The notes below the pieces were generated by a model. It searched no databases, was not told where the DNA came from, and worked only from the letters and a program-made list of their open reading frames with translations. Source: Candidatus Latescibacterota bacterium (lineage in GTDB: Bacteria; Latescibacterota; UBA2968; GCA-2709665). Taken from it: 64,000 nt of DNA. Below, piece by piece: positions 1 through 64,000 of the stretch. Location of the stretch: the NCBI GenBank assembly GCA_965219455.1, contig OZ244744.1, positions 3,360,001-3,424,000 on the forward strand, read 5' to 3'. Every line of letters starts with the position of its first letter. Position 1 is the first letter of the stretch. A program made the position numbers and the translations under genes.

Positions 1-1028
1 ACCGCCTGGAAGAACGCCCCGTGCCGCGTCCGGGACCGGAGGAGGTCGTGGTCCGCGTCAAATCCGCGGGGATCTGCGCCAGCGATCTCAAATGTTATCT
101 GGGCGCCCCGCTCTTCTGGGGAGATGAACACCGCGAGGGATACTGCCAGGCCCCCGTTATCCCCGGCCATGAATTCATTGGCGAAGTCGTTCTCCTCGGT
201 TCCCGCGCCGGTGAGAAATACGGACTCGCTATCGGCGACATGGCGATCTCCGAACAGATCGTCCCGTGCCACGCATGCCGCTACTGCAGGCGCGGCCAGT
301 ACTGGATGTGCATGCGGCACGATATCTACGGCTTCCGGCAGAATACCTTCGGTGCGATGGCCCGATACATGCGTTTCCCAGCCGACGCTCTCAACTACAA
401 GGTTCCCGCGTGCATTCCGCCCGAACACGCCGTGTACATCGAGCCGCTTGCGTGCGCCATTCACGCCGTGCAACGGGGCGGTATCGAACTGGACCACGCC
501 GTGGTCATCGCCGGCGCGGGACCGCTGGGCCTGGGGATGGTTGCCGCCGCCCGGCTCAAAAACCCCCGCCTGCTTATTGCCCTGGACCTCAACGACCACC
601 GCCTGGAGGTCGCCCGCGCCTGCGGCGCGGACCTGGTCTTCAACCCCCGAAAGACAGACGTCATCCGCGAAGTGCGCCATCTCACCGACGGGTATGGTTG
701 TGACGTGTACATCGAAGCGACCGGGCATCCCGACGCCGTGGAACAGGGTCTGCACATGATCTGTAAACTCGGCACCTTTGTGGAATTCAGCGTGCTTCGA
801 GATCCGGTGACGACGGACTGGACAATCATCGGCGATACCAAGGAACTCAACATCCACGGCGCCCACCTGGGACCCGGTTGTTACCCCATCGCTATCGACA
901 TGATCCAAAAGGGCCTATTGCCAATGGATCGTATCGTGACCCATCGCCTGCCTCTTGAGAGATTTCAGGACGGCATGGATCTCGTCGCCGCCGGCGACCG
1001 ATCAATCAAAGTCATGCTCCAGCCGTGA
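1..1028 (+). CDS. Zn-dependent alcohol/polyol dehydrogenase (erythritol/L-threitol dehydrogenase-like), 5' truncated by window edge
   Basis: GICASD, GHEFIG, CxxCxxCx7C structural Zn site, GAGPLG Rossmann motif; frame is open upstream of the GTG at 21 to the window start. Confidence 0.85.
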   Translation, partial: RLEERPVPRPGPEEVVVRVKSAGICASDLKCYLGAPLFWGDEHREGYCQAPVIPGHEFIGEVVLLGSRAGEKYGLAIGDMAISEQIVPCHACRYCRRGQYWMCMRHDIYGFRQNTFGAMARYMRFPADALNYKVPACIPPEHAVYIEPLACAIHAVQRGGIELDHAVVIAGAGPLGLGMVAAARLKNPRLLIALDLNDHRLEVARACGADLVFNPRKTDVIREVRHLTDGYGCDVYIEATGHPDAVEQGLHMICKLGTFVEFSVLRDPVTTDWTIIGDTKELNIHGAHLGPGCYPIAIDMIQKGLLPMDRIVTHRLPLERFQDGMDLVAAGDRSIKVMLQP

Positions 1029-1363
1029 CCGGACGAAGCGCGAACGGTCCAGGAAACTTCTACCACCCGGACAGCCCGGCCACCGACAATTAACACTGTT
1101 CCTGAGGCTTTCTTTGGCAGATATTCTTTTCACCGGAAAAGCCTCCTTCGTACAGGAAAACATCCATCACCCAATTTCTCAACCATCTGTCGCGTGAGCG
1201 GCGATTGTCCGATGTGAGTGTTGAACGGTTGAAAAAGCCTATCGACCAGTGCATCCACGGGCGTAAAAAAATCAGGGAACGGTGTATAACTAGTCGCAGA
1301 CCAGTTCATTGGGAATTAAGAATGAACGATTGACAGACCATTGATTGAGAAGGAGTGATCCCC

Positions 1364-1615
1364 ATGCTCACATCGATTGAAGGAATGTATCGCGGCGGTA
1401 AAATTGAACTTCCGGAATTACCCTGCGATATTCATGAAGATACGCCCGTCATTGTCACATTTCTGCCAACACATTCTATCGATTTACAAAAACGCGGTAT
1501 TGACAAAGCACAGGCAGCAGATTTGCGTGAACGCCTGACGACCTTTGCCGAAGACTGGGAAAGCCCGGAAATGAGTATTTATGACAACTATGACGCAGCC
1601 AAATCCAACCTGTAA
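1364..1615 (+). CDS. Putative type II antitoxin (small protein paired with PemK/MazF toxin)
   Basis: AAGGAG RBS at 1350-1355, ATG 1364; AF2212-like N-terminus (IEGMYRGGKIEL...VIVTFL), acidic C-terminus; overlaps the toxin start. Confidence 0.65.
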   Translation: MLTSIEGMYRGGKIELPELPCDIHEDTPVIVTFLPTHSIDLQKRGIDKAQAADLRERLTTFAEDWESPEMSIYDNYDAAKSNL

Positions 1616-1957
1616 ACGCGGTGACGTCATTTTAGTGCTTTTTCCGGATTCTAACTTGCTTACAGCCAAGCCACGTCCGGGATTAATCGTTCAATCTGAC
1701 AATCTTCAAACCGGTTTATCGCAAGTGGTCGTATGGTCGTAGCGATGATTACTAGCAAGATGTTTCGCGCCAATCATTCGAGCCGTGTTACTATTTTACT
1801 TTCTACTCTCGAAGGACAACAATCGGGGCTACTTACAGATTCTGTAGTAATGGCTGACAATCTTGCCACAATCGTGGAATCGGCAATTGACCGCGTCATT
1901 GGTTCGCTTCCAATGACCAAAGTTGATGGGGCTCTCCGGCACACGCTGAATCTATAA
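1581..1957 (+). pseudogene. mazF: PemK/MazF-family toxin, frameshifted by 8-bp tandem duplication
   Basis: Frame from 1581/1590 reads KRGDVILVLFPDSNLLTAKPRPGLIVQSD...QVVVWS*; TGGTCGTA is duplicated at 1726-1733/1734-1741; removing one copy joins to AMITSK...DSVVMADNLATI...IGSL. Confidence 0.85.
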
Positions 1958-2160
1958 GTGCGAACTTTTATGCCTAATGTATTGCATATCTTTTTCGAGA
2001 TATAAGTTCTCTATTGATGTAGGGGTTGTTTTTGTAACGAGGGGATTCGATTGCGCGAGCTTGCAGGTCCCAAAATTGAGGCTGTGGATCTGGCCGATAG
2101 ACTGGGGACCGTAGTCTGATGAGCAAAACACAGATTCAGCGTTGACCAGGAGAGGATACA

Positions 2161-4215
2161 ATGGAAGAAACCGGGAAACCCATCCGCCGAAGACTAAGCA
2201 TCAACCCCGAGGGGGTCGTGCCGGACCTTCAGGACTTTCCTCTTCTCGTGGTCCTGCGGGACAACGACCTGAAACCTGTTGACAGGGGCGGTCATGTTCT
2301 CAGTGAAGACGGGAGCGACATTCACTTCGTTTCAAGCCAGGGCGATGCGCTGGCGTACCGTATCGAGTCCTACGATCCCGCAAACGGCGCCCTCAGGGCA
2401 AGAGTCAGAATCCCCTCACTCTCCGCGGCCACAAATCTATACCTGTGCTATGGCGCTGGACCGGTTTCGTGCCCGGACCCCGTTTGGGATACCCACTACA
2501 AACTGGTCAGCTGTCGAAGCGAATCGGTACGCTCCGAAGCATTCGAACACGCACAAACCCTGACTGTCGAAGCCTGGGTCCAAAGCGACCAGACCAATTC
2601 GGACGCCTTCCAGGCCCTCGTGTCCAAGTGGTCGCTGCGGCCGGTCATGGATACGTTCGAGTCCTATGATGCCGGGGACACCGACGGTCTGGACACCAGG
2701 GGCTATTTCGGCGCCGTCTCTGACGGACGATTCGTGTACTTTGCGCCGCAATGCAATGGTTCCCAGGAACGCCACGGCCAGGTTCTTCGATACGATTCCT
2801 GGGGTGGTTTCAACGATCCTGAAAGCTGGCAAGGATACGACGCCGGGTGTACGGACGGACTCAACACGAAAGGGTACTACGGCGTCGTGCACGCCGGGAA
2901 CCATATCTATTTTGTCCCGCGTACCGACGGGCGTGCGCATCACAGCCGGATTCTGCGTTACGACCGGCGCGGGGAATTCCACGATCCCGGAAGTTGGCAG
3001 GCATACGATATCGGCAATAACATTTCCCACCAGAGCGCCGCCTATGACGGACGTTACATCTACCTCGTGCCCGGATACGAGGTAGACGGGTCCGAAACCG
3101 GCCGAGCCGTCCGGTACGATACGCGGGGTGATTTCAAGGATCCAGCCAGCTATGTCATCTACGATGCCGGTAATACCGGCGGACTGGAGTCGAGAAATTA
3201 CGACGGCGCCACCTTCGATGGACGTTACGTCTATTTTGCGCCGCTCAACGACCGCGGCATCGTGCTAAGACACGATAGCAAGGGCGAGTTTGACGATCCG
3301 GCGGCCTGGCAGGCCCTGGATGCCAGTGGTCAGGGCATGGGGATGTGCGTGGGCGCCATTTTCGACGGACGCTACATATATTACGTACCGTACGCCCACA
3401 GTAACGCCGTACGGTACGACACGCGGTGCGACTTCATGGACCCTGAAAGCTGGGAAGCCTACGACGCCGACCGAACGTCCGGCCTGCACACCCGCGGTTA
3501 CGACGGCGCGGCCTTCGACGGTCAGTACATTTATTACATTCCGTTCTACGAAGGCGACGAACCCCAGCGAGGCTTCCACTGTCGCGTCCTGCGTTACAAC
3601 ACCTGCATGAACTTCACCGACAGGGCCGCCTGGGATGCCGCAGACGGAGGCGTATTCACCCATCCGCCTAATCCCGGCGGGTTCAATGGGGGCGCGTTCG
3701 ACGGACGCTACGTGTACTTCGCGCCATGGCGCGAAGATCCGGATGAAAACGACGCTCGGGAATACACGCCCCACGGAAAGGTGCTTCGCTACGACACCGC
3801 TGGCGACGCTTCCTTTATGCTCAAATACGTCGAATGCGGCCACAATGGCGGCCTCTGCGCCTCTCTGCCGGGTCCGACCTTCACCATTAACACACAAAGC
3901 GGCACCCGGAGCGTACGCGCCAACAGGACGCTCCCACCCGGCAGGCATCACCTGTCGGGCGTATACGACGGTGAACGGGCGACCCTGTTCATTGACGGTG
4001 CGCCAGTGGCTTCGACCGAAGCGTCGGGTCCCATCCGGTCCAGTCAGACACCAATCGAGATCGGCCGCCTCGCAGGCGGCGGGGCGCCGTTTCAAGGTGA
4101 AATCGAGGAAGTCCGTATCTCGAGTACCGCCCGATCCGATCAGTGGATCGACGTCACCTATCAGAACCTTGCGAATCCGACGGAATTCGTCCGCATGGGA
4201 CCGGAAGAAAGATAG
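2161..4215 (+). CDS. DUF2341-like N-domain + LamG/ConA-like domain interrupted by a 7-repeat beta-propeller
   Basis: DFPLLV...DGSDIHF...IESYD...LYLCYG start; LTVEAWV ... HHLSGVYDG...LFIDG...FQGEIEEVRIS LamG halves; seven (F)DGRY(V/I)Y(F/Y)xP repeats between them. Confidence 0.7.
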   Translation: MEETGKPIRRRLSINPEGVVPDLQDFPLLVVLRDNDLKPVDRGGHVLSEDGSDIHFVSSQGDALAYRIESYDPANGALRARVRIPSLSAATNLYLCYGAGPVSCPDPVWDTHYKLVSCRSESVRSEAFEHAQTLTVEAWVQSDQTNSDAFQALVSKWSLRPVMDTFESYDAGDTDGLDTRGYFGAVSDGRFVYFAPQCNGSQERHGQVLRYDSWGGFNDPESWQGYDAGCTDGLNTKGYYGVVHAGNHIYFVPRTDGRAHHSRILRYDRRGEFHDPGSWQAYDIGNNISHQSAAYDGRYIYLVPGYEVDGSETGRAVRYDTRGDFKDPASYVIYDAGNTGGLESRNYDGATFDGRYVYFAPLNDRGIVLRHDSKGEFDDPAAWQALDASGQGMGMCVGAIFDGRYIYYVPYAHSNAVRYDTRCDFMDPESWEAYDADRTSGLHTRGYDGAAFDGQYIYYIPFYEGDEPQRGFHCRVLRYNTCMNFTDRAAWDAADGGVFTHPPNPGGFNGGAFDGRYVYFAPWREDPDENDAREYTPHGKVLRYDTAGDASFMLKYVECGHNGGLCASLPGPTFTINTQSGTRSVRANRTLPPGRHHLSGVYDGERATLFIDGAPVASTEASGPIRSSQTPIEIGRLAGGGAPFQGEIEEVRISSTARSDQWIDVTYQNLANPTEFVRMGPEER

Positions 4216-4264
4216 GGCGAAACGCTGAGGCGCGTCGCCCTGATTGGGTTTCCGGTACAGAACA

Positions 4265-5161
4265 CTAGATCCGTCTGCCGATACCGCTGCCCGCCCGTAC
4301 GTGCACTTCAATGCCGCGCCTGGAGTCTTCGACAAGGTCGTCGTCAAACGCGATCATACCCGGTTCGAACAGCAATACCAGCGTGGACCCTCCGAACTGA
4401 AAATACCCCTTCTCCTGTCCCCTGTCGACCGATCCGGGTCTGTAGGTCTGAACGATGCTTCCGACGGCAAACCCGCCAATCTCGAGGTACGCGATCCGTC
4501 CGAATTGCCGTGAAGTAAATTCGGTAATCGCGCGTTTGTTCCGCCAGAATACGCCGGGCACCCTGGCAAGGCCCAACGGATTGACAATAAAGTACCGCCC
4601 GGCGACGACGCGCGCCGGTCCGGTCTTTCCGGAATCCGGAAAGTGGAACCGGTGATAGTCGTAAGGCGCGAGCCGAACGACCAGCGCCGAACCGTCGAGA
4701 TACGGACGCGCCTCCTCCTCGGAATCCAGCAGGAGTTGCAGTGGAACCGATGCCCCTTTGACCGGGATCCGGGCGCCATCCACGAGTTGCTGATAGGCGA
4801 GAACCTTACCGTCCGCGGGACAGGAGAATGTGTCGGGCGCCAGGTCAAACGGCCTGGCATCGGGTTTCAACCGGCGGGTGAAAAACGCGTTGAAACTGCG
4901 GTATCGATCCAGGGGAAATTCGATCTCTTCGACGTCAATGCCGTATGTTCTGACAAAACGGAAAATCTTCCGGCCACTTCCGGGACGCGCCTGCATCCAG
5001 CCGTATAACCGGCAAAAGACCGAATTATTCAGCAAGAGGTGGAAAAGCCCGAGGAAGAATGACGAATCGAACCACCGCTGGAAGCATGCATGAGACAGCG
5101 GCTCCGTTACCATTCTTCCGGACCTGCGGTCCCGATACGTAATCTCGGAATCGTCACCCAT
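4265..5161 (-). CDS. psd: Phosphatidylserine decarboxylase proenzyme
   Basis: SFNAFFTRRLK, CPADG, RLAPYDYHRFHFP, KGYFQFGGST self-cleavage motif; likely start ATG 5161 (MGDD) overlapping the upstream gene's stop. Confidence 0.9.
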   Translation of the reverse strand: MGDDSEITYRDRRSGRMVTEPLSHACFQRWFDSSFFLGLFHLLLNNSVFCRLYGWMQARPGSGRKIFRFVRTYGIDVEEIEFPLDRYRSFNAFFTRRLKPDARPFDLAPDTFSCPADGKVLAYQQLVDGARIPVKGASVPLQLLLDSEEEARPYLDGSALVVRLAPYDYHRFHFPDSGKTGPARVVAGRYFIVNPLGLARVPGVFWRNKRAITEFTSRQFGRIAYLEIGGFAVGSIVQTYRPGSVDRGQEKGYFQFGGSTLVLLFEPGMIAFDDDLVEDSRRGIEVHVRAGSGIGRRI

Positions 5162-6989
5162 CTGCCTGTCGACACCCCGGAATAATGGGCAAAACAATGT
5201 GCGAAGGATGATCCGGATCGTGATATAACGCGTTTTCCGCCAGGACAACCCGACGGTCCCGCCCCAATGCGCCACCCGTATTCGGATTGATATCGAACCT
5301 GGGAAAATTGCTGCTGGAGACATCCAGCCGGATCCGATGCCCCACCCCGAATACGGTTGAGGTCGGATACATTACGATTTCCAGTTCATAAATCTCACCT
5401 GGCACCATCGACTCCGGTTTATCCCGCGAGTTCCGATAGCGCCCCCGGATGATGCTGTCCGTTATATTCTGAGCGAAACCGTCGGGATAGTCCGCCTCCG
5501 GTGGATGTACGTCGATCAGTTTGACGGTGAAATCCGTATCCGGTGCGGACGAAGACGCCCACAATATCATCGTTAACGGTCCCGTCACCTCTACGGCCTC
5601 GTCCAGTTCGGGGGTCTGGAAGACGAGAACGTCGCTGCGCGCCGACAGCGGCAGGTTGTCCCTGCATCCGTAAAAGCGCGTATCCCCTCGCTGATCGTAC
5701 ACGCCGGCAACGAGAACCGGATCCCCTGCGGACAGATTGCCGCCGATTGTGGGTACCGGATCCCTGGGATCGAACGTGTACCGACTCGGCCCGGAAGGTT
5801 CCGGCAGCTCCTGGCCGATTGTGCCGTCCGAACACAGGTAGTACGGCGTAAACCGCGTTTCGGGCAGCGGCCAATCCTCTACGTTCCGCCAGGCGCCCAT
5901 AAAGGAGAGGCGCCCTTCCCGGTTCCCGCGGCCGTCGCCGCCGCCCATCACGAATATGCGTACCGGCTTTTCCCGGTCGACCCCGTTGTCAATTCCCTTC
6001 AGCCACCTGTCGAACCAGCGCAGACGATATCCATCGTAATCGTCCAGCACGGATTCCGACCCGAAATCCACGTCTCCCGCGAACGAGTTGCCCCAACCGC
6101 CATGCGTCCACGGTCCCATCAGCAGGTGCTGTGGCGACTTCATCCTCTTCGACAGCGCCACGTAGTTGGCAGTGGTTCCCCGGGTGTATGAATCATACCA
6201 CCCGCCCAGATAAATCGTGGGTACGTCCGCGTGCTCGTCGTAGTAGTGGTCGATTGCGTATCCCCGCTGCTTCCAATAATCGTTGAAATCCCCTTCGCCC
6301 AGAAGATCCAGCACCCACTGCTCATAGGTGGGCAGAAGACGCAGGGCCGACGATCCCTTTCGGTAGGGCGTCCGCGTCATCCATTCTCCTATCCGTGCAA
6401 AATCCGCGTCCAATGCGGCCTTCAGCGTTGCATCGGCCAGCGCCTCTTTGCTCGTCGTTGCCATCCTGAACGCATAGATCATGAACCGCAACTCCAGCGC
6501 GCCGTTCTGCCGCATCGAACTGGTGTGATAGTTCGACGTGCCCACCGCGACAACCATTGCGTTCAGATGCTGCGGATTCAGGGTGGCCAGAGCACTCTGA
6601 TCGCTTCCGCAGTAAGACCCGCCCATCGTGCCTACGTGACCGTCGCACCAGGGCTGCGCGGCAACCCATTCAACGGTATCGTAGCCGTCGGGCGCCTCCT
6701 TTGCAAACGGATGCCACACGCCCTCGGATTCGAATCGCCCACGGACATCCTGCCGTACGGCCACGTACCCTCTCCGCGCGAAATAGCGGCCCTCGCTGAA
6801 TTTCGATTCCTTATCGTACGGAGTACGCTCGATAACCGCTGGAAATTCGCCCGGCACAATGCCGCCCTGCTTCGCCGGAAAATACAGATCCGTCGCCAAG
6901 CTTACACCGTCTCGCATGGGCACCATCACGTTTTTTCGGACGATCACATCGTACTCGATCCACGAGCCGCGCGCCTCGGATTCCGCCAT
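5154..6989 (-). CDS. CocE/NonD family hydrolase (peptidase S15)
   Basis: MVPMRDGVSLATDLY, RTPY, QDVRGRFESEG, GGSYCG nucleophile elbow, GGWYD, GPWTH, SSSNFPRF. Confidence 0.92.
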   Translation of the reverse strand: MAESEARGSWIEYDVIVRKNVMVPMRDGVSLATDLYFPAKQGGIVPGEFPAVIERTPYDKESKFSEGRYFARRGYVAVRQDVRGRFESEGVWHPFAKEAPDGYDTVEWVAAQPWCDGHVGTMGGSYCGSDQSALATLNPQHLNAMVVAVGTSNYHTSSMRQNGALELRFMIYAFRMATTSKEALADATLKAALDADFARIGEWMTRTPYRKGSSALRLLPTYEQWVLDLLGEGDFNDYWKQRGYAIDHYYDEHADVPTIYLGGWYDSYTRGTTANYVALSKRMKSPQHLLMGPWTHGGWGNSFAGDVDFGSESVLDDYDGYRLRWFDRWLKGIDNGVDREKPVRIFVMGGGDGRGNREGRLSFMGAWRNVEDWPLPETRFTPYYLCSDGTIGQELPEPSGPSRYTFDPRDPVPTIGGNLSAGDPVLVAGVYDQRGDTRFYGCRDNLPLSARSDVLVFQTPELDEAVEVTGPLTMILWASSSAPDTDFTVKLIDVHPPEADYPDGFAQNITDSIIRGRYRNSRDKPESMVPGEIYELEIVMYPTSTVFGVGHRIRLDVSSSNFPRFDINPNTGGALGRDRRVVLAENALYHDPDHPSHIVLPIIPGCRQADG

Positions 6990-7017
6990 CGCAATCCCCT
7001 TTTTTATCTTTTATTGC

Positions 7018-8118
7018 TCATTTCCGCTCTACGAACGCTCCCGCTTCACGCAGAGCCTCTACACCCGAGCCGCGCGCTTCGAGCGGGAATTGGACGGGAC
7101 GATTGCCCCCAAGCTGGGACTGGTAGATTGCCATCACCATTTCCAGGGACCGCAGGCCCACCCGCCCATCGCTCCGCAATTCACCATGATCCTCCAGCGC
7201 ACTTACCAACTCGTTCAGCGCGAGGACATACGTTGACGCGGGCGGCGGATGTTCGACCTGCGCCAGCTTCAAGGAGCTCCACTGAAATCCGCTATCCGGT
7301 TCGTAATCGTCCTCAACCGCCCGGTAGAGATGGACCCGTTCTCCCAGAAAACGGATCACGCCCTCCGTTCCTCGCAGTTCAAACGCATTGTCCGTATAGG
7401 CTGTCAGTTCCGCGCCGTGTACCAATCCTGTAGCCCCGTTCTCGAACTTCATCATTGCCGCGCCGAAGTCTTCAACCGCCCACGGCCGCATCCGCTGCTC
7501 CGCCATGCCGCACAACCATGCCACCTCGCCGGCGTACATATCCATCAGGTCGAAGTAATGGGTAAAGTCGTGCAGAAGCGGCCCCTCGTTCTCGCTTCGC
7601 CACCACGGGGCCGGTTTGCCGCCATCCATATAACAATAGACGTGATTCAGGTCTCCGATCGCGCCGTCCCGCAACAGCTGCAGTCCCAGGTTCCATTCCG
7701 GAGACCACCGCCGGTTGTGGTTGATCTGCAGCGGGATGCCCGCGTTGTCGCAGGCGTCGATCATGCGGTCGCATTCCTCCAGGGACAGAGCCATCGGCTT
7801 TTCGCAGATGATCGCCTTTGTCGCGGGCGCAGCGGCGCATGTTTCCACCATTTCGCAATGCAATTCAGGATGGGTGGCCACGATGCAGATGTCCGGCCTG
7901 ATCTCGTCCAGCATCCGCCGGTAGTCGTGATAGAGCGCGTCGATCCCGTATCGCTGTCCGAAGATCTCCAGCTTTTCGCGCCCCCGGTTCACACCCGCCA
8001 CGAGTTCGCAGTGTGCATGTTGCCGCAATGTATCGGCGTGGTTGTCCGGCAGATCGCCGAAACTGAACTGGTATCCCACGCGACCCGTGCCAATGATCGC
8101 CACGCGATATTTCGCCAT
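7018..8118 (-). CDS. Gfo/Idh/MocA family oxidoreductase
   Basis: IIGTGRVG, CEKPMA, NHNRRW, HYFDLM motifs; AAGGAGG RBS. Confidence 0.9.
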   Translation of the reverse strand: MAKYRVAIIGTGRVGYQFSFGDLPDNHADTLRQHAHCELVAGVNRGREKLEIFGQRYGIDALYHDYRRMLDEIRPDICIVATHPELHCEMVETCAAAPATKAIICEKPMALSLEECDRMIDACDNAGIPLQINHNRRWSPEWNLGLQLLRDGAIGDLNHVYCYMDGGKPAPWWRSENEGPLLHDFTHYFDLMDMYAGEVAWLCGMAEQRMRPWAVEDFGAAMMKFENGATGLVHGAELTAYTDNAFELRGTEGVIRFLGERVHLYRAVEDDYEPDSGFQWSSLKLAQVEHPPPASTYVLALNELVSALEDHGELRSDGRVGLRSLEMVMAIYQSQLGGNRPVQFPLEARGSGVEALREAGAFVERK

Positions 8119-8159
8119 CAGGACCTCCTTGAACCTCTTGAATTCAAAAGCCCAAACTT

Positions 8160-8190
8160 ACATGGATAGACAGGATGGACAGGATAAAAA
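8160..8190. repeat. Degenerate 9-bp periodic repeat (ACAGGATGG/ACAGGATAA type)
   Basis: acatggatag-acaggatgg-acaggataa in intergenic DNA. Confidence 0.45.
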
Positions 8191-8411
8191 CCCAAAGCAG
8201 GATAAATGCTCATCTTTCCGGGCTATGGCGATGGATCCGTACGCCCGCAGACCACGCGACATCACCCGTACCACCGCATTTCCGCAGTGTCTAATCGTAC
8301 TGAATACGCAATCCGATACTCTATACGGGCTTACTTGCATTGAGCTTAGCCTTGACCAGTTTGCTCTACCTGATCAAGCGTTCTGATCAATTAATCCCTC
8401 TCCGTCGCCTT

Positions 8412-8436
8412 GTAGGGGCGTCCCTTGTGGGCGCCC
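8412..8436 (+). repeat. GTAG-type REP palindrome
   Basis: GTAG GGGCGTCC CTTGT GGGCGCCC: GTAG tetranucleotide followed by an imperfect GC stem. Confidence 0.6.
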
Positions 8437-8509
8437 AGCCTCTGGCGGCGGTAGGGGTTCTCCGCAGCATTTTTCGGCTCATCGGAAACGGATTATTGAC
8501 GAATTTAGG

Positions 8510-9175
8510 TTAGTTTTCAGCGTTCTTGCCAAACAGCCAGCCGATTCCTACGCCGAATTCGAGTCCGCTGTAATCGCGTCGGTCGCCAACCGCCTCCGCA
8601 AAATCCGCCATCAGGATATAACCGAGGTCTGCAATCGCCACAAATGATCGACCCATCCTCAGGTCAAACCCCACTCCTGCTTGGCTTCCAAACGTCGTCA
8701 TGGCGGCGGACTTCTGGACCACCTGTAAACCGACTTCGCTTCTGGATTGAATCCCGGTGATGAGCCCTATGCCTGCAGTCAGAAAGGGCCTGAACGTGGT
8801 GTCGAGCGACAGCTTGCGCGGATAGTATCTCATACCGACGATCATGGGACAGATGACCGCCGCCTGCTGGGAGACGCCCAAAGGCCCGACACGTGAGCTC
8901 GCCTCGACGGCCAGAACCCCGAGCGTGGCGTAGCCGGCGACGTCCTCCCGCATCCTGTATGAATAGCCTATCGAGAAAAACAGGTCGTCCGCTCCAGCGG
9001 TCGTTTCTATGCCTATCGGGCCAATTTGTGTTGCCGCGCCGGTCGTTCCACCGTGATTCCGCAGTCCCATCCTGAGTTCAATGCGGGATCGCCTTTCCAC
9101 CTGGCCGGCACATATCATCTCCGGCGTTGCCAGCAGCAGGAAACACAAAAGTAGCGTCGTTCTCATTGTCGTCAT
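8510..9175 (-). CDS. Outer-membrane beta-barrel protein (OmpW/OmpA-like 8-strand)
   Basis: Signal peptide, alternating beta strands, RPFLTAGIG, terminal FGVGIGWLF. Confidence 0.7.
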   Translation of the reverse strand: MTTMRTTLLLCFLLLATPEMICAGQVERRSRIELRMGLRNHGGTTGAATQIGPIGIETTAGADDLFFSIGYSYRMREDVAGYATLGVLAVEASSRVGPLGVSQQAAVICPMIVGMRYYPRKLSLDTTFRPFLTAGIGLITGIQSRSEVGLQVVQKSAAMTTFGSQAGVGFDLRMGRSFVAIADLGYILMADFAEAVGDRRDYSGLEFGVGIGWLFGKNAEN

Positions 9176-9187
9176 TTGCGCCTCGTT

Positions 9188-10540
9188 TTAAGGTCTTCCC
9201 GATCCGACCTGTTCCAGCGCGTCGACCAGGCTCTTCCGCACCAGATCGCACAGCACGTCGATGTCCTGCCGCTGTACGATCAACGCCGGGCTCACGGCAA
9301 ACCAGGTCGGGTCGATCCGAATCAGCAGACCGTTCGCAAGGGAGGTCCGTTTCAGCGCCTGCCCCAGTTCCGGAAACGGCGCCATTGACGTTGTATCCCT
9401 CACGAGTTCAACGCCCTGCAACAGCCCTCTGCCCCGCACTTCGCGTACCACGCCCAGGTCCTTCAACCCTTCCAGCTTCGATGCCAGATACTGACCGAGT
9501 TCCCCGGCCTTCCGATCCAGCTCCTGCTCCACGATTTCGTCGATTACGGCCATACCCACGGCGCAGGCAACGGGATTGGCCGCGAACGTATGCCCGTGCG
9601 CAAAGTTGACATCCGCTTCTACAGGTCCGAGAAAGACGTCTCCCATTTCCTCCCGCGCCATCATGGCCCCCACCGGGTATGCCCCGCTCGAGATCCCCTT
9701 GCCCGCGCAGATAATGTCCGGAGTGACCCCGAACGTCTGAGCGGCGAACATCGAGCCGGTTTTGCCGAAGCCGGTAATGATCTCATCGTAGATCAACACC
9801 ACATTGTAACGGTCGCAGACGTCGCGGATAATCTGAAAATACGCCTCGGTGGGCGTAATAATCCCTCCGGTATTTCCGATCGGTTCCAGAATGACACCCG
9901 CCACCGTATCCGGATCTTCATTGACGATCACGTCCTCGAACATTTGCGCGCAGAAGCGGTTGCATTCCTCCCAGGAATCAAAACGGTCTCTGTAATACGT
10001 AGGCGGAAAGACCTTCAGGAAGCCGCCCATCTGAGGCTCGAACGGTGTCTTGCGCTTCCCCGTCCCGCTGGCCGCCATCGCGCCAAAAGTAGCGCCATGA
10101 TACCCGAAGTAACGACTGATGAATTTGTACTTGCCCGGGTTGCCGCTCTGTTTGAAGTACTGCCGGGTGAACTTCAGTGAGGATTCGACGGCTTCGGAAC
10201 CGCCGCTGTAGGATTTGATGAAATTCAGATTCCCCGGTGTGACGCCACCCAGCTTTTCCACGAAATCCAGCGCCACGTCCGAAAGCCCGTGCATCGGCGG
10301 CGAAAAAGAGAGCGTCTCCGCCTGCTTTCGCATGGCCTCCAGCACGCGGGGGTGGCCGTGACCCAGGGAAGCCACAAAGATGCCGCCGATGCCGTCGAAA
10401 TAGCGCTTGCCCTCAATATCCCAGTAGTAGAGGCCATGCGCCCTTTTCACGAGAAACGGATGTTCCATAAAAGCGGACGTCTGCTGATAATCCAGAAACG
10501 TCCGTTCCAGCAATCGGCGCTGACGCCGATCCAGTTTCAT
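9188..10540 (-). CDS. Class III PLP aminotransferase (omega-amine type)
   Basis: YHGATFG, LIYDEIITGFGKTG, PDIICAGKGISSG, HGHTFAANP. Confidence 0.92.
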   Translation of the reverse strand: MKLDRRQRRLLERTFLDYQQTSAFMEHPFLVKRAHGLYYWDIEGKRYFDGIGGIFVASLGHGHPRVLEAMRKQAETLSFSPPMHGLSDVALDFVEKLGGVTPGNLNFIKSYSGGSEAVESSLKFTRQYFKQSGNPGKYKFISRYFGYHGATFGAMAASGTGKRKTPFEPQMGGFLKVFPPTYYRDRFDSWEECNRFCAQMFEDVIVNEDPDTVAGVILEPIGNTGGIITPTEAYFQIIRDVCDRYNVVLIYDEIITGFGKTGSMFAAQTFGVTPDIICAGKGISSGAYPVGAMMAREEMGDVFLGPVEADVNFAHGHTFAANPVACAVGMAVIDEIVEQELDRKAGELGQYLASKLEGLKDLGVVREVRGRGLLQGVELVRDTTSMAPFPELGQALKRTSLANGLLIRIDPTWFAVSPALIVQRQDIDVLCDLVRKSLVDALEQVGSGRP

Positions 10541-10586
10541 CGGGCTATTCCTCCATACGCCTTACCTCAACGCCATCGACTGGACA

Positions 10587-11354
10587 CTATGCCAGCCCCT
10601 TCGGCGCCAGCACGAGCCGCTCCGCATTCCTGTAAGCGATCTGTTCCCGTTCTGCTTCCGTTATATCCGCCGCCGCAAGCAACGCAGGGAACGCCATCGG
10701 TTCGTAGAGCGGCGAATCCGTGCCGAACAACACCCTGTCCGCTCCCACCTCACGTACGACCAATCCGATGATGCCTGTGCGAATCGCCCGCGCCGTTCCC
10801 ATGTCCGTGTAGAGATTGCCCGTCTTGCAGTCCTGCAGCGCATCGATTGCCTCGTATGTCTGTCCGGGTTGTCCCGCGCCGAAATGCGCCGTGATCAACG
10901 TCAGAGACGGAAAGGCTTCGGCCAGCCGCCGCAACCGGGCCGGGGCTGCGTACGATTCGTTCTCTCCGTGGGACAGCACCGGCAAACCGATGGGTTCCAG
11001 CTTTTCCAATAACCGGAAAGAGGGTTTGATGTCCGCCGGATACTTGTGCTGCACCGGATGGATTTTGAATCCCGCGACCTTGGGATGGTCCTTGAACCGG
11101 TCCAGCAACTCCAGCGACTCGCTCATCTTCAACGGATTCAATACCAGCCATACAAGCAGATGTTCCAGCTTCTCCGCCTGTTGTATGGTCCACTCGTTGC
11201 CGTACGTCAACTCCGTAAACAGCGCCGACCCGGACGTCACCACGGTCCGCTCGATTCCCGCCCGCTCCTGCAACGCCACAAAGCCCTCGGCCGTGAACGT
11301 CGTGATCTCATCAAACCACGGCCCCAGGTGGGCGTGCGTGTCGATGTATCGCAT
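10587..11354 (-). CDS. Amidohydrolase family (amidohydro_2) metal-dependent hydrolase
   Basis: IDTHAH, GFKIHP, AHFG, VLFGTDSP; GGAGG RBS supports start at 11354. Confidence 0.85.
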   Translation of the reverse strand: MRYIDTHAHLGPWFDEITTFTAEGFVALQERAGIERTVVTSGSALFTELTYGNEWTIQQAEKLEHLLVWLVLNPLKMSESLELLDRFKDHPKVAGFKIHPVQHKYPADIKPSFRLLEKLEPIGLPVLSHGENESYAAPARLRRLAEAFPSLTLITAHFGAGQPGQTYEAIDALQDCKTGNLYTDMGTARAIRTGIIGLVVREVGADRVLFGTDSPLYEPMAFPALLAAADITEAEREQIAYRNAERLVLAPKGLA

Positions 11355-11492
11355 TTCAATATCCTCCGGAATCAAAAGCACACATGCGTCCGTCCGAGGA
11401 CGAACGTGTGAACAGAAGAACCAAGAACGCTTGCGCGGTAGTGAGGGGTCAGCGACAAATGGAACTGGTTTCGAGAAAACCCGTGAAGAATT

Positions 11493-12818
11493 TTACATCG
11501 CCCTGCCCACCGCCGCGATCAACCCGTCCACGTGGCCTTCATCCATCGGCGCCGAGACGGCGTTCATCAACAGACCGTTGCCCAGGAAATATCCCTGTTC
11601 GATCAGACCGAGTAGCAGACGGTGCGCCGCCGCCTTATCCGTTCGGGCCAGATGGCGGTAATTCACCATCGTCTCACCAGAAAAATGAATGCTGAACAGC
11701 GATCCCACACCCACCGCAGTCGCATCCACGTTTCTGTCTGCAAACAACCTGTTCAACCCGTCCCGGAGGCGTTCTCCCAGGCGGTCCAGGTGCACAAACA
11801 CATCCGGCGTCAACTGCTCCAGCGTGGCCAGGCCCGCAGCCATTACCACGGGATGCCCGCTGAACGTGCCGCTCTGAAAAAAACCGGTCGGCCCCTGCGA
11901 CGAATCGAATCGATCCATCAGGTCCGCCCGGCCTCCGAAGGCGCCCACCGGAAAACCGCCGCCGATTACCTTTCCATACGTCGTCAGATCCGGCGTGATT
12001 CCGTAGCGTTCCTGCAGCCCCCCGGTACCGACCCGGAATCCGACGATCTCATCGAAAATCGACAGTACATTATTCCGACGCGCCATGTCACATACAAACT
12101 GCGCGAACTCCGCGCGCTGGGATAATATGCCCGCCCGGGGATCGAATATCACGCAGGCCAGTTCGCGACGATGCCGCGCGAGCAATCGCTCCGCGGCGTT
12201 CTCATCATTATACGGCAGCACCACCACCTCGCCCGCGGCGTTCGGTGAAGCGCCGCCCGCCGTGGATACCGAACGCGGGGCCGACGCGGGCCCGGCCTTA
12301 TCAAGGGGCGGGGCCACACTCACCTCCACCACGTCGTGGCTCCCATGATATCCGCCCTCGAACTTGGCGATCTTCGTCCTTCCGCTGACCCCACGCGCCA
12401 GGCGAATGGCGTGCAGGGTCGCTTCGGTGCCGGAATTGCAGAACCGTATCTTCTCAACGGACTTTACGCGCCTGCACATCTCCTCGGCCAGTCCCGTCTC
12501 CACGCCCGCGGGCGCGCTCAACGCGATCCCCCTCGAGACCTGCGCCTGCACCGCCGCCACCACTGCGGGATGATTGTGGCCCAGAATCTGCGCCGTATGG
12601 TGGTTGTTGAAGTCCACCAGTTTGCGGCCATCCAGGTCGTACAGGTAACACCCTTCACCCCGTTCGATGGTCAGCGGATAGGGCTTGTAGAAGTACGCCC
12701 CTTTCACGCCTCCCGGCATCACCGCCCTGGCCTGTTCGAAAGCCGCTTCGGAACGTGGGCTGCCCACCCGATATCGTTCCTCCACCGAGGGTCCGCGTCC
12801 AACCGATGTCTCATCCAT
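11493..12818 (-). CDS. Class III aminotransferase, glutamate-1-semialdehyde aminomutase-like
   Basis: MPGG, NSGTEAT, KFEGGYHG, FDEIVGFR, PDLTTYGKVIGGGFPVGAFGG. Confidence 0.88.
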   Translation of the reverse strand: MDETSVGRGPSVEERYRVGSPRSEAAFEQARAVMPGGVKGAYFYKPYPLTIERGEGCYLYDLDGRKLVDFNNHHTAQILGHNHPAVVAAVQAQVSRGIALSAPAGVETGLAEEMCRRVKSVEKIRFCNSGTEATLHAIRLARGVSGRTKIAKFEGGYHGSHDVVEVSVAPPLDKAGPASAPRSVSTAGGASPNAAGEVVVLPYNDENAAERLLARHRRELACVIFDPRAGILSQRAEFAQFVCDMARRNNVLSIFDEIVGFRVGTGGLQERYGITPDLTTYGKVIGGGFPVGAFGGRADLMDRFDSSQGPTGFFQSGTFSGHPVVMAAGLATLEQLTPDVFVHLDRLGERLRDGLNRLFADRNVDATAVGVGSLFSIHFSGETMVNYRHLARTDKAAAHRLLLGLIEQGYFLGNGLLMNAVSAPMDEGHVDGLIAAVGRAM

Positions 12819-12827
12819 GGTGATTTC

Positions 12828-13829
12828 TCAATCCAACCGGAAACGCTCGAAAACAATGTGCTCGTACGCCGAGGCCGATCCCGCTTCGTATAAACAACCG
12901 AACGTGTCCTCCGGAAGCACCACAAGGCAGGAATACGCCGCCGGGCCCTCGTGCAGCAATTTCGCCGCGGGCCAGGTCATACCCCCGTCGTTGCTCAGTC
13001 GGACGGTCATGTTTACCCGCTCTCCTCCACCGGGATTTGCCGGCCCGGGAGCTGCGGGATTCGAAAACAGCAGGTCGTTCCTGCCTTTGCCTTCCACGAG
13101 GCTGGCCTGGCATTTGGGACAGGGCAGGTTCCGGTCGTGCCGGAACGCCTGCCAGGACTCCCCGCCGTCCCGGCTCAGCGCAGTTCCGCGATACCCTTCG
13201 CTGTGCGTCTGCATCCGGGTGTTCATGACGACGCTTCCGTCCGCAAGTTCACCGAACTGGCACTCGTTGGCTCCCGGCCGGACCGTGCCTCCCAACCGCC
13301 AGGAAATTCCTCCGTCGTCACTGTAAATCGAATGTGAACCGCAGTCGTACGCATGCGGGTTCCGATGGTCGCAGGGAATCAGCAGCCGCCCTCTTCCCGC
13401 TCCGTTCCGGAGTTGAATGCCCACCCCGGGACCCGTCGCATACCAGGCCCACTCGCGCTTCTTGACGCCCTCGGTAATGTCCGTCGGATCCGACCAGTGC
13501 CAGCCGTCGTCGGTACTGTGTGTGACCAGTACATCCATGTTGTCTCTGCAGAACAACATCCGGATTGTGCCCGTCTCCGCGTCCACCACCGGACAGGGAT
13601 TGCCGATCGTGATCTCACCCTCTTCGCTGTACACCACCTGCTGCGCCGACCAAGAACGTCCCCCGTCTTCCGAACGCTTCATCAGGAGGTCGATATCTCC
13701 GTGATCCCACTGATTGTTACGCCGGCCTTCGCAAAGGGCCAGCAGGGATCCGCCGGGTGCAACAAGAACCGCCGGAATCCGGTAGGTGTGGTACCCATCC
13801 TGGCCGCTGGTGAAAACATTCGTCTTCAC
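12828..13829 (-). CDS. Sialidase (GH33, BNR/Asp-box)
   Basis: YRIP motif, repeated SxDxGxxW Asp-boxes, NECQ, AYSCL; no signal peptide. Confidence 0.92.
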   Translation of the reverse strand: MKTNVFTSGQDGYHTYRIPAVLVAPGGSLLALCEGRRNNQWDHGDIDLLMKRSEDGGRSWSAQQVVYSEEGEITIGNPCPVVDAETGTIRMLFCRDNMDVLVTHSTDDGWHWSDPTDITEGVKKREWAWYATGPGVGIQLRNGAGRGRLLIPCDHRNPHAYDCGSHSIYSDDGGISWRLGGTVRPGANECQFGELADGSVVMNTRMQTHSEGYRGTALSRDGGESWQAFRHDRNLPCPKCQASLVEGKGRNDLLFSNPAAPGPANPGGGERVNMTVRLSNDGGMTWPAAKLLHEGPAAYSCLVVLPEDTFGCLYEAGSASAYEHIVFERFRLD

Positions 13830-13883
13830 GTATACACCCTTTCGTCCGGCCTTGCGGCAGATCTGGTGTTCCGGGCCGGAACA

Positions 13884-14696
13884 CTAATGCTGGTCACGCC
13901 GGTCCATGATTTCCGTGGCCCGCAGTTCCCGAACCAGTTCGATCAGTCCCCCTATGGCGGCCTCCAGGAATTGCTCCCCTTTCTCCCGGCTGGCCTTTGT
14001 CGCGTCCCCCATCACGCCGCTGGCCGTTTTCGTGCTCCAGTACGGCGTGAAATTCGCACTGGACCCCTCCGGGTGGCCGCCTGCGAGCAGATCGGACTGG
14101 AAACTGCTCGACAGGGGCGACCGTTCGTCGACCGCCTTGCTCATGTCCACCAGATCCGGCTTCAATGCCAGGTATAGCGATGTCTCAAACTCTCCTCCGT
14201 GGGAGGTCCCGCCGTAGTCGGATTCCCTCAGTTCGCGGCCCACCTCTTTCACCTTCCGGAGCCCCCAGTGGTTCACCGAACCGCACAGAATCCTGCCCTC
14301 GTATTCGATCACCGACAGCCGGGTCGCCAGGTCCAGCGGGGGCGCATTGCTTCCGTGGCCGTTTACCACCAGAATCCGCTTGAAGCCGTGGTGGGCGAGG
14401 CTGCAGCAGACATCCTTGACGTACTTGATGAACGTATCCCATGTGATCGTCAGGGTCCCGTGAAAATCCATGTGATGGGGGCTGTACCCGTGCGGAACCG
14501 GCGGGGCCAGAACGGCTTCCGACGGGATCCGCGCCACGGCCCGTTCGCAGATCTCGGTACAGAGTACGACGTCGGTATCCACCGGAAGGTGAGGGCCGTG
14601 ATCCTCGTATGTCGCCACTGGAAGGACCGCCACCCGGTCCTGTTCCGCGGCCTCCTTGATTTCATACCATATCATTTCGGCAAATCGATATTTCAT
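13884..14696 (-). CDS. Creatininase family amidohydrolase
   Basis: EDHGPHLPVDTD, GYSPHH, NGHGSN, HGGEFETS. Confidence 0.9.
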   Translation of the reverse strand: MKYRFAEMIWYEIKEAAEQDRVAVLPVATYEDHGPHLPVDTDVVLCTEICERAVARIPSEAVLAPPVPHGYSPHHMDFHGTLTITWDTFIKYVKDVCCSLAHHGFKRILVVNGHGSNAPPLDLATRLSVIEYEGRILCGSVNHWGLRKVKEVGRELRESDYGGTSHGGEFETSLYLALKPDLVDMSKAVDERSPLSSSFQSDLLAGGHPEGSSANFTPYWSTKTASGVMGDATKASREKGEQFLEAAIGGLIELVRELRATEIMDRRDQH

Positions 14697-14807
14697 TCTA
14701 TACTCCTTAAGCCATGAATCTCTTCGGGCTTACGCGAATTAGGGCCGATGCCTGCTCGCCAACGGCCCATCCGGATTCCACCGAAACTCCTGTACCCGCG
14801 CCGCCGT

Positions 14808-15269
14808 TCAGTGCACGGGGAAGAAGATGTCGGTACGCCATTTTGACTGGTCCGGCTCCGCGCCCGGATCCGTCATGTAGACCTCCCAGGGCGCTCCCGC
14901 CGCCTGCAGCCCCTGTTTCTCCATCCAATCCTTCAAAGCCGACCACGTCTGCCCCAACTGCTCGTAGGGGCCCATGTGCGTCACCGTCACCATTTTCCCT
15001 GCGGGAAGTTCGCCTGATCGAACGCGCTCAGTACCCTCTACGGCCGAAGCCACCGGCATCCCGCATTCCATATCGAGGCGGTCGCGATCCATCTCGTGGT
15101 AGATTGTGAAGGGCATCCCCGCCGGCGCAAGACCGTTCCGGTTGAGATAGTCCATTACCTCGCCGAAAAGGGCGCCGATGGCTTGGGCGATCTCCTCCAT
15201 ACTGGTTGTGGTGCGTATGCCCACGATAGGCTGCGACACGATTTCCCGGGTGGCGAAATTCAAACTCAT
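14808..15269 (-). CDS. GyrI-like small-molecule-binding domain protein
   Basis: AGMPFTIYH, THMGPYEQL, WEVYMTDP...WRTDIFFP; GGAGG RBS before ATG 15269. Confidence 0.85.
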   Translation of the reverse strand: MSLNFATREIVSQPIVGIRTTTSMEEIAQAIGALFGEVMDYLNRNGLAPAGMPFTIYHEMDRDRLDMECGMPVASAVEGTERVRSGELPAGKMVTVTHMGPYEQLGQTWSALKDWMEKQGLQAAGAPWEVYMTDPGAEPDQSKWRTDIFFPVH

Positions 15270-15368
15270 TGATGGATCCTCCATTGACGGGGCATCTTCC
15301 GGTCGGAATTCAAACCGTCCGCATGCAGTGAGGCGGCCAGTTTTGCGCCAACCCTGGCGGCTGGCCGT

Positions 15369-15782
15369 TCAATCCTTTTCTTTCGTATCTTTCTCCTCAA
15401 AGTCCAGCGCCGCGGAGTTCATGCAGTACCGCAACCCCGTCGGTTGGGGTCCATCGTCGAACACGTGTCCGAGATGCGCGTCGCACCGGCTGCATTTTAC
15501 CTCCGTGCGCGCCATGCCGTAGGCCAAATCCGTTTCCGTTTCCACGTTCGCGGCATCCTTCGGGGCCCAGAAGCTGGGCCAGCCCGTGCAGGAATCGTAT
15601 TTGGCGTCGGAACGAAACAGCTCGTTTCCGCAGCACACACAAAGATAAATCCCTTTCCCCTTGAAGTCGTGGTATTCGCCCGTAAACGCCCGTTCAGTTC
15701 CGCCCCTTCTTGTCACCTGATACTGTTCGGGCGACAGCTTTTCCCGCCACTCCTCGTCGGTCTTTTCCATTTTCTCAGCCAC
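15369..15782 (-). CDS. msrB: Peptide-methionine (R)-S-oxide reductase
   Basis: GTERAFTG, two CxxC Zn motifs, [21 protein letters not shown]. Confidence 0.97.
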
Positions 15783-15876
15783 GCCGGCCTCCTTGGTATT
15801 GTGGGTGCCACGGCTTCCCTGCCAGGGCCCGCACAGTTCCTTTCGTTCCGGTCCTGCGTTTTTCGGTTCCGCGTTG

Positions 15877-17583
15877 CTAGGCGATCTCCAGCGTCAATTC
15901 ATACCGATCCATGCCCTCTGAAAATGGCAGCACCAGCGCCAGCCGCGCCTCTCCAATCTGTGCCTCTCCCGCCTTGGTATAGGGGTTGTGCGGCAGCGCC
16001 GGCCAAACAAGCCTCGCGCCCGACGGGAGTGACAGTCGCCAGCCCGCGTGTTCGAACCAGGCGCCATCCGCACCGTTCCATTCCACGGCATCCGCCCCCA
16101 ATTCAACGCATTCGCCCGACGACGACCGAAGTTCTTCTTCCAGATGCGGGAGTAGCGTCACGTGCCCTTGCATGCTCATTCCGGAGTTGCCTGCCACCTC
16201 GTAGACCAGAAGCAGTTGCATCTCCCCCTGCGGCGCAAGCGTCACGGTTCCCACATTCTCTCCATAGTGCAGTTCAACCCCCGGGCGCTCATCGTCTTTG
16301 AGGATTTCCGCCCTGTCCGGGATATGCGCCAGCCCGTCAAACGGGCCGAAGTCCGGTTCGATATCCCCAGGCGTATGTCGCATCAGCGATGTATCCCCCA
16401 CGGCGAACGTACTCCACAGCGGCTGCAGCTTGGTATTGCCGCCCCCGGCAATCAACCCGGTTTTCTCGTGGAATAAACTGACGAAATTCTGCCGGTCCTG
16501 CCGGAACCGATTCTCATTAAGCGGACAACAATAGGCCGACAGACTCAGGAACCACGGCTTGCGCGAGACGATCAGCGAATCGCCACCCATCGCGTACGTA
16601 TGCCGCTCCCGGTCGGCCGCAGTCTCCTCAATTTCCCCTTCGCCCCCGTAAAGCAGCATGTGGGAGGCATAGTCAACGTCGAACGTCCCGCCGTTCTCCA
16701 GAAACAACCGATGTTGACGGGCCAGATATCCTCTTCCCGGAGCGGTGTGGCTGAACCCCGGATTGCCCAGGCGAACGCCGTCTTTGTACACATTGCGCTC
16801 GTCCACCGTCTCCACCACGCTCCCGTCCGGATAAATGTAATTGGAATGAAACCGCGCCGCTTTCTCAAGCGCCTCCAGCACGCGTCCATCCCCCGACATC
16901 TTGTAATAAATGCCCATTGCATCCGAATACACGTAGTTGTAGGACACGACCGGCCCCACGTTTTCGGTCCACCACCCGTACGAGGACTGCGCCGCCACGA
17001 CCTCGTGGATGAATTCCTGCGCCTGCGTCTTCCAATCCTGGCGCTCAAACACCATCCCGGCGCAATAGAGCGACATTGCGTGGTGGGTGGGAATATTGTG
17101 AATCCGATGCAGGCACGTCTGCGAAACACCCTCGAATCCCAGCATCAATGCCTCGTTCCATCGGGCGCGCGCCTGGCCGTCCATCCCCTCCCGAACCAGC
17201 TGATACGCGTGAATCCAACGGCTGTACGTCCAGGGCATGTAAATTTGCCCCCACTCCGAATAGTCCTTCTTCAAAAACGTCCACATCCCGGCCTCGTCCT
17301 GGGCCTCAATCAGCGCATCGCCGCCGCGCACAATTGCCGCCAGGACCTCCTCATTCCCTTTATAAGGACTATTATCAAGCGTCCAGGCCGCGGCCAGCGG
17401 CAAGATCAGATGCTGGTCCAGGCAGGTCCAGGGCTCCGTGCCAAATCGTCCATCTTTCCGTTGATCCGCGAGAATTCCGGTCACCGCATCCAGCAACGCC
17501 TCCGACATTTCAGGCTCGATTTTCCACAGGTTTGCCATTTCTTTCATGCCTTTCGCGGTCAAGTTCAAGATAGGCAACCCCAT
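15877..17583 (-). CDS. Hypothetical protein, probable alpha/alpha-toroid carbohydrate-active fold (start may be 17547 or 17538)
   Basis: 568-aa ORF with HNIPTHH, GWWTE, YPDG...DERN, similar in pattern to lyase/heparinase-like toroid proteins. Confidence 0.6.
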
Positions 17584-17616
17584 GCGGGGCTTACCACCCT
17601 CTGGGTCGGACGACGT

Positions 17617-18111
17617 TCAGGAACCGGTGGCAAAGGACTCCTCCAGCACGTCCAGGCGGTAGTCCATCATGCGGTCGCCGTCGAAGATCCAGTAGCCGGA
17701 GAACCGCTGCCCGGCCACCAGCAGCGGCAGCCACAGGCGGTCGTCCTCCCACATCCGGTCGAACGGGATGGCATCCAGATCGACCCACAGCGGGACCGCT
17801 TCATCTGTCTCAACCGGGGTCCCGTGCAAACCCGAGGCGCGGTAGACGTGGACGTATGTAGAGTACCCGTCCACAAACTGGAAGCGATGCTCCCCCACGC
17901 GAACGGGATTCACCGCGGTGACGCCGAGTTCTTCGCGCAGTTCGCGCATCGCGGCGGCCTCCGGCGCTTCCCCCGGCTCGAGGCGTCCGCCCAGCCCGCG
18001 TTTCTTGTGGATCAACAAAATTTGGCCACCGCGGATCACGAAGATGAGCGTGGCCGGGTCCACGGCCGTCCACGTGGTCCAGTCGATCTCCGAAACGCGC
18101 GTTGAATGCAT
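17617..18111 (-). CDS. NUDIX hydrolase, MTH1/8-oxo-dGTPase-like
   Basis: Nudix box GRLEPGEAPEAAAMRELREELGV; IPFDRMWEDDRLWLP typical of NUDT1-like enzymes. Confidence 0.85.
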   Translation of the reverse strand: MHSTRVSEIDWTTWTAVDPATLIFVIRGGQILLIHKKRGLGGRLEPGEAPEAAAMRELREELGVTAVNPVRVGEHRFQFVDGYSTYVHVYRASGLHGTPVETDEAVPLWVDLDAIPFDRMWEDDRLWLPLLVAGQRFSGYWIFDGDRMMDYRLDVLEESFATGS

Positions 18112-18159
18112 GGGAACTCCCGGCCTTCCGGGGTGTGCGTCGCCCGCGTTCCTGCGCGG

Positions 18160-19959
18160 TTACAATATCTGGGCAGCCATCAACCGGTGTCCGGAAGAGA
18201 AATATATGTCATTCCCCACGATCGGTCCGGCCGCCCCGTGCCCTCCCAAGCTCTCGTCAAATTTCACGATGACGTCTACGGAGAGCGAATCGGGATCCAA
18301 CCGGTAGATCAGGGTATGGGTCAAACCGTAAATCTGTCCGTCGGGTCCCAGTTGCAACCCGTTGTCCACCGGGCCGCCCTCGGGGGCAGATATCCGATCC
18401 GTGAACGCCCGCTCCCTCGGATCGAACACGAAAATCTCCGGGCCGCGTTCTTCACCACTGAACGTCCCGAAAAGCCGCCCGTCCGGAACGGCAACGAGTG
18501 CATTGAAGATCTTCACCGGCGGATCCGGCGTACCCTCCCAGACTTTCTCTTCTTCTTCGTAGTCGAAGAGGAAAAGCACCGCCTCGTCCACCCGGGGCTG
18601 CGTCCCGCTCCCTGCGCTGATGGTCGTGCCGACGGCGATCAGTGCTTCCGCCTCCAGATGCGCCAGGGTATAGCAGCTTCCGTCCCCCACAATCCGATAG
18701 AACGCCTTTTTCTCCTCTGTTTCCGGGTGGTAGTATGAAAGCGGCCCGCCCCACCTCCCGTAGTCCGGAATCGATGCCAGCCAGACCTTTCCGCCTGGGC
18801 CCCCCAGCGTCGAACGCGGCCGGTACGATATGTTGTCCACCCGCCCTATGTCCCATGGATTGCTGCCGCGGCTTTCGCCGAAATGGTACGGCTGAGACGG
18901 ATCGTAAATGGAGATTCTCGCACCCGGGTATGACGAGATGTAGATTTTTCCGTCCAGATTCGCCATCGAATACGCCTCGCCGGTGGCGGTCGAACAGATG
19001 CCCAGGTCCGTCAGGTCATCCTTACCGGGATCGTATTGGAACAGCCGCTCCGGCAGGACGCTGGATCCGTACACGCAGCCATCCGGACCGCCGTGCAAAC
19101 AGAAGATATCGGTACCGGCCGCCTCAAATTCGATGTTGAAGGTCTTCGCCGCCCCGTCGGGGCCCGTTACCTCGAGAATTCGACACGTCTGCTCCACCGC
19201 GTCCACGAACCGGAAGGTACTGCCGTCCGGCAGGGTGGGCCTGACGCCTTCCGCGGGGACGGTCTCATCCACCGGGACGGCATCCATGCCCTCCAGGCGG
19301 AAATTCCCTTCGCTCGACTCGATGTACAGGTTGCCATCCTCCCCCCGGTGAAGGGTCAGCGTCCCTTCGCCGCGAGTCACGACCGGCCCCACCGTCCGTT
19401 TTTCACCCGTCTTCGGATCCAGGACCACAACGTGCGGCCGGGTCTGCATGATCATCGACGCGACCGTATCGCCGGTATTCACGTAGCAGTAGGCGTACAT
19501 ATCCACTTCGTCCAGCCGTCCGTACCGGGTAAACTCCCCGTTGTCCGGATTAAAGCTCGTCAGATCCGCGGTGCCATAGCTGGAAATCCAAATGAGTCCC
19601 CGTGAGTCCTCGTCGATGCTGCACGGAAAGATAGCCGCCTTTTCATTAATGGTGCCGAAATTCACCAGATCGTCCTGCTCGGGATCAAAACAGTACAGCT
19701 GCCCCGAGTGCGCCGCCCCGATATAGAGCCGTCCGTTACGTGCCTGATAGACGGCGGTGGTGTAGTTCGAGTCGGGAACGTCCGGCCAGAACTGACGCAA
19801 CCGCCCCGTTTCCGGATCGATCTGCAATACGAAAAGATTCGCGGCCTGCTGCGACATCGTCGCATACAGACACGGTTCACCGGCACCGTTTCGCCCCGCA
19901 AACAACTGCGCGCGGTTTACCGCGCGAACCGGAATACCAACCTCCCTCACCTGCGACAT
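18160..19959 (-). CDS. Hypothetical beta-propeller protein
   Basis: Repeated DGxxYxxS / LFxYDP blade motifs over 599 aa; GGAGG RBS. Confidence 0.65.
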   Translation of the reverse strand: MSQVREVGIPVRAVNRAQLFAGRNGAGEPCLYATMSQQAANLFVLQIDPETGRLRQFWPDVPDSNYTTAVYQARNGRLYIGAAHSGQLYCFDPEQDDLVNFGTINEKAAIFPCSIDEDSRGLIWISSYGTADLTSFNPDNGEFTRYGRLDEVDMYAYCYVNTGDTVASMIMQTRPHVVVLDPKTGEKRTVGPVVTRGEGTLTLHRGEDGNLYIESSEGNFRLEGMDAVPVDETVPAEGVRPTLPDGSTFRFVDAVEQTCRILEVTGPDGAAKTFNIEFEAAGTDIFCLHGGPDGCVYGSSVLPERLFQYDPGKDDLTDLGICSTATGEAYSMANLDGKIYISSYPGARISIYDPSQPYHFGESRGSNPWDIGRVDNISYRPRSTLGGPGGKVWLASIPDYGRWGGPLSYYHPETEEKKAFYRIVGDGSCYTLAHLEAEALIAVGTTISAGSGTQPRVDEAVLFLFDYEEEEKVWEGTPDPPVKIFNALVAVPDGRLFGTFSGEERGPEIFVFDPRERAFTDRISAPEGGPVDNGLQLGPDGQIYGLTHTLIYRLDPDSLSVDVIVKFDESLGGHGAAGPIVGNDIYFSSGHRLMAAQIL

Positions 19960-20150
19960 GTCAACCTCCTCCGAAAGTCCGACAATTCTAGCCCATGGAC
20001 GACTCTCAACCTGACGCCCGGGCCATGGAACCAGGGTGCGGTATCGCGAACCGCAGAGACTTCGAGATCAACCGGGATATCACACGGAATCGCCAGACAA
20101 AGTCATCCGGGCAAAAATTCGTGCGCCCCGGTCGTTCCTGATTTCCGCCA

Positions 20151-20178
20151 ATATTGATTTTTCCCCGGACCGTGTCAA
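20151..20178 (-). promoter_or_regulatory. Candidate sigma70 promoter for the leftward operon
   Basis: Minus strand TTGACA-16nt-AATATT. Confidence 0.35.
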
Positions 20179-20353
20179 GACCCTTCTCAACCCCTGATCC
20201 CCCACTCAATTCACCCTCGACGTTGCGTTGTTGGAGAAATTCAGATTTCGCCGTACCTTCGCAGAACGCAGTTGGGACCGCCCGCCGTGGAATAATGGCC
20301 GGGTCTGCGTTCGGTGCACTGAGGTGTCGTGATTTATCGAACAGGAGACCGTT

Positions 20354-21226
20354 ATGAAAGAGCTCCGGGGTATCTGCGCGGCTCTATGCACCCCCTTTAC
20401 CGGTGACGGCGAACAGATCGACGAAAACGCGCTGAGAATACATATCGACTCCATGCTGGAAGCCGGCGTCCACAGTATCCTCATCAACGGCGGCACGGGT
20501 GAGTTCGCCTGTCTGCGACCTCAGGAACGCAGGCGACTCGCCGAACTCGCTGCCGAACACCTCGATGGCAGGGCCGACTTTGTGGCCATGGCCTCGGCGG
20601 TCAGCACGTCGGAGACGATAGAATACGCCAAACACGCCGAGGGCGTGGGTGCCGACTGCCTGCTTGTGCTACCGCCCTATTTTGAAGGTCCCGACATGGA
20701 AGGCGTGTACGCGCACTATGGGGAAATCTCCGAATCCGTCAGCACGCCGATTATGGTTTACAACATCCCCGTCCACACGGGCATCGATATTTCCCCGGCC
20801 TTCTTCAAACGCCTCATGGAAATCGAGAACATTCGATATATCAAGGACAGCACGGCGGACATTCTACGTATCCAGGAACTGCTCGCCATCGGCGCCGAGG
20901 TCTTCAACGGAGGGGACCCCATCGCCTTCTTCAGCCTGGTTGCAGGATGCCCGGGTTGCGTATGGGGTGCGGTCAACGCCATGCCGAAAGAGGCCGTCAA
21001 TCTCTACAACCTGGTCGCTGCGGGAGAACTCACGGAAGCCCGGGACCTCTGGCGTCGCATGTTTCCCGCCAACCGCTTTTTCTGGACCCACGTTTACAAC
21101 GCCTCTGTAAAAGCCGCCACCAACCTCTCCGGCAGACGCGTGGGTCCCTGCCGCAAGCCCGTACAGCCGCTCACGGAAGCCGAAATGGCGGAACTCAGAG
21201 ACGCCATGAAGCCGCTGCTGACATAA
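20354..21226 (+). CDS. Dihydrodipicolinate synthase/N-acetylneuraminate lyase family protein
   Basis: NGGTGEF, VYNIP, IKDS Schiff-base Lys; AGGAG RBS. Confidence 0.9.
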   Translation: MKELRGICAALCTPFTGDGEQIDENALRIHIDSMLEAGVHSILINGGTGEFACLRPQERRRLAELAAEHLDGRADFVAMASAVSTSETIEYAKHAEGVGADCLLVLPPYFEGPDMEGVYAHYGEISESVSTPIMVYNIPVHTGIDISPAFFKRLMEIENIRYIKDSTADILRIQELLAIGAEVFNGGDPIAFFSLVAGCPGCVWGAVNAMPKEAVNLYNLVAAGELTEARDLWRRMFPANRFFWTHVYNASVKAATNLSGRRVGPCRKPVQPLTEAEMAELRDAMKPLLT

Positions 21227-21305
21227 ATCAGGGTGCATCAAGATGCGCCCTGATTCCAACCACTACGCTGGGTGATTCCAGCCAGCCGTCCTCGACGTCC
21301 GACAG

Positions 21306-21701
21306 CTAAGTGAGATTGATGGTTCCACCCGGCGGAGGCGCGCCCGGCAGTCCGCCCGCGCCCGGCGCCACAATCCGGGAGGACTCCTGGCGCCGCTTTT
21401 CCTTGGCCTCCTCCATCATATCTTCCACGGCTCGCGCCAGCGCCTGCGGAAACTTCCGGAGCGCCTCTTCCAGATCTGCGGCCTCAATGTTGCATTGCAC
21501 GGGGAGCGGACCCATCTGGGACATCAGATGGGTCTGTCCGACAAACACCTGACGCCGGGTCCCATCGGGCGTTCCATCCGGCTTCACCGGAACCAATCTG
21601 CGGATGGACGCCACCTTCAGGTCAGTATAGTTCTCTTCCCGATACAGGTTGTTCCGATCAACCTGTATGTCGCTCAACGGCTGCTGCTCGTTCCGGTTCA
21701 C
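21306..21701 (-). CDS. Conserved hypothetical cytoplasmic protein
   Basis: AAAGGAG RBS, GTG start; NLYREENYTDLKVASIRRLVPVKPDG, C-terminal SRIVAPG. Confidence 0.7.
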   Translation of the reverse strand: MNRNEQQPLSDIQVDRNNLYREENYTDLKVASIRRLVPVKPDGTPDGTRRQVFVGQTHLMSQMGPLPVQCNIEAADLEEALRKFPQALARAVEDMMEEAKEKRRQESSRIVAPGAGGLPGAPPPGGTINLT

Positions 21702-21835
21702 GCACAATCTCCTTTCAGCTTAATGAATTCGTATCCATCTGCTGTGCCGTACTTCCGAGTAAAGGACAAGGGTTCGGCGTCACCCGGATTCCACGTGACT
21801 GGCAACGTCCTCAGGAACCCCCTCCGGCGCTCGTC

Positions 21836-22522
21836 TCACCGGAATTTCGCCGGCCAGAACACCTCAGGCGCCGCCGTGAACGTCATCTCCTCCTTCCGGG
21901 TCGGATGCGACAGCGTGAGGGCACGCGCATGGAGCGCCAGGCTCTTTTCCGGAAACCCGATTCTCGCGCCGTACCGGAAATCGCCGACAACGGGATGCCC
22001 GCGGTGCGCGAACTGTACCCGGATCTGATGATGTCTGCCCGTTTTCGGCCGGACCTCCACCCACGATATTCCCCGTTCGAACCGCAATCGACGGAACCCG
22101 AGCACCGCCTCCTGCCCCCTTTCGGACACCGTACTCGAAGGTCCGGCGCGCAACAGCGTATCCACCATGCGGCCCTCACGGGGCGTTTTCCCCTCCACCA
22201 GCGCCCAGTAGATCTTTCCAATCCGACGGGCTCGAAACTGTTCCGAAAGCCTGGCAGCCGCCTTGGACGTCCGGGCAAAGACCATGACCCCGGATGTCGG
22301 CCGGTCCAGCCGATGCACCAGCCCCAGAAAGGCATCGCCCGGTTTGTTGAACGCCGCCTTCACGTACGCCTTGCCGTATTCCAGCAGCGACCGGTCGCCC
22401 GTGCGGTCTCCCTGTGCAAGCATTCCCGCGGGTTTCCGGACCACCAGCAGGTGGTTGTCGATATAGATGACGTCGAGATTCGGGGCGGTTGAATCCGCAT
22501 TCGACCGCATAGGCGCCAACAT
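21836..22522 (-). CDS. RluA family RNA pseudouridine synthase
   Basis: KPAG, VHRLDRPTSG catalytic motif, TGRHHQIRVQ, GDFRYG, LHA. Confidence 0.93.
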   Translation of the reverse strand: MLAPMRSNADSTAPNLDVIYIDNHLLVVRKPAGMLAQGDRTGDRSLLEYGKAYVKAAFNKPGDAFLGLVHRLDRPTSGVMVFARTSKAAARLSEQFRARRIGKIYWALVEGKTPREGRMVDTLLRAGPSSTVSERGQEAVLGFRRLRFERGISWVEVRPKTGRHHQIRVQFAHRGHPVVGDFRYGARIGFPEKSLALHARALTLSHPTRKEEMTFTAAPEVFWPAKFR

Positions 22523-22591
22523 CCTGTGCTGTTGTGGTCCCCCTTCCGGGGGAATACGGAACTCTCGTTAGGTTTGGTCCCGGCAGTCTTT

Positions 22592-23959
22592 CTATCGCAC
22601 TCTGTTCAGCCCGTTGAGCGCCGCCACGCGGTATGCTTCGGCCATTGTCGGATAGTTGAACGTTGTGTTGATGAAGTACATCAGCGTATTGCCGCCGCCT
22701 TTCTGGGCCATAATCGCCTGGCCGATGTGGACAATTTCCGATGCCTCGGATCCGAAACAATGAATGCCCAGAATCTCCAACGTCTCCCGATGAAACAGTA
22801 TTTTCAACATCCCGGTGGTCCGACCCGTGATCTGCGCCCGGGCAAGGTGTCTGAACGACGCGTGTCCAACCTCATAGGGAATCTTTTTCGACGTCAATTC
22901 CTGCTCCGTCAGCCCCACCGAACTGATTTCCGGAAGCGTGTAGATCCCCGTCGGGATGTCTTTGACCAGATGCGCCTCGCATTCCCCGAATATCAGATGA
23001 GTGGACGCGAACCGCCCCTGGTCGTATGCCGCGCTGGCCAGGTTGGGATACCCCACCACGTCGCCCACCGCGTAGATGTGGCTCTGAGCCGTCTGGTAGT
23101 ATTCATTCACGACTACATTGCCCCTGTAGTCACACTGGATGCCGATCTCCTCCAGACCCATCCCATCCGAATTTCCCGTTCGGCCCTGCGCCCAGAACAG
23201 GCAGTCGCTGAGGATTTCCTTATTGGATTTGAGGTGCAGGCGCACGCCGTGATCGTCCGCCACAACCCCTTCGTACTCCTCGTTGTGTCTGATTAGCACC
23301 CCCTGTTCACGCAGGTGATAGCTCAGCGCATCCACGATCTCGTCGTCCAGGAAGGCCAGCAGACGGTCCAGGCTGTTAATCAGGTTCACCTTGATCTGCA
23401 GACCTCTGAAAATGGATGCATACTCGCAGCCGATCACTCCCGCTCCGTAGATTGTCACCGACCTGGGATGTTCCTGAAACGCCACTATCGAATCGCTGTC
23501 CACAATGCGCGGATGCGAGAAATCCACGTCCGGCGGGTGGTATGGCCGTGCACCGGTGGCAATGACGAATCCGTCCGCGCGGTAACGCCGCACACCCCCG
23601 TTTTGCAGAAGGACCTGAATTCCATGACTGTCCTCGAACGCGGCGCGCCCGTGGATCACATCCACAAAATTCCTGGTGTAGAATCCCTGGCGCAGGTCGA
23701 CCTGCTGACGAATCACGCCCTCCGCCGTCTGCAAAAGATCCTGAAACCGGGAGTCGTTGTACTGACCGGTATCTACGAGCTTCTGGATGGCGTGCCTCAA
23801 CGCCTTGCTGGGAATGGTGGTCTGATGGGTGCAACTTCCGCCCACCGAGGGCCGGTTATCCACCACGGCGACCCGCTTCCCCTCCTTGGTCGCCTTCATG
23901 GCCGCGCCCTCTCCACCCGGTCCGCTCCCGATTACGATCACGTCAAAGTGATTTTCCAT
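22592..23959 (-). CDS. sthA: Soluble pyridine nucleotide transhydrogenase
   Basis: [23 protein letters not shown] (single Cys), [34 protein letters not shown]. Confidence 0.93.
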
Positions 23960-24290
23960 ATCACGCGACTCTGTTCATTGCGTCACGAAAAAACGCTATC
24001 CCGCCGCCTGCCGACCGGCGACACTGACCCCGTTTTGACCCATCCGGGGCTGCCCGCTACCTCCCGGAACCACCGTTAAAAATAAAGGATTGTTGCACGT
24101 AAGATCAAGTTTTCTTTGGATCTTTATAGTCTTGCAGCGGGGGTTCTACGCAAAATAGATACATGTTTGATCATGCTGCGTGTTCAGGGATTCGTGTTAG
24201 TGATAAAGGGTCAAGGGCAGGACGTGGCGTTTACGGCCTGCCTGCCGCGCGCTGTACTCCGTCAGCCTCCATGGGACCCTGTCAAAATCA

Positions 24291-24322
24291 ATAAAAAAGG
24301 CGTCGATTCTTGAACCGACGCC
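24291..24322 (-). terminator. Rho-independent terminator downstream of cspA
   Basis: Minus strand GGCGTCGGTTC-AA-GAATCGACGCC followed by TTTTTT. Confidence 0.8.
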
Positions 24323-24378
24323 CGTCGAATGCACCCATTGAGGATTCACGTGCGGAGAAAATGGACCGCGGTTAACGG

Positions 24379-24588
24379 CTAGCTCTGCTCCACCTTTGCG
24401 ACGTCTGCGGCCTGGTAGCCCTTGGGGCCCTGCACGACTTCAAAGGATACGACCTCACCTTCGGCCAACGATTTGAATCCATCGCCCTGGATAGCCGAGA
24501 AATGCACAAAGATATCCTCGCCCTCATCCCTTTCGATAAAGCCGTAACCTTTGGCGTCGTTGAACCACTTCACGCGACCTTCTGGCAC
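24379..24588 (-). CDS. cspA: Cold-shock protein
   Basis: [15 protein letters not shown] (RNP1), IFVHFSAI (RNP2), GPKG. Confidence 0.96.
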
Positions 24589-24730
24589 AGTACTTCACCA
24601 CCTTTCAGCGTTAGAAATCGACGAAACCAAAACGGGCAAGGACCGGAACTTCTGATCCTTGCCAGACGTACAACTGGACTGCAAAGGAGACAGAAACTTC
24701 ATCCTTCTACTCCATTCTTCCAGTAGATGC

Positions 24731-24759
24731 ATAATAATTCTTTTTTGTTCAATTGTCAA
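24731..24759 (-). promoter_or_regulatory. Sigma70 promoter of cspA, giving a ~135-nt 5' UTR
   Basis: Minus strand TTGACA-17nt-TATTAT. Confidence 0.75.
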
Positions 24760-25116
24760 CCTTTTTTGGTCCGTTTTTCGGTACGAGTTTTCCATTCTGT
24801 CCAGGGACAACCGGACCGTTAAGTCCTGTGCGGCCCCGCTCCGCGAAGAATCTTTTCAGGTTATTTGTTTTCAATGAGATATGAATGTCCATTTTCGGAT
24901 CTCGGGATCGGATTCCAGGCCGGACATCGTTGAGATCCCCGAATTCGTCCGGATCGTTCTTTCCTCTTGACAGACGCGGACGCCTTCGCCATTTTGGTTT
25001 TTTACATTGCCACAGGCGTTTCAACCGGGTTTCACCCGGACATCCGGGACGGGACACTGGGCCTCGTCTGCAGAGCAACTTTACCAACGGACTGCTATTC
25101 CCCTTAAGGAGGTCCC

Positions 25117-28100
25117 ATGCCGGCCTGGAACAGCGATGAAGAGAGAGAATGCAGGCGTCGACTGGAAGAACAGAAGGCGAGATACTATCGCAGCGCCGGG
25201 GACGTCGAACACCCTTGCCTCAGTATAAGGGACGACAACCTCAGTATCGCCCGCGCCAATATCCGCCGACACGATTGGGCAAAAAAGCACTACGAGGATC
25301 TGCTCGAACTGGGGGATTACTATGCGCATCGCTCCGATGCCTGGATTGCCCACATGCTCCCGGGGCTGACCCCTGCGCAGATCTACGGGACATTCTGCCC
25401 CGCCTGCGGCGCGGACAACACCTATCGCATGCGATGGATCGATCGCGACCCCGACAAACTGATCTGTTTCCATTGCGACGCCATCATGACCGACGAGGCC
25501 TTTCCCGAAGAGGGTCGCCTCGAACTGCCGCGCTCCGGACAGACCCTCACCTATTACATCCGTCCCGAAGAAAGAAACGACCCTGAATTCACCACGGGCC
25601 GCAGTGCTTACAGCTGGGCCGGGCGCCGCGTCCACTCGTCATATAGCGGCGCCGTCCGGCAGCAGAAAACCCACCGCATGCCCGCTGTGGCGCGCAATCT
25701 GGCCATTCTCTATCGCATGGAAGGCGAGGACCGCTATGCCCGCGCTGCGGCGGCCATCCTGAAACGCTTTGCCGCCGTGTACCCCACCTATCTCTTCCGC
25801 GATTACTGGAACACTTACATGGACTGCGATCCCCTGTACGCCTGCGAACTCATGGCGCGGGACACGGGTATCGCCCGGTACGAAGTCAACCCATGTCCGG
25901 ACCAGAACGCCCGCTCTCCGATGGAGAGCGGAAGACTCATTCAAACGTTCTGGGGTTGCGGGCGCCTTTCGGGCGGCGGCGTGCAGTCCGAAGCCCATTT
26001 CATCTCTATGCTCGCGGAAGCCCTGGATCTGCTCTGGGACGAAAAGGACGGCCATGGACACCTCTACCTGACCGAACAGGAACGCGAACGCATCGTCAAA
26101 GACCTGCTGGTGGAGGGCCTCTTCACGTTCACGCACTGGGAGGGCGTGAACAACAAGGTCGCGGGTTGCCGCGAGGGCGAAGTCGTTCTCGGCCGCTTTC
26201 TGGGCGCCCCGGACGACGTCCATCGGGGCGTCGAGGGTTTTAAACCCTACCTGAAGGGGTTCTTCAAATTCGACGGCAGCACCGCCGAGGGCTCCAGCTA
26301 TTACCTCTACGCCGTGGCCAACGTGCGAAACCTTCCCGAAGTCGCCCACGGGTATTCCGACCCTCCCACGTACCGCGGCAGAGACCGCTACGACGATCTC
26401 AACCTGTATGCCCGCGGCGGCCCCTACCACACCGTACTCCGCGCACGAACCCTGATGACGTTGCCCGACGGTCGCCTGCCCCACGCCGCCGACGCGCGCG
26501 AGGGTCCGTCGGACTGGCCCTATCCCGCGTGGATTCACAACCTGGGTCTCGTGCGTTTGGGCGACGATTTCGCCCCTTTCGTCCGCATGGACACGGGCGA
26601 CGCATTCGCCCTCTTCAACCGGCCCGCGGAACTCGAAGCCACGCCGCCGCCGCCCGTGCGCGACCGGTTCTTCCCCGGCTGGCTGCTGGCAATCTTCAAC
26701 ACCGGCTACGATGGCATGTTCCAGCCCGACCTCACCGGAACGGCCACCTTCCTGATGAACTTTTACAAACCGGAAGGTCATGACCACCCGGACGCCCTCA
26801 ACATCGCCATGACAGCGGAAGGGGTGGAGGTCCTTTCGGACCTGGGATACGTAGGCGACCATCCCCTGAACGCAAGTATCCGAAGCACCCTCAAGCATAA
26901 CCTGGTGGTTGTGGACGAACAGGAACAACTCCTGCGGGACCGCCGACCTCCCGGCAACCTCCGGCTCCTTGCGACGTCGCCGGCCACAAAGATTATCGAA
27001 GCCGACTGCAGAGCCTATGAGCAGGCCGAAACGTACCGCCGTTGTTGCGTCATGATTCACACCGGCACGGGCCCCGCCTACCTGGTCGACGTGTTCCGCG
27101 TCAGGGGCGGCGCCGTCCACGACTACGCCATCCACGGCGAAGGCCGCGTCAGCGCGCCGCCCGCCGATGACCGCCCGATTCCGCTGGAGGAACGTCCCGG
27201 CGTACTCGGAAGAGACATCGAGAAACTCCGCGTGGGCAAGCCAGCGGACCCATGGGCCGTCTCCTGGACCGATTGCGGCATGACCATGCGCGCGCGGCTT
27301 GTATCGCCGGTTGACGAGATCATCCTGGGCGAAGGCCCCGGCCAGCGGGACCATGCTGAAATCGGCGCCCGCCACGACTATCTCTTCGCCCGCAAAGCCG
27401 AAGCCGGCCCCGGGAACACGTTTGTCGCCGTAATCGACCATTTCCGGAAAGACCCTGACATCTGCGAAGTTCAACCTGTTTGTCTTCCCGGCGACGCCAG
27501 CGGACCTGTCGCGCTCCGCATCGGTCGCCGAACCGGCGCCGAAACGGTTATCCAGACCCTGGATCAGGTCGAACGCACCTACGACAACGTCACGTTTGCC
27601 GGTCGCGCCGCCGTTTACACCCGATGCGAGGATGCCCGGCAATCGCTCTTTCTGACGGAAGGCACCCGTTTCGCCTCGCCTGGCCTGACCGTTGCCCTCG
27701 AGGTTGCCGCGATCGAGGGTGACATCGTCGACCGGAACCGCAGGGGCTTCCGGACCGGCAATACCCTCCCGCATCCCGACGCCCTGGTGGATCACTTCGT
27801 CCGGGTCCGTGATCCCGATCAGGGCTGCTGGACGGCTTACCGCATCAGGTCCGCTACCGCCAGCCGAATCGCCGTGGACGAATTTCCCTTCAACGCAGGT
27901 ACCACCTATCATATCCCGTCGCTGTTCCGGATCGAACAGGCCTCGGACGATACGTACCGCGTCCGAACCACAACGCCGGCCCGGCTCTCGATTCGGACAC
28001 CGTACCGGCGGGCTTTCCTCGAAAGCGGAGACGGCGGGCGGACCGAATTGGAGACGCACGAGACAGCCGGTCTGTTGACCCTCACCATCGACCCCACGAC

Positions 28101-28137
28101 CACCCAACCCCACGGAACCGTGCTGCGCCTGGTATAG
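25117..28137 (+). CDS. Heparinase II/III family protein (polysaccharide lyase-like)
   Basis: AAGGAGG RBS; DGSTAEGSSYY, GHDHPDALNI, LSDLGY, HNLVVVD, YLVDVFRVRGG; N-terminal CxxC...CxxC. Confidence 0.85.
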   Translation: MPAWNSDEERECRRRLEEQKARYYRSAGDVEHPCLSIRDDNLSIARANIRRHDWAKKHYEDLLELGDYYAHRSDAWIAHMLPGLTPAQIYGTFCPACGADNTYRMRWIDRDPDKLICFHCDAIMTDEAFPEEGRLELPRSGQTLTYYIRPEERNDPEFTTGRSAYSWAGRRVHSSYSGAVRQQKTHRMPAVARNLAILYRMEGEDRYARAAAAILKRFAAVYPTYLFRDYWNTYMDCDPLYACELMARDTGIARYEVNPCPDQNARSPMESGRLIQTFWGCGRLSGGGVQSEAHFISMLAEALDLLWDEKDGHGHLYLTEQERERIVKDLLVEGLFTFTHWEGVNNKVAGCREGEVVLGRFLGAPDDVHRGVEGFKPYLKGFFKFDGSTAEGSSYYLYAVANVRNLPEVAHGYSDPPTYRGRDRYDDLNLYARGGPYHTVLRARTLMTLPDGRLPHAADAREGPSDWPYPAWIHNLGLVRLGDDFAPFVRMDTGDAFALFNRPAELEATPPPPVRDRFFPGWLLAIFNTGYDGMFQPDLTGTATFLMNFYKPEGHDHPDALNIAMTAEGVEVLSDLGYVGDHPLNASIRSTLKHNLVVVDEQEQLLRDRRPPGNLRLLATSPATKIIEADCRAYEQAETYRRCCVMIHTGTGPAYLVDVFRVRGGAVHDYAIHGEGRVSAPPADDRPIPLEERPGVLGRDIEKLRVGKPADPWAVSWTDCGMTMRARLVSPVDEIILGEGPGQRDHAEIGARHDYLFARKAEAGPGNTFVAVIDHFRKDPDICEVQPVCLPGDASGPVALRIGRRTGAETVIQTLDQVERTYDNVTFAGRAAVYTRCEDARQSLFLTEGTRFASPGLTVALEVAAIEGDIVDRNRRGFRTGNTLPHPDALVDHFVRVRDPDQGCWTAYRIRSATASRIAVDEFPFNAGTTYHIPSLFRIEQASDDTYRVRTTTPARLSIRTPYRRAFLESGDGGRTELETHETAGLLTLTIDPTTTQPHGTVLRLV

Positions 28138-28147
28138 GAAATCCCGG

Positions 28148-28181
28148 CAACATGGGACTTGCAATCCCGACTGGCATGTTG
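28148..28181. repeat. REP-like intergenic palindrome
   Basis: CAACATG-GGACTTGCAATCCC-GACTGG-CATGTTG nested stems. Confidence 0.4.
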
Positions 28182-28289
28182 TAGACTCTTGATATCCGTC
28201 GCGCGGCCCGACCGCAGCCCGTCGGGACTGACCCGAACCGGAACGAACACGGCGAATTTTCTCAATCCTTCTCCCGCGGGAAACTGTCC

Positions 28290-29405
28290 ATGTCAACGTC
28301 GTCTCCTGCCTGCGCCACGTACGAGTCCATAGGCGTTCGTCCACTGATCAACTGTATGGGAACCTACACCATCATCTCAGGCTCTCTGATGCTGCCGGAA
28401 GTCCGCCAGGCGGTACAGGAGGCATCGAGAGCGTACGTGCATCTGGACGAACTGATGGAAAAGGTCGGCGCCCGGGTCGCGGAACTTATGGAATGCGAAT
28501 GGGGCATCGTCACCAGCGGTTGCGCCGCAGCGCTATGCCAGGTCACCGCCGCCTGCGTGGCGGGCCTGGATCCCGAAAGCATGAAACGCCTGCCCGATAC
28601 GTCGGGCATGAGAAACCGGGTCATCACGCAGCCCTCCCACCGGCACGTGTATGACCACGCCATCCGCATGGTCGGCGTGGAAATCGTCGAGGTCGAAACT
28701 CCTCACGAAATGGAGGCTGCCATCGACGAATCGACCGCCATGATCGCCATTTTCGGCGACGCGGCCGATCGGGGCACCGTCTCCGTGACGGACATGGTCT
28801 CCATTTCCCGGAAACACAACGTCCCCACCTTCGTCGACGCAGCCGCGGAACGTCCGGACGTGCCGAATCCCTATCTGTCAGAAGGGGTGGACGTGGTCGC
28901 CTACAGCGGCGGCAAGTGCCTTCGGGGTCCCCAGGCGTCCGGTCTGGTTCTGGGCCGGAAGGACATTCTCCACGCCGCATTCATGAATGGCGCCCCCCAC
29001 CATTCGCTCGCCCGACCGATGAAGGCGGGAAAAGAGGAAGTGATGGGCCTCCTCACGGCCGTGGAACAGTGGGCCAGACGAGACCACGCCGCTGAGTGGA
29101 AGGAATGGGAGCGCCGCCTCGACACGATTGCAGACTCGGTTGCACAACTACCGACCCTGACGACGGGCATCCGTCAACCCGGCCGGTCCAACGTCGCCCC
29201 TGTGCTGGCCATCAACTGGGATCCGGGAACCATCCGCATCACGCCGGAAGAAGCCAGGCGGCAACTCTCCGACGCCGACCCGCGCATCGAGCTTTTCCAC
29301 ACCGGGAGTGGCGTGGAAGTCATGCCCTACATGATGGAATACGGCGAGGATGTCATTGTCGCCCGCCGCCTGAAACAGGTTCTGGAAACCGCGCTGCCAG
29401 ACTAG
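28290..29405 (+). CDS. SelA-like PLP-dependent enzyme (DgaE-like subfamily)
   Basis: GVRPLINCMGTYTIISGS, VDAAAE, YSGGKCLRGPQASG, RPMKAGKEE. Confidence 0.85.
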   Translation: MSTSSPACATYESIGVRPLINCMGTYTIISGSLMLPEVRQAVQEASRAYVHLDELMEKVGARVAELMECEWGIVTSGCAAALCQVTAACVAGLDPESMKRLPDTSGMRNRVITQPSHRHVYDHAIRMVGVEIVEVETPHEMEAAIDESTAMIAIFGDAADRGTVSVTDMVSISRKHNVPTFVDAAAERPDVPNPYLSEGVDVVAYSGGKCLRGPQASGLVLGRKDILHAAFMNGAPHHSLARPMKAGKEEVMGLLTAVEQWARRDHAAEWKEWERRLDTIADSVAQLPTLTTGIRQPGRSNVAPVLAINWDPGTIRITPEEARRQLSDADPRIELFHTGSGVEVMPYMMEYGEDVIVARRLKQVLETALPD

Positions 29406-29474
29406 AATTTCAATCAGGTCTGTATAGACCCCGCACATGGAATCTCACGGAGTCATAGCCCCACGGAGCCCCTG

Positions 29475-30710
29475 ATGCGCGTCGAAATCGCCCGTCACGC
29501 CCTTGACCGCGTGCCCCTCTCGATCATCTTCGACGACTCCACGTTGCTGGTCAACCTCAATTACTTCTTCATGAGGGACAGAAACCCTATCGACGGCCAG
29601 CACCGCCGCTGGGAGGACGTACCCGTCGTCCACCCCGAGTCCTTCACCCGGGAATTCGCCGAATACTGCCTCGACGAGGGCGTAAAGGGGAAGTTCAGCG
29701 TCGTACCCTGTCCCGCGGCGCTGGGGCGCATCGACCACGGTCTGCCGCTTTTCAGCAAAGCCCAGCAGGAAAGCTGGCTGGATATGTGCCGCGAATTCAT
29801 CGTGCCCAACTACGACATCACACCCGAAATGATTACCCACACATTTGTGGTGGACCTGGAGACGTTGCGGCCGGTGGACCCCAACCTCTGGGAACAGTGG
29901 GGATGGCACCAGCTTCCGACCGATAGGGAGGAACTGGTAACGGACTACATCGCGCTCGCCTGTGAAATTCTCCACAACGTCGGCCTGACGCCCGATGGCG
30001 TCACGTCGCCCGGCGGGTTCGGGAATCCGCTCGACTTCTACGCCAGATGCGCCGAAGCCGCCTGCCGGCGTGTCACGGGCAACCCCACGCCCTACCTGTT
30101 TAAACGCGTGTCCAACGGCGCGGTGGAGACTCCGGTGTGGTACCCCGACCGCAACGCCGGAACGGCGATGGGCGAGATTATCGCATGTACCGGGGATTGG
30201 ACCGGATCCTGGACGGGGTACGGCGAAGTCAATCCCGACAAATATATCACCGCCGACCTTCAGGGCGGGCGTTTACCGGCTGTTATCGATGCCGGTGATC
30301 CTGCGGTACTCATCAGCCACTGGCAGGGCTTTTACGGACTCCACGACGCAGACCGCCGGGGCTTTAACGCCTTTAAAACCGTCGTCCGCCGGCTGAGGGA
30401 ACGCGATCCGGCGAATGAACGCACCCGGTGGCGCAAATGCAGCGAGATTACTACCTACGCCATCATGAGGGAGATGGCCGAACTCACAGTTGAAGGCAAC
30501 ACCGTCACGCTCGATCTGCCCGTACGCATGCCGGAACTGACGCTATGCTTCACTGAACGGGAGATCAGGTCCGTGTCCGTAGACGGCAGGCCGCTTGCCC
30601 GCGCGCACACCAGGGCCGCCTTCGAAAGCCAGACCTTCTACCGGGAGAACGGCGCAACCTACGTCGCCGTCGATCCGCAACGTCGCACGACCACCGTAGA
30701 GATCCGGTAA
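29475..30710 (+). CDS. Hypothetical protein, possible polysaccharide deacetylase/GH57-type barrel
   Basis: IIFDD, KGKFSVVP, EMITHT, TSPGGFG, ISHWQ motif order resembles NodB-like barrels. Confidence 0.55.
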   Translation: MRVEIARHALDRVPLSIIFDDSTLLVNLNYFFMRDRNPIDGQHRRWEDVPVVHPESFTREFAEYCLDEGVKGKFSVVPCPAALGRIDHGLPLFSKAQQESWLDMCREFIVPNYDITPEMITHTFVVDLETLRPVDPNLWEQWGWHQLPTDREELVTDYIALACEILHNVGLTPDGVTSPGGFGNPLDFYARCAEAACRRVTGNPTPYLFKRVSNGAVETPVWYPDRNAGTAMGEIIACTGDWTGSWTGYGEVNPDKYITADLQGGRLPAVIDAGDPAVLISHWQGFYGLHDADRRGFNAFKTVVRRLRERDPANERTRWRKCSEITTYAIMREMAELTVEGNTVTLDLPVRMPELTLCFTEREIRSVSVDGRPLARAHTRAAFESQTFYRENGATYVAVDPQRRTTTVEIR

Positions 30711-30726
30711 AACGGAAACCAACACT

Positions 30727-31185
30727 ATGAAACTCTGCGACGCACTGGCCCCAGACCGTATCGAACTCAACCTTGCCAGTCCCGATCGGGACGGGGCCAT
30801 CCGCGAGATGATCGAAACTATGGGCCGGTCGGTCAATCTTCCCGATCCCGACGCGCTGCTTGGTCTCATCCTGGAACAAGAGGCCATCAAGACCAGCGGT
30901 GTGGACCAGGACGTGGCGATACCGCACGCCCGGTCGGACGACATCGAGGGTGTGGTCGTGGTGTTGGGCATATCCAGGAATGGCATCGACTTTCAGAGCC
31001 TGGACGGGCAGCCCGTACACCTGATTTTCCTCATTCTTTCTTCCGAGGCATCCCTAGCGGCATACATGAGCGTACTGAGCCGCACCGCCCGCATTTTCGA
31101 CCACGAGGACATCCGTCGAAGGGTCCTCCTGGCTGCCTCTCCCGCAGAAATTATCCAGCTCATCCGTACACAGGAGCCGTTTTAG
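30727..31185 (+). CDS. PTS IIA domain protein (PtsN/IIA-Fru-like)
   Basis: VAIPHAR phospho-His motif, GIDFQSLDGQPVHLIFL. Confidence 0.92.
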   Translation: MKLCDALAPDRIELNLASPDRDGAIREMIETMGRSVNLPDPDALLGLILEQEAIKTSGVDQDVAIPHARSDDIEGVVVVLGISRNGIDFQSLDGQPVHLIFLILSSEASLAAYMSVLSRTARIFDHEDIRRRVLLAASPAEIIQLIRTQEPF

Positions 31186-31261
31186 GGACCGGGAACGGGA
31201 ATTCGGGATACGGAAGGAAAGGTATGCCGTTTCCCTTCCGGATCCCGGCTTCTCCATCCCG
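31186..31261. repeat. 7-bp-periodic imperfect inverted repeat (hairpin)
   Basis: Purine arm gggaccg ggaacgg gaattcg ggatacg gaaggaaa pairs with pyrimidine arm tttcccttccggatcccg... Confidence 0.5.
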
Positions 31262-31280
31262 TGGCTTACCGGCTATCGCA

Positions 31281-31616
31281 ATGTTTCTGTTTCTCATCCT
31301 ACTCCATCGCGAAGACCTCCTTGACGAGGTCCTTTCCGGTCTCGTGGAAATGGAAATCACGGGTGCCACGGTTCTGGATGGAAACGCCATGGAGCGCATC
31401 CTGGCCGAGGATGTGCCCATTTTCGCCGGGTTGTTGCAGGCCGGACCCGGCCGTACGAGCGCTATTATCGCATCCGTTGAGGATCGCTCCGCGCTCGATC
31501 CGCTCATCCGTCTCTTACGAGAAACGGGTGTCGACTTCACACAACCGGGCGTCGGCAGACTCTTTCTGTTGCCCGTTGATTTTTACCTCGGCCCGGCCGG
31601 CGAAGAAACTCCATGA
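31281..31616 (+). CDS. P-II-like small regulatory protein
   Basis: LLHREDLLDEVLSGL...ITGATVLDGNAM...PIFAGL...PGVGRLFLLPVD matches GlnB-like fold signatures; ATGA-coupled to next gene. Confidence 0.65.
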   Translation: MFLFLILLHREDLLDEVLSGLVEMEITGATVLDGNAMERILAEDVPIFAGLLQAGPGRTSAIIASVEDRSALDPLIRLLRETGVDFTQPGVGRLFLLPVDFYLGPAGEETP

Positions 31617-32800
31617 AACTGGTCTCCGCCGCCATTCTGATCGTCGTTATCGCCTTTGTCGGTTCCCGGCTCAGCTTCGTCCATATCCGTCTGCCGCTGG
31701 GCATCAGGAATCTCTTTCTAACAGGCATTGAATACCTCCTGGTCGGCCTTCTCCTCGGTGGCGCCGCGCTCGATCTGCTCGATGCACCGACCCTCGACGG
31801 CCTCTATCCATTTATGGGCATGGGTCTCTCATGGATCGGTATGCTCTTCGGCATTCAGTGGGAGTTTCGACGGCTGAGCCATATTCCCCCACGGGTATTC
31901 GGCATTGCGCTCGTCCAGAGCCTGATCACCATCTTCGTTGTCGTTGTTCCCTTTTTCCTGATTTTCCGCCTCCTCTTTTCGCACGAAACGGAACTGTTGC
32001 TGGTCGGCGCCGTCACCTTGGCCGCCGCGGCATCGGGTACGGCATCCAGCGGTCTGGCGCTATTTGCCCGAAACACACGGTCTTCCGCGCGGCCCCTGAT
32101 GCGGCTTCTCAAGAACGTCTCGAATATCGACGATCTGGTGGGCCTCACCGCCTTCGGTCTCATATCCTGTCTGGCCGTTCTGCATCCCGGCACATCCACC
32201 GTCATCTGGATCGGCATCTCCGTGGGGCTCGGACTCACCGTTGGTCTGCTGGTCGTCGTCCTCACCACCTATCGCCTCAAGGACGAGGAGATGCTTCTGG
32301 TCGTCATGGGCGCCATAACCTTCTCCGGGGGGCTGGCACTGTATCTCAGCCTATCTCCTCTCCTCGTCAACCTCATCGCCGGCGTCATTGTCGCGAACAT
32401 GGCAAGGGGCCGTGCGAGAGCCGGCATTCGCAACGTGCTCTTGAGGGGCGAACACTCCATCTACATCCTCTTTCTCATCCTGGTGGGCGCGGGATGGCTC
32501 ATCGACTCGGTCTGGCTTCTGGCACTGGTGCCCGTCTACGTCCTCGTCCGAACCCTTGGCAAGACCCTTGGCGGCTTCGTTTCCGTTCGCCTCTTTCTGC
32601 GGGAGTCGCGAGCGGTGAGCGGATTGGGCCTCGGCCTGCTGTCTCACGGTGGAATGGCCGTGGCCATCGTGGTCAATCTGCACCAGATCCACCGCTCTGA
32701 GCTTACCGATGCCGTGATTTCAGTCGTGCTGCCGGGCATCCTCGTCAGCGAACTCATCGCTCCGGCCTCGACCCGCCGCCTGCTGGAAAAAATCTCGTGA
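31613..32800 (+). CDS. Cation:proton antiporter (CPA2-like) subunit A
   Basis: About 12 hydrophobic segments, IDD motif, LSPLLVNLIAG, RTLGK, GLLSHGGMAVAI. Confidence 0.8.
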   Translation: MKLVSAAILIVVIAFVGSRLSFVHIRLPLGIRNLFLTGIEYLLVGLLLGGAALDLLDAPTLDGLYPFMGMGLSWIGMLFGIQWEFRRLSHIPPRVFGIALVQSLITIFVVVVPFFLIFRLLFSHETELLLVGAVTLAAAASGTASSGLALFARNTRSSARPLMRLLKNVSNIDDLVGLTAFGLISCLAVLHPGTSTVIWIGISVGLGLTVGLLVVVLTTYRLKDEEMLLVVMGAITFSGGLALYLSLSPLLVNLIAGVIVANMARGRARAGIRNVLLRGEHSIYILFLILVGAGWLIDSVWLLALVPVYVLVRTLGKTLGGFVSVRLFLRESRAVSGLGLGLLSHGGMAVAIVVNLHQIHRSELTDAVISVVLPGILVSELIAPASTRRLLEKIS

Positions 32801-34113
32801 GGCTAATTCTCGTTTTTGCGGCCCTGAGTTTGCTCATGGCTTGGGCCGGAGCAACCCCTTCCGGCGACGCTCCCGGGGCTTACACTACCCTTGTTGTGGG
32901 GCTGCTTCTGCTCTCTGGCCATGTGGCTGGCCATGTCCTTTCCAGGCTGCGCCTGCCACGGATCACCGGATACCTCTGCGTGGGCATGCTCACGGGACCG
33001 TATCTTTTGGGTTTCCTCACGAGAGAAGCCGTCGGCCAACTCGGCTTTCTGAACGAACTGGCGGTTACCTTCATCGCACTGGCGGCAGGCGGCGAACTGC
33101 GGGTTGCCGATCTGAAGGACCGGATGAAAGTCATCCTCCTTACGATACTTTCGCTCACAGCCATCGTCTTTTCCATTGTCACCGTGTTCGTTTGGTTTAC
33201 GCGATCACTGCTTCCGTTCACCGCCGCCTTTTCGAGTCTCCAGGTGCTGGCGGTGGGCATGCTCTTCGGGGTACTTGCCGTAGCGCGGTCGCCGTCCAGC
33301 GCTATCGCCATTATCAACGAAACCCGGGCACTGGGTCCCTTCACGGAGACCGCACTCGGCGTCACCGTGGCGCTGGATGTCCTCGTGATCGTACTCTTTG
33401 GCGCAGCGATTTCCTTCTGTGAGGTCGTGATGACTCCCGCGGCCGCCCTGGATCCCGGATTCATCGCCGGCCTGAGTGTCGAAGTCCTCCTGGGTATCGG
33501 TGCGGGCGTGGTCGTGGGCCTGGCGCTGGGTTATTATATTGATCGGGTGCGGGCGAATCTCCCGCTTCTGCTGCTGGGCACGGCCCTGATGGTAACCAGC
33601 ATCTCCCACGGCGTTCCCGCATATCTGAAAGAGTCTTTTAACCTCACGATTCACCTGGAACCCCTGCTGATCTGCGTTACCGCGGGCTTCACCGTGCAGA
33701 ACGTCTCCCGACAGGGTCCTCATTTCATAGAAGCGATCGAGTCCGTGAGCCTTCCCGTGTACGTGCTCTTTTTCACGCTGGCGGGAGCGGGCCTGAACCT
33801 GGACGCGCTGATGCAGACCTGGACCATCGCGCTTCTGCTCGTCGGCGTCAGAGCCGCCGCCATCTACGTGAGCGCGTACGCCGGCGGGCGCCTCGGCGGC
33901 GCCCCGCCGCGCTTCAACCGTATTGCGGGTATGGCCTATCTGACGCAGGCCGGCGTCAGCCTGGGACTGGCCCTGGAGGTCACCCGGCGCTTTCCGGGCT
34001 GGGGAGAGGCTTTCGTGACCGTGATCGTCGCGGTTATCGCCGTGAATCAGATGATCGGCCCCATCGCGATGAAACAGGCGCTGACCCGCGCCGGTGAGAC
34101 CCGTGAAATCTGA
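32797..34113 (+). CDS. Cation:proton antiporter (CPA2-like) subunit B
   Basis: LPRITGYL, AGGEL, ARSPSSAIAII, ALD, TQAGVSLGL, NQMIGP; GTGA overlap with subunit A. Confidence 0.85.
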   Translation: MRLILVFAALSLLMAWAGATPSGDAPGAYTTLVVGLLLLSGHVAGHVLSRLRLPRITGYLCVGMLTGPYLLGFLTREAVGQLGFLNELAVTFIALAAGGELRVADLKDRMKVILLTILSLTAIVFSIVTVFVWFTRSLLPFTAAFSSLQVLAVGMLFGVLAVARSPSSAIAIINETRALGPFTETALGVTVALDVLVIVLFGAAISFCEVVMTPAAALDPGFIAGLSVEVLLGIGAGVVVGLALGYYIDRVRANLPLLLLGTALMVTSISHGVPAYLKESFNLTIHLEPLLICVTAGFTVQNVSRQGPHFIEAIESVSLPVYVLFFTLAGAGLNLDALMQTWTIALLLVGVRAAAIYVSAYAGGRLGGAPPRFNRIAGMAYLTQAGVSLGLALEVTRRFPGWGEAFVTVIVAVIAVNQMIGPIAMKQALTRAGETREI

Positions 34114-34399
34114 TCATCAATGATGTTCGACAACGCTGCTCGCCATCACTGGCGAGAGCCGGAGTGCGCGGGTTCCCGTTGTGAGACCAGCCTTACACCG
34201 CGCGGGACCGACTAACCATTTCCAACGTTAGATAATTCCTCATCATTTAACTTGCCGTACTCCCGTAATGGTTTACATTGACGTATAATGGTTGATGTTA
34301 AAATAATGAAGGCTTTCGCGACGAATTGGCGCGATTTTTCCGGAAAGGCATCTCCCGGAGAAAATTAGCGCTGTAAGGAAATGGAAGGAAAATTACCGC

Positions 34400-35970
34400 A
34401 TGTCTGAAGAGGGAAAACAGCAGCCGCCGGCGGATGTCCGGCAATACCGCAGGCTGTTCGGGCTGGAAATCTATCTGACGCCAGTGTTTGTGATTTCCAG
34501 TATTACCATTGTCGCCTTTGTTTTCGTGGCTCTTGTTTTCCAGGAAGCCGCGACGGAAGTTTTCAAGGCGGCCCGCGTATGGCTTACCACGAGTCTGGAT
34601 TGGTTTTTCATTATCTCCGCCAACCTCATCCTGTTGTTCTGCCTCTATGTCGCCATATGCTTGGAAGGGTGCGTCTGGGAGGGGCTCACGCGAAACCGGA
34701 ATACTCGAATTCGACCTGGCTTGCCATGCTCTTCGCGGCGGGCGTGGGCATCGGACTGTTGTTTTTCGGGGTGGCGGAGCCGGTCTACTACTTCAAGAAC
34801 CCTCCGCTGGGCATCGCTCCGGGAACAGACGAGGCCGCCATCACCGGTATCGCCGCCACGGCGTTTCACTGGGGCCTCCACGGCTGGGCGATCTACGGCG
34901 TCGTGGGACTCGCGCTCGGCTACTTCGCGTACAACCGCGGGTTGCCGTTCACGATCCGCTCGGCTTTCTATCCCCTTTTGGGCGACCGCGTCTGGGGCTG
35001 GCCGGGACACGTCATCGACACCTTTGCCATATTTGCGGGGTTGTTCGGGCTTGCCACCTCCCTCGGCCTGGGGGTTCGGCAGGTAACGTCAGGGTTCAAC
35101 TATCTGTTCGATATTCCCGCGAACAACACGACCATGGTGGTCTTGATCGTCGTCATCACGTCCATCGCGCTGACATCGGTGCTGACCGGTATCGACGTGG
35201 GTATCAAGCGTCTGAGCCAGTTCAACGTCATTCTCGCGCTTCTGTTGCTGCTGGCCGTGATTCTGCTTGGCCCGACCGGTTACACATTCCGCTGTATCGT
35301 TGCCGGACTTGGCAGCTACGTGGTGAACTTAGGCCCCCTCAGCAACTGGATCGGGCGCGAGGATACCGGTTTCGTTCAGGACTGGACCACCTTCTATTTT
35401 GCGTGGTGGTTTGCATGGGCGCCGTTCGTGGGAACGTTTATCGCCCGCGTTTCAAAGGGGCGCACGGTTCGCGAATTCGTTGTCGTCGTGTTGCTTGTGC
35501 CCACACTGCTGTGTCTGTTGTGGTTCGGCGCCTTTGGCGGTACCGCGTTCCACCAGCACATTGTAGATGGATATGAGGGTGTCACCGGGAATGTCGAGGC
35601 ATGGAAGCTCGAAATCGCACTGTTTAAAATGCTTGACAAATTGCCGATGTCGACGCTGCTTTCGTCCGTCGCGATACTTCTGACCATCGTCTTTTTCGTG
35701 ACGTCGTCGGACTCCGGGTCGCTCATTATCGACACCATTGCGGCCGGCGGCCGGGTTGACGCGCCGGTGGCACAGCGCGTTTTCTGGTGTACAATCGAGG
35801 GGTTGGTGGCGATCGCGCTCCTGCTTGGCGGAGGATTGGAGGCGTTGCAGGCCGCCTCCCTGGCAACCGGTTTGCCGTTCGCCATTGTCCTGGTGGCAAT
35901 GGCGGTCTGCCTCTGGAAAGGACTCCGGGACGAAACGCACCGAGAAAAAATCGCCAATGGGCGGATGTGA
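34400..35970 (+). pseudogene. BCCT family (betaine/choline/carnitine) transporter with frameshift near 34658
   Basis: N-terminal TMs in the frame of 34400; LGRVRLGG...AMLFAAGVGIG...FHWGLHGWAIY...WWFAWAPFVGTFIARVSKGRT in the frame of 34579; frames switch at gccata-tg-cttgga. Confidence 0.8.
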
Positions 35971-36040
35971 ATGCCGTGCCCGAGGTAAGAGAAACAGGCC
36001 GATATCAAGGTGCGCCTGAATCGACAAAGGAGAAAATCCT

Positions 36041-39000
36041 ATGAGTTTCCGAGGTACGTACATTTCGTTTCTGATATGCGCGGCAACGCTTCTCCACGCG
36101 CATACGGTAGTGGGACAGACGAAGGGTACCGTTGCGGGCACCGTGGTCGACATGGAGAGCGGGGACCCGTTGGAAGGCGCAAACGTTTCTATCGCAATCC
36201 TGAACCTCGGCACCGCGTCGGACGCGCAGGGCCGGTTTACCATCCTCAACGTGCCGCCCGGCGCCCACGAACTTAGGGTGGACCTGATCGGCTACCCGCC
36301 GGTAACGCGCGCGATCACCGTGACCGCCGGAGCGACGCTGACCGTCACGTTGCAGATGGAACTTACCATGCTCTACATGGACGAACTGGTGGTGACCGGC
36401 ACGGCCTTCAAGGAATCCCCCATCAACCTGCCCTACGCGGTTGCCGTGGTCGGGCGGGTAAAAATGGCCGAGCAGGGCTCTCCGCAGGCCGTGGATTTTT
36501 TCAAAAACCTGGGCGCGAGCCACGGCGTGATCGGCGAGCGGAGCAGCTGGTACAACGCCGGCCAGGCCGCCACCCTTACGGAGAGCATCGCTAACGTCAA
36601 CCTGCGGGGGCTCGGGGCTTCGCGCACCCTGGTGCTGATCAACAGCCGCCGCCAGACCTACGTCCCCGCGCGCCTGATCGGCGGTCGCTTTGTGGATGTC
36701 AATGTGATCCCCTCCATCGCCATTGACCGGGTCGAAGTGCTCAAGGAGGGGGCCTCCGCCATTTACGGGTCGGATGCGGTGGCCGGCGTGGCCAATTTCC
36801 TTACGCGCAGCGACTTCGAGGGCTTTGAAGTCTCCGCCGCGCACGAATATTTCCCGGGCGCCGGCGATACCAACGGCGGTGCGATATGGGGTGGGAAACT
36901 CGGCGAAGCCCATGCGGTTGTTTCCGCGGAATGGCGTGGACGGCAAGCGTTGCCGGCCTCCGAAAGGGACTACCTGCTGCAGCCGTGGCACGGCGGCGGG
37001 CAGCGCCTGGGATGGTCGAGCCTGGGGAATCCCGGTACCTTCGCCATCGGGGCTCCCGCCCCGTGGACCGCCGCGATCCACGCGCCGCGCTGCGAGGAAT
37101 TCGGGGGCTTCCGGGAGTCCTGGACGTGCCGTTTCCGCTATCAGCAGTATGAGAATCTGATCGAGGACATGAGCCATACCCGCGCTTTCGCCGAGATCAA
37201 CGGTTCGCTGGACAATGGTACGGAGTATCACATCGAGGGCCTGTGGGCCATGGCCGAAATTGCCGATTGGTACACCACGCCCTCCTATCCCCCGTTCCCC
37301 CTGACGGACACGAGTATCCAGGAAGTCGCGCCCGACCACCCGGGCCGGGGGGCATTCTGCCACGACTACGGCGCCGATCCGTCCGACCCATACTACGAGG
37401 CGTGCCAGGGCGGCGAGAACTGGTATTTCAACGGTCGTCCGTTCGGAAACTCGGGCCCCGGGCGCACACTGGACCGCGACTCCCGCACGTTGCGATTGGC
37501 GGTCTCCGCGAATGGCGACTTCGAGGCATTCGGCGGGCGGGACGCGCAATTCGACGTGGGCCTGACCTATTCCCGCACCGAGGGCAACTACAACCTGCCG
37601 GGTGTGTACATCGAGCGGCTTTTCCTCGGCTTCCGGGGCTTCGGGGGGCCGCGTTGCGGCGTCGGCGTGGAGGCGGATCGCAGTTCCCTCGCCGGGATGC
37701 GGCTGGGCTCGCTCAGCGGCCAGGTGGCGGGTCAGGGTGACTGCCAGTACTACAATCCCTTCGGCAACGCCATCGAGTTCGCGGATCAACATGGTTCGCA
37801 ATATACAACGCAGGCGAATCCCGACTACCGCGCCGCCCTTGCCAACAGCCCCGAATTGCGGCAGTGGCTCAACCAGGAAGTCGATCTGCAAAGCGCAGCC
37901 GACCTGCTGGTCGCCGACGCGACGCTGACCGGAACCTGGGTCGAGGACGTCGTCAGTTACGCGGCGGGCTACCAGTTCCGTCAGTTCAATGCCAGCGGCG
38001 ATCCGAACGACGCCGGTGACGTGACCATCAACCCCTGTCCGGTTGTGGGCGACAATAACTGTTCAGCAGAGGACAGGTTCGGGCCCTACGCGTTCACCAA
38101 CGTGAATCGGCCTTATGATGAATCTCAGACGGTGCATCGCCTCTTTGCCGAGATTCCCCTGAGCCTGCAAGAGCGTTTTGACGTGCAACTCGCCGCCAAC
38201 TACGAGTTCCACGACGTGGCGAGCAGTTTCGATCCCAAGTTCGGGTGGCGCTATCAGCTGGTGGAATCCCCGGCCCAGTCCCTGTTCCTGCGCGGTTCGG
38301 TACAGACGACGTTCCGCACGCCGGCACTTGACGACGTGAATGAAAGCCCGCTTTCGACGCTCGAGTGGATCAATGAGACGGGCGCCTACCAGACGGTGGA
38401 CAGAATCGGGAGCAAGGATCTCAAACCCGAACGGGCGTTTACCTATAACGCGGGCCTCGCCCTGATCACGGAGGCGGGATTTGAAGCGACACTCGACTAC
38501 TGGAGTTACAATTTCAGCGATGTGATCGGTTCCATGCCCCACGGCGCCATTACCGCCTTGTACGCCGATGAAGCGAACAAGAACGCCCTGAAGCAATTCA
38601 TCGTCTGCCCGGACGGAATAGGTACCGGCACGTGCGCGGCCTCGGAACTCGAGCGGGTGCAAGTCGACGTCGTCAATTGGCCGGGGGTCAAGACCTCGGG
38701 GCTCGATTTGCATCTGGGCACGCGGACGCAGGCGGGAACGGGGAAATTTGCGGCGAGCCTGGACGGCACCTATACGCTGGCGTACGAGACAAAGGCCCTG
38801 ATGCACGGCAGCCTGGTGCTCCAGGAGGAGGCGGACGTCGCCGGCTACCTGAACTTCGGAAATCCGATCGCGACGTCGCTTCCCAAGTTCAAAGCCCGGA
38901 TATCGGGCACCTATTACTGGCAGGACTACAGTGTCGCGAGCTATCTGAACTACATATCGTCATACGAGGACCGGGGTTCGATGGGCTCCGATAATTCGCA

Positions 39001-39217
39001 GATCAAGAGTCTGTTCGGTACCATTGAATCGTTTGTCACCTGGGACGTGACTTTCCTGTGGAACATGCCCAACGGGATGAACATCGCGTTTTCCGGGATG
39101 AATCTGCTCGACACAATGCCTCCACTCGTGAACATCGAGCAGGCCTACGACGGCTTCACCCACGATCCCAAGGGACGGCGTCTAAAGCTGGCGGTAACCT
39201 ATACCCTCGGACAGTGA
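36041..39217 (+). CDS. TonB-dependent outer membrane receptor
   Basis: Signal peptide, carboxypeptidase-regulatory-like N-domain, ELVVTG TonB box, NLRGLGASRTLVLINSRR plug, IDRVEVLKEGASAIYGSDAVAGV. Confidence 0.95.
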   Translation: MSFRGTYISFLICAATLLHAHTVVGQTKGTVAGTVVDMESGDPLEGANVSIAILNLGTASDAQGRFTILNVPPGAHELRVDLIGYPPVTRAITVTAGATLTVTLQMELTMLYMDELVVTGTAFKESPINLPYAVAVVGRVKMAEQGSPQAVDFFKNLGASHGVIGERSSWYNAGQAATLTESIANVNLRGLGASRTLVLINSRRQTYVPARLIGGRFVDVNVIPSIAIDRVEVLKEGASAIYGSDAVAGVANFLTRSDFEGFEVSAAHEYFPGAGDTNGGAIWGGKLGEAHAVVSAEWRGRQALPASERDYLLQPWHGGGQRLGWSSLGNPGTFAIGAPAPWTAAIHAPRCEEFGGFRESWTCRFRYQQYENLIEDMSHTRAFAEINGSLDNGTEYHIEGLWAMAEIADWYTTPSYPPFPLTDTSIQEVAPDHPGRGAFCHDYGADPSDPYYEACQGGENWYFNGRPFGNSGPGRTLDRDSRTLRLAVSANGDFEAFGGRDAQFDVGLTYSRTEGNYNLPGVYIERLFLGFRGFGGPRCGVGVEADRSSLAGMRLGSLSGQVAGQGDCQYYNPFGNAIEFADQHGSQYTTQANPDYRAALANSPELRQWLNQEVDLQSAADLLVADATLTGTWVEDVVSYAAGYQFRQFNASGDPNDAGDVTINPCPVVGDNNCSAEDRFGPYAFTNVNRPYDESQTVHRLFAEIPLSLQERFDVQLAANYEFHDVASSFDPKFGWRYQLVESPAQSLFLRGSVQTTFRTPALDDVNESPLSTLEWINETGAYQTVDRIGSKDLKPERAFTYNAGLALITEAGFEATLDYWSYNFSDVIGSMPHGAITALYADEANKNALKQFIVCPDGIGTGTCAASELERVQVDVVNWPGVKTSGLDLHLGTRTQAGTGKFAASLDGTYTLAYETKALMHGSLVLQEEADVAGYLNFGNPIATSLPKFKARISGTYYWQDYSVASYLNYISSYEDRGSMGSDNSQIKSLFGTIESFVTWDVTFLWNMPNGMNIAFSGMNLLDTMPPLVNIEQAYDGFTHDPKGRRLKLAVTYTLGQ

Positions 39218-39245
39218 CAGCCCGTTTTTGAAAACGAATTTGAAG

Positions 39246-39278
39246 AAGGCATCCGTGAGTCTGGCGGATGCCTTTTCC
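39246..39278 (+). terminator. Rho-independent terminator
   Basis: AAGGCATCCG-9nt-CGGATGCCTT followed by TTCC. Confidence 0.7.
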
Positions 39279-39328
39279 ATTGTGGTTGCGCAGCCAATGA
39301 ACCCATACTGCCGCGGCCCAGGAAAGCG

Positions 39329-39357
39329 TTGCAATCTCAATTCTCGAACGGCATATT
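39329..39357 (+). promoter_or_regulatory. Candidate sigma70 promoter for dCMP deaminase operon
   Basis: TTGCAA-17nt-CATATT. Confidence 0.45.
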
Positions 39358-39474
39358 AACGACGTTCGCGCGGCGCCGCGAAACAATTCGAGGACCGGGA
39401 CCCCGGATTCTCTCCGGCCCGGGAACAGGCGGCCCGCCTCCGCCGCGTCCGTTTCCACGTCACCGGAAAATTAC

Positions 39475-39969
39475 ATGAACAAACGCGAAGACTATCTCTC
39501 GTGGGACGAGTATTTCATGGGCGTTGCGCTGCTTTCCGCCCTGAGAAGCAAGGACCCCAACACCCGCGTGGGCGCGTGCATCATCAACGAAAAAAAGAAA
39601 ATCGTGGGCATCGGCTACAACGGCCTGCCCATCGGTTGCTCGGACGACGAGTATCCGTGGGCAAGAGAGGGCGACTTTCTCAATACCAAGTACCCGTACA
39701 TCTGCCACGCCGAACTCAACGCGATCCTGAACAAGATCGACACGAACCTCTACAACTGCACGATCTACGTCACCCACTTTCCCTGCAACGAATGCGCCAA
39801 AGTCATCATTCAATCGGGCATACGGGAAGTCATCTACCTGGCGGACAAATACGCCGAGACCGACGCCGTCCGAGCCTCCAAACGCATGTTCAACAGCGCC
39901 GGCGTGGACTACCGCCAACTCACCGGGTACCGCGAACACCTGCACATCGAATTCAGAGACCTGGCCTGA
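39475..39969 (+). CDS. dCMP deaminase (ComEB/DCTD family)
   Basis: WDEYFM, RSKDP, VGACI, GYNG, HAELNA, PCNECAK. Confidence 0.95.
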   Translation: MNKREDYLSWDEYFMGVALLSALRSKDPNTRVGACIINEKKKIVGIGYNGLPIGCSDDEYPWAREGDFLNTKYPYICHAELNAILNKIDTNLYNCTIYVTHFPCNECAKVIIQSGIREVIYLADKYAETDAVRASKRMFNSAGVDYRQLTGYREHLHIEFRDLA

Positions 39970-39981
39970 AAGGAATCCGTT

Positions 39982-40818
39982 ATGACCGCCGGCGAAACCT
40001 GGCTGCCCGAGGGATCGGACCTTAAAACCGTCACCTCAAGGTACGGCAATCCGCTCAGCGCCCTGTCAAGGGCCGAGATACCGGCCATTCTTCTGCAGCA
40101 GGCCTACAACCCTGACCACTGCGCGGGCCTCATCCGCCGTTTCATAGATCGGGGCCTGATGCGGGATCCGGCGGACACGGAATCCGACGACACGCGCACC
40201 CGTATCGACATCGGCACCAGCCTGGGCAACCGGGGCAACGACCAGGAAGATTTTCTTCAACACGCCGCCCTGACACGGGACCTTTTTGGACATCTCTTCG
40301 ACGGTTTCGACAACCCCGTCGATGTCATTTATGACAGCCTCGCTGCCCTCGCCGGGCGCAAACGGGTCGTCACGGCGCGCGAACCGGACGGGCGCGTCTA
40401 CGGACCCGCCATCTTCCGCATCCACTACACCCATCACACCTACCAGCCGCACATTGACCACGTCAGCTTGCGTGAAAAGCGGTTCAATTACGCGGTCTCC
40501 CGGTTCGAGCACCAGTTCGCCGGCGTGCTCTGCTTTCAGAACGCGGCCCAGGCCGGCCCCGCAACCCAGGCCATCCTGCATCGCTGCCTGTGGACGGAAG
40601 ACGTCGAATCCCACGTCGCCGCAAATGCCTTTCACGAATACGCCCGGCAGAACCACATTGAAAACTACCGCGTCGACCTCGAGCCGGGCGACCTCTACTT
40701 CTTCAACACCCGCTGCATCCACGAGGTCCACGCGGTCGAGGGAACCGACCCCAGAATCGTGCTGGCCGTCTTCATCGGCTATTCCGAAGATGACGGCGAG
40801 GTCTACGTCTGGTCGTAG
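39982..40818 (+). CDS. Putative Fe(II)/2-oxoglutarate-dependent dioxygenase
   Basis: HID...GDLYFFN...HEV...R facial-triad pattern. Confidence 0.7.
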   Translation: MTAGETWLPEGSDLKTVTSRYGNPLSALSRAEIPAILLQQAYNPDHCAGLIRRFIDRGLMRDPADTESDDTRTRIDIGTSLGNRGNDQEDFLQHAALTRDLFGHLFDGFDNPVDVIYDSLAALAGRKRVVTAREPDGRVYGPAIFRIHYTHHTYQPHIDHVSLREKRFNYAVSRFEHQFAGVLCFQNAAQAGPATQAILHRCLWTEDVESHVAANAFHEYARQNHIENYRVDLEPGDLYFFNTRCIHEVHAVEGTDPRIVLAVFIGYSEDDGEVYVWS

Positions 40819-40884
40819 TGCTCTGTCGCGTCCACTCGCTGTTGCCTGATACGAAACCGAGGTCGGATCCCAGGAGTCGCCGAC

Positions 40885-42270
40885 ATGCCGGAATCCGTGT
40901 ACCAGGGAACGCTCCTGCCTGAACTTCCTGCGCTCGACGACGTCCGGTCCGTCCTGCCCGACTACCGCGCCATGCTGCTCGCGGTGATGGCCGCCATCGC
41001 CGATCGGTACGATCGCAATCCCGACTACCCCTTCATCGACACCAAGCTGGATCTCATTACCGGAGAGGACTTCGCCGCGGACGATCCCCTGAAGGGCCCG
41101 AACGCGGTCTATGGCTGGATTCAGGGGCGCGGTCTCGAATCCCTGGCCGGTCACTGCCTCTGGATGCGTCGCCACAACCTGGAGGCGGATCTCCGGCGCC
41201 GCCTGGAACGCATCGCGGCCGACGTGCTCGCGAAGCTGCTTGAAATCCGCGCCCGAAACGCCGGCCGCCTTGCCTTTTTCATGTCCCCGCAGGGGAACCC
41301 GTTCACACTTGACGAGGAAGGCAAGACCCGGCCGTTGACGCTCACGAAGAAATCGAGCTACGGATTCAGCGACCTGTTCAGCGCCAAGGGCATGGTTGCG
41401 GCGGCACGATACCTTGCGTTGCGGGATGCCGAAACCGAAGCCATGGACTACTGCCGCCGCGTGGACGCAGCCATTCACGAGGGCCGTTTCACCACCGACC
41501 AGATTTCGCTGGATCCCAGGAATCCCGCGGGACCCCGACCGGGCCGCCACCCCCATGGAGCATTCATGATTCAGATCGGCGCCGCGGCCCTGTTGGCAGA
41601 ATACGGCATTCCCGAAAGCGTGGAGATGGGTCTGCGCCTCATCCGTCACGAATTGGAGACCTACGTCAACCTGAACGGGCGGGTGTCCGGACTCCCGGAG
41701 TACGACTTCTGGGAAGCCGTGGACGACGACGGCCGGCCCTACGAGGAGAACGGAAATATTCTCTCCGATCCGGGCCACGTCCTCGAATTTATCGGCCTGA
41801 CGCTGAAATTCATCTCGGCCGTCAGGGAAAAAGCGCTGGCAGGTACCGAACAACGGAAGGAAATCGCCGGCGTCGAAGCCCATATGCCCGCTCTGCTCGA
41901 ACATACCTTTGCCGGGGGTTTCCAACCCGGCCCCGGCGGCATCTGCAAGGTATTCGACCTGGTCTCCCGCACGCCCTCCAATACCGACATGCCGTGGTGG
42001 AACCTCCCCGAGACGTTACGCGCCGCCGCGTATTGCGTTTCGATAGCCCGTTCCGCCGCACACCGGCAGAAAGCCCTTGGCATATTCAGCGCCTGCCACA
42101 ACGCTTTTACACGGCACTTTGTCCGCCCGGACCTCCATTTGATGGCGTATCAGACCCGCGCTGAGACCGGGCGGGTCATACCGGTCATTCCCGCCACCGC
42201 GGATGCCGATCCCGGATACCACACCGGTCTGAGCATCATCGACGTGCTCGAAGTCTTCGAAAACGCGTAA
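40885..42270 (+). CDS. AGE-family (N-acylglucosamine 2-epimerase-like) protein
   Basis: YGWIQGR, DPGHVLE, WWNLPE, DPGYH match AGE (alpha/alpha)6 motifs. Confidence 0.65.
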   Translation: MPESVYQGTLLPELPALDDVRSVLPDYRAMLLAVMAAIADRYDRNPDYPFIDTKLDLITGEDFAADDPLKGPNAVYGWIQGRGLESLAGHCLWMRRHNLEADLRRRLERIAADVLAKLLEIRARNAGRLAFFMSPQGNPFTLDEEGKTRPLTLTKKSSYGFSDLFSAKGMVAAARYLALRDAETEAMDYCRRVDAAIHEGRFTTDQISLDPRNPAGPRPGRHPHGAFMIQIGAAALLAEYGIPESVEMGLRLIRHELETYVNLNGRVSGLPEYDFWEAVDDDGRPYEENGNILSDPGHVLEFIGLTLKFISAVREKALAGTEQRKEIAGVEAHMPALLEHTFAGGFQPGPGGICKVFDLVSRTPSNTDMPWWNLPETLRAAAYCVSIARSAAHRQKALGIFSACHNAFTRHFVRPDLHLMAYQTRAETGRVIPVIPATADADPGYHTGLSIIDVLEVFENA

Positions 42271-42293
42271 CCGTCCGTGTGTTTCAGGTAGCC

Positions 42294-42956
42294 ATGCGCC
42301 TCGAGATCAAAAAACTTTCACTCCGGTACGGCACAAAAAAACCGCTGTTTCAACGGGTGGACCTTACCGTTGACAGCGGTGATTTCATCCTTATCCACGG
42401 CCCGTCGGGAAGCGGCAAATCCAGCCTTCTCCGGCTGCCCAACCGGCTACAGGAACCGTCCTCGGGCGACATCATCCTGGACGGCATACCGGTGGCGCTC
42501 CATAACGTCACCGAACTGCGGAGAACGGTCGGTTACGTCCAGCAAACGCCAGCAATGGTCGGCGGGGCCGTGCGTAACAACCTGACCCTGTCGTTCGCGT
42601 TCAAAGCCGGACGGGACAGGCAATTGCCGGACGATGACCGGCTCCGAGTCCTTCTGGACGATTTCCTGCTTCAGGACATGGACCTCGACGACGACGCGGA
42701 AACCCTTTCCGTGGGCCAGAAACAGCGGATAGCCCTCATCCGTACGCTGCTGTCCGAACCCCGCTTCCTCCTCTGCGACGAACCCACCTCCGCCCTCGAT
42801 CCCGAGTCCAAATCCGTCGTCGAAACCTGGCTGGAACGCCTCGCGCTGGAACAGAACATCGGCATTGTCCAGGTCACGCATGGGGACTTCACGCCAGATC
42901 GGGTCAGCCCCCGGCGCTACCGGCTCGACGGCGATCTTCAGGAGGTCTCCGCTTGA
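42294..42956 (+). CDS. fetA: ABC ATP-binding protein, FetA/YbbL-like
   Basis: GPSGSGKS, LSVGQKQR, DEPTSALD; coupled to FetB-like permease. Confidence 0.75.
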   Translation: MRLEIKKLSLRYGTKKPLFQRVDLTVDSGDFILIHGPSGSGKSSLLRLPNRLQEPSSGDIILDGIPVALHNVTELRRTVGYVQQTPAMVGGAVRNNLTLSFAFKAGRDRQLPDDDRLRVLLDDFLLQDMDLDDDAETLSVGQKQRIALIRTLLSEPRFLLCDEPTSALDPESKSVVETWLERLALEQNIGIVQVTHGDFTPDRVSPRRYRLDGDLQEVSA

Positions 42957-43726
42957 ACCTGATCGAGATCTCTCCCCTTCAGTTGCTCCTGTGTCTCGTC
43001 TTTGTCCTTATCGCGGGCACCGGCTCGGTTATCTTCCGCCTCAAACTGGAAAAGGACCTCGCGTGGGGCACGGTGCGCACCTTCGCGCAACTCTTCCTGG
43101 TCGGCTACGTTCTGAAGTACATCTTCCAGATCAACAACCCGTACCTGATTCTCATCCTCTTCATCTGGATGGTCTTCTGGGCCGCCCACGCCATCCGCGG
43201 CCGGGTAAAGGAAAAGAAGGTCGCCTACTTCCTACCCACGTTCATTTCCATGGTCGCCAGTTACACCATAGTGTCCATCCTGGTCACCGCCGTAGTCGTC
43301 CAGGTCAAACCCTGGTACACCCCGCAGTATTTCATTCCCCTGGGCGGAATGATTATCGGCAATTCCATGAACGCCGTCACAATCGCCCTGGAACGACTCT
43401 TCGCCGACCTGCGCAAACAGCGAGACCAGATCGAACTCGCCCTGTGCCTGGGCGCCACCTACCAGGAGGCCACCGCCATCATTCTGCGCGACGTGGTGAA
43501 AGCCGGTATGATTCCATCCATCAACGCCCTCATGACCGTTGGCCTCGTCTCTCTTCCCGGTATGATGACCGGACAGATTCTGGCCGGCTCGGATCCGATG
43601 ACCGCTATCAAATATCAGATTATCGTGATGCTGATGATTGTCGCCGCCACCGCCATTGGCTCCATCGTCGTCGTACACGTCGTCCGCCGCCGATGCTTCA
43701 CGCGGGCGCATCAACTGGCCATATAA
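42953..43726 (+). CDS. fetB: Iron export ABC permease FetB/YbbM (UPF0014)
   Basis: RTFAQLFLVGYVL, FIPLGGMIIGNSM, GLVSLPGMMTGQILAG, YQI. Confidence 0.9.
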   Translation: MNLIEISPLQLLLCLVFVLIAGTGSVIFRLKLEKDLAWGTVRTFAQLFLVGYVLKYIFQINNPYLILILFIWMVFWAAHAIRGRVKEKKVAYFLPTFISMVASYTIVSILVTAVVVQVKPWYTPQYFIPLGGMIIGNSMNAVTIALERLFADLRKQRDQIELALCLGATYQEATAIILRDVVKAGMIPSINALMTVGLVSLPGMMTGQILAGSDPMTAIKYQIIVMLMIVAATAIGSIVVVHVVRRRCFTRAHQLAI

Positions 43727-43731
43727 GCTGC

Positions 43732-44517
43732 CTAAACCGTCTCCCCGGAACCACCGTCCAGATTAATTGCCGCGCCCGTGATGAACGCGCCCCGGTCGGA
43801 GACCAGAAACGCGACCAGATCGGCCACCTCACCGGGTTCGCCCATCCGCCCCAGCGGGACGTCCTTACCGAGTTCATCGCACCAGGCTTCGTAATCCAGA
43901 TCCCTGCCGGACGCCTTCCACGCCCGCTCCGCCTGCGCGGACCTGATATTGGTCAGACAGACCGTGTTCACCCGAATCCGGTGCTGAGCCAGATCCTTGG
44001 ACATCGCCTTGCTCAGCGCGATACCCGCGGCCCGGCTCACCGACGTGGGCACCGAATCCGGTCCCGGCGCCTTGCCGCCCGGGTGCGTGATATTCACAAT
44101 GCTGCCCCCGCCCCGGGCCTTCATATGGGGAACAGCCATCCTTGAACCCCGAACCGCGGCCCAGAATTTCAAATCGAAATCCTCCTGCCACATGGCTTCA
44201 GTCGCATTCTCGAAGTAATGGGCCGCGGAACGACCCGCGTTGTTCACCAGAATATCAATACCGCCGAATTCGGACACCGCTTCGTTCACGAACCGCTCCA
44301 CGTCCGCGGCGAGCGTGACGTCGGCCGCCACCGCAAGCACCCGGGCGCCCGCTTCCGAGCTGATGGCTTCCGCCGCGTCTGCCAGAACGTCCTGCCGCCG
44401 CGCGCACATCGCAACCCTGCACCCCTCCGCGGCCAACTTCCGGGCGATCCCGTTTCCAATGCCCTCGCTGCCCCCTGTCACCAGCGCCACCTTCCCCGAC
44501 AGATTCAACTCCAGCAT
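43732..44517 (-). CDS. Short-chain dehydrogenase/reductase
   Basis: TGGSEGIG, ILVNNAG, DGG terminal motif; atypical catalytic SxxR in place of YxxxK; AAGGAGG RBS. Confidence 0.9.
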   Translation of the reverse strand: MLELNLSGKVALVTGGSEGIGNGIARKLAAEGCRVAMCARRQDVLADAAEAISSEAGARVLAVAADVTLAADVERFVNEAVSEFGGIDILVNNAGRSAAHYFENATEAMWQEDFDLKFWAAVRGSRMAVPHMKARGGGSIVNITHPGGKAPGPDSVPTSVSRAAGIALSKAMSKDLAQHRIRVNTVCLTNIRSAQAERAWKASGRDLDYEAWCDELGKDVPLGRMGEPGEVADLVAFLVSDRGAFITGAAINLDGGSGETV

Positions 44518-44730
44518 TTCAGTCCCTCCTTGTGTACCGTCCCGGAAATATGTCACCATTCTTCCGCCTGCCTCGCATGCTTCAGCAGGCAGGCCGGTTC
44601 ATCCCGTCTCGCTACGTTCCCCTCGCTCGCCGACCTTGCCTTCGGAGACAGGACGCAATCGTGGTCGAGCCCATACGACGTCAAACGGGCTTTCCGCGTC
44701 TCCCCTGGTGATGTTTTCAGCCCCTGACTA

Positions 44731-45369
44731 TCAACCTGCGGCCCAGCGCACGCCCTGGCAGAGCATCGCCTGCACCGGCGGCCTGGCGAACGTCCCCGGG
44801 CCGTGGCCAAGCGCCGTGTAGAATACCCGTCCCGATCCGTACGCTTTCACCCACGCAACCGGAAACGTCCCACCATGCCATTGCGCGGACGCGAGAATCC
44901 GCAATTGAGGTTCGTACGCCGAAATATAGATTTCGTCGTCCACCTCAAAGTCCTCGATGCCTTCCATCACGGGGTGGCCCGCATCTTCCACCTTTACGGT
45001 GAACGTCAGCCCGGGCGGGTGCCAATTGGCATGCCCGCCCAGCATGTCCACCGCCCGGCCGCCGATCCACCATCCCGATCCGTGAACCCCCACCAGGCCT
45101 TTGCCTCCCGTTACGAACCCGAAGAGGCCATCCTCCTGGGCGCGCGTCAGGTCCGATTCACGGGCAATCGAACCGTCCTCCCGTTTTACGGTGCGGGTGA
45201 ACCCCGTTCCGAAAACGCAAACATCATAATGGTTCATCCCCGACGCCAGCAGGTCCTTGTCCGCGCTCAGGTTCACCGACAGATCGGGCTGTGCGTCCAG
45301 AAACCCGCGGATCATCCCGGCGCTCTGATCAAATCCGTGATTCGCACCCGACAGGATCAACACGTTCAT
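44731..45369 (-). CDS. ThuA-like domain protein
   Basis: GKGLVGVH, HPP, DEIY, AWVKAYGSGRVFYTALGH. Confidence 0.88.
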   Translation of the reverse strand: MNVLILSGANHGFDQSAGMIRGFLDAQPDLSVNLSADKDLLASGMNHYDVCVFGTGFTRTVKREDGSIARESDLTRAQEDGLFGFVTGGKGLVGVHGSGWWIGGRAVDMLGGHANWHPPGLTFTVKVEDAGHPVMEGIEDFEVDDEIYISAYEPQLRILASAQWHGGTFPVAWVKAYGSGRVFYTALGHGPGTFARPPVQAMLCQGVRWAAG

Positions 45370-45986
45370 CGCAATGCCTCCTCTGGAAAACCGTTGCCCT
45401 TCGAATACCGTGGCCGCGTGCGGCCCCGTCTTTTATCCGGTGGCGCCGGTCGTACGTTAAGGTTTCCGTCGTCTCCGGCCTTCGACGGCGGTTCTTGATC
45501 GGATCGCCGCGGGCGGCCGCCGCGCCATCGCGACTGTGCACCCACGCCTCGTGGCGTTCACCGTCAACGGAACTTGTCGAATTCCTTATCTAATTGATTT
45601 TATTCATCTTCAAACCTGCTTCCGCAGGGCGGAACCAAACATGCGGCCCGGGAGGAACGAAGTCAACGGTTTTTCGCGGCGTCGGGCGCGGCGGAACGCG
45701 CCTCTTGATTCGGGTTCTCTTATCCACTAAATTCTACGGGGCGGCGCTTCCGCTCCCCGGCGCAGGAAACCCGACAGCCCTTTGCGCGATTCGACTTCCG
45801 GCCGCGTCCGCAACCTGGCGTTCAGTGGAACCCGACGCCACGACGACGGCGAGATTCAGGATTGGCACGCCTCGGCGGCCCTTCGGGGAACGCAGGCGCG
45901 CATCGCGCTATACGAGAGAGAACAGGTGACCGACTGTCTCACGCGTTTTGTCGACGCCGGTTCTCTTCCCCAATTGGAGCGGCGTT

Positions 45987-47006
45987 ATGGCCGCCGTGCC
46001 GCTTAGCGAATCCATCCTGAACCACATGGTCTCCTGGACCACGGCGGACTGGCCGCCGGATTGGGGGGCGATCTTCGGCCGCTCCGGTCTCCTTGTCGTG
46101 GAAATCGGCTTCGGCACCGGCGAGTTTCTGGTGGATCGGGCCCGTGCGAATCCGGACATGAATTTCGTAGGCGTCGAACGATCATGGGTGTCCGTTCAGA
46201 GGCTGTTCAGGCGGTTGGGCCGGGGCGGTCCAACGAACGTGCGGGTGGTTCATGGCGGGGCGGATTTTGTGTTCGAGCGCCTCTTTTCGGTGGATAGCGT
46301 CGCACAGGTTTATATCAACTTTCCGGATCCCTGGCCCAAGGAGCGGCATCGCGGCAGGCGGCTGATCCAGCCGGAATTCGTCGGGGCGCTGGCCGAGCGG
46401 CTGGCGCCGGGCGGCACGGTGACCGTGGCGACGGACCACGGGGGATACGCGTCGTGGATTTCAGATGTGCTGGAAGCACAGCCGCTTCTGCGATCCGGCT
46501 TCACGTCCGCGTCGGTGCCGGGGTTGCCCGGGCGGAAGCCCACCAAGTACGAACGGAAGGCACTGGACGCCGGCGTGCCCGTCCGTTATTTCGTCTGGCG
46601 ACGGGATCTCCGCGTCTCCCTCCCGAAACCCGTTGAAAAGGTCGGACCGATGCCGAATATGTTGCTGGAAGGGAAGTACGACCGCACTCGAATGACTGCG
46701 GGTTTTGAGCCCTTTTCGTGGCGGACGGACCACCGCGGGGTGACGGTGGTGATCAAGCTCGTGGACATGTACACCGACCGAAACGGGGACTATCTGGTGG
46801 AAACGATGGTGAAGGAGGGCGCATTCTCCCAGCACTTTGGCGTTCTGGTCCTGGCCCGACCAGGAAACCGGGTGCTGGTAAAATTGTCTCCTATCGGGCA
46901 GCCGCGGCCCACATGGGGGGTGAAGCAGGCGGTGGGAAGGGTGGGACAGATGGTCCTGGCGCAGTGTCCCGGGCTCCACGTGGCGGAAAGCGCAGTGGGT
47001 CGATAG
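45987..47006 (+). CDS. trmB: tRNA (guanine-N7)-methyltransferase with C-terminal extension
   Basis: VEIGFGTG, FVGVE, NFPDPWPKERH, ATDH, TKYERK. Confidence 0.92.
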   Translation: MAAVPLSESILNHMVSWTTADWPPDWGAIFGRSGLLVVEIGFGTGEFLVDRARANPDMNFVGVERSWVSVQRLFRRLGRGGPTNVRVVHGGADFVFERLFSVDSVAQVYINFPDPWPKERHRGRRLIQPEFVGALAERLAPGGTVTVATDHGGYASWISDVLEAQPLLRSGFTSASVPGLPGRKPTKYERKALDAGVPVRYFVWRRDLRVSLPKPVEKVGPMPNMLLEGKYDRTRMTAGFEPFSWRTDHRGVTVVIKLVDMYTDRNGDYLVETMVKEGAFSQHFGVLVLARPGNRVLVKLSPIGQPRPTWGVKQAVGRVGQMVLAQCPGLHVAESAVGR

Positions 47007-47068
47007 GCGCCGCGCCGGCGGGCACATCGGTGTTCGCGGCCTGCGGGCGCGCCGGCGAGACGCTTCGC

Positions 47069-48127
47069 CTATGCAAAGATGATTTGCGCGTTGTCATCCA
47101 GCGGGCTCACGGATCCGATAATGCGCGCGCGGCCCTCGCCGGTGTCGTGCAGCGCGGCCAGAAGACTGTGGCCCTGATCGGGAGGGACCGAGACCAGGAG
47201 GCCGCCGCTGGTCTGGGGATCGACGAATATCTCTTCGTGTCGTTCAGGCAGGGCCGCGTCGAAACGGGCTGCGTCTCGAATGAGTTCCCGGTTGGCGGCA
47301 TTGACGCCGGTGCCCACCCCTCTTTCGTACATGTCCAGGGCCTCTGACATCACGGGGACGTCGGCGCAGGAGATCTCCAGGGTGCAGCCGGAAGCCCTGG
47401 CGATTTCCAGGGCGTGGCCTGCCAGGCCGAAGCCGGTGACGTCGGTGGCGGCGTGTATGTCAAACCCGGCCATGACGTCTGCCGCGTTTTTGTTGAGGGC
47501 GGCTGTGGTGTTCAGGCACTCCTCCAGCGCCGCGTCCGAGACCCATCCTTTGAGGTTGGCGTTGAACAGCACGCCGCTGCCGATGGGTTTGGTCAGGATG
47601 AGCAGATCGCCCGGACGGGCCCCGGCGTTGTGCCAGTATTTTTCGGGGTGCACGACCCCGGTTACGGACAGGCCGAATTTGGGTTCCTCGTCGTCGGTGG
47701 TGTGCCCGCCCGCCAGGACGGCCCCGGCCTCAGTGATTTTGTTAAGGGCGCCTTCGACGATGCCCTCCAGGACCTCCGATCCGAGCTGCCGGGATGGAAA
47801 TCCGATAAGGTTCAGGCACGCGATGGGCCGTCCGCCCATGGCGTAGACGTCGCTGAGGGCGTTGGCCGCGCCAATTTGACCGAAGACGTACGGATCGTCC
47901 ACCGGCGGCGTGATGAAGTCCGCCGTGAGTACGAGGGCGGTCTCATCGTCCATTCTGTAGACGCCGGCGTCGTCGCTGGACTGAAATCCCACCATCAGGT
48001 TCGGATCGACGTTTTTAGGCAGGCGGTCCAGGAGTTTCTTGAGTCCGACCGGACTGACTTTGGCCGCTCACCCGCAGGTCCGCGCCAGGCCCGTGAGGGT
48101 ATGTTTTTTTCTGAAGAAAGAGAACAA
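47069..48127 (-). CDS. selD: Selenide, water dikinase SelD, selenoprotein (Sec20)
   Basis: AGGAGG RBS, TTG start 48127, MFSFFRKKHTLTGLARTCG-U(TGA 48068-48070)-AAKVSP... in frame with DDAGVY, DFITP, ANALSDVYAMGG, TDVTGFGL, DPQTSGGLL. Confidence 0.95.
48042..48055 (-). promoter_or_regulatory. Bacterial SECIS hairpin of selD
   Basis: mRNA AGUCC-GGUC-GGACU; G-first apical loop 17 nt after the UGA. Confidence 0.75.
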
Positions 48128-48254
48128 CGGGACGCCTCCTGAAGTTGACGCGCATCTCGCTCGGTGCTGAAATAGATACGGGAAAACGACCCCGATCGCA
48201 ACCCCAATCCATCGGCGCCGGCGATTCTTCGCGCTTTTCCGAGGTTCGGTCTTG

Positions 48255-48971
48255 ATGAACGGTGAATTCGACATGGCGCCTGGGCTCTCGTTTGAAAGGG
48301 TTACCAAAGCTTACGATGCAGGCAGCGGCGTGCGATATGCACTGCGCGACGTGTCTTTTGTCGTCGACGCGGGCCGAAGGGTGGCGGTGGTGGGGCGCAG
48401 CGGAAGCGGAAAGTCCACCCTGTTGCATCTGGCGGCGGGCATCGACGTCCCCACCGCCGGGGTGGTGAGGGTGGGCCAACGGGACCTGGGCGCGCTGTCG
48501 GAAGAAGCGCGAACGATGCTGAGACGGGACGAGGTCGGGCTCATTTTTCAATTTTTCTATCTGATGCCGCACCTGCCGGTTGCGGATAACGTCGCGCTGC
48601 CGGCGATGATCGCGGGGGAGAAGCCGCGGATTTATCGCCCGCGGGTCCGGGAGTTGCTGGAGCGCGTGGAACTGGCCGATCGTGCGGGGGATCCGGTGCA
48701 GAAGCTGTCGGGCGGCGAACAGCAGCGGGTGGCAATATGCCGGGCGCTATTGCGCCGGCCCGGTTTGTTGCTGGCGGATGAACCGACGGGTAACCTGGAC
48801 GACGAGAACGGGCGGCGGGTGATGAACCTGATGATGGACCTGGTTGAGAATGAGGGGGCGACGCTGGTATATGTGACCCACAGCCGGGAATTCGCCTCGT
48901 TGGCCGACGAGGTCTGGGAACTGCACAGCGGAGAGATGAGCCTTCCGCCCGTGCCTGACGCCCGCGCGTGA
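48255..48971 (+). CDS. ABC ATP-binding protein (LolD/MacB-type)
   Basis: GRSGSGKST, LSGGEQQR, ADEPTGNLD, VTH. Confidence 0.93.
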   Translation: MNGEFDMAPGLSFERVTKAYDAGSGVRYALRDVSFVVDAGRRVAVVGRSGSGKSTLLHLAAGIDVPTAGVVRVGQRDLGALSEEARTMLRRDEVGLIFQFFYLMPHLPVADNVALPAMIAGEKPRIYRPRVRELLERVELADRAGDPVQKLSGGEQQRVAICRALLRRPGLLLADEPTGNLDDENGRRVMNLMMDLVENEGATLVYVTHSREFASLADEVWELHSGEMSLPPVPDARA

Positions 48972-49038
48972 CCCGCTCCGGGCCGCGGGAGTCGGGTACG
49001 GCGGCCATTTTTTTCCACAGGAGATCGGGGCAGGTCTT

Positions 49039-51570
49039 TTGGTCCGCTACTTCGCAAATTCGCTGGGCGCCCAACTTCGCGCGGGGGGCAGCCTTTATTT
49101 TCTGACGGTATTCGGCGTGGCGCTGGGCGTTGCGTCGGTACTCTCCATTCAGATTGTCAATTACAACGCGCTGGCCGCGTTCGAGGGGACGGTGCGGGCG
49201 GTGAGCGGGGAGGCGGATTTAAGCGTGCTGGGAAGAACGCCGGCGTTCCCGGAGCATTTGTATGCCGACGTGTTGGCCGTAGAGGGGGTGGCGGCGGCCT
49301 GGCCCCTCTATCGGGTGGACGTGGCGCTGGCAGATCGGGACCGGTTTTTTCTGGAGGTGTTGGGGGTCGACTTTTTCACGCCGATGCGGATCCCGTGGCG
49401 GGGCGACCCAGGGGATGTTTCGGCGGCGCTTAAGGGAGACGGATGGAGCGCGGTCACGCCGGCTCTGGCGGCGCGGTTCGGTTGGGCCGTGGGCGATACG
49501 TTCGAAGTCCACAGCGGGGTTCGACGGGTACGGTTGCGCGTCGGGGCGCTGGTGGACTTCCAGGAGTTAAGCCCGCTGGCCAGCCGGAAACTGGTGGTGA
49601 TGGACATCGCGCAGGCGCAGGCGTTGCTGGGGCGGAGGGGTGAGCTTCACCAGATTGACGTACGTACGGCCGGCGGCGCGGACGCAGACGGGGTCCGGAG
49701 TCGACTGCAAGCACGGCTCGGGCCCCGAGTGCGCGTGGCGACGCCGGGGCAGCGGTCCGAGCAGGCGGAGGGGCTGCTTTCGGCGTTCCGGCTGAATCTG
49801 ACGGCGATGAGCCTCATCAGCCTGTTCGTGGGGCTCTTCCTGGTCTACAGCAGCACGCAGGCGGGGCTGGTTCGGCGGCGGGCGGAGTTCGGACTCCTGC
49901 GCTCTCTGGGCGCCACGCGGGCCCAGGTCCTCGCGTTGATACTGGGGGAGGTGGCGCTTCTGGGCGTGCTGGGCGTGCTGCTTGGGCTGCCGTTAGGGTA
50001 CTGGGCCGCTGAGGCGAACCTCGAGGTCGTGAGCGCAACGCTCACGAATCTCTACCTGCTGGAGGAGATTTCATCCCTGTCGCTGCCGCGATGGTTGTAC
50101 GGGCTGGGTGTGGCGATCGGGATGGGCGGCGCCCTGGCGGGCGCGCTGGCGCCCGCGCTGGATATGAGCCGGCGGGATACGCGCGCACTGCTTTCGGCAT
50201 TTCCGCTTCAGGAGCGGACGGGTTCGCTGGTGTTGCGGCTCTTTTCAGCGGGTACGGGCATTCTTGCGGCGGCGGGCATCTGGTACCTCGGGTGGGGTAG
50301 GGAATGGAAACACGCGGGGTTCGTGCTTTGCGTGGCGCTTTTGATCGGGCTGCCGTTATGCGCGCCGTTCACAATCCGCCAGGTTTGCGGACGGGTGCGT
50401 GTGAGTGGGTTTGGACTGGGGTACAGTTTGAAGGGTCTGGGCGTTCGGATCCGGACGACGTCGTTCGCGGTGGCGTCGTTGGCAATTGCCGTCAGCATGC
50501 TGGTGGGCATCACGCTGATGATCGGAAGTTTCCGGCGGACGCTGGAGGTGTGGGTCAACGCGTCGATCCGGGCGGACGTGTATATCTCGCCCGCGTCATG
50601 GCGGGGGCGTGGAACCGAGGGCATTCTGGAGGATGATCTGGTCGAGGCGCTGTCAGGTCATCCGGGCGTGGCGGCAGTGGACCGCCTCCGAGGTTTCCCC
50701 GCCTGGTCCGGCGACCGCCAGATCGGACTGGCGGGCGTGGACATGGCGCTTCCCGGTGGCGAGGCGCGCTTTCCACTGCTGGATGGGGACGTGGATGAGG
50801 CGTATCGGATGGTGCGGGAGGAGGGCGCGGTCTTTGTCGGAGAAACGCTGGCCCGCGCGGTTGACAAATGGACCGGTGATGAAATCGCGGTTTCCGGGCC
50901 GGACGGGGAGATGCGGTTTCCCGTGGCAGGCGTGTACTACGACTACCATACCGGCGGCGGCGCGGTCGTCATGGATCTGAAAACGCTGGAGACCTTCTTC
51001 GGCCCGGGACCGGTCAACGGCGCGGCGCTTTTTTTGAAGCCGGGTTGGGACGGAGACACGGTCATAGACAGTTTGAAGGCGCGGTTTTCGGACGCCCCCC
51101 TTCTAATACGCAGCAATCGCCGGCTCAGAGACGAGGTGTTCCGGATTTTCGATCAGACATTTCTGGTAACACGGATTCTGCAGGGGATGAGTCTGCTGAT
51201 TGCGGTATGCGGGATCATGTTGATGCTTCTGGTTCTCGTGCGGGAGCAGGTTTCCGAATTGGCGCTGTATCGCGCCGTCGGCGCCAGGCGCAGGCAGGTC
51301 TTCTGGGTGTTTTTGGGTCAGGGCATGGGTTTCGGATTGCTGGGCCTGGGCTTGGGACTCGTTGGGGGCGTGCTGCTGGCGGGCATCCTGGTTTTCGAGA
51401 TCAACCGGGCGTATTTCGGATGGACCATACAGGTCCACTGGCCATGGGGACCGGTCCTTCAGCAGGTGGCCGCGATCCTGGCCGCGGCCGTGTTGGCAAG
51501 TCTCTATCCGGCGGCGCGAGCCAGCCGGACACCGGCGACGGAGTTGGGCAGGGACGACCTGTTGGCGTGA
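49039..51570 (+). CDS. FtsX/MacB-like ABC permease (duplicated halves)
   Basis: GVALGVA, FRLNL, LLRSLGA, MIGSFRRT, IFDQTF, INRAYFGW, YPA. Confidence 0.88.
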   Translation: MVRYFANSLGAQLRAGGSLYFLTVFGVALGVASVLSIQIVNYNALAAFEGTVRAVSGEADLSVLGRTPAFPEHLYADVLAVEGVAAAWPLYRVDVALADRDRFFLEVLGVDFFTPMRIPWRGDPGDVSAALKGDGWSAVTPALAARFGWAVGDTFEVHSGVRRVRLRVGALVDFQELSPLASRKLVVMDIAQAQALLGRRGELHQIDVRTAGGADADGVRSRLQARLGPRVRVATPGQRSEQAEGLLSAFRLNLTAMSLISLFVGLFLVYSSTQAGLVRRRAEFGLLRSLGATRAQVLALILGEVALLGVLGVLLGLPLGYWAAEANLEVVSATLTNLYLLEEISSLSLPRWLYGLGVAIGMGGALAGALAPALDMSRRDTRALLSAFPLQERTGSLVLRLFSAGTGILAAAGIWYLGWGREWKHAGFVLCVALLIGLPLCAPFTIRQVCGRVRVSGFGLGYSLKGLGVRIRTTSFAVASLAIAVSMLVGITLMIGSFRRTLEVWVNASIRADVYISPASWRGRGTEGILEDDLVEALSGHPGVAAVDRLRGFPAWSGDRQIGLAGVDMALPGGEARFPLLDGDVDEAYRMVREEGAVFVGETLARAVDKWTGDEIAVSGPDGEMRFPVAGVYYDYHTGGGAVVMDLKTLETFFGPGPVNGAALFLKPGWDGDTVIDSLKARFSDAPLLIRSNRRLRDEVFRIFDQTFLVTRILQGMSLLIAVCGIMLMLLVLVREQVSELALYRAVGARRRQVFWVFLGQGMGFGLLGLGLGLVGGVLLAGILVFEINRAYFGWTIQVHWPWGPVLQQVAAILAAAVLASLYPAARASRTPATELGRDDLLA

Positions 51571-51753
51571 AATCACACGTCGCGGGCCGGGGAAGCCCGG
51601 TGGCGCGAATTTTGTTGCCAAAGGCAAGATGGGGCGGGATATTTCAGCCTGTACGTTCCAGCCGACGCGCTGCCCCGCCTGCCCGAATAATGACTGCGCT
51701 GGAAGACCATTGAATTCTGGTTGCAATTATTGACACCAAGACCGGAGGACCCG

Positions 51754-52986
51754 ATGAATCTCTTCTTGATCTTGCAGACTGTACTTATCGCCCTGCTCGT
51801 CCTGGCGTTCCTCGCCCTCCTGTTTGTCTCGGTCGCCGGGCTGAATATATCCGCGCTTCTGGGTCTATCCCAGAAATCCGAAGCAATTAAATTCCTCGGA
51901 ATCGGCGCTGCCGGTATCCTGGTTGCCCTGAACGCCCTGATGTCCTACAAGCGCGCCAGAGAAATGGAGCGGGTTGCGAAAGCGCAGGCCGACGCGGCGG
52001 GCGAGCAGGCGCGAGCCAGCCGCGACGCCGAACTGGGGCGGCGGCATGAACGCCTGCATAACGGCGTTGAACACCTTGGACACGACTCGGTGGCCGTGCG
52101 CCTGGGCGGAGCCTACGAACTCTTCCACCTTGCGCAGGATACCGAAGCGTTGCGCCAGCCGGTGCTGGACATTCTCTGCGCGCATATCCGCCGCACCACG
52201 GGGCAGGACACGTATCGGAGAAGGCACAGGTCGAAACCGTCCGAAGAAGTCCAGAGCCTGCTGAACCTGCTGTTCACCTCGCCACACGGGATCTGCAAGG
52301 GCCTACGCATCGATTTGCAGGGAAGCTGGTTGAATGGGGCCACGCTATGTGCCGCGTACCTGTGCGGCGCCAATCTTGCGGAGGCGAAGCTGCAAGGCGC
52401 GGATCTTGTCGGGGCGCAACTCCAGGGGACCGACATGTCCTGGGCGCACCTGCAGGTGGCCGGTCTTTCATGGGCGCGGCTGCAGGGCGCCGATCTTGTC
52501 GGCGCGCGGCTCGATGCCGCGAGCATTTCCAGGGCGAATCTTCAGGGGGCAGATCTTGCCCGTTCGATGTTGCGCGGCGCCGCACTTTCCCGAACGCATC
52601 TGCAAGGTGCTTTTATTGTTGGAGCGAATCTGCAGGGCGCGGACCTCACCGAGGCGCAGCTTCACGGCGTGAGGAGTTACGTGGATTACCCCGATTCCTT
52701 CGCCCAGCGCGTGACGCAGTCAATCGGGGAAGAGAGCGACTTGAGCGGGGCGATCTTCGCGGGCGGATTGACGCTGGAGGAAGTGGAGTCCGTTCTGGAT
52801 GGAATGTACCACGAAATGGCAACCGTGTTACGAGAAAAGTTGACGCCGCACATCGGCAAGAGGACGTCCTACGAACTTCCGGAACACAGCGGCGCGGTCA
52901 TCGGAACCTACACCGACGAAGAGGCCGAAAAATGGATCGCGGAATACGAGGAAGCCATGTCGGGGGTGGGAGAGGAAGACGGCTAA
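51754..52986 (+). CDS. Membrane-anchored pentapeptide-repeat protein
   Basis: GGAGG RBS; two N-terminal TMs, VRLGGAYEL...DILCAHIR segment, A(D/N)LxG pentapeptide repeats. Confidence 0.88.
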   Translation: MNLFLILQTVLIALLVLAFLALLFVSVAGLNISALLGLSQKSEAIKFLGIGAAGILVALNALMSYKRAREMERVAKAQADAAGEQARASRDAELGRRHERLHNGVEHLGHDSVAVRLGGAYELFHLAQDTEALRQPVLDILCAHIRRTTGQDTYRRRHRSKPSEEVQSLLNLLFTSPHGICKGLRIDLQGSWLNGATLCAAYLCGANLAEAKLQGADLVGAQLQGTDMSWAHLQVAGLSWARLQGADLVGARLDAASISRANLQGADLARSMLRGAALSRTHLQGAFIVGANLQGADLTEAQLHGVRSYVDYPDSFAQRVTQSIGEESDLSGAIFAGGLTLEEVESVLDGMYHEMATVLREKLTPHIGKRTSYELPEHSGAVIGTYTDEEAEKWIAEYEEAMSGVGEEDG

Positions 52987-53202
52987 GGCCGAAAACAGAC
53001 TGGTTGGCAGGCCGGAGGCGGTGTCGTCGCTGAACGAGCCTGACAGGGAGGTCGTTGGCTTCAGACGGACTCCTCATGTAGGGAGATTAGGCGGCTGCTC
53101 ACAACCGCGAACGCCTGGATGGATGAACGATGATTTGGCGTTGATTCAAATTTCTCGCCGGCAGCAACAGGTCGATAACAGGCAATTTTACCGAAAAACC
53201 AT

Positions 53203-53231
53203 TTGAATTACGTGCGGCAATGCCGCATATT
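53203..53231 (+). promoter_or_regulatory. higBA promoter with operator palindrome; probably leaderless
   Basis: TTGAAT-17nt-CATATT; perfect IR TGCGGCA-A-TGCCGCA at 53213-53227; ATG only 6 nt after the -10. Confidence 0.6.
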
Positions 53232-53237
53232 TATTTC

Positions 53238-53570
53238 ATGCGAATATTCGCAACCCGGACCTACGACCGGGCTATCCGCAGGTTGCTTTCAGATGAAAGC
53301 CGCATGGAGATGGAAGCTGCTATTGCAGCCGACCCCACGGGAGCGTCGGTCATTCCGGGTACCGGTGGCATTCGAAAGATGCGCTGGCGCGGGTTCGGGC
53401 GGGGCAAACGGGGCGGCATTCGGACCATTTACTTCCTTAACACAGAGTCAGTTGCCATCTATTTGTTAACAGCCTATGCAAAGGCTGCACGCAATGACCT
53501 GAGTCCGGCAGACAAGAAAGCGCTCAAGAGTCAGGTTGCAGCAATCAAGGAACAGGAGAAAGCACAATGA
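53238..53570 (+). CDS. higB: RelE/HigB2-family toxin
   Basis: IPGTGGIRKMRW, GKRGGIRTIYF, LLTAYAK; toxin-first order. Confidence 0.9.
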   Translation: MRIFATRTYDRAIRRLLSDESRMEMEAAIAADPTGASVIPGTGGIRKMRWRGFGRGKRGGIRTIYFLNTESVAIYLLTAYAKAARNDLSPADKKALKSQVAAIKEQEKAQ

Positions 53571-53872
53571 CCGTAGAACGAACTCAATTAGGCCAGGAAA
53601 TCGAGACCGCACTTGGGGAAGTACTCGCCCACGTGCGCGGCGAAATGGATCTTCCGTGCCGAATCGTGGATGACCCTACTGCGGAGAGGATTCGCGCCCT
53701 TCGCCACGGCATGAAGTTAAGCCGTGAGAAGTTCGCAAAGCGATTCGGTTTAGACGTGCGCGCAGTGCAGGATTGGGAACAAGGTCGTCGCGTTCCGGAT
53801 CGGGCAGCCCGCGTCCTGCTGACTGTCATCGACTGCGAACCGGAAGCTGTCGTTCGCGCGCTTGCCAGGTAA
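53567..53872 (+). CDS. higA: HigA-like XRE HTH antitoxin
   Basis: IRALRHGMKLSREKFA...VQDWEQGRRVP; ATGA overlap with toxin. Confidence 0.88.
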   Translation: MTVERTQLGQEIETALGEVLAHVRGEMDLPCRIVDDPTAERIRALRHGMKLSREKFAKRFGLDVRAVQDWEQGRRVPDRAARVLLTVIDCEPEAVVRALAR

Positions 53873-53970
53873 ACGTGTCAGCATAGAATTTCCGACTGCA
53901 TCCTACGGAATGTTTGATCCCGAATAAGATGTCTGAGCATTTGGACATCCTCGCCGGGAGATTGCTATCT

Positions 53971-54068
53971 ATGGGCAGCCTGCGAGGGCATATTGTTGAC
54001 GGCGCGACGGGCGAGCAGTCGCGCCGTCAACACTCGACCGTGAGGGCATCGTCTTCAAGCAGGCACCC
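53971..54068 (+). pseudogene. Orphan diverged copy 1 of the 5' end of the CehA/McbA-like gene
   Basis: atgggcagcctgcgagggcatattgttgacggcgcgacgggcgagcag aligns to 62014-62061; weak similarity resumes at ...ttcaagcaggcaccc. Confidence 0.8.
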
Positions 54069-54171
54069 TACGACGTGAAGACAAGGAACTAAGTGGGGAT
54101 CATGTGCTTGGGCGTGGTTCATAATCGTCGTCATACCGTCGAAAATATGAGAGCGTTCAAGCGGAGGCTTC

Positions 54172-55524
54172 ATGAACGATAGAAATACATGGCGCATCCG
54201 CGACCCGGTCCATGGGCTGATTGTGTTCGGGGATGGAAACGACAAAGCCCAAAATGAGACGGACCAGATCGCGTGGCGTTTGCTCAATACACCCGAGTTC
54301 CAACGCCTGCGCCGAATCCGTCATTTGGGTTTCTCCGACCTGGTATATCCCGGCGCGACACATAGCCGTTTTGCACACGCTGTCGGCGTCTATCACACTG
54401 CGCGTCGAATCGTTGACGTAATCAGACGCCGTCTAAAGAACCAGGAGTTTGACGAGAACAGAACAAGGGTGGCGCTGTTGGCCGCACTACTGCACGATAT
54501 CGGGCATGGGCCTTTGAGTCACGTCTTCGAACATGCGGCTCAGGCCACGGGCTTGAGTAAACGCCATGAGGATTGGAGTGCGGAGATCCTCCTGGGCGAT
54601 ACGGAGGTCAAGAGCATATTGCAAGAGGTGGACACGGTGCTGCCGGGGGACATCAGCGCGCTAATTAAGGAGGAAGAGCCGAAGGACATCTACGCCACCA
54701 TTGTCTCCAGTCAGTTCGACGCCGACCGGCTCGACTACCTGCAGCGGGATCGCCTGATGACTGGAGTCGAGTTCGCGCATCTCGATTGTAGCTGGTTGCT
54801 TGATTGCCTTGAGGCCGGACCGGTTACTATTGAAATGGATGGACCGGTCGAAGTGGAGTGTCTGTATCTCAATTTCAAGGGTGTGCAGGTCGCGGAGGAG
54901 TACTTGCAAGCCCGTTTCCGCCTCTACAAGGCGGTCTATATGCACAAGACTACGAGGGGCGCTGAGAAAATGTTCGAGGCTTTGCTGAGGATCTGCATGA
55001 AGGATCTAAGAGAGGATAAATGGGTGCAACAGGATCCAGTGTTGAATTTTTTTATGTCCGAATCGTCTTCGTTGAGTTCGTATCTCAAGCTCGACGATGC
55101 CTCAGTTTGGGCCACCGTGGCGGCTCTTGCTTCTTCATCTCAAACTAACATTGCTGAGTTGGCAAGCCGTCTGCGTGACCGACGGCTTTACAAGTGTTTC
55201 GATATCGGCATTCGGGACAAGCCACAGGGCGATCTGTACACTCGCTCCCGGCGTAAATTGAGAGCTGATTACAAGGAATATGACAGCCTTCTATTAGACG
55301 ACGCGGAGGTCGTGTTCTACAGATGGTACGATTTTGACGATTCGTCGGCACTCAATAAAGTTTTGGTGAAAACACGCGCCGAGGATCAAGAACCGAAGGA
55401 CATTGCCAATGTGTCCCCCATCGTCCCTGCGCTTCGTGACGCGGAGCGTATTCAGCGGGTTTACGCACCGGATCAAAGCCAGATAGAGGAAATCAGTCAG
55501 ATTTTGAAGGAGGTCAATCCATGA
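54172..55524 (+). CDS. HD-domain phosphohydrolase, YwfO/SAMHD1-like dNTP triphosphohydrolase family
   Basis: RDPVHG, FQRLRRIRHLG, YPGATHSRFAH, LLHDIGHGPLSH, DADRLDYLQRD, VYMHK; GGAGG RBS. Confidence 0.9.
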   Translation: MNDRNTWRIRDPVHGLIVFGDGNDKAQNETDQIAWRLLNTPEFQRLRRIRHLGFSDLVYPGATHSRFAHAVGVYHTARRIVDVIRRRLKNQEFDENRTRVALLAALLHDIGHGPLSHVFEHAAQATGLSKRHEDWSAEILLGDTEVKSILQEVDTVLPGDISALIKEEEPKDIYATIVSSQFDADRLDYLQRDRLMTGVEFAHLDCSWLLDCLEAGPVTIEMDGPVEVECLYLNFKGVQVAEEYLQARFRLYKAVYMHKTTRGAEKMFEALLRICMKDLREDKWVQQDPVLNFFMSESSSLSSYLKLDDASVWATVAALASSSQTNIAELASRLRDRRLYKCFDIGIRDKPQGDLYTRSRRKLRADYKEYDSLLLDDAEVVFYRWYDFDDSSALNKVLVKTRAEDQEPKDIANVSPIVPALRDAERIQRVYAPDQSQIEEISQILKEVNP

Positions 55525-56054
55525 ATGCCAGAGACGTCGTGGTCAATTTGGTTAAACTGAACGGACGGGAACTGAACGGCCAGACACGGCTGCAGAGAGA
55601 AGCCTACCTTCTGGATCGTTGCGGGGCGAAATTTGAGCTCTCGTTTGCGTATCACTATAGCGGTCCTTACTCCTTTGAGCTTGCCAATGGATGGGAGGAC
55701 GCAAAGGCCGAAGGTCGGATTGAAGTCGAGGAAAAGCTCGGCCGGTACGATGTCTCGTATTTGAGTTTTAAACAGAAAGAGTCTGATGACGATCCGGACA
55801 ACCTGGGTGAGCTGTCGGCTGCCGATGCCCGTGAACGATTACAGAAGATGGCGGAGGCATCGGATACCGTTTTGGAGCTCGCGGCTGCCATTGTCTATCT
55901 GAGGAGAGAGGGATACGCTGAACGGGCCATCGAAGAGTTGAAAATGCGCAAGCCTCTCAAAGCGACGGGTGGACGGATCGACAAAGCCAGGGCTCTGCTG
56001 CGCGACCTCGGCCTCGAAGAAGACGCCACGCTTTCAGACTCGCCGTTGTCATAA
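55521..56054 (+). CDS. YwgA-family protein
   Basis: GQTRLQREAYLL...F.YHYSGPYSFEL...LELAAAIVYL; AAGGAGG RBS, ATGA overlap with HD gene. Confidence 0.75.
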   Translation: MNARDVVVNLVKLNGRELNGQTRLQREAYLLDRCGAKFELSFAYHYSGPYSFELANGWEDAKAEGRIEVEEKLGRYDVSYLSFKQKESDDDPDNLGELSAADARERLQKMAEASDTVLELAAAIVYLRREGYAERAIEELKMRKPLKATGGRIDKARALLRDLGLEEDATLSDSPLS

Positions 56055-56076
56055 AGGGAGTTAACGGACCTGATCC

Positions 56077-56781
56077 ATGCAGCTGAAACGATATCAAGCC
56101 GACACGCTCTCCGTTCTGCGCCGATTTTTTGAGGAGGCGCGAGTCGCCGGACCCAAGAACGCCTACGAGGCGATAACAAGAGAACCGGAACAGGCCGGGC
56201 GGCTTGGGGGCTACGCCGGAGCTTATGTGCCGTTAATAGAATTGCCGGAGGTTCCCTACGTCTGCCTGCGCCTGCCCACCGGCGGGGGCAAGACGATCCT
56301 CGCCGCTCATGCCGTATCCGTTGTGCGCAATGCGTGGGTTGAGAAGGACTATCCACTGGTGCTTTGGCTGGTACCGACGAATACCATTCGGAGGCAGACG
56401 GTCGACGCGCTGAAAAGCCCCCGCCATGCTTATCGACAGGTGTTGGACGAGGCCTTTGAAGGTAGGGTGCGTATATTTGACATTGCGGATTTCACGCACA
56501 TCCGACCGCACGATATCCGCGATCAGTGCTGCATTGTTATTGGCACGATCCAGACGCTGAGGGTGAAGAGCACCGAGGGACGCAAGGTCTACGCGCACAA
56601 CGAGGAAATGGAACCGCATTTCTCTGCCGTGCGACGGACCTCAACGGGCCTGGAGATGTTGGAAAACGGGGCCGTAGCCGCCCGCGCCGCGTTGTCAAAA
56701 AAGGCGCGGGATGACGTCGAGTACATCCGTCCCATCGTTCTGTTTCAGGTACTGGTTCAGTGTCGAGGGGTGAGTTCCTGA
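56077..56781 (+). pseudogene. Truncated type III restriction (Res) DEAD/DEAH helicase subunit
   Basis: MQLKRYQ, CLRLPTGGGKT Walker A, LWLVP, TIQTL; no Walker B; jumps to YIRPIVLFQ then stops at 234 aa. Confidence 0.8.
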
Positions 56782-57083
56782 CCGGAGAGCGAGAGTGTGA
56801 CGAGAGAAGCAGTAGACGCCGGCGAGAATAGAAATCGGAGACATTAGTAGACGGTAGACTTTGGACTTGGAGGAATCGACAGGGAACAGGATCGGGTTAG
56901 GCCCTGTTCAGAATCTGTCAAAGCGGGCGGCGTGCCGTCGCAGAAATATCCATCCAGTCAGTGAAAGGAACTCTACCAGTCTGAGAATAACATATATGGC
57001 ACCCGGCCGCGTGGAACATTTTTTCGAATTTTTCTCTGGAAGCCTGTGGACTGGATCGACCCTCCTGAGGGCATCTTCGGCGT

Positions 57084-59933
57084 TTACTGAGGCGCGAGAT
57101 ATCGGTCTCCGTTGAAATGAATTAGATGGTCCGGTATTTCTGATAGCCAAACTTCCGTCTCCCATGCAATTTCGACGATGAAATTCTTGAATACCGTGAA
57201 GTCAGGAAACGCACTGACGTATACTCGCTTCGCAGTGCAAGTTTTGAACGTCTCCTCCAATTCGATATGGCGTTTTGGAGACACTGGACCGTGAGAAGTG
57301 ACGGCTTCAATTAAATACAGCCGGTTCCGCTTTTCTTCAAATAAAACTATATCTGGTAGCTTGTCGTGGCTTGGAATAGGTAAACCAAGCTCCTCGAAGG
57401 TCTCCTGATTTACAATCAACGCCTTATCCTCTGCATCGCCAAGGTAGAGAAGTTGGGCTCCCGGGGCGAATCGTGGTCCGAATTCCTCAACAACGGCAGC
57501 TTGTAATTCGTTGTGTGGACCGGGCGATAGATGAAACGCTTCGCCGCTTGGCAATTGCAAAGGCACCCGGTGCTGATCTCGACGTTTCTGATAAATCTCG
57601 AATAGTGAGCCCTTTGCTTCATTGAATGATGCAATCGCTTGTTGCCACATTTCGGTACGATACGCTATAATAGTCCGGATCGCGGATTCAGATAACGCAT
57701 AATGGGTGCGCGGACTGTTTGTCGGTAGGGTAGGGTCATCAGGGTTTCGAACGACAAGGCCTGCCTGTTCAAATTGATGAATGACCTGACGACGAATCGT
57801 CTCTCGGGTATTCTCCGCATATTCGCGATTGTATCTGTCCTTGATGTTTTCTAATATATCGTGTATGCGCAAACTATGGCATTTCGCGTCAGTCCAGGGC
57901 GTTTCTTCAGAAAGTTGTGCCAACACAAGCAATGTCAGAGCCGCTATTTCGTTTTGTTGTGCGGGAGGTAGACCTAAAGATTTCAATACCTCCTGAGCCT
58001 CCTGTATTTTTCCGTTCGCCATGCGGGTTTCCTTTATTGTCGGGAAATCTCTCGGAATACATCCAGTTTCTCTCAAGGTGGGAAAAACCAGGCGGTCTAT
58101 ATCCACGCCTGTTTCTGATATATCAGTTGACCGAACCTGTTCTCCAATTCGCCTGATGACTGTTCGAGGCGGAAGTGGCAATGCGCGTAATTCCATTGCG
58201 TTTACCTGGGTATTTCCATTTGAAATGCGGAAGTACCGATCCAATAGCGCACTGTTGAAGATAGCTGATAGTCCAAGCGTCTCCTCATCATCGAGTTCCT
58301 CGTTCTTTTTGTAAATGTAATTGAGATGATTCTCCAGCCCAATCCTTTTGTGTGTAAATTGGTCTCTCAGAAAGGGCGCGGCAATTAGACGACGCGGTTC
58401 TTCCTTTGCGCTAAACCTGCGAAGCAGGACGTAGTTGGAAACCGGAACGGACAGATCGTGAGTGGCTTCACCGAGACGGATGCTCTGCGGCTTGTTACCT
58501 TTCGTCGCCGGCCATTCAACTTTTCGGTGTCGGATGTTGCGCATCCATAGAAGCGGGATTGCTTCGTTCTGTTCAACTGCACCTTCATCCGCGAGATATT
58601 GTCGAGCGCGGAAGGCAACGACCGGACCTGTTGAGACTTCCAGACCGTATTCCTGCAACGTGGCTGGCCAGCTATCCACGATATCAATGACCTGTTCGTC
58701 AAATTCGCTCGTCGGTAATCTGAAGTTCAGCTTGTTCTTGTACTCCCGAATGAAATGCTTCATCGATACCATACGGGATTTTGTTTCGCCTAAATCCAGC
58801 GCATTTTTGGATGATGATATCTTAATAAATATAGGTTCGGGTAACTTCCTGTCCTGCAATCTTCGGTAAGTAATAATAACATTTTCCTGAAGGACAGAAT
58901 CTTTACTAAACGTCTCGTGGCGCGACTCAAATAAGTGAAGTGACAGAGGGAGCGTTTGGCTGATAAACTCCCGCCTGAATGAGGAAAAGTAAGCGCCGGA
59001 ACAGAAGCTTCGTGGGACGATAAAACATGCGCACCCCAGGGGCGCAAGCATTCTTGCTGAGAGTGCCATGAACAGGGTGTAGATATTCGAATGTCCTTTA
59101 ATTTGGCCGGCCACTGCTTTCACGCGAGGGTCGTCGCTATTGAGTTTGAAATAGGGTGGATTCGCGATAATCTTGTCGTATAGTAATCGTTTTCTCGGTT
59201 CACCGGTTTTGTCAGCTTCGAAGAGTGAAGGCTGAGAAGAAGGGATGCAATCGAAGATGAAATCGCGATTATGTACCTGTGCGTGAACCGTAATGCCCTT
59301 TTCTTGAGCACGTCTTGTTGCCTTTTCAAGTGCCTCGCGAGCTACTTCAACTAAGTCTTTGTCGATTTCATATCCGTCGATCCATAGCTCTATTGGGCGT
59401 CCTTCAATTATGGTGCGCTCAATAAGGGCACATGCGAGAACGCCGGAACCAATGGATGGATCGAGCAACCGTTCCCCGTTTCGCACCGGTCCGAGTTGCC
59501 TGGCCATAAAACGGCCGACCAGATCGGGCGTAAGGAATTGTCCGTTTCGCTTTCGGTATGCTTCAGGCCTTTCTGATAGCGTGTTTTCGCCCATCTTAAG
59601 ACTGAAATCTACTAAGTCCGGCAAACCATAGGGTGCGACCGTCTCTGCAACGGACATGGTAGATACACGATGCAGGACGGATGTGGCATATTCAGGATCC
59701 TTTCTTATAAACGCCTTCATCGCTTTCGTTAGCCTACCCGAACGAAGCAACAGTTCGTCAGGATCGCATTCCAAAACCCGGGTCAGCCGTACGATTAACG
59801 ATTCAGATGGCAGGATTTTTCCTGCCTCGATTCGTGAGAAGTGAGCAGGATCAACTCCTACAGCAGATGAGAGTGAACGTAAGCTTATATTATTCTTCAT
59901 TCTAAGCGAACGCATGTATTCGCCAAATTCCAT
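57084..59933 (-). CDS. Fused XRE-HTH + N6-adenine methyltransferase (Eco57I-type) + BsuBI/PstI-family restriction endonuclease
   Basis: N-terminal HTH (SLRSLSSAVGVDPAHFSRIEAG); GQFLTP, LDPSIGSG, IANPPY, GNTQVNA; from M638 KIQEAQEVLKSLGLP, YAENTRETIRRQ, PD...IEAVTSHGP, IAWETEVW, HLIHFNG. Confidence 0.92.
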   Translation of the reverse strand: MEFGEYMRSLRMKNNISLRSLSSAVGVDPAHFSRIEAGKILPSESLIVRLTRVLECDPDELLLRSGRLTKAMKAFIRKDPEYATSVLHRVSTMSVAETVAPYGLPDLVDFSLKMGENTLSERPEAYRKRNGQFLTPDLVGRFMARQLGPVRNGERLLDPSIGSGVLACALIERTIIEGRPIELWIDGYEIDKDLVEVAREALEKATRRAQEKGITVHAQVHNRDFIFDCIPSSQPSLFEADKTGEPRKRLLYDKIIANPPYFKLNSDDPRVKAVAGQIKGHSNIYTLFMALSARMLAPLGCACFIVPRSFCSGAYFSSFRREFISQTLPLSLHLFESRHETFSKDSVLQENVIITYRRLQDRKLPEPIFIKISSSKNALDLGETKSRMVSMKHFIREYKNKLNFRLPTSEFDEQVIDIVDSWPATLQEYGLEVSTGPVVAFRARQYLADEGAVEQNEAIPLLWMRNIRHRKVEWPATKGNKPQSIRLGEATHDLSVPVSNYVLLRRFSAKEEPRRLIAAPFLRDQFTHKRIGLENHLNYIYKKNEELDDEETLGLSAIFNSALLDRYFRISNGNTQVNAMELRALPLPPRTVIRRIGEQVRSTDISETGVDIDRLVFPTLRETGCIPRDFPTIKETRMANGKIQEAQEVLKSLGLPPAQQNEIAALTLLVLAQLSEETPWTDAKCHSLRIHDILENIKDRYNREYAENTRETIRRQVIHQFEQAGLVVRNPDDPTLPTNSPRTHYALSESAIRTIIAYRTEMWQQAIASFNEAKGSLFEIYQKRRDQHRVPLQLPSGEAFHLSPGPHNELQAAVVEEFGPRFAPGAQLLYLGDAEDKALIVNQETFEELGLPIPSHDKLPDIVLFEEKRNRLYLIEAVTSHGPVSPKRHIELEETFKTCTAKRVYVSAFPDFTVFKNFIVEIAWETEVWLSEIPDHLIHFNGDRYLAPQ

Positions 59934-59993
59934 TTTTTCCCTTCGTTAATAAAATTCGCACCGAAATATGATTTATTCGTCACGGCCTCTGCT

Positions 59994-60026
59994 AATATAT
60001 TCGCCGTTGATCGATTTGTCAACGGC
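59994..60026 (-). promoter_or_regulatory. Sigma70 promoter of the fused R-M gene overlapped by a palindromic operator
   Basis: Minus strand TTGACA-17nt-TATATT; perfect IR GCCGTTGA-8nt-TCAACGGC at 60003-60026. Confidence 0.75.
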
Positions 60027-60214
60027 ATATGTACGGTTCGTTCGGATATTAGGCCGCCTTGAAACTTAGCTTGAAAAATCGGATTTGTTCGAGTTTCTTG
60101 AATTGGAATATGTATGTATATTTCAAGCCAAGTGTGGTCTATTCCACAACTTGAACCGCCCCTCTCACCAAGTAGTCATTCCGAACGTGTGCGCACAGCC
60201 GCCCGGGGTTCTTT

Positions 60215-60331
60215 ATGGTCATCTTGCGAGGGCCTATTGTTGACGGCGGGGCGGGCGAGCAGATCGACGCCAGGACCCACGTCCTGACATCCGATGGCCG
60301 TCTTACGCATCCACGCGAGACCATGCTCAAG
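60215..60331 (+). pseudogene. Orphan diverged copy 2 of the 5' end (39 codons) of the CehA/McbA-like gene
   Basis: MVILRGPIVDGGAGEQIDARTHVLTSDGRLTHPRETMLK vs MGILRGHIIDGATGEQISAKVHVLSSDGRFTHPREAVLK (27/39 identical by hand count); upstream cccggggttctttATG vs cccggagttctctATG. Confidence 0.9.
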
Positions 60332-60358
60332 GAATACCTCGTCCACAATCTTGAAAAG

Positions 60359-60383
60359 GTGGAGCAGACATTCCTGTCTGCTC
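60359..60383 (+). repeat. REP-like palindrome (GTGG type)
   Basis: GTG-GAGCAGACA-TTCC-TGTCTGCTC perfect 9-bp stem. Confidence 0.65.
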
Positions 60384-60607
60384 AAAGACATCAAATCGAA
60401 ACATCAGAATCCTGCGTCCGGGCACGCCGCGAATCGCCGCCATCTTCCCAAACTCACGGGCGCTTCCGGGACTTTCCGGCTCGATAAGCCACAGTGCGGG
60501 GATGGCGTTGATTGATTCGCGAAAAAAGCAGCCAACGGTGACGATTTATGTATTAATCAGGCTGGTAAGCCGATGGGTCCACATTCAGCGAATGAACGAG
60601 GTGTCCG

Positions 60608-61771
60608 ATGAAAAAACGCTATACGTTTCATTTTACCCTCTCGTTTGTTTGTGTCCTGTTGGTGCAGAACAGCGTCGCTCAAGACAATAACCCCGTCAGT
60701 TTTCCCGAAGGCGGCACTACACTGCGTGGGCATGCGGGGGGTGTATTATCCGTGTCGTTTTCGCCGGACGGAAGGACCTTGGCCAGCGGGAGTATCGACG
60801 CGACGATTCGGTTGTGGGATGTGTCCAGCGGCCGGGAGAGGGCCATACTCACCGGGCATACGTGGCGGGTCCGTTCCGTTGCGTTCTCACCGGATGGGAG
60901 AACCCTGGCCAGTGGGAGCTATGACGCTACGGTTCGATTGTGGGACGTGGAAAGCGGTCTGGAGAAGATCAGGTTCACGGCGCATACGTGGCATGTCAAT
61001 TCCGTCGCGTTCTCGCCGAATGGGAGTACTCTCGCCAGTGGGAGTTCTGACCTTCGACTGTGGGATGTGTCCAGCGGACAGGAGAAGGCGGCGCTTCAGG
61101 GTAATATGTGGCCTGCTTTCTGCTTGTCGTTCTCGCCGGACGGCAGAATTCTCATCGGTTACATGGTTGACATCATCTTGTGGGACGTGGCCAGCGGTCT
61201 GCAGAAGGCGAGATGGCATGCGCCCAGTGGCAGATCCATCAGTTCGTTGTCGTTCTCGCCGGACGGGGGCACTCTCGCAAGCGGGGGCCATGATGCTACG
61301 GTTCGATTGTGGGATGTGGAAAGCGGCCAACAAAAAGCCACGTTCCGAAGGTATTCGGGTGCTATACTTTCCGTGTCGTTCTCACCGGATGGGAGTATTC
61401 TCGCCAGCGGAGGTGAAGACCATACGGTTCGATTGTGGGACGTGGAAAGCGGTCAGGAGAAGGCTACATTGCAAGGGCATTTGGCGCCTGTCCGTACCGT
61501 TCAGTTCTCGCAGAACGGGAGGATTCTGGCCAGTGGGAGTGACGACGCCACGATTCTGCTGTGGGATATGTCACCGTACATTACACCACAAACCGCCAAT
61601 GCGGACTTCGATGGCAATGGCACCGTTGACTTCGCCGACTTTTTGGAGTTTGCCGCGAGCTTCGGGTTGAATCACGGCGATGCGGGGTATGATACGGCGT
61701 TTGATCTGGACGGGGATGGCGCCATTGGATTCGGCGATTTTCTGATCTTTGCCAGGGCCTTCGGCGGTTAG
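60608..61771 (+). CDS. Secreted WD40-repeat protein with C-terminal EF-hand/dockerin-like domain
   Basis: Signal peptide; seven FSPDGxxLASG...RLWDV repeats; DFDGNGTVDFADF and DLDGDGAIGFGDF Ca-binding loops. Confidence 0.92.
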   Translation: MKKRYTFHFTLSFVCVLLVQNSVAQDNNPVSFPEGGTTLRGHAGGVLSVSFSPDGRTLASGSIDATIRLWDVSSGRERAILTGHTWRVRSVAFSPDGRTLASGSYDATVRLWDVESGLEKIRFTAHTWHVNSVAFSPNGSTLASGSSDLRLWDVSSGQEKAALQGNMWPAFCLSFSPDGRILIGYMVDIILWDVASGLQKARWHAPSGRSISSLSFSPDGGTLASGGHDATVRLWDVESGQQKATFRRYSGAILSVSFSPDGSILASGGEDHTVRLWDVESGQEKATLQGHLAPVRTVQFSQNGRILASGSDDATILLWDMSPYITPQTANADFDGNGTVDFADFLEFAASFGLNHGDAGYDTAFDLDGDGAIGFGDFLIFARAFGG

Positions 61772-62013
61772 GCGGGCATGCGGGAAACAAACTCAACCAG
61801 GTACGCATTTCTCGGCGGACGACGGCTGCATCGCAATTTTCGCGAAGACAATTGACTCCATTTGTGTGCGAATTGCTTGAAGGGGAGGAAATCCGTCATA
61901 CGTCAATACGGAAGTTTGGCCTATCTTGTCTCGTGACGTAACCATCCGGCGTATCGCCTGACACGAGAAAAATCACTCTGAGATCAACCACATACCACCA
62001 CCCGGAGTTCTCT

Positions 62014-63471
62014 ATGGGCATCTTGCGAGGGCATATAATCGACGGCGCGACCGGCGAGCAGATCAGCGCCAAGGTTCACGTCCTGTCGTCGGACGGACGT
62101 TTTACACACCCACGCGAGGCCGTGCTCAAGCGGGGCCCCGGCACGCCGTTTTTCTTCAGCGACGGAATGTTCGAGGTTCGCGGCGGTCGTGGACGCACCG
62201 ACGTTCTGGTGGAGCGCGGTACGGAATACGAGCCCCTGCGGACGGTGGTGGACATGCCCGAACACGGCAGCAGAGACGTCGAAATTACGCTCAACCGATG
62301 GTACGTACCGCAGGAAAACAACTGGTATCCGGGCAACACCCACATTCACTACGACGAAAAGGAAACGCGCCCCGACGACCGGCTGGCCATCGACTGCAGC
62401 GTGGAAGGCTACAACGTAACCGTAGTCAGCGTTCTGGACAGAAGACAACTTCCGTACGCCAGCAACAAATATCCCATTGGTGTGATGAACGAGTTCACCA
62501 CCGCGCATCACGTTCTGGACATCGGCGAAGAGAACCGCCACTACGGCGAGAACTCGCCCTGGGGTTTCGGATATGGACACGTAATGTTTCTCAACATCCG
62601 CAACCTGGTCCAGCCCGTCAGCCGCGGCCACATCCTCACCGCGCAGTTCGACCCGGACTATCCACCCCTGTGCTTCTGTTGCGACGAAGCCCGCGACCAG
62701 GGCGGCATTGTCATCTGGTGCCACAACGGCCGCGGGATGGAGGCCCCGGTTGCCGCGGTGCTGGGGAAACTGGACGCCTTCAATCTCTTCGATCCCTTCT
62801 GGATGGACCCCGAGTACGATCTCTGGTACAAGCTGCTCAATTGCGGTATCGCCCTCCCCGCATCCACCGGCACGGATTGGTTCGTCTGCTCAAACAACCG
62901 CGTGTACGTGAACACCAGTGACACGTTCTCCTACGAAAACTGGATCGCCGGCATGAAGGCGGGCAATACCTTCATCACCAATGGTCCCGCCATCGATCTG
63001 AGCGTCAACGATCAGCCGATGGGATCAACGGTTCAATTGCCCAGCGGGGGATCGCTCGATATCGAATCCAGGTTCACCTCCTTCTATCCCGTTCACCGCG
63101 CGGAAATCGTGATGAACGGCCGCGTGATTCACAGCGAGGGCGATGCCGAAGGCAAACGCGAAGGCGCCATCCGTCACCGGGTGGAGGTCGACCGCGATGG
63201 CTGGATCGCCGCGCGGCTTTGGGGCGACAGGCGCGACAGCTTCGACCAGTCCATCTACGCCCACAGCAGCCCGGTTTATTTTTCGTGCGGACGCCCTCCC
63301 GCCGAAAGGGACGAATCCGCCCGTTATTTCCTGAACGGAATCGAGGATTCGCTGAAGTGGATCGACACGTGGGGCCGTTACAACACCGACCGGCAGCGCG
63401 ACGACGTCAGGGAGCTCTTCCGCCGCGGGAGAGAAGGCTTCGCGGGGCTGGTAAGGGAAAGATCAAAATGA
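62014..63471 (+). CDS. CehA/McbA-family (PHP-like) metallohydrolase
   Basis: ERGTEY, WYPGNTHIH, WCH, WYKLLNCG..ASTGTD, FITNGP, AHSSPVY. Confidence 0.85.
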   Translation: MGILRGHIIDGATGEQISAKVHVLSSDGRFTHPREAVLKRGPGTPFFFSDGMFEVRGGRGRTDVLVERGTEYEPLRTVVDMPEHGSRDVEITLNRWYVPQENNWYPGNTHIHYDEKETRPDDRLAIDCSVEGYNVTVVSVLDRRQLPYASNKYPIGVMNEFTTAHHVLDIGEENRHYGENSPWGFGYGHVMFLNIRNLVQPVSRGHILTAQFDPDYPPLCFCCDEARDQGGIVIWCHNGRGMEAPVAAVLGKLDAFNLFDPFWMDPEYDLWYKLLNCGIALPASTGTDWFVCSNNRVYVNTSDTFSYENWIAGMKAGNTFITNGPAIDLSVNDQPMGSTVQLPSGGSLDIESRFTSFYPVHRAEIVMNGRVIHSEGDAEGKREGAIRHRVEVDRDGWIAARLWGDRRDSFDQSIYAHSSPVYFSCGRPPAERDESARYFLNGIEDSLKWIDTWGRYNTDRQRDDVRELFRRGREGFAGLVRERSK

Positions 63472-63689
63472 ACTGTATCCACTGTCGTGGGAAGATGCAA
63501 CGCTCGAAAGCGCCTTTCCACGTTGACCGCAACGGGTATCACCTTGTACTCGACACAGTCCCTGCCAGGGTCTGCGACCAATGCGGTGAGGCATACTTCG
63601 AGGAGCGCGAGGTCAATGCGATTCAGGCCGCTATTACGGGGCTCGACAACCGGCTCAACAGGTTGTTGGAGACAGTTGAGACCGATTGA
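63468..63689 (+). CDS. YgiT/MqsA-type zinc-finger protein (orphan antitoxin-like)
   Basis: MNCIHCRGKM...VPARVCDQCGEAYF; ATG 63468 overlaps the upstream TGA. Confidence 0.85.
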   Translation: MNCIHCRGKMQRSKAPFHVDRNGYHLVLDTVPARVCDQCGEAYFEEREVNAIQAAITGLDNRLNRLLETVETD

Positions 63690-63780
63690 AAGGGGGCTGT
63701 GGCAAATGGTCGTCCCAGCCCCTGTTTCCAACGATTTTACCTTTAGACCGTGGATTCAATCTATACTTCCCGAATGTAGG

Positions 63781-63882
63781 GCGACCGAAGTCGTCTCCAT
63801 TCTCACCAACGACAAACGCCGGGCCATCCACGACTTTATCGCGGGAACGGTCGTCGTCCGGACAAATCTCGAAGAACCGTAG
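63781..63882 (+). pseudogene. RDD-family C-terminal remnant
   Basis: EVVSILTNDKRRAIHDFIAGTVVVRT is the RDD C-terminal signature; no N-terminal part present. Confidence 0.65.
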
Positions 63883-64000
63883 GAGGACCGATCACTCGAA
63901 TCGTGAAATCTATCGCGAAATTGAAGCGCGGCCCATTGTGTCATGACAGCATAAGGGTTGCGCTTGCTTTTTGCCTTCTCGCTATCGCCCCTGGGATCCA

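Follow-up and report, generated by a model that had tools for sequence, protein, structure and literature searches.

Orphan C-terminal modules of Rhs/CDI systems were reportedly described by Jackson in 2009 and Poole in 2011, and experiments on homology-facilitated illegitimate recombination (HFIR) are said to be those of de Vries and Wackernagel in 2002, Prudhomme in 2002 and Meier and Wackernagel in 2003. In these modules, as among the orphan T6SS immunity genes of Vibrio cholerae, a conserved segment is the homology anchor beside which new modules are placed, older ones being kept as truncated orphans in a layered array devoid of integrase; sequential displacement of the HFIR type was proposed for them (PMC5361080). 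HFIR itself has reportedly been demonstrated by experiment in Acinetobacter, Streptococcus pneumoniae and Pseudomonas stutzeri, as well as in E. coli conjugation (PMC3240628). Hotspots without mobile elements, where turnover proceeds via recombination in flanking core genes, were also described (PMC5635113), and the core defence hotspots of Pseudomonas (PMC10250203) and the defence-island repertoire of E. coli (PMC10121019) are reportedly comparable. Islands associated with dusA 'characteristically' replace the 5' end of this gene and leave a remnant 5' end (PMC4482086).

The locus presented here lies in a window of 64,000 nucleotides (the whole stretch of DNA analysed) from a Candidatus Latescibacterota bacterium. 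It resembles the T6SS and Rhs/CDI arrays in its anchor, its layered truncated orphans and the lack of an integrase. Yet, the anchor of those arrays is a constant 5' part with 3' ends displaced downstream, whereas here it is the gene body, with 5' ends displaced upstream. In addition, the present orphans are non-functional scraps of 16-39 codons instead of useful immunity genes and the cargo (R-M, HD/Panacea-like, WD40) has no functional tie to the anchor gene. Like the core-gene hotspots (PMC5635113), it occupies a fixed spot between conserved genes, with variable defence-rich content, empty sites, phylogenetic incongruence of the flanking core genes and no integrase. The mechanism proposed for those hotspots is double homologous recombination in both flanks, which leaves no scars, whereas one side appears to have been repeatedly resolved illegitimately here, leaving datable scars (orphan starts, truncated mod and res). 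Insertion at a gene 5' end, an insert-supplied 5' end, a remnant left behind and R-M cargo are shared with the dusA-associated islands (PMC4482086). One homologous anchor, one illegitimate end and replacement of the resident DNA between them are shared with experimental HFIR, except that they are here read from old scars in uncultured organisms. The features of the locus are as follows (window coordinates, strand, description).

53220-53570, + strand: RelE-family toxin gene (Pfam PF06296, E 6.2e-11)
53567-53872, + strand: HTH antitoxin gene (HTH_31/HTH_3/MqsA_antitoxin)
53968..54018, + strand: orphan copy 1 of the CehA 5' end, 3 nt before the ATG and codons 1-16 (51-nt repeat family, 86-88%; E 9.2e-12 genome-wide)
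54010..54018, + strand: junction J1, 9-nt microhomology GGCGAGCAG, occurring in codons 14-16 of CehA and also in the 3' part of a type III mod gene (aligned with mod 3' ends of L040, L043 and L045)
54019..54092, + strand: remnant, last ~80 nt of the type III mod (N6_N4 methylase) gene, stop at 54090-54092 (alignment with relatives)
54172-55524, + strand: HD-domain protein (PF01966 and PF19276 for this gene and the next as a pair)
55521-56054, + strand: 177-aa Panacea/DarG-C-terminal-like protein (weak DarG C-terminal matches, PADLOC 5.2e-7, NCBIfam 5.2e-4)
56077..56781, + strand: N-terminal remnant of a type III res gene, res-derived sequence stopping at ~56749 (PADLOC REase_III E 1.3e-38, PF04851)
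56743..56749, + strand: junction J3, TTTCAGG, between the res remnant and the left flank of the type II R-M block (three-way alignments)
57084..59933, - strand: fused HTH, N6-adenine methyltransferase and BsuBI/PstI-type endonuclease (type II R-M), 949 aa (PF06616, PF17728, PF07669, HTH_31)
60199..60331, + strand: orphan copy 2 of the CehA 5' end, 16 nt before the ATG and codons 1-39 (133 nt, 80% to 61998-62130; E 1.2e-27)
60325..60331, + strand: junction J2, 7-nt microhomology GCTCAAG, where codons 37-39 of CehA meet a dispersed repeat (aligned with genome copies of the repeat)
60332..60577, + strand: remnant of the dispersed palindromic (MITE/REP-like) repeat, internally deleted, with a 26-nt hairpin core at 60358-60383 (alignment with genome copies)
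60608..61771, + strand: WD40 beta-propeller protein, 387 aa (PF00400, E 8.3e-72)
61998..62130, + strand: repeated segment at the intact gene, 16 nt upstream and codons 1-39 (repeat search, genome-wide search)
62014..63471, + strand: intact CehA/McbA-family metallohydrolase gene, 485 aa, conserved anchor of the locus (NCBIfam NF038032, E 3.9e-49, residues 103-423)

The initial annotation had recognized the start of CehA three times in direct orientation, and both the repeat search and the genome-wide search bore this out. The copies form a 133-nt pair with 80% identity (60199-60331 versus 61998-62130) and a 51-nt family with 86-88% identity (53968-54018, 60212-60262 and 62011-62061). Throughout the 5,844,228-bp genome, this 5' end occurred in three places only (E 2.2e-64 for itself, 1.2e-27 and 9.2e-12), the next best among the 28 matches listed being at E 0.10, so that a dispersed genome-wide repeat is ruled out. 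Domain and profile searches also agreed with the gene content initially described for the blocks between the copies. A CehA homologue was present in 56 of 61 related genomes (E<=1e-30), including 14/14 of the genus, where amino acid identities were 90-97% except for the broken copy of G001. The cassettes (~53000-62000) displayed a GC content of 0.46-0.56 versus 0.60-0.66 in the flanks, and the RelE/HTH pair is the outermost layer of this low-GC variable region.

Orphan copy 1 was identical at 45/48 positions to the intact starts of L044, L046 and L048, versus 42/48 for the intact start of the window. Beyond codon 16 its likeness to CehA was no better than that of shuffles (observed score reached by 302/500), and homology of the window to all relatives with the HD block began at 54010-54022. 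The similarity of all copies had been proposed to end near the same (C/T)TCAAG at codons 38-39; copy 1 ends at 54018, in codon 16, and the TTCAAG at 54054-54059 is not a CehA endpoint since 54019-54092 is the 3' end of mod. The latter gene is full-length in relatives (Pfam PF01555, PADLOC MTase_III E 2e-87); a 7-nt CGCTTGA absent from the window remnant occurs both in relatives and in contigs from runs X1 and X7.

Orphan copy 2 shared 27/39 amino acids (69.2%) with the intact start, exactly as previously counted, and the similarity did reach into the sequence before the ATG (~16 nt, ribosome-binding region). It was collinear up to 60331 with the R-M-to-CehA arrangement of L054, and the same orphan with an identical end was found in L039. 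Its tail after 60331 was unlike CehA (observed score reached by 129/500 shuffles). The palindromic repeat that follows gave >60 blastn matches across the genome, its 23-nt core having 22 + 22 occurrences on the two strands (<=2 mismatches). The dN/dS comparison suggested initially gave 0.40 for copy 2 versus the intact start, and a further one gave 0.96 between the orphans of the window and G013, above the 0.08-0.16 of live 5' ends, which for noisy values from 39 codons would be consistent with orphans evolving as dead DNA. The dS of copy 2 versus the intact start (~0.45) fell inside the between-species range of 0.36-1.1. Both orphans carry ATTGTTGAC where the intact window gene carries ATAATCGAC, a difference correctly seen before; yet, ATTGTTGAC is no mark of orphans because other species in the genus commonly have it in their intact genes (L046, L048, L049 and L050).

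At J3, parental-type sequences read TTCCRGG, the shared motif being TTYCRGG; res extends beyond the join in L040, L045 and L054 and the R-M flank does so in L046, and the join itself is common to the window and L043. The res remnant covers only positions 3-183 of the 898-position REase_III profile, the rest being kept in L040 as a 729-aa ORF (profile positions 210-895). J1, J2 and J3 are all short microhomologies, each linking resident-type sequence to its left with cassette-type sequence, unrelated to the former, to its right, as read against 'parental' sequences that are orthologues or paralogues rather than true parents. The HD gene and the 177-aa gene, whose product gave an Atlas lead to SocA_Panacea clusters (score 0.91), lie between mod and res in relatives (order mod-HD-177aa-res in L040, L043, L045 and L054). 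Both parts of the fused R-M protein were recognized by PADLOC (MTase_II 1.3e-171, REase_II 8e-106). The WD40 gene holds internal 120-126-nt repeats and has 0-3 tandem paralogues in relatives (46-73% amino acid identity).

Among 16 loci from Latescibacterota MAGs of the same family, the stretch from the MacB/pentapeptide genes to CehA ranged from empty to >9 kb, its cargo comprising type III R-M with HD and Panacea-like genes, fused type II R-M and 1-3 WD40 genes. Empty sites occurred in G010 and G014 (~286 nt from the pentapeptide gene to CehA), and in G019 MacB is separated from CehA by ~91 nt. Both variable cargo and empty sites, expected from the initial annotation, were therefore encountered, and gene content is not fixed among relatives. 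Intermediate forms were also recorded. In G001 (L054) the fused R-M gene lies directly upstream of CehA and is collinear with window positions 57080-60331 (R-M gene, spacer and copy 2 to codon 39), with 79.9% identity over 3261 nt. G011 (L040) displays the order WD40, orphan codons 1-23, IS remnants, mod, HD, 177-aa gene, res (reaching its 3' end, apparently frame-shifted) and new CehA start; its orphan is 69/69 identical to its own intact start, with a different upstream spacer. The tail of the L040 orphan resembled shuffles (424/500 reaching the score) and that of L043 was real (0/500). The R-M-to-WD40 junction of L041 and L046 lies ~165 nt upstream of the ATG position, with no orphan left.

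Orphan endpoints differed across the window and its relatives (codons 16, 23, 39 and ~55-66). The end of copy 2 common to the window and G013 represents one inherited event, since its flanks are collinear in both (89.7%). Orphans were restricted to four closely related genomes, and the 3/80 loci with orphans in a wider survey all came from the same relatives, so that CehA is no general target. The HD block was 95.6% identical between the window and G011, versus 88.9% for the flanking MacB and 91.1% for the 3' part of CehA. MacB of G003 grouped with G011 (support 1.00) and its CehA with G007 (support 0.97-0.996), the first 300 nt of this CehA being 95% identical to G007 versus 84% to G011. Recombination across the locus is evident from such comparisons.

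Recombinases were searched for in the window genome (PF00589) and in the five richest relatives. The window genome contained five PF00589 matches, the nearest ~577 kb from the locus, in agreement with the initial remark that no integrase is in view. None of the 18 PF00589 matches in G013, G011, G003, G009 and G001 fell at the locus, which leaves it devoid of tyrosine recombinase in all six genomes, and the serine recombinase profile PF00239 had no match in the five relatives; the linked recombinase that relatives might have carried was not encountered at the locus in these genomes. Mobility genes detected with Pfam among 20 otherwise unassigned ORFs of the relatives' loci were IS remnants only (rve, DDE_Tnp_1_4).

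The reading of the orphans as displaced former 5' ends, and of the cassettes between them as stacked layers, was supported by these data. We consider it probable that the locus grew through a series of imports, each anchored in CehA by homology and sealed on its left side by an illegitimate microhomology join; homology-assisted recombination, an alternative in the initial annotation, was the part of it favoured by the evidence. Donor DNA from relatives carrying 'cargo plus CehA' would enter next to CehA. Its right end would be resolved by homologous recombination inside the gene, and its left end would be joined illegitimately where a few bases of microhomology allow, in the manner of HFIR. 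The left join would truncate whatever stood there, twice the resident CehA start (orphans of 16 and 39 codons) and once the type III res gene. Each import would supply its own CehA start and upstream spacer while pushing older layers outwards, and the hydrolase gene would therefore stay intact. From the outside inwards, the putative layers would be the RelE/HTH pair (layer 1), orphan 1 followed by the remnant of mod, the HD gene, the Panacea-like gene and what is left of res (layer 2), the fused type II R-M gene with orphan 2 (layer 3), and the repeat remnant with the WD40 gene (layer 4).

Three direct copies within 8 kb, at a locus where WD40 and pentapeptide genes also show tandem paralogues, might suggest that the CehA start was duplicated locally in tandem, through unequal crossing-over or slippage, and then decayed, with cassettes inserting independently between the copies. 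This is hardly credible, since the same upstream DNA would be expected before both copies, whereas the former neighbours retained by the orphans all differ (copy 2 has R-M and its spacer, as in G001, the G011 orphan has WD40 and copy 1 has the HTH gene); both the proximity of copy 1 to intact alleles of other species and the between-species dS of copy 2 also argue against it. The model proposed initially, in which dusA-like islands hit one site in the CehA 5' end and deliver surrogate starts, their integrase being lost or acting in trans and their att cores eroded, seems improbable as well. Displaced 5' ends, an insert-supplied start and defence cargo do recall dusA islands (PMC4482086), and copy 2 ends identically in two genomes, but inheritance of one event accounts for that shared end. 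The four orphan endpoints and one junction outside the gene, the location of joints in unrelated DNA (mod gene, dispersed repeat, res gene), the lack of recombinases at the locus and the narrow distribution of orphans are all contrary to an element with one crossover site. Moreover, a linked tyrosine integrase, two semi-conserved 21-bp att repeats at one position, demonstrated excision and presence in >200 bacteria distinguish the dusA islands (PMC4482086), and none of these was found here.

Less improbable, albeit still unlikely, is Campbell-type duplicative integration without dedicated recombinase, where a circular or concatemeric cassette with a CehA 5' segment would enter through one RecA-dependent crossover within the CehA start, duplicating this segment. 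Microhomology deletions would then trim the outer copy, and repeat-flanked cassettes could loop out and, needing nothing but homology, insert again in relatives. Orphan and intact starts are indeed direct repeats (117-133 nt, 80%) with signs of exchange, as seen in the G011 orphan and in the 5' half of the G013 orphan, which resembles intact alleles. The G001 arrangement is the expected product of deletion between such repeats, and microhomology joints suit secondary deletions equally well. However, this scheme takes two steps per layer versus one for HFIR, and J3, which lies in res without duplicated segment, is left unexplained. No circular or deletion joint between 60199-60331 and 61998-62130 was present among the joints listed for four runs (all but 26), a weak test on assembled contigs.

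Some observations also weigh against serial imports closed by microhomology. All layers are old, as the same J2 occurs in G013 and the same J3 in G003, and no event was caught in the act. Cassette divergence (~80-90% identity) is close to that of core genes, so that much of the variation between species may reflect differential loss from a cassette-rich ancestor instead of repeated gain. Short endpoints could result from secondary trimming of once-longer orphans and, for this reason, their differences do not strictly exclude an ancient common crossover. The arrangement of G001 need not be ancestral, as a deletion between its orphan and intact repeats could have produced it, and the identity of the G011 orphan to its own start, next to a different spacer, calls for gene conversion or a within-lineage donor. 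The dS of the first 300 nt of CehA was only slightly above the rest (median 0.70 versus 0.58, 105 pairs), and co-import of the 5' end thus leaves no strong genus-wide signal. To our knowledge, transformation has not been demonstrated in this phylum; ComEC and DprA homologues are present, as they are in most control genomes.

The orphans, the three junctions, the variable content, the intermediate forms and the lack of recombinases are direct observations; we infer the direction and mechanism of each event, which may have taken one step (HFIR) or two (duplicative integration, then microhomology deletion). In one genus of uncultured Latescibacterota, the region upstream of CehA is probably an integrase-free hotspot for accessory and defence genes. 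The orphan starts are scars of successive insertions in this variable hotspot, for which ordinary recombination is most likely responsible, rather than a mobile island of some novel type.

The analyzed stretch corresponds to G000:C1:3360001-3424000 of a genome assembled as a single contig of 5.84 Mb and, to our knowledge, the phylum of this genome is known only from metagenomes. The CehA/McbA-family metallohydrolase gene (CehA) and the genes preceding it are organized as follows (window coordinates).

49039-51570, + strand: MacB/FtsX permease
51721-52986, + strand: pentapeptide-repeat protein
53220-53872, + strand: RelE + HTH pair
54172-55524, + strand: HD-domain protein
55521-56054, + strand: 177-aa protein
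56077-56781, + strand: fragment of a type III restriction-modification (R-M) res gene
57084-59933, - strand: HTH-methyltransferase-BsuBI/PstI endonuclease fusion, 949 aa (R-M)
60608-61771, + strand: WD40 protein
62014-63471, + strand: CehA (NF038032, E 3.9e-49)

GC content was 0.60-0.66 until about position 53000, 0.46-0.56 across the cassettes and about 0.59-0.61 again in CehA.

The start of CehA occurs three times in direct orientation, as the initial annotation had noticed, and this feature is real. Copy 2 (60199-60331) and the intact start (61998-62130) aligned over 133 nt with 80% identity, and a 51-nt core is common to all three copies (beginning at 53968, 60212 and 62011; 86-88%). The count of 27 identical residues out of 39 between copy 2 and the intact start was reproduced, as was the likeness ahead of the ATG, where about 16 nt comprising the ribosome-binding region are common to the copies. 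CehA starts and WD40 repeats were the only repeats in 52000-64000. A genome-wide search with the CehA start gave significant matches at these three places only (E 1.2e-27 for copy 2 and 9.2e-12 for copy 1, the next among the 28 matches listed having E 0.10), so that a dispersed repeat, one of the explanations which could have overturned the initial reading, is ruled out for this fragment. The variant ATTGTTGAC, put forward as a sign of common origin of the two displaced starts (hereafter orphans), was rejected as such a marker because intact genes of other species carry the same allele. Orphan 2 retains its ATG and ribosome-binding region, and a predicted 90-codon ORF (60215-60487) runs from it in frame through the repeat remnant that follows.

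Microhomology was observed at three joins. Alignment with relatives carrying the HD block (HD and 177-aa genes) placed the end of CehA-like sequence in copy 1 at 54018. From 54010 on, the window matched the 3' end of a type III mod gene, which is full-length in three relatives' loci (L040, L043 and L045), and the nine bases GGCGAGCAG (54010-54018) are common to both parents, CehA and mod. The (C/T)TCAAG motif at which all copies had been thought to cross over did not fulfil that role, since the TTCAAG of copy 1 falls within the mod remnant, past the CehA-like part; likewise, 302 of 500 shuffles of the copy 1 tail reached the observed CehA-likeness score. Copy 2 ends at 60331 and is followed by 246 nt that derive from a dispersed palindromic repeat, in a copy with an internal deletion; CehA codons 37-39 and longer copies of this repeat both contain the 7-nt GCTCAAG (60325-60331). 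At the third join (56743-56749), res is fused at TTTCAGG, a microhomology of about 5-7 nt, to the block of the type II R-M gene on its left flank, leaving a res fragment that covers PADLOC profile positions 3-183 of 898; beyond this join, each of the two parental-type sequences goes on differently in relatives. The resident genes truncated at these joints are CehA starts, mod and res.

Nine public sequencing runs contained part of the stretch, and the contigs of four were examined. A contig of run X7 (53625-54360) spans the copy 1 junction, and runs X1 and X7 both have a 7-nt CGCTTGA that is absent from the window after 54021, which indicates that the junction is no artefact and exists in further samples as well. 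None of the 15 joints listed, all from assembled contigs, from which rare forms are dropped, connected about 60331 with 62130, or 54018-54060 with 60331. One contig of run X4 joined 54073 to 56068 through 13 nucleotides of other sequence, and looks like a mod-res form devoid of the HD and 177-aa genes. This pair is flanked by the mod and res genes of a type III system in five genomes (the window, L040, L043, L045 and L054), and the 177-aa protein (55521-56054) is Panacea/DarG-C-terminal-like. The two genes may form a module inside the type III system, acting either as toxin-antitoxin or in accessory defence; PADLOC did not match them to any system as a whole, and its hits to dGTPase and DarG were weak.

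The palindromic repeat remnant after copy 2 (60332-60577, core 60358-60383) belongs to a family for which blastn gave over 60 matches in the window genome. Its core is GGTGGAGCAGACATTCCTGTCTGCTC; with up to 2 mismatches allowed, the 23-nt core was counted 22+22 times, and with up to 4, 48+29 times. Fuller copies (e.g. G000:C1:3440056-3440454, 5664651-5665124 and 1698129-1698542) are about 400-450 nt long and display a hairpin inverted at both ends, enclosing a decayed short ORF that may resemble the N-terminus of REP-associated (RAYT)/IS200-like Y1 transposases. A Y1/HUH transposase was rejected as a partner of the repeat, the two PF01797 matches of the genome sitting elsewhere than on repeat copies, and a 147-aa ORF beside two full copies matched no Pfam family.

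Close relatives were metagenome-assembled genomes labelled Candidatus Latescibacterota, a few being labelled Gemmatimonadota. CehA was found in 56 of 61 related genomes and in 14/14 within the genus, where it displayed 90-97% amino acid identity (the broken copy of G001 excepted) and always borders a variable stretch. CehA and about 18.5 kb upstream were compared in 16 genomes of the same family, one of them (L042, from G005) too short for judging content, and in four of the same order, whose loci had no upstream genes in common with the window. The comparison proposed by the initial annotation revealed both variable cargo and empty sites.

Gene content upstream of CehA in related genomes
G010, G014: MacB/pentapeptide-to-CehA stretch empty, spacer of about 286 nt
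G019: empty, pentapeptide gene also absent, about 91 nt
G008, G006: one WD40 gene
G002: two WD40 genes
G012, G004: R-M and WD40 gene(s)
G013: R-M, orphan, repeat remnant, about three WD40 genes or gene pieces
G003: mod remnant, HD, 177-aa gene, res remnant, R-M, orphan, two WD40 genes
G011: WD40, orphan, IS remnants, mod, HD, 177-aa gene, res to its 3' end (apparently frame-shifted)
G009: IS-disrupted mod, HD, 177-aa gene, res remnant, other genes, two WD40 genes
G001: kinase and TPR genes, mod, HD, 177-aa gene, res remnant, R-M

Simpler forms thus comprise empty sites (G010, G014, G019), WD40 only (G008, G006), a type III block beside CehA (G011) and R-M beside CehA (G001). In G001 (locus L054), the R-M gene is directly 5' of CehA and homology with the window is unbroken over 57080-60331, i.e. 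up to the end of copy 2; since both are collinear up to that point, copy 2 is a CehA start that formerly belonged with the R-M block. In G011 (locus L040), the upstream neighbour of the orphan is a WD40 gene, as for the intact CehA of the window (window 61370-62083 versus L040 8507-9211). Both arrangements, R-M-CehA in the former and WD40, orphan and new block in the latter, support an insert that supplies a replacement 5' end and strands the old one; with these intermediates, the initial view of stacked layers with stranded gene starts proved right. Its other half, an island with one fixed crossover, was not upheld, as endpoints differ between orphans. These lie at codons 16, 23, 39 and about 55-66, with one further junction about 165 nt upstream of the ATG. 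The G011 orphan ends at codon 23 with a tail unlike CehA (424/500 shuffles); the G003 orphan is the one reaching about codon 55-66, its tail being significant (0/500 shuffles) and followed by the WD40 upstream region; the junction 5' of the ATG position joins R-M to WD40 in G012 and G004, where there is no orphan. Orphans occurred in the window, G013, G011 and G003 only, and a wider survey recovered the same three relatives (3/80 loci). A donor of the DNA following the G011 orphan, sought in 31 genomes, was found in G011 itself only.

Further variation surrounds the gene. The match to the G001 CehA (G001:C13:185436-186747) is split into residues 1-208 and 242-481, which lie in different frames, and the gene may therefore be broken in this genome. 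The WD40 genes upstream of CehA number 0 to 3 tandem paralogues with amino acid identities of only 46-73%. A second variable spot, between MacB and the pentapeptide gene, was seen in G011 and in loci L041 and L046; it holds an IrrE-like HTH/M78 peptidase gene and a 171-aa gene in both G011 and G012, together with a CBASS-like SMODS + S_4TM pair in G011. Pentapeptide genes themselves are present in 1-3 diverged copies. DNA downstream of CehA (G000:C1:3423469-3435468 and its counterparts) is indel-rich in the genus, five 13.4-kb stretches giving a 24.6-kb alignment, and CehA may therefore lie between two variable regions.

The absence of an integrase from the window was confirmed, the nearest of the five PF00589 matches in the genome being about 577 kb off. 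A recombinase linked to the locus in relatives, which the initial annotation had suggested looking for, was found neither with PF00589 nor with PF00239: the former gave 18 matches in G013, G011, G003, G009 and G001, 0 of them at the locus (the nearest, a 19-bit fragment in G009, is about 46 kb away), and the latter none in the 5 genomes searched. Pfam searches of window ORFs and of 20 otherwise unexplained ORFs from the G011, G009 and G001 loci did not find a tyrosine integrase either. Families recognized among these 20 ORFs point to roles in defence, in toxin-antitoxin systems and in regulation (SMODS with S_4TM, IrrE-like, DUF4258, kinase, TPR and methylases), the only mobility genes among them being IS remnants in 2 relatives.

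Signs of recombination were observed along the locus. The HD block is 95.6% identical between window and G011, as against 88.9% for MacB and 91.1% for the 3' part of CehA; in G003, MacB groups with G011, and CehA with several kb downstream is closer to G007. Between window and G013, CehA is a mosaic of blocks of 80-100%, and the spacer just 5' of it is 98-99% identical whereas WD40 genes are at about 65%, which places recombination breakpoints in or near the WD40 3' end. The G011 orphan is identical to its own intact start (69/69) and the first half of the G013 orphan resembles intact alleles; these likenesses suggest gene conversion between orphan and intact CehA copies. To judge from dN/dS, calculated on 39 codons only, the orphans drift neutrally: it was 0.96 between window and G013 orphans and 0.08-0.16 among live 5' ends; for copy 2 versus the intact start, the comparison advised initially, it was 0.40, again on 39 codons. 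The first 100 codons of CehA (62014-62313, before the NF038032 domain) are more diverged in the genus than the rest (62314-63453), with median dN of 0.068 versus 0.045 and median dS of 0.70 versus 0.58 (105 pairs); the dS excess, sought as a sign of co-imported starts, is slight. ComEC and DprA are present, which is uninformative since most control genomes also carry both.

The simplest account of these sequences is serial import, with homology in CehA anchoring one end of each import and the other end being closed illegitimately, either by homology-facilitated illegitimate recombination or by duplicative integration and a later deletion at microhomology. Every import would carry its own CehA start and spacer into the locus, so that the gene would survive and older layers would shift outwards. 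This account is preferred because it covers the three microhomology joints, the scattered endpoints, the truncated residents, the intermediates and the absent recombinases. Four hallmarks of arrays built by homology-facilitated illegitimate recombination were encountered, namely a conserved anchor beside the array, microhomology joints truncating residents, simpler forms elsewhere, and import signs such as incongruence or cassettes more alike than flanks. Several points weigh against the account: all events at the locus are old, secondary trimming may have affected orphan ends, and cassette divergence tracks core-gene divergence, so that differential loss may be behind much of the between-species patchiness.

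The dusA-like island proposed initially shares with the locus the insert-supplied 5' end and its stranded predecessor. Yet, according to PMC4482086, dusA islands carry an integrase linked to them, and their 21-bp att repeats lie at a single site; here, no tyrosine integrase was linked in the window genome or five relatives, and scattered orphan ends replace an att core repeated at one fixed target position. An integron (IntI/attI, attC-bounded cassettes) was not recognized either, PF00589 being absent at the locus. Variable content between core genes without integrases or self-mobile elements corresponds to the integrase-free hotspots described in PMC5635113. For T6SS effector-immunity arrays and for Rhs/CDI orphans, sequential displacement was put forward in PMC5361080, and serial import at the CehA locus would be its mirror image. 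We consider it improbable that orphan starts are portable homology arms as well as scars, forming an integrase-free cassette system driven by host recombination. RecA would then loop out a cassette lying between two diverged CehA starts, and one crossover would suffice for its entry into the CehA start of any relative, the 5' end of the target gene itself acting as att site; if true, this would explain the orphan/intact exchange and the patchy identical cassette blocks among species.

The locus contains no new class of mobile element, and a known type of process is encountered here in an uncultured phylum. It provides a readable record of how an integrase-free defence hotspot grew, in three dated layers that can each be told by a separate junction sequence. 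Displaced gene ends look like att scars of integrative islands, and comparison of endpoints across relatives separates the two. Orphan gene starts can be used for detecting such imports in genome scans, and the layers suggest that defence genes come to lie next to core genes not only by double crossovers in both flanks but also by imports that homology anchors on one side.
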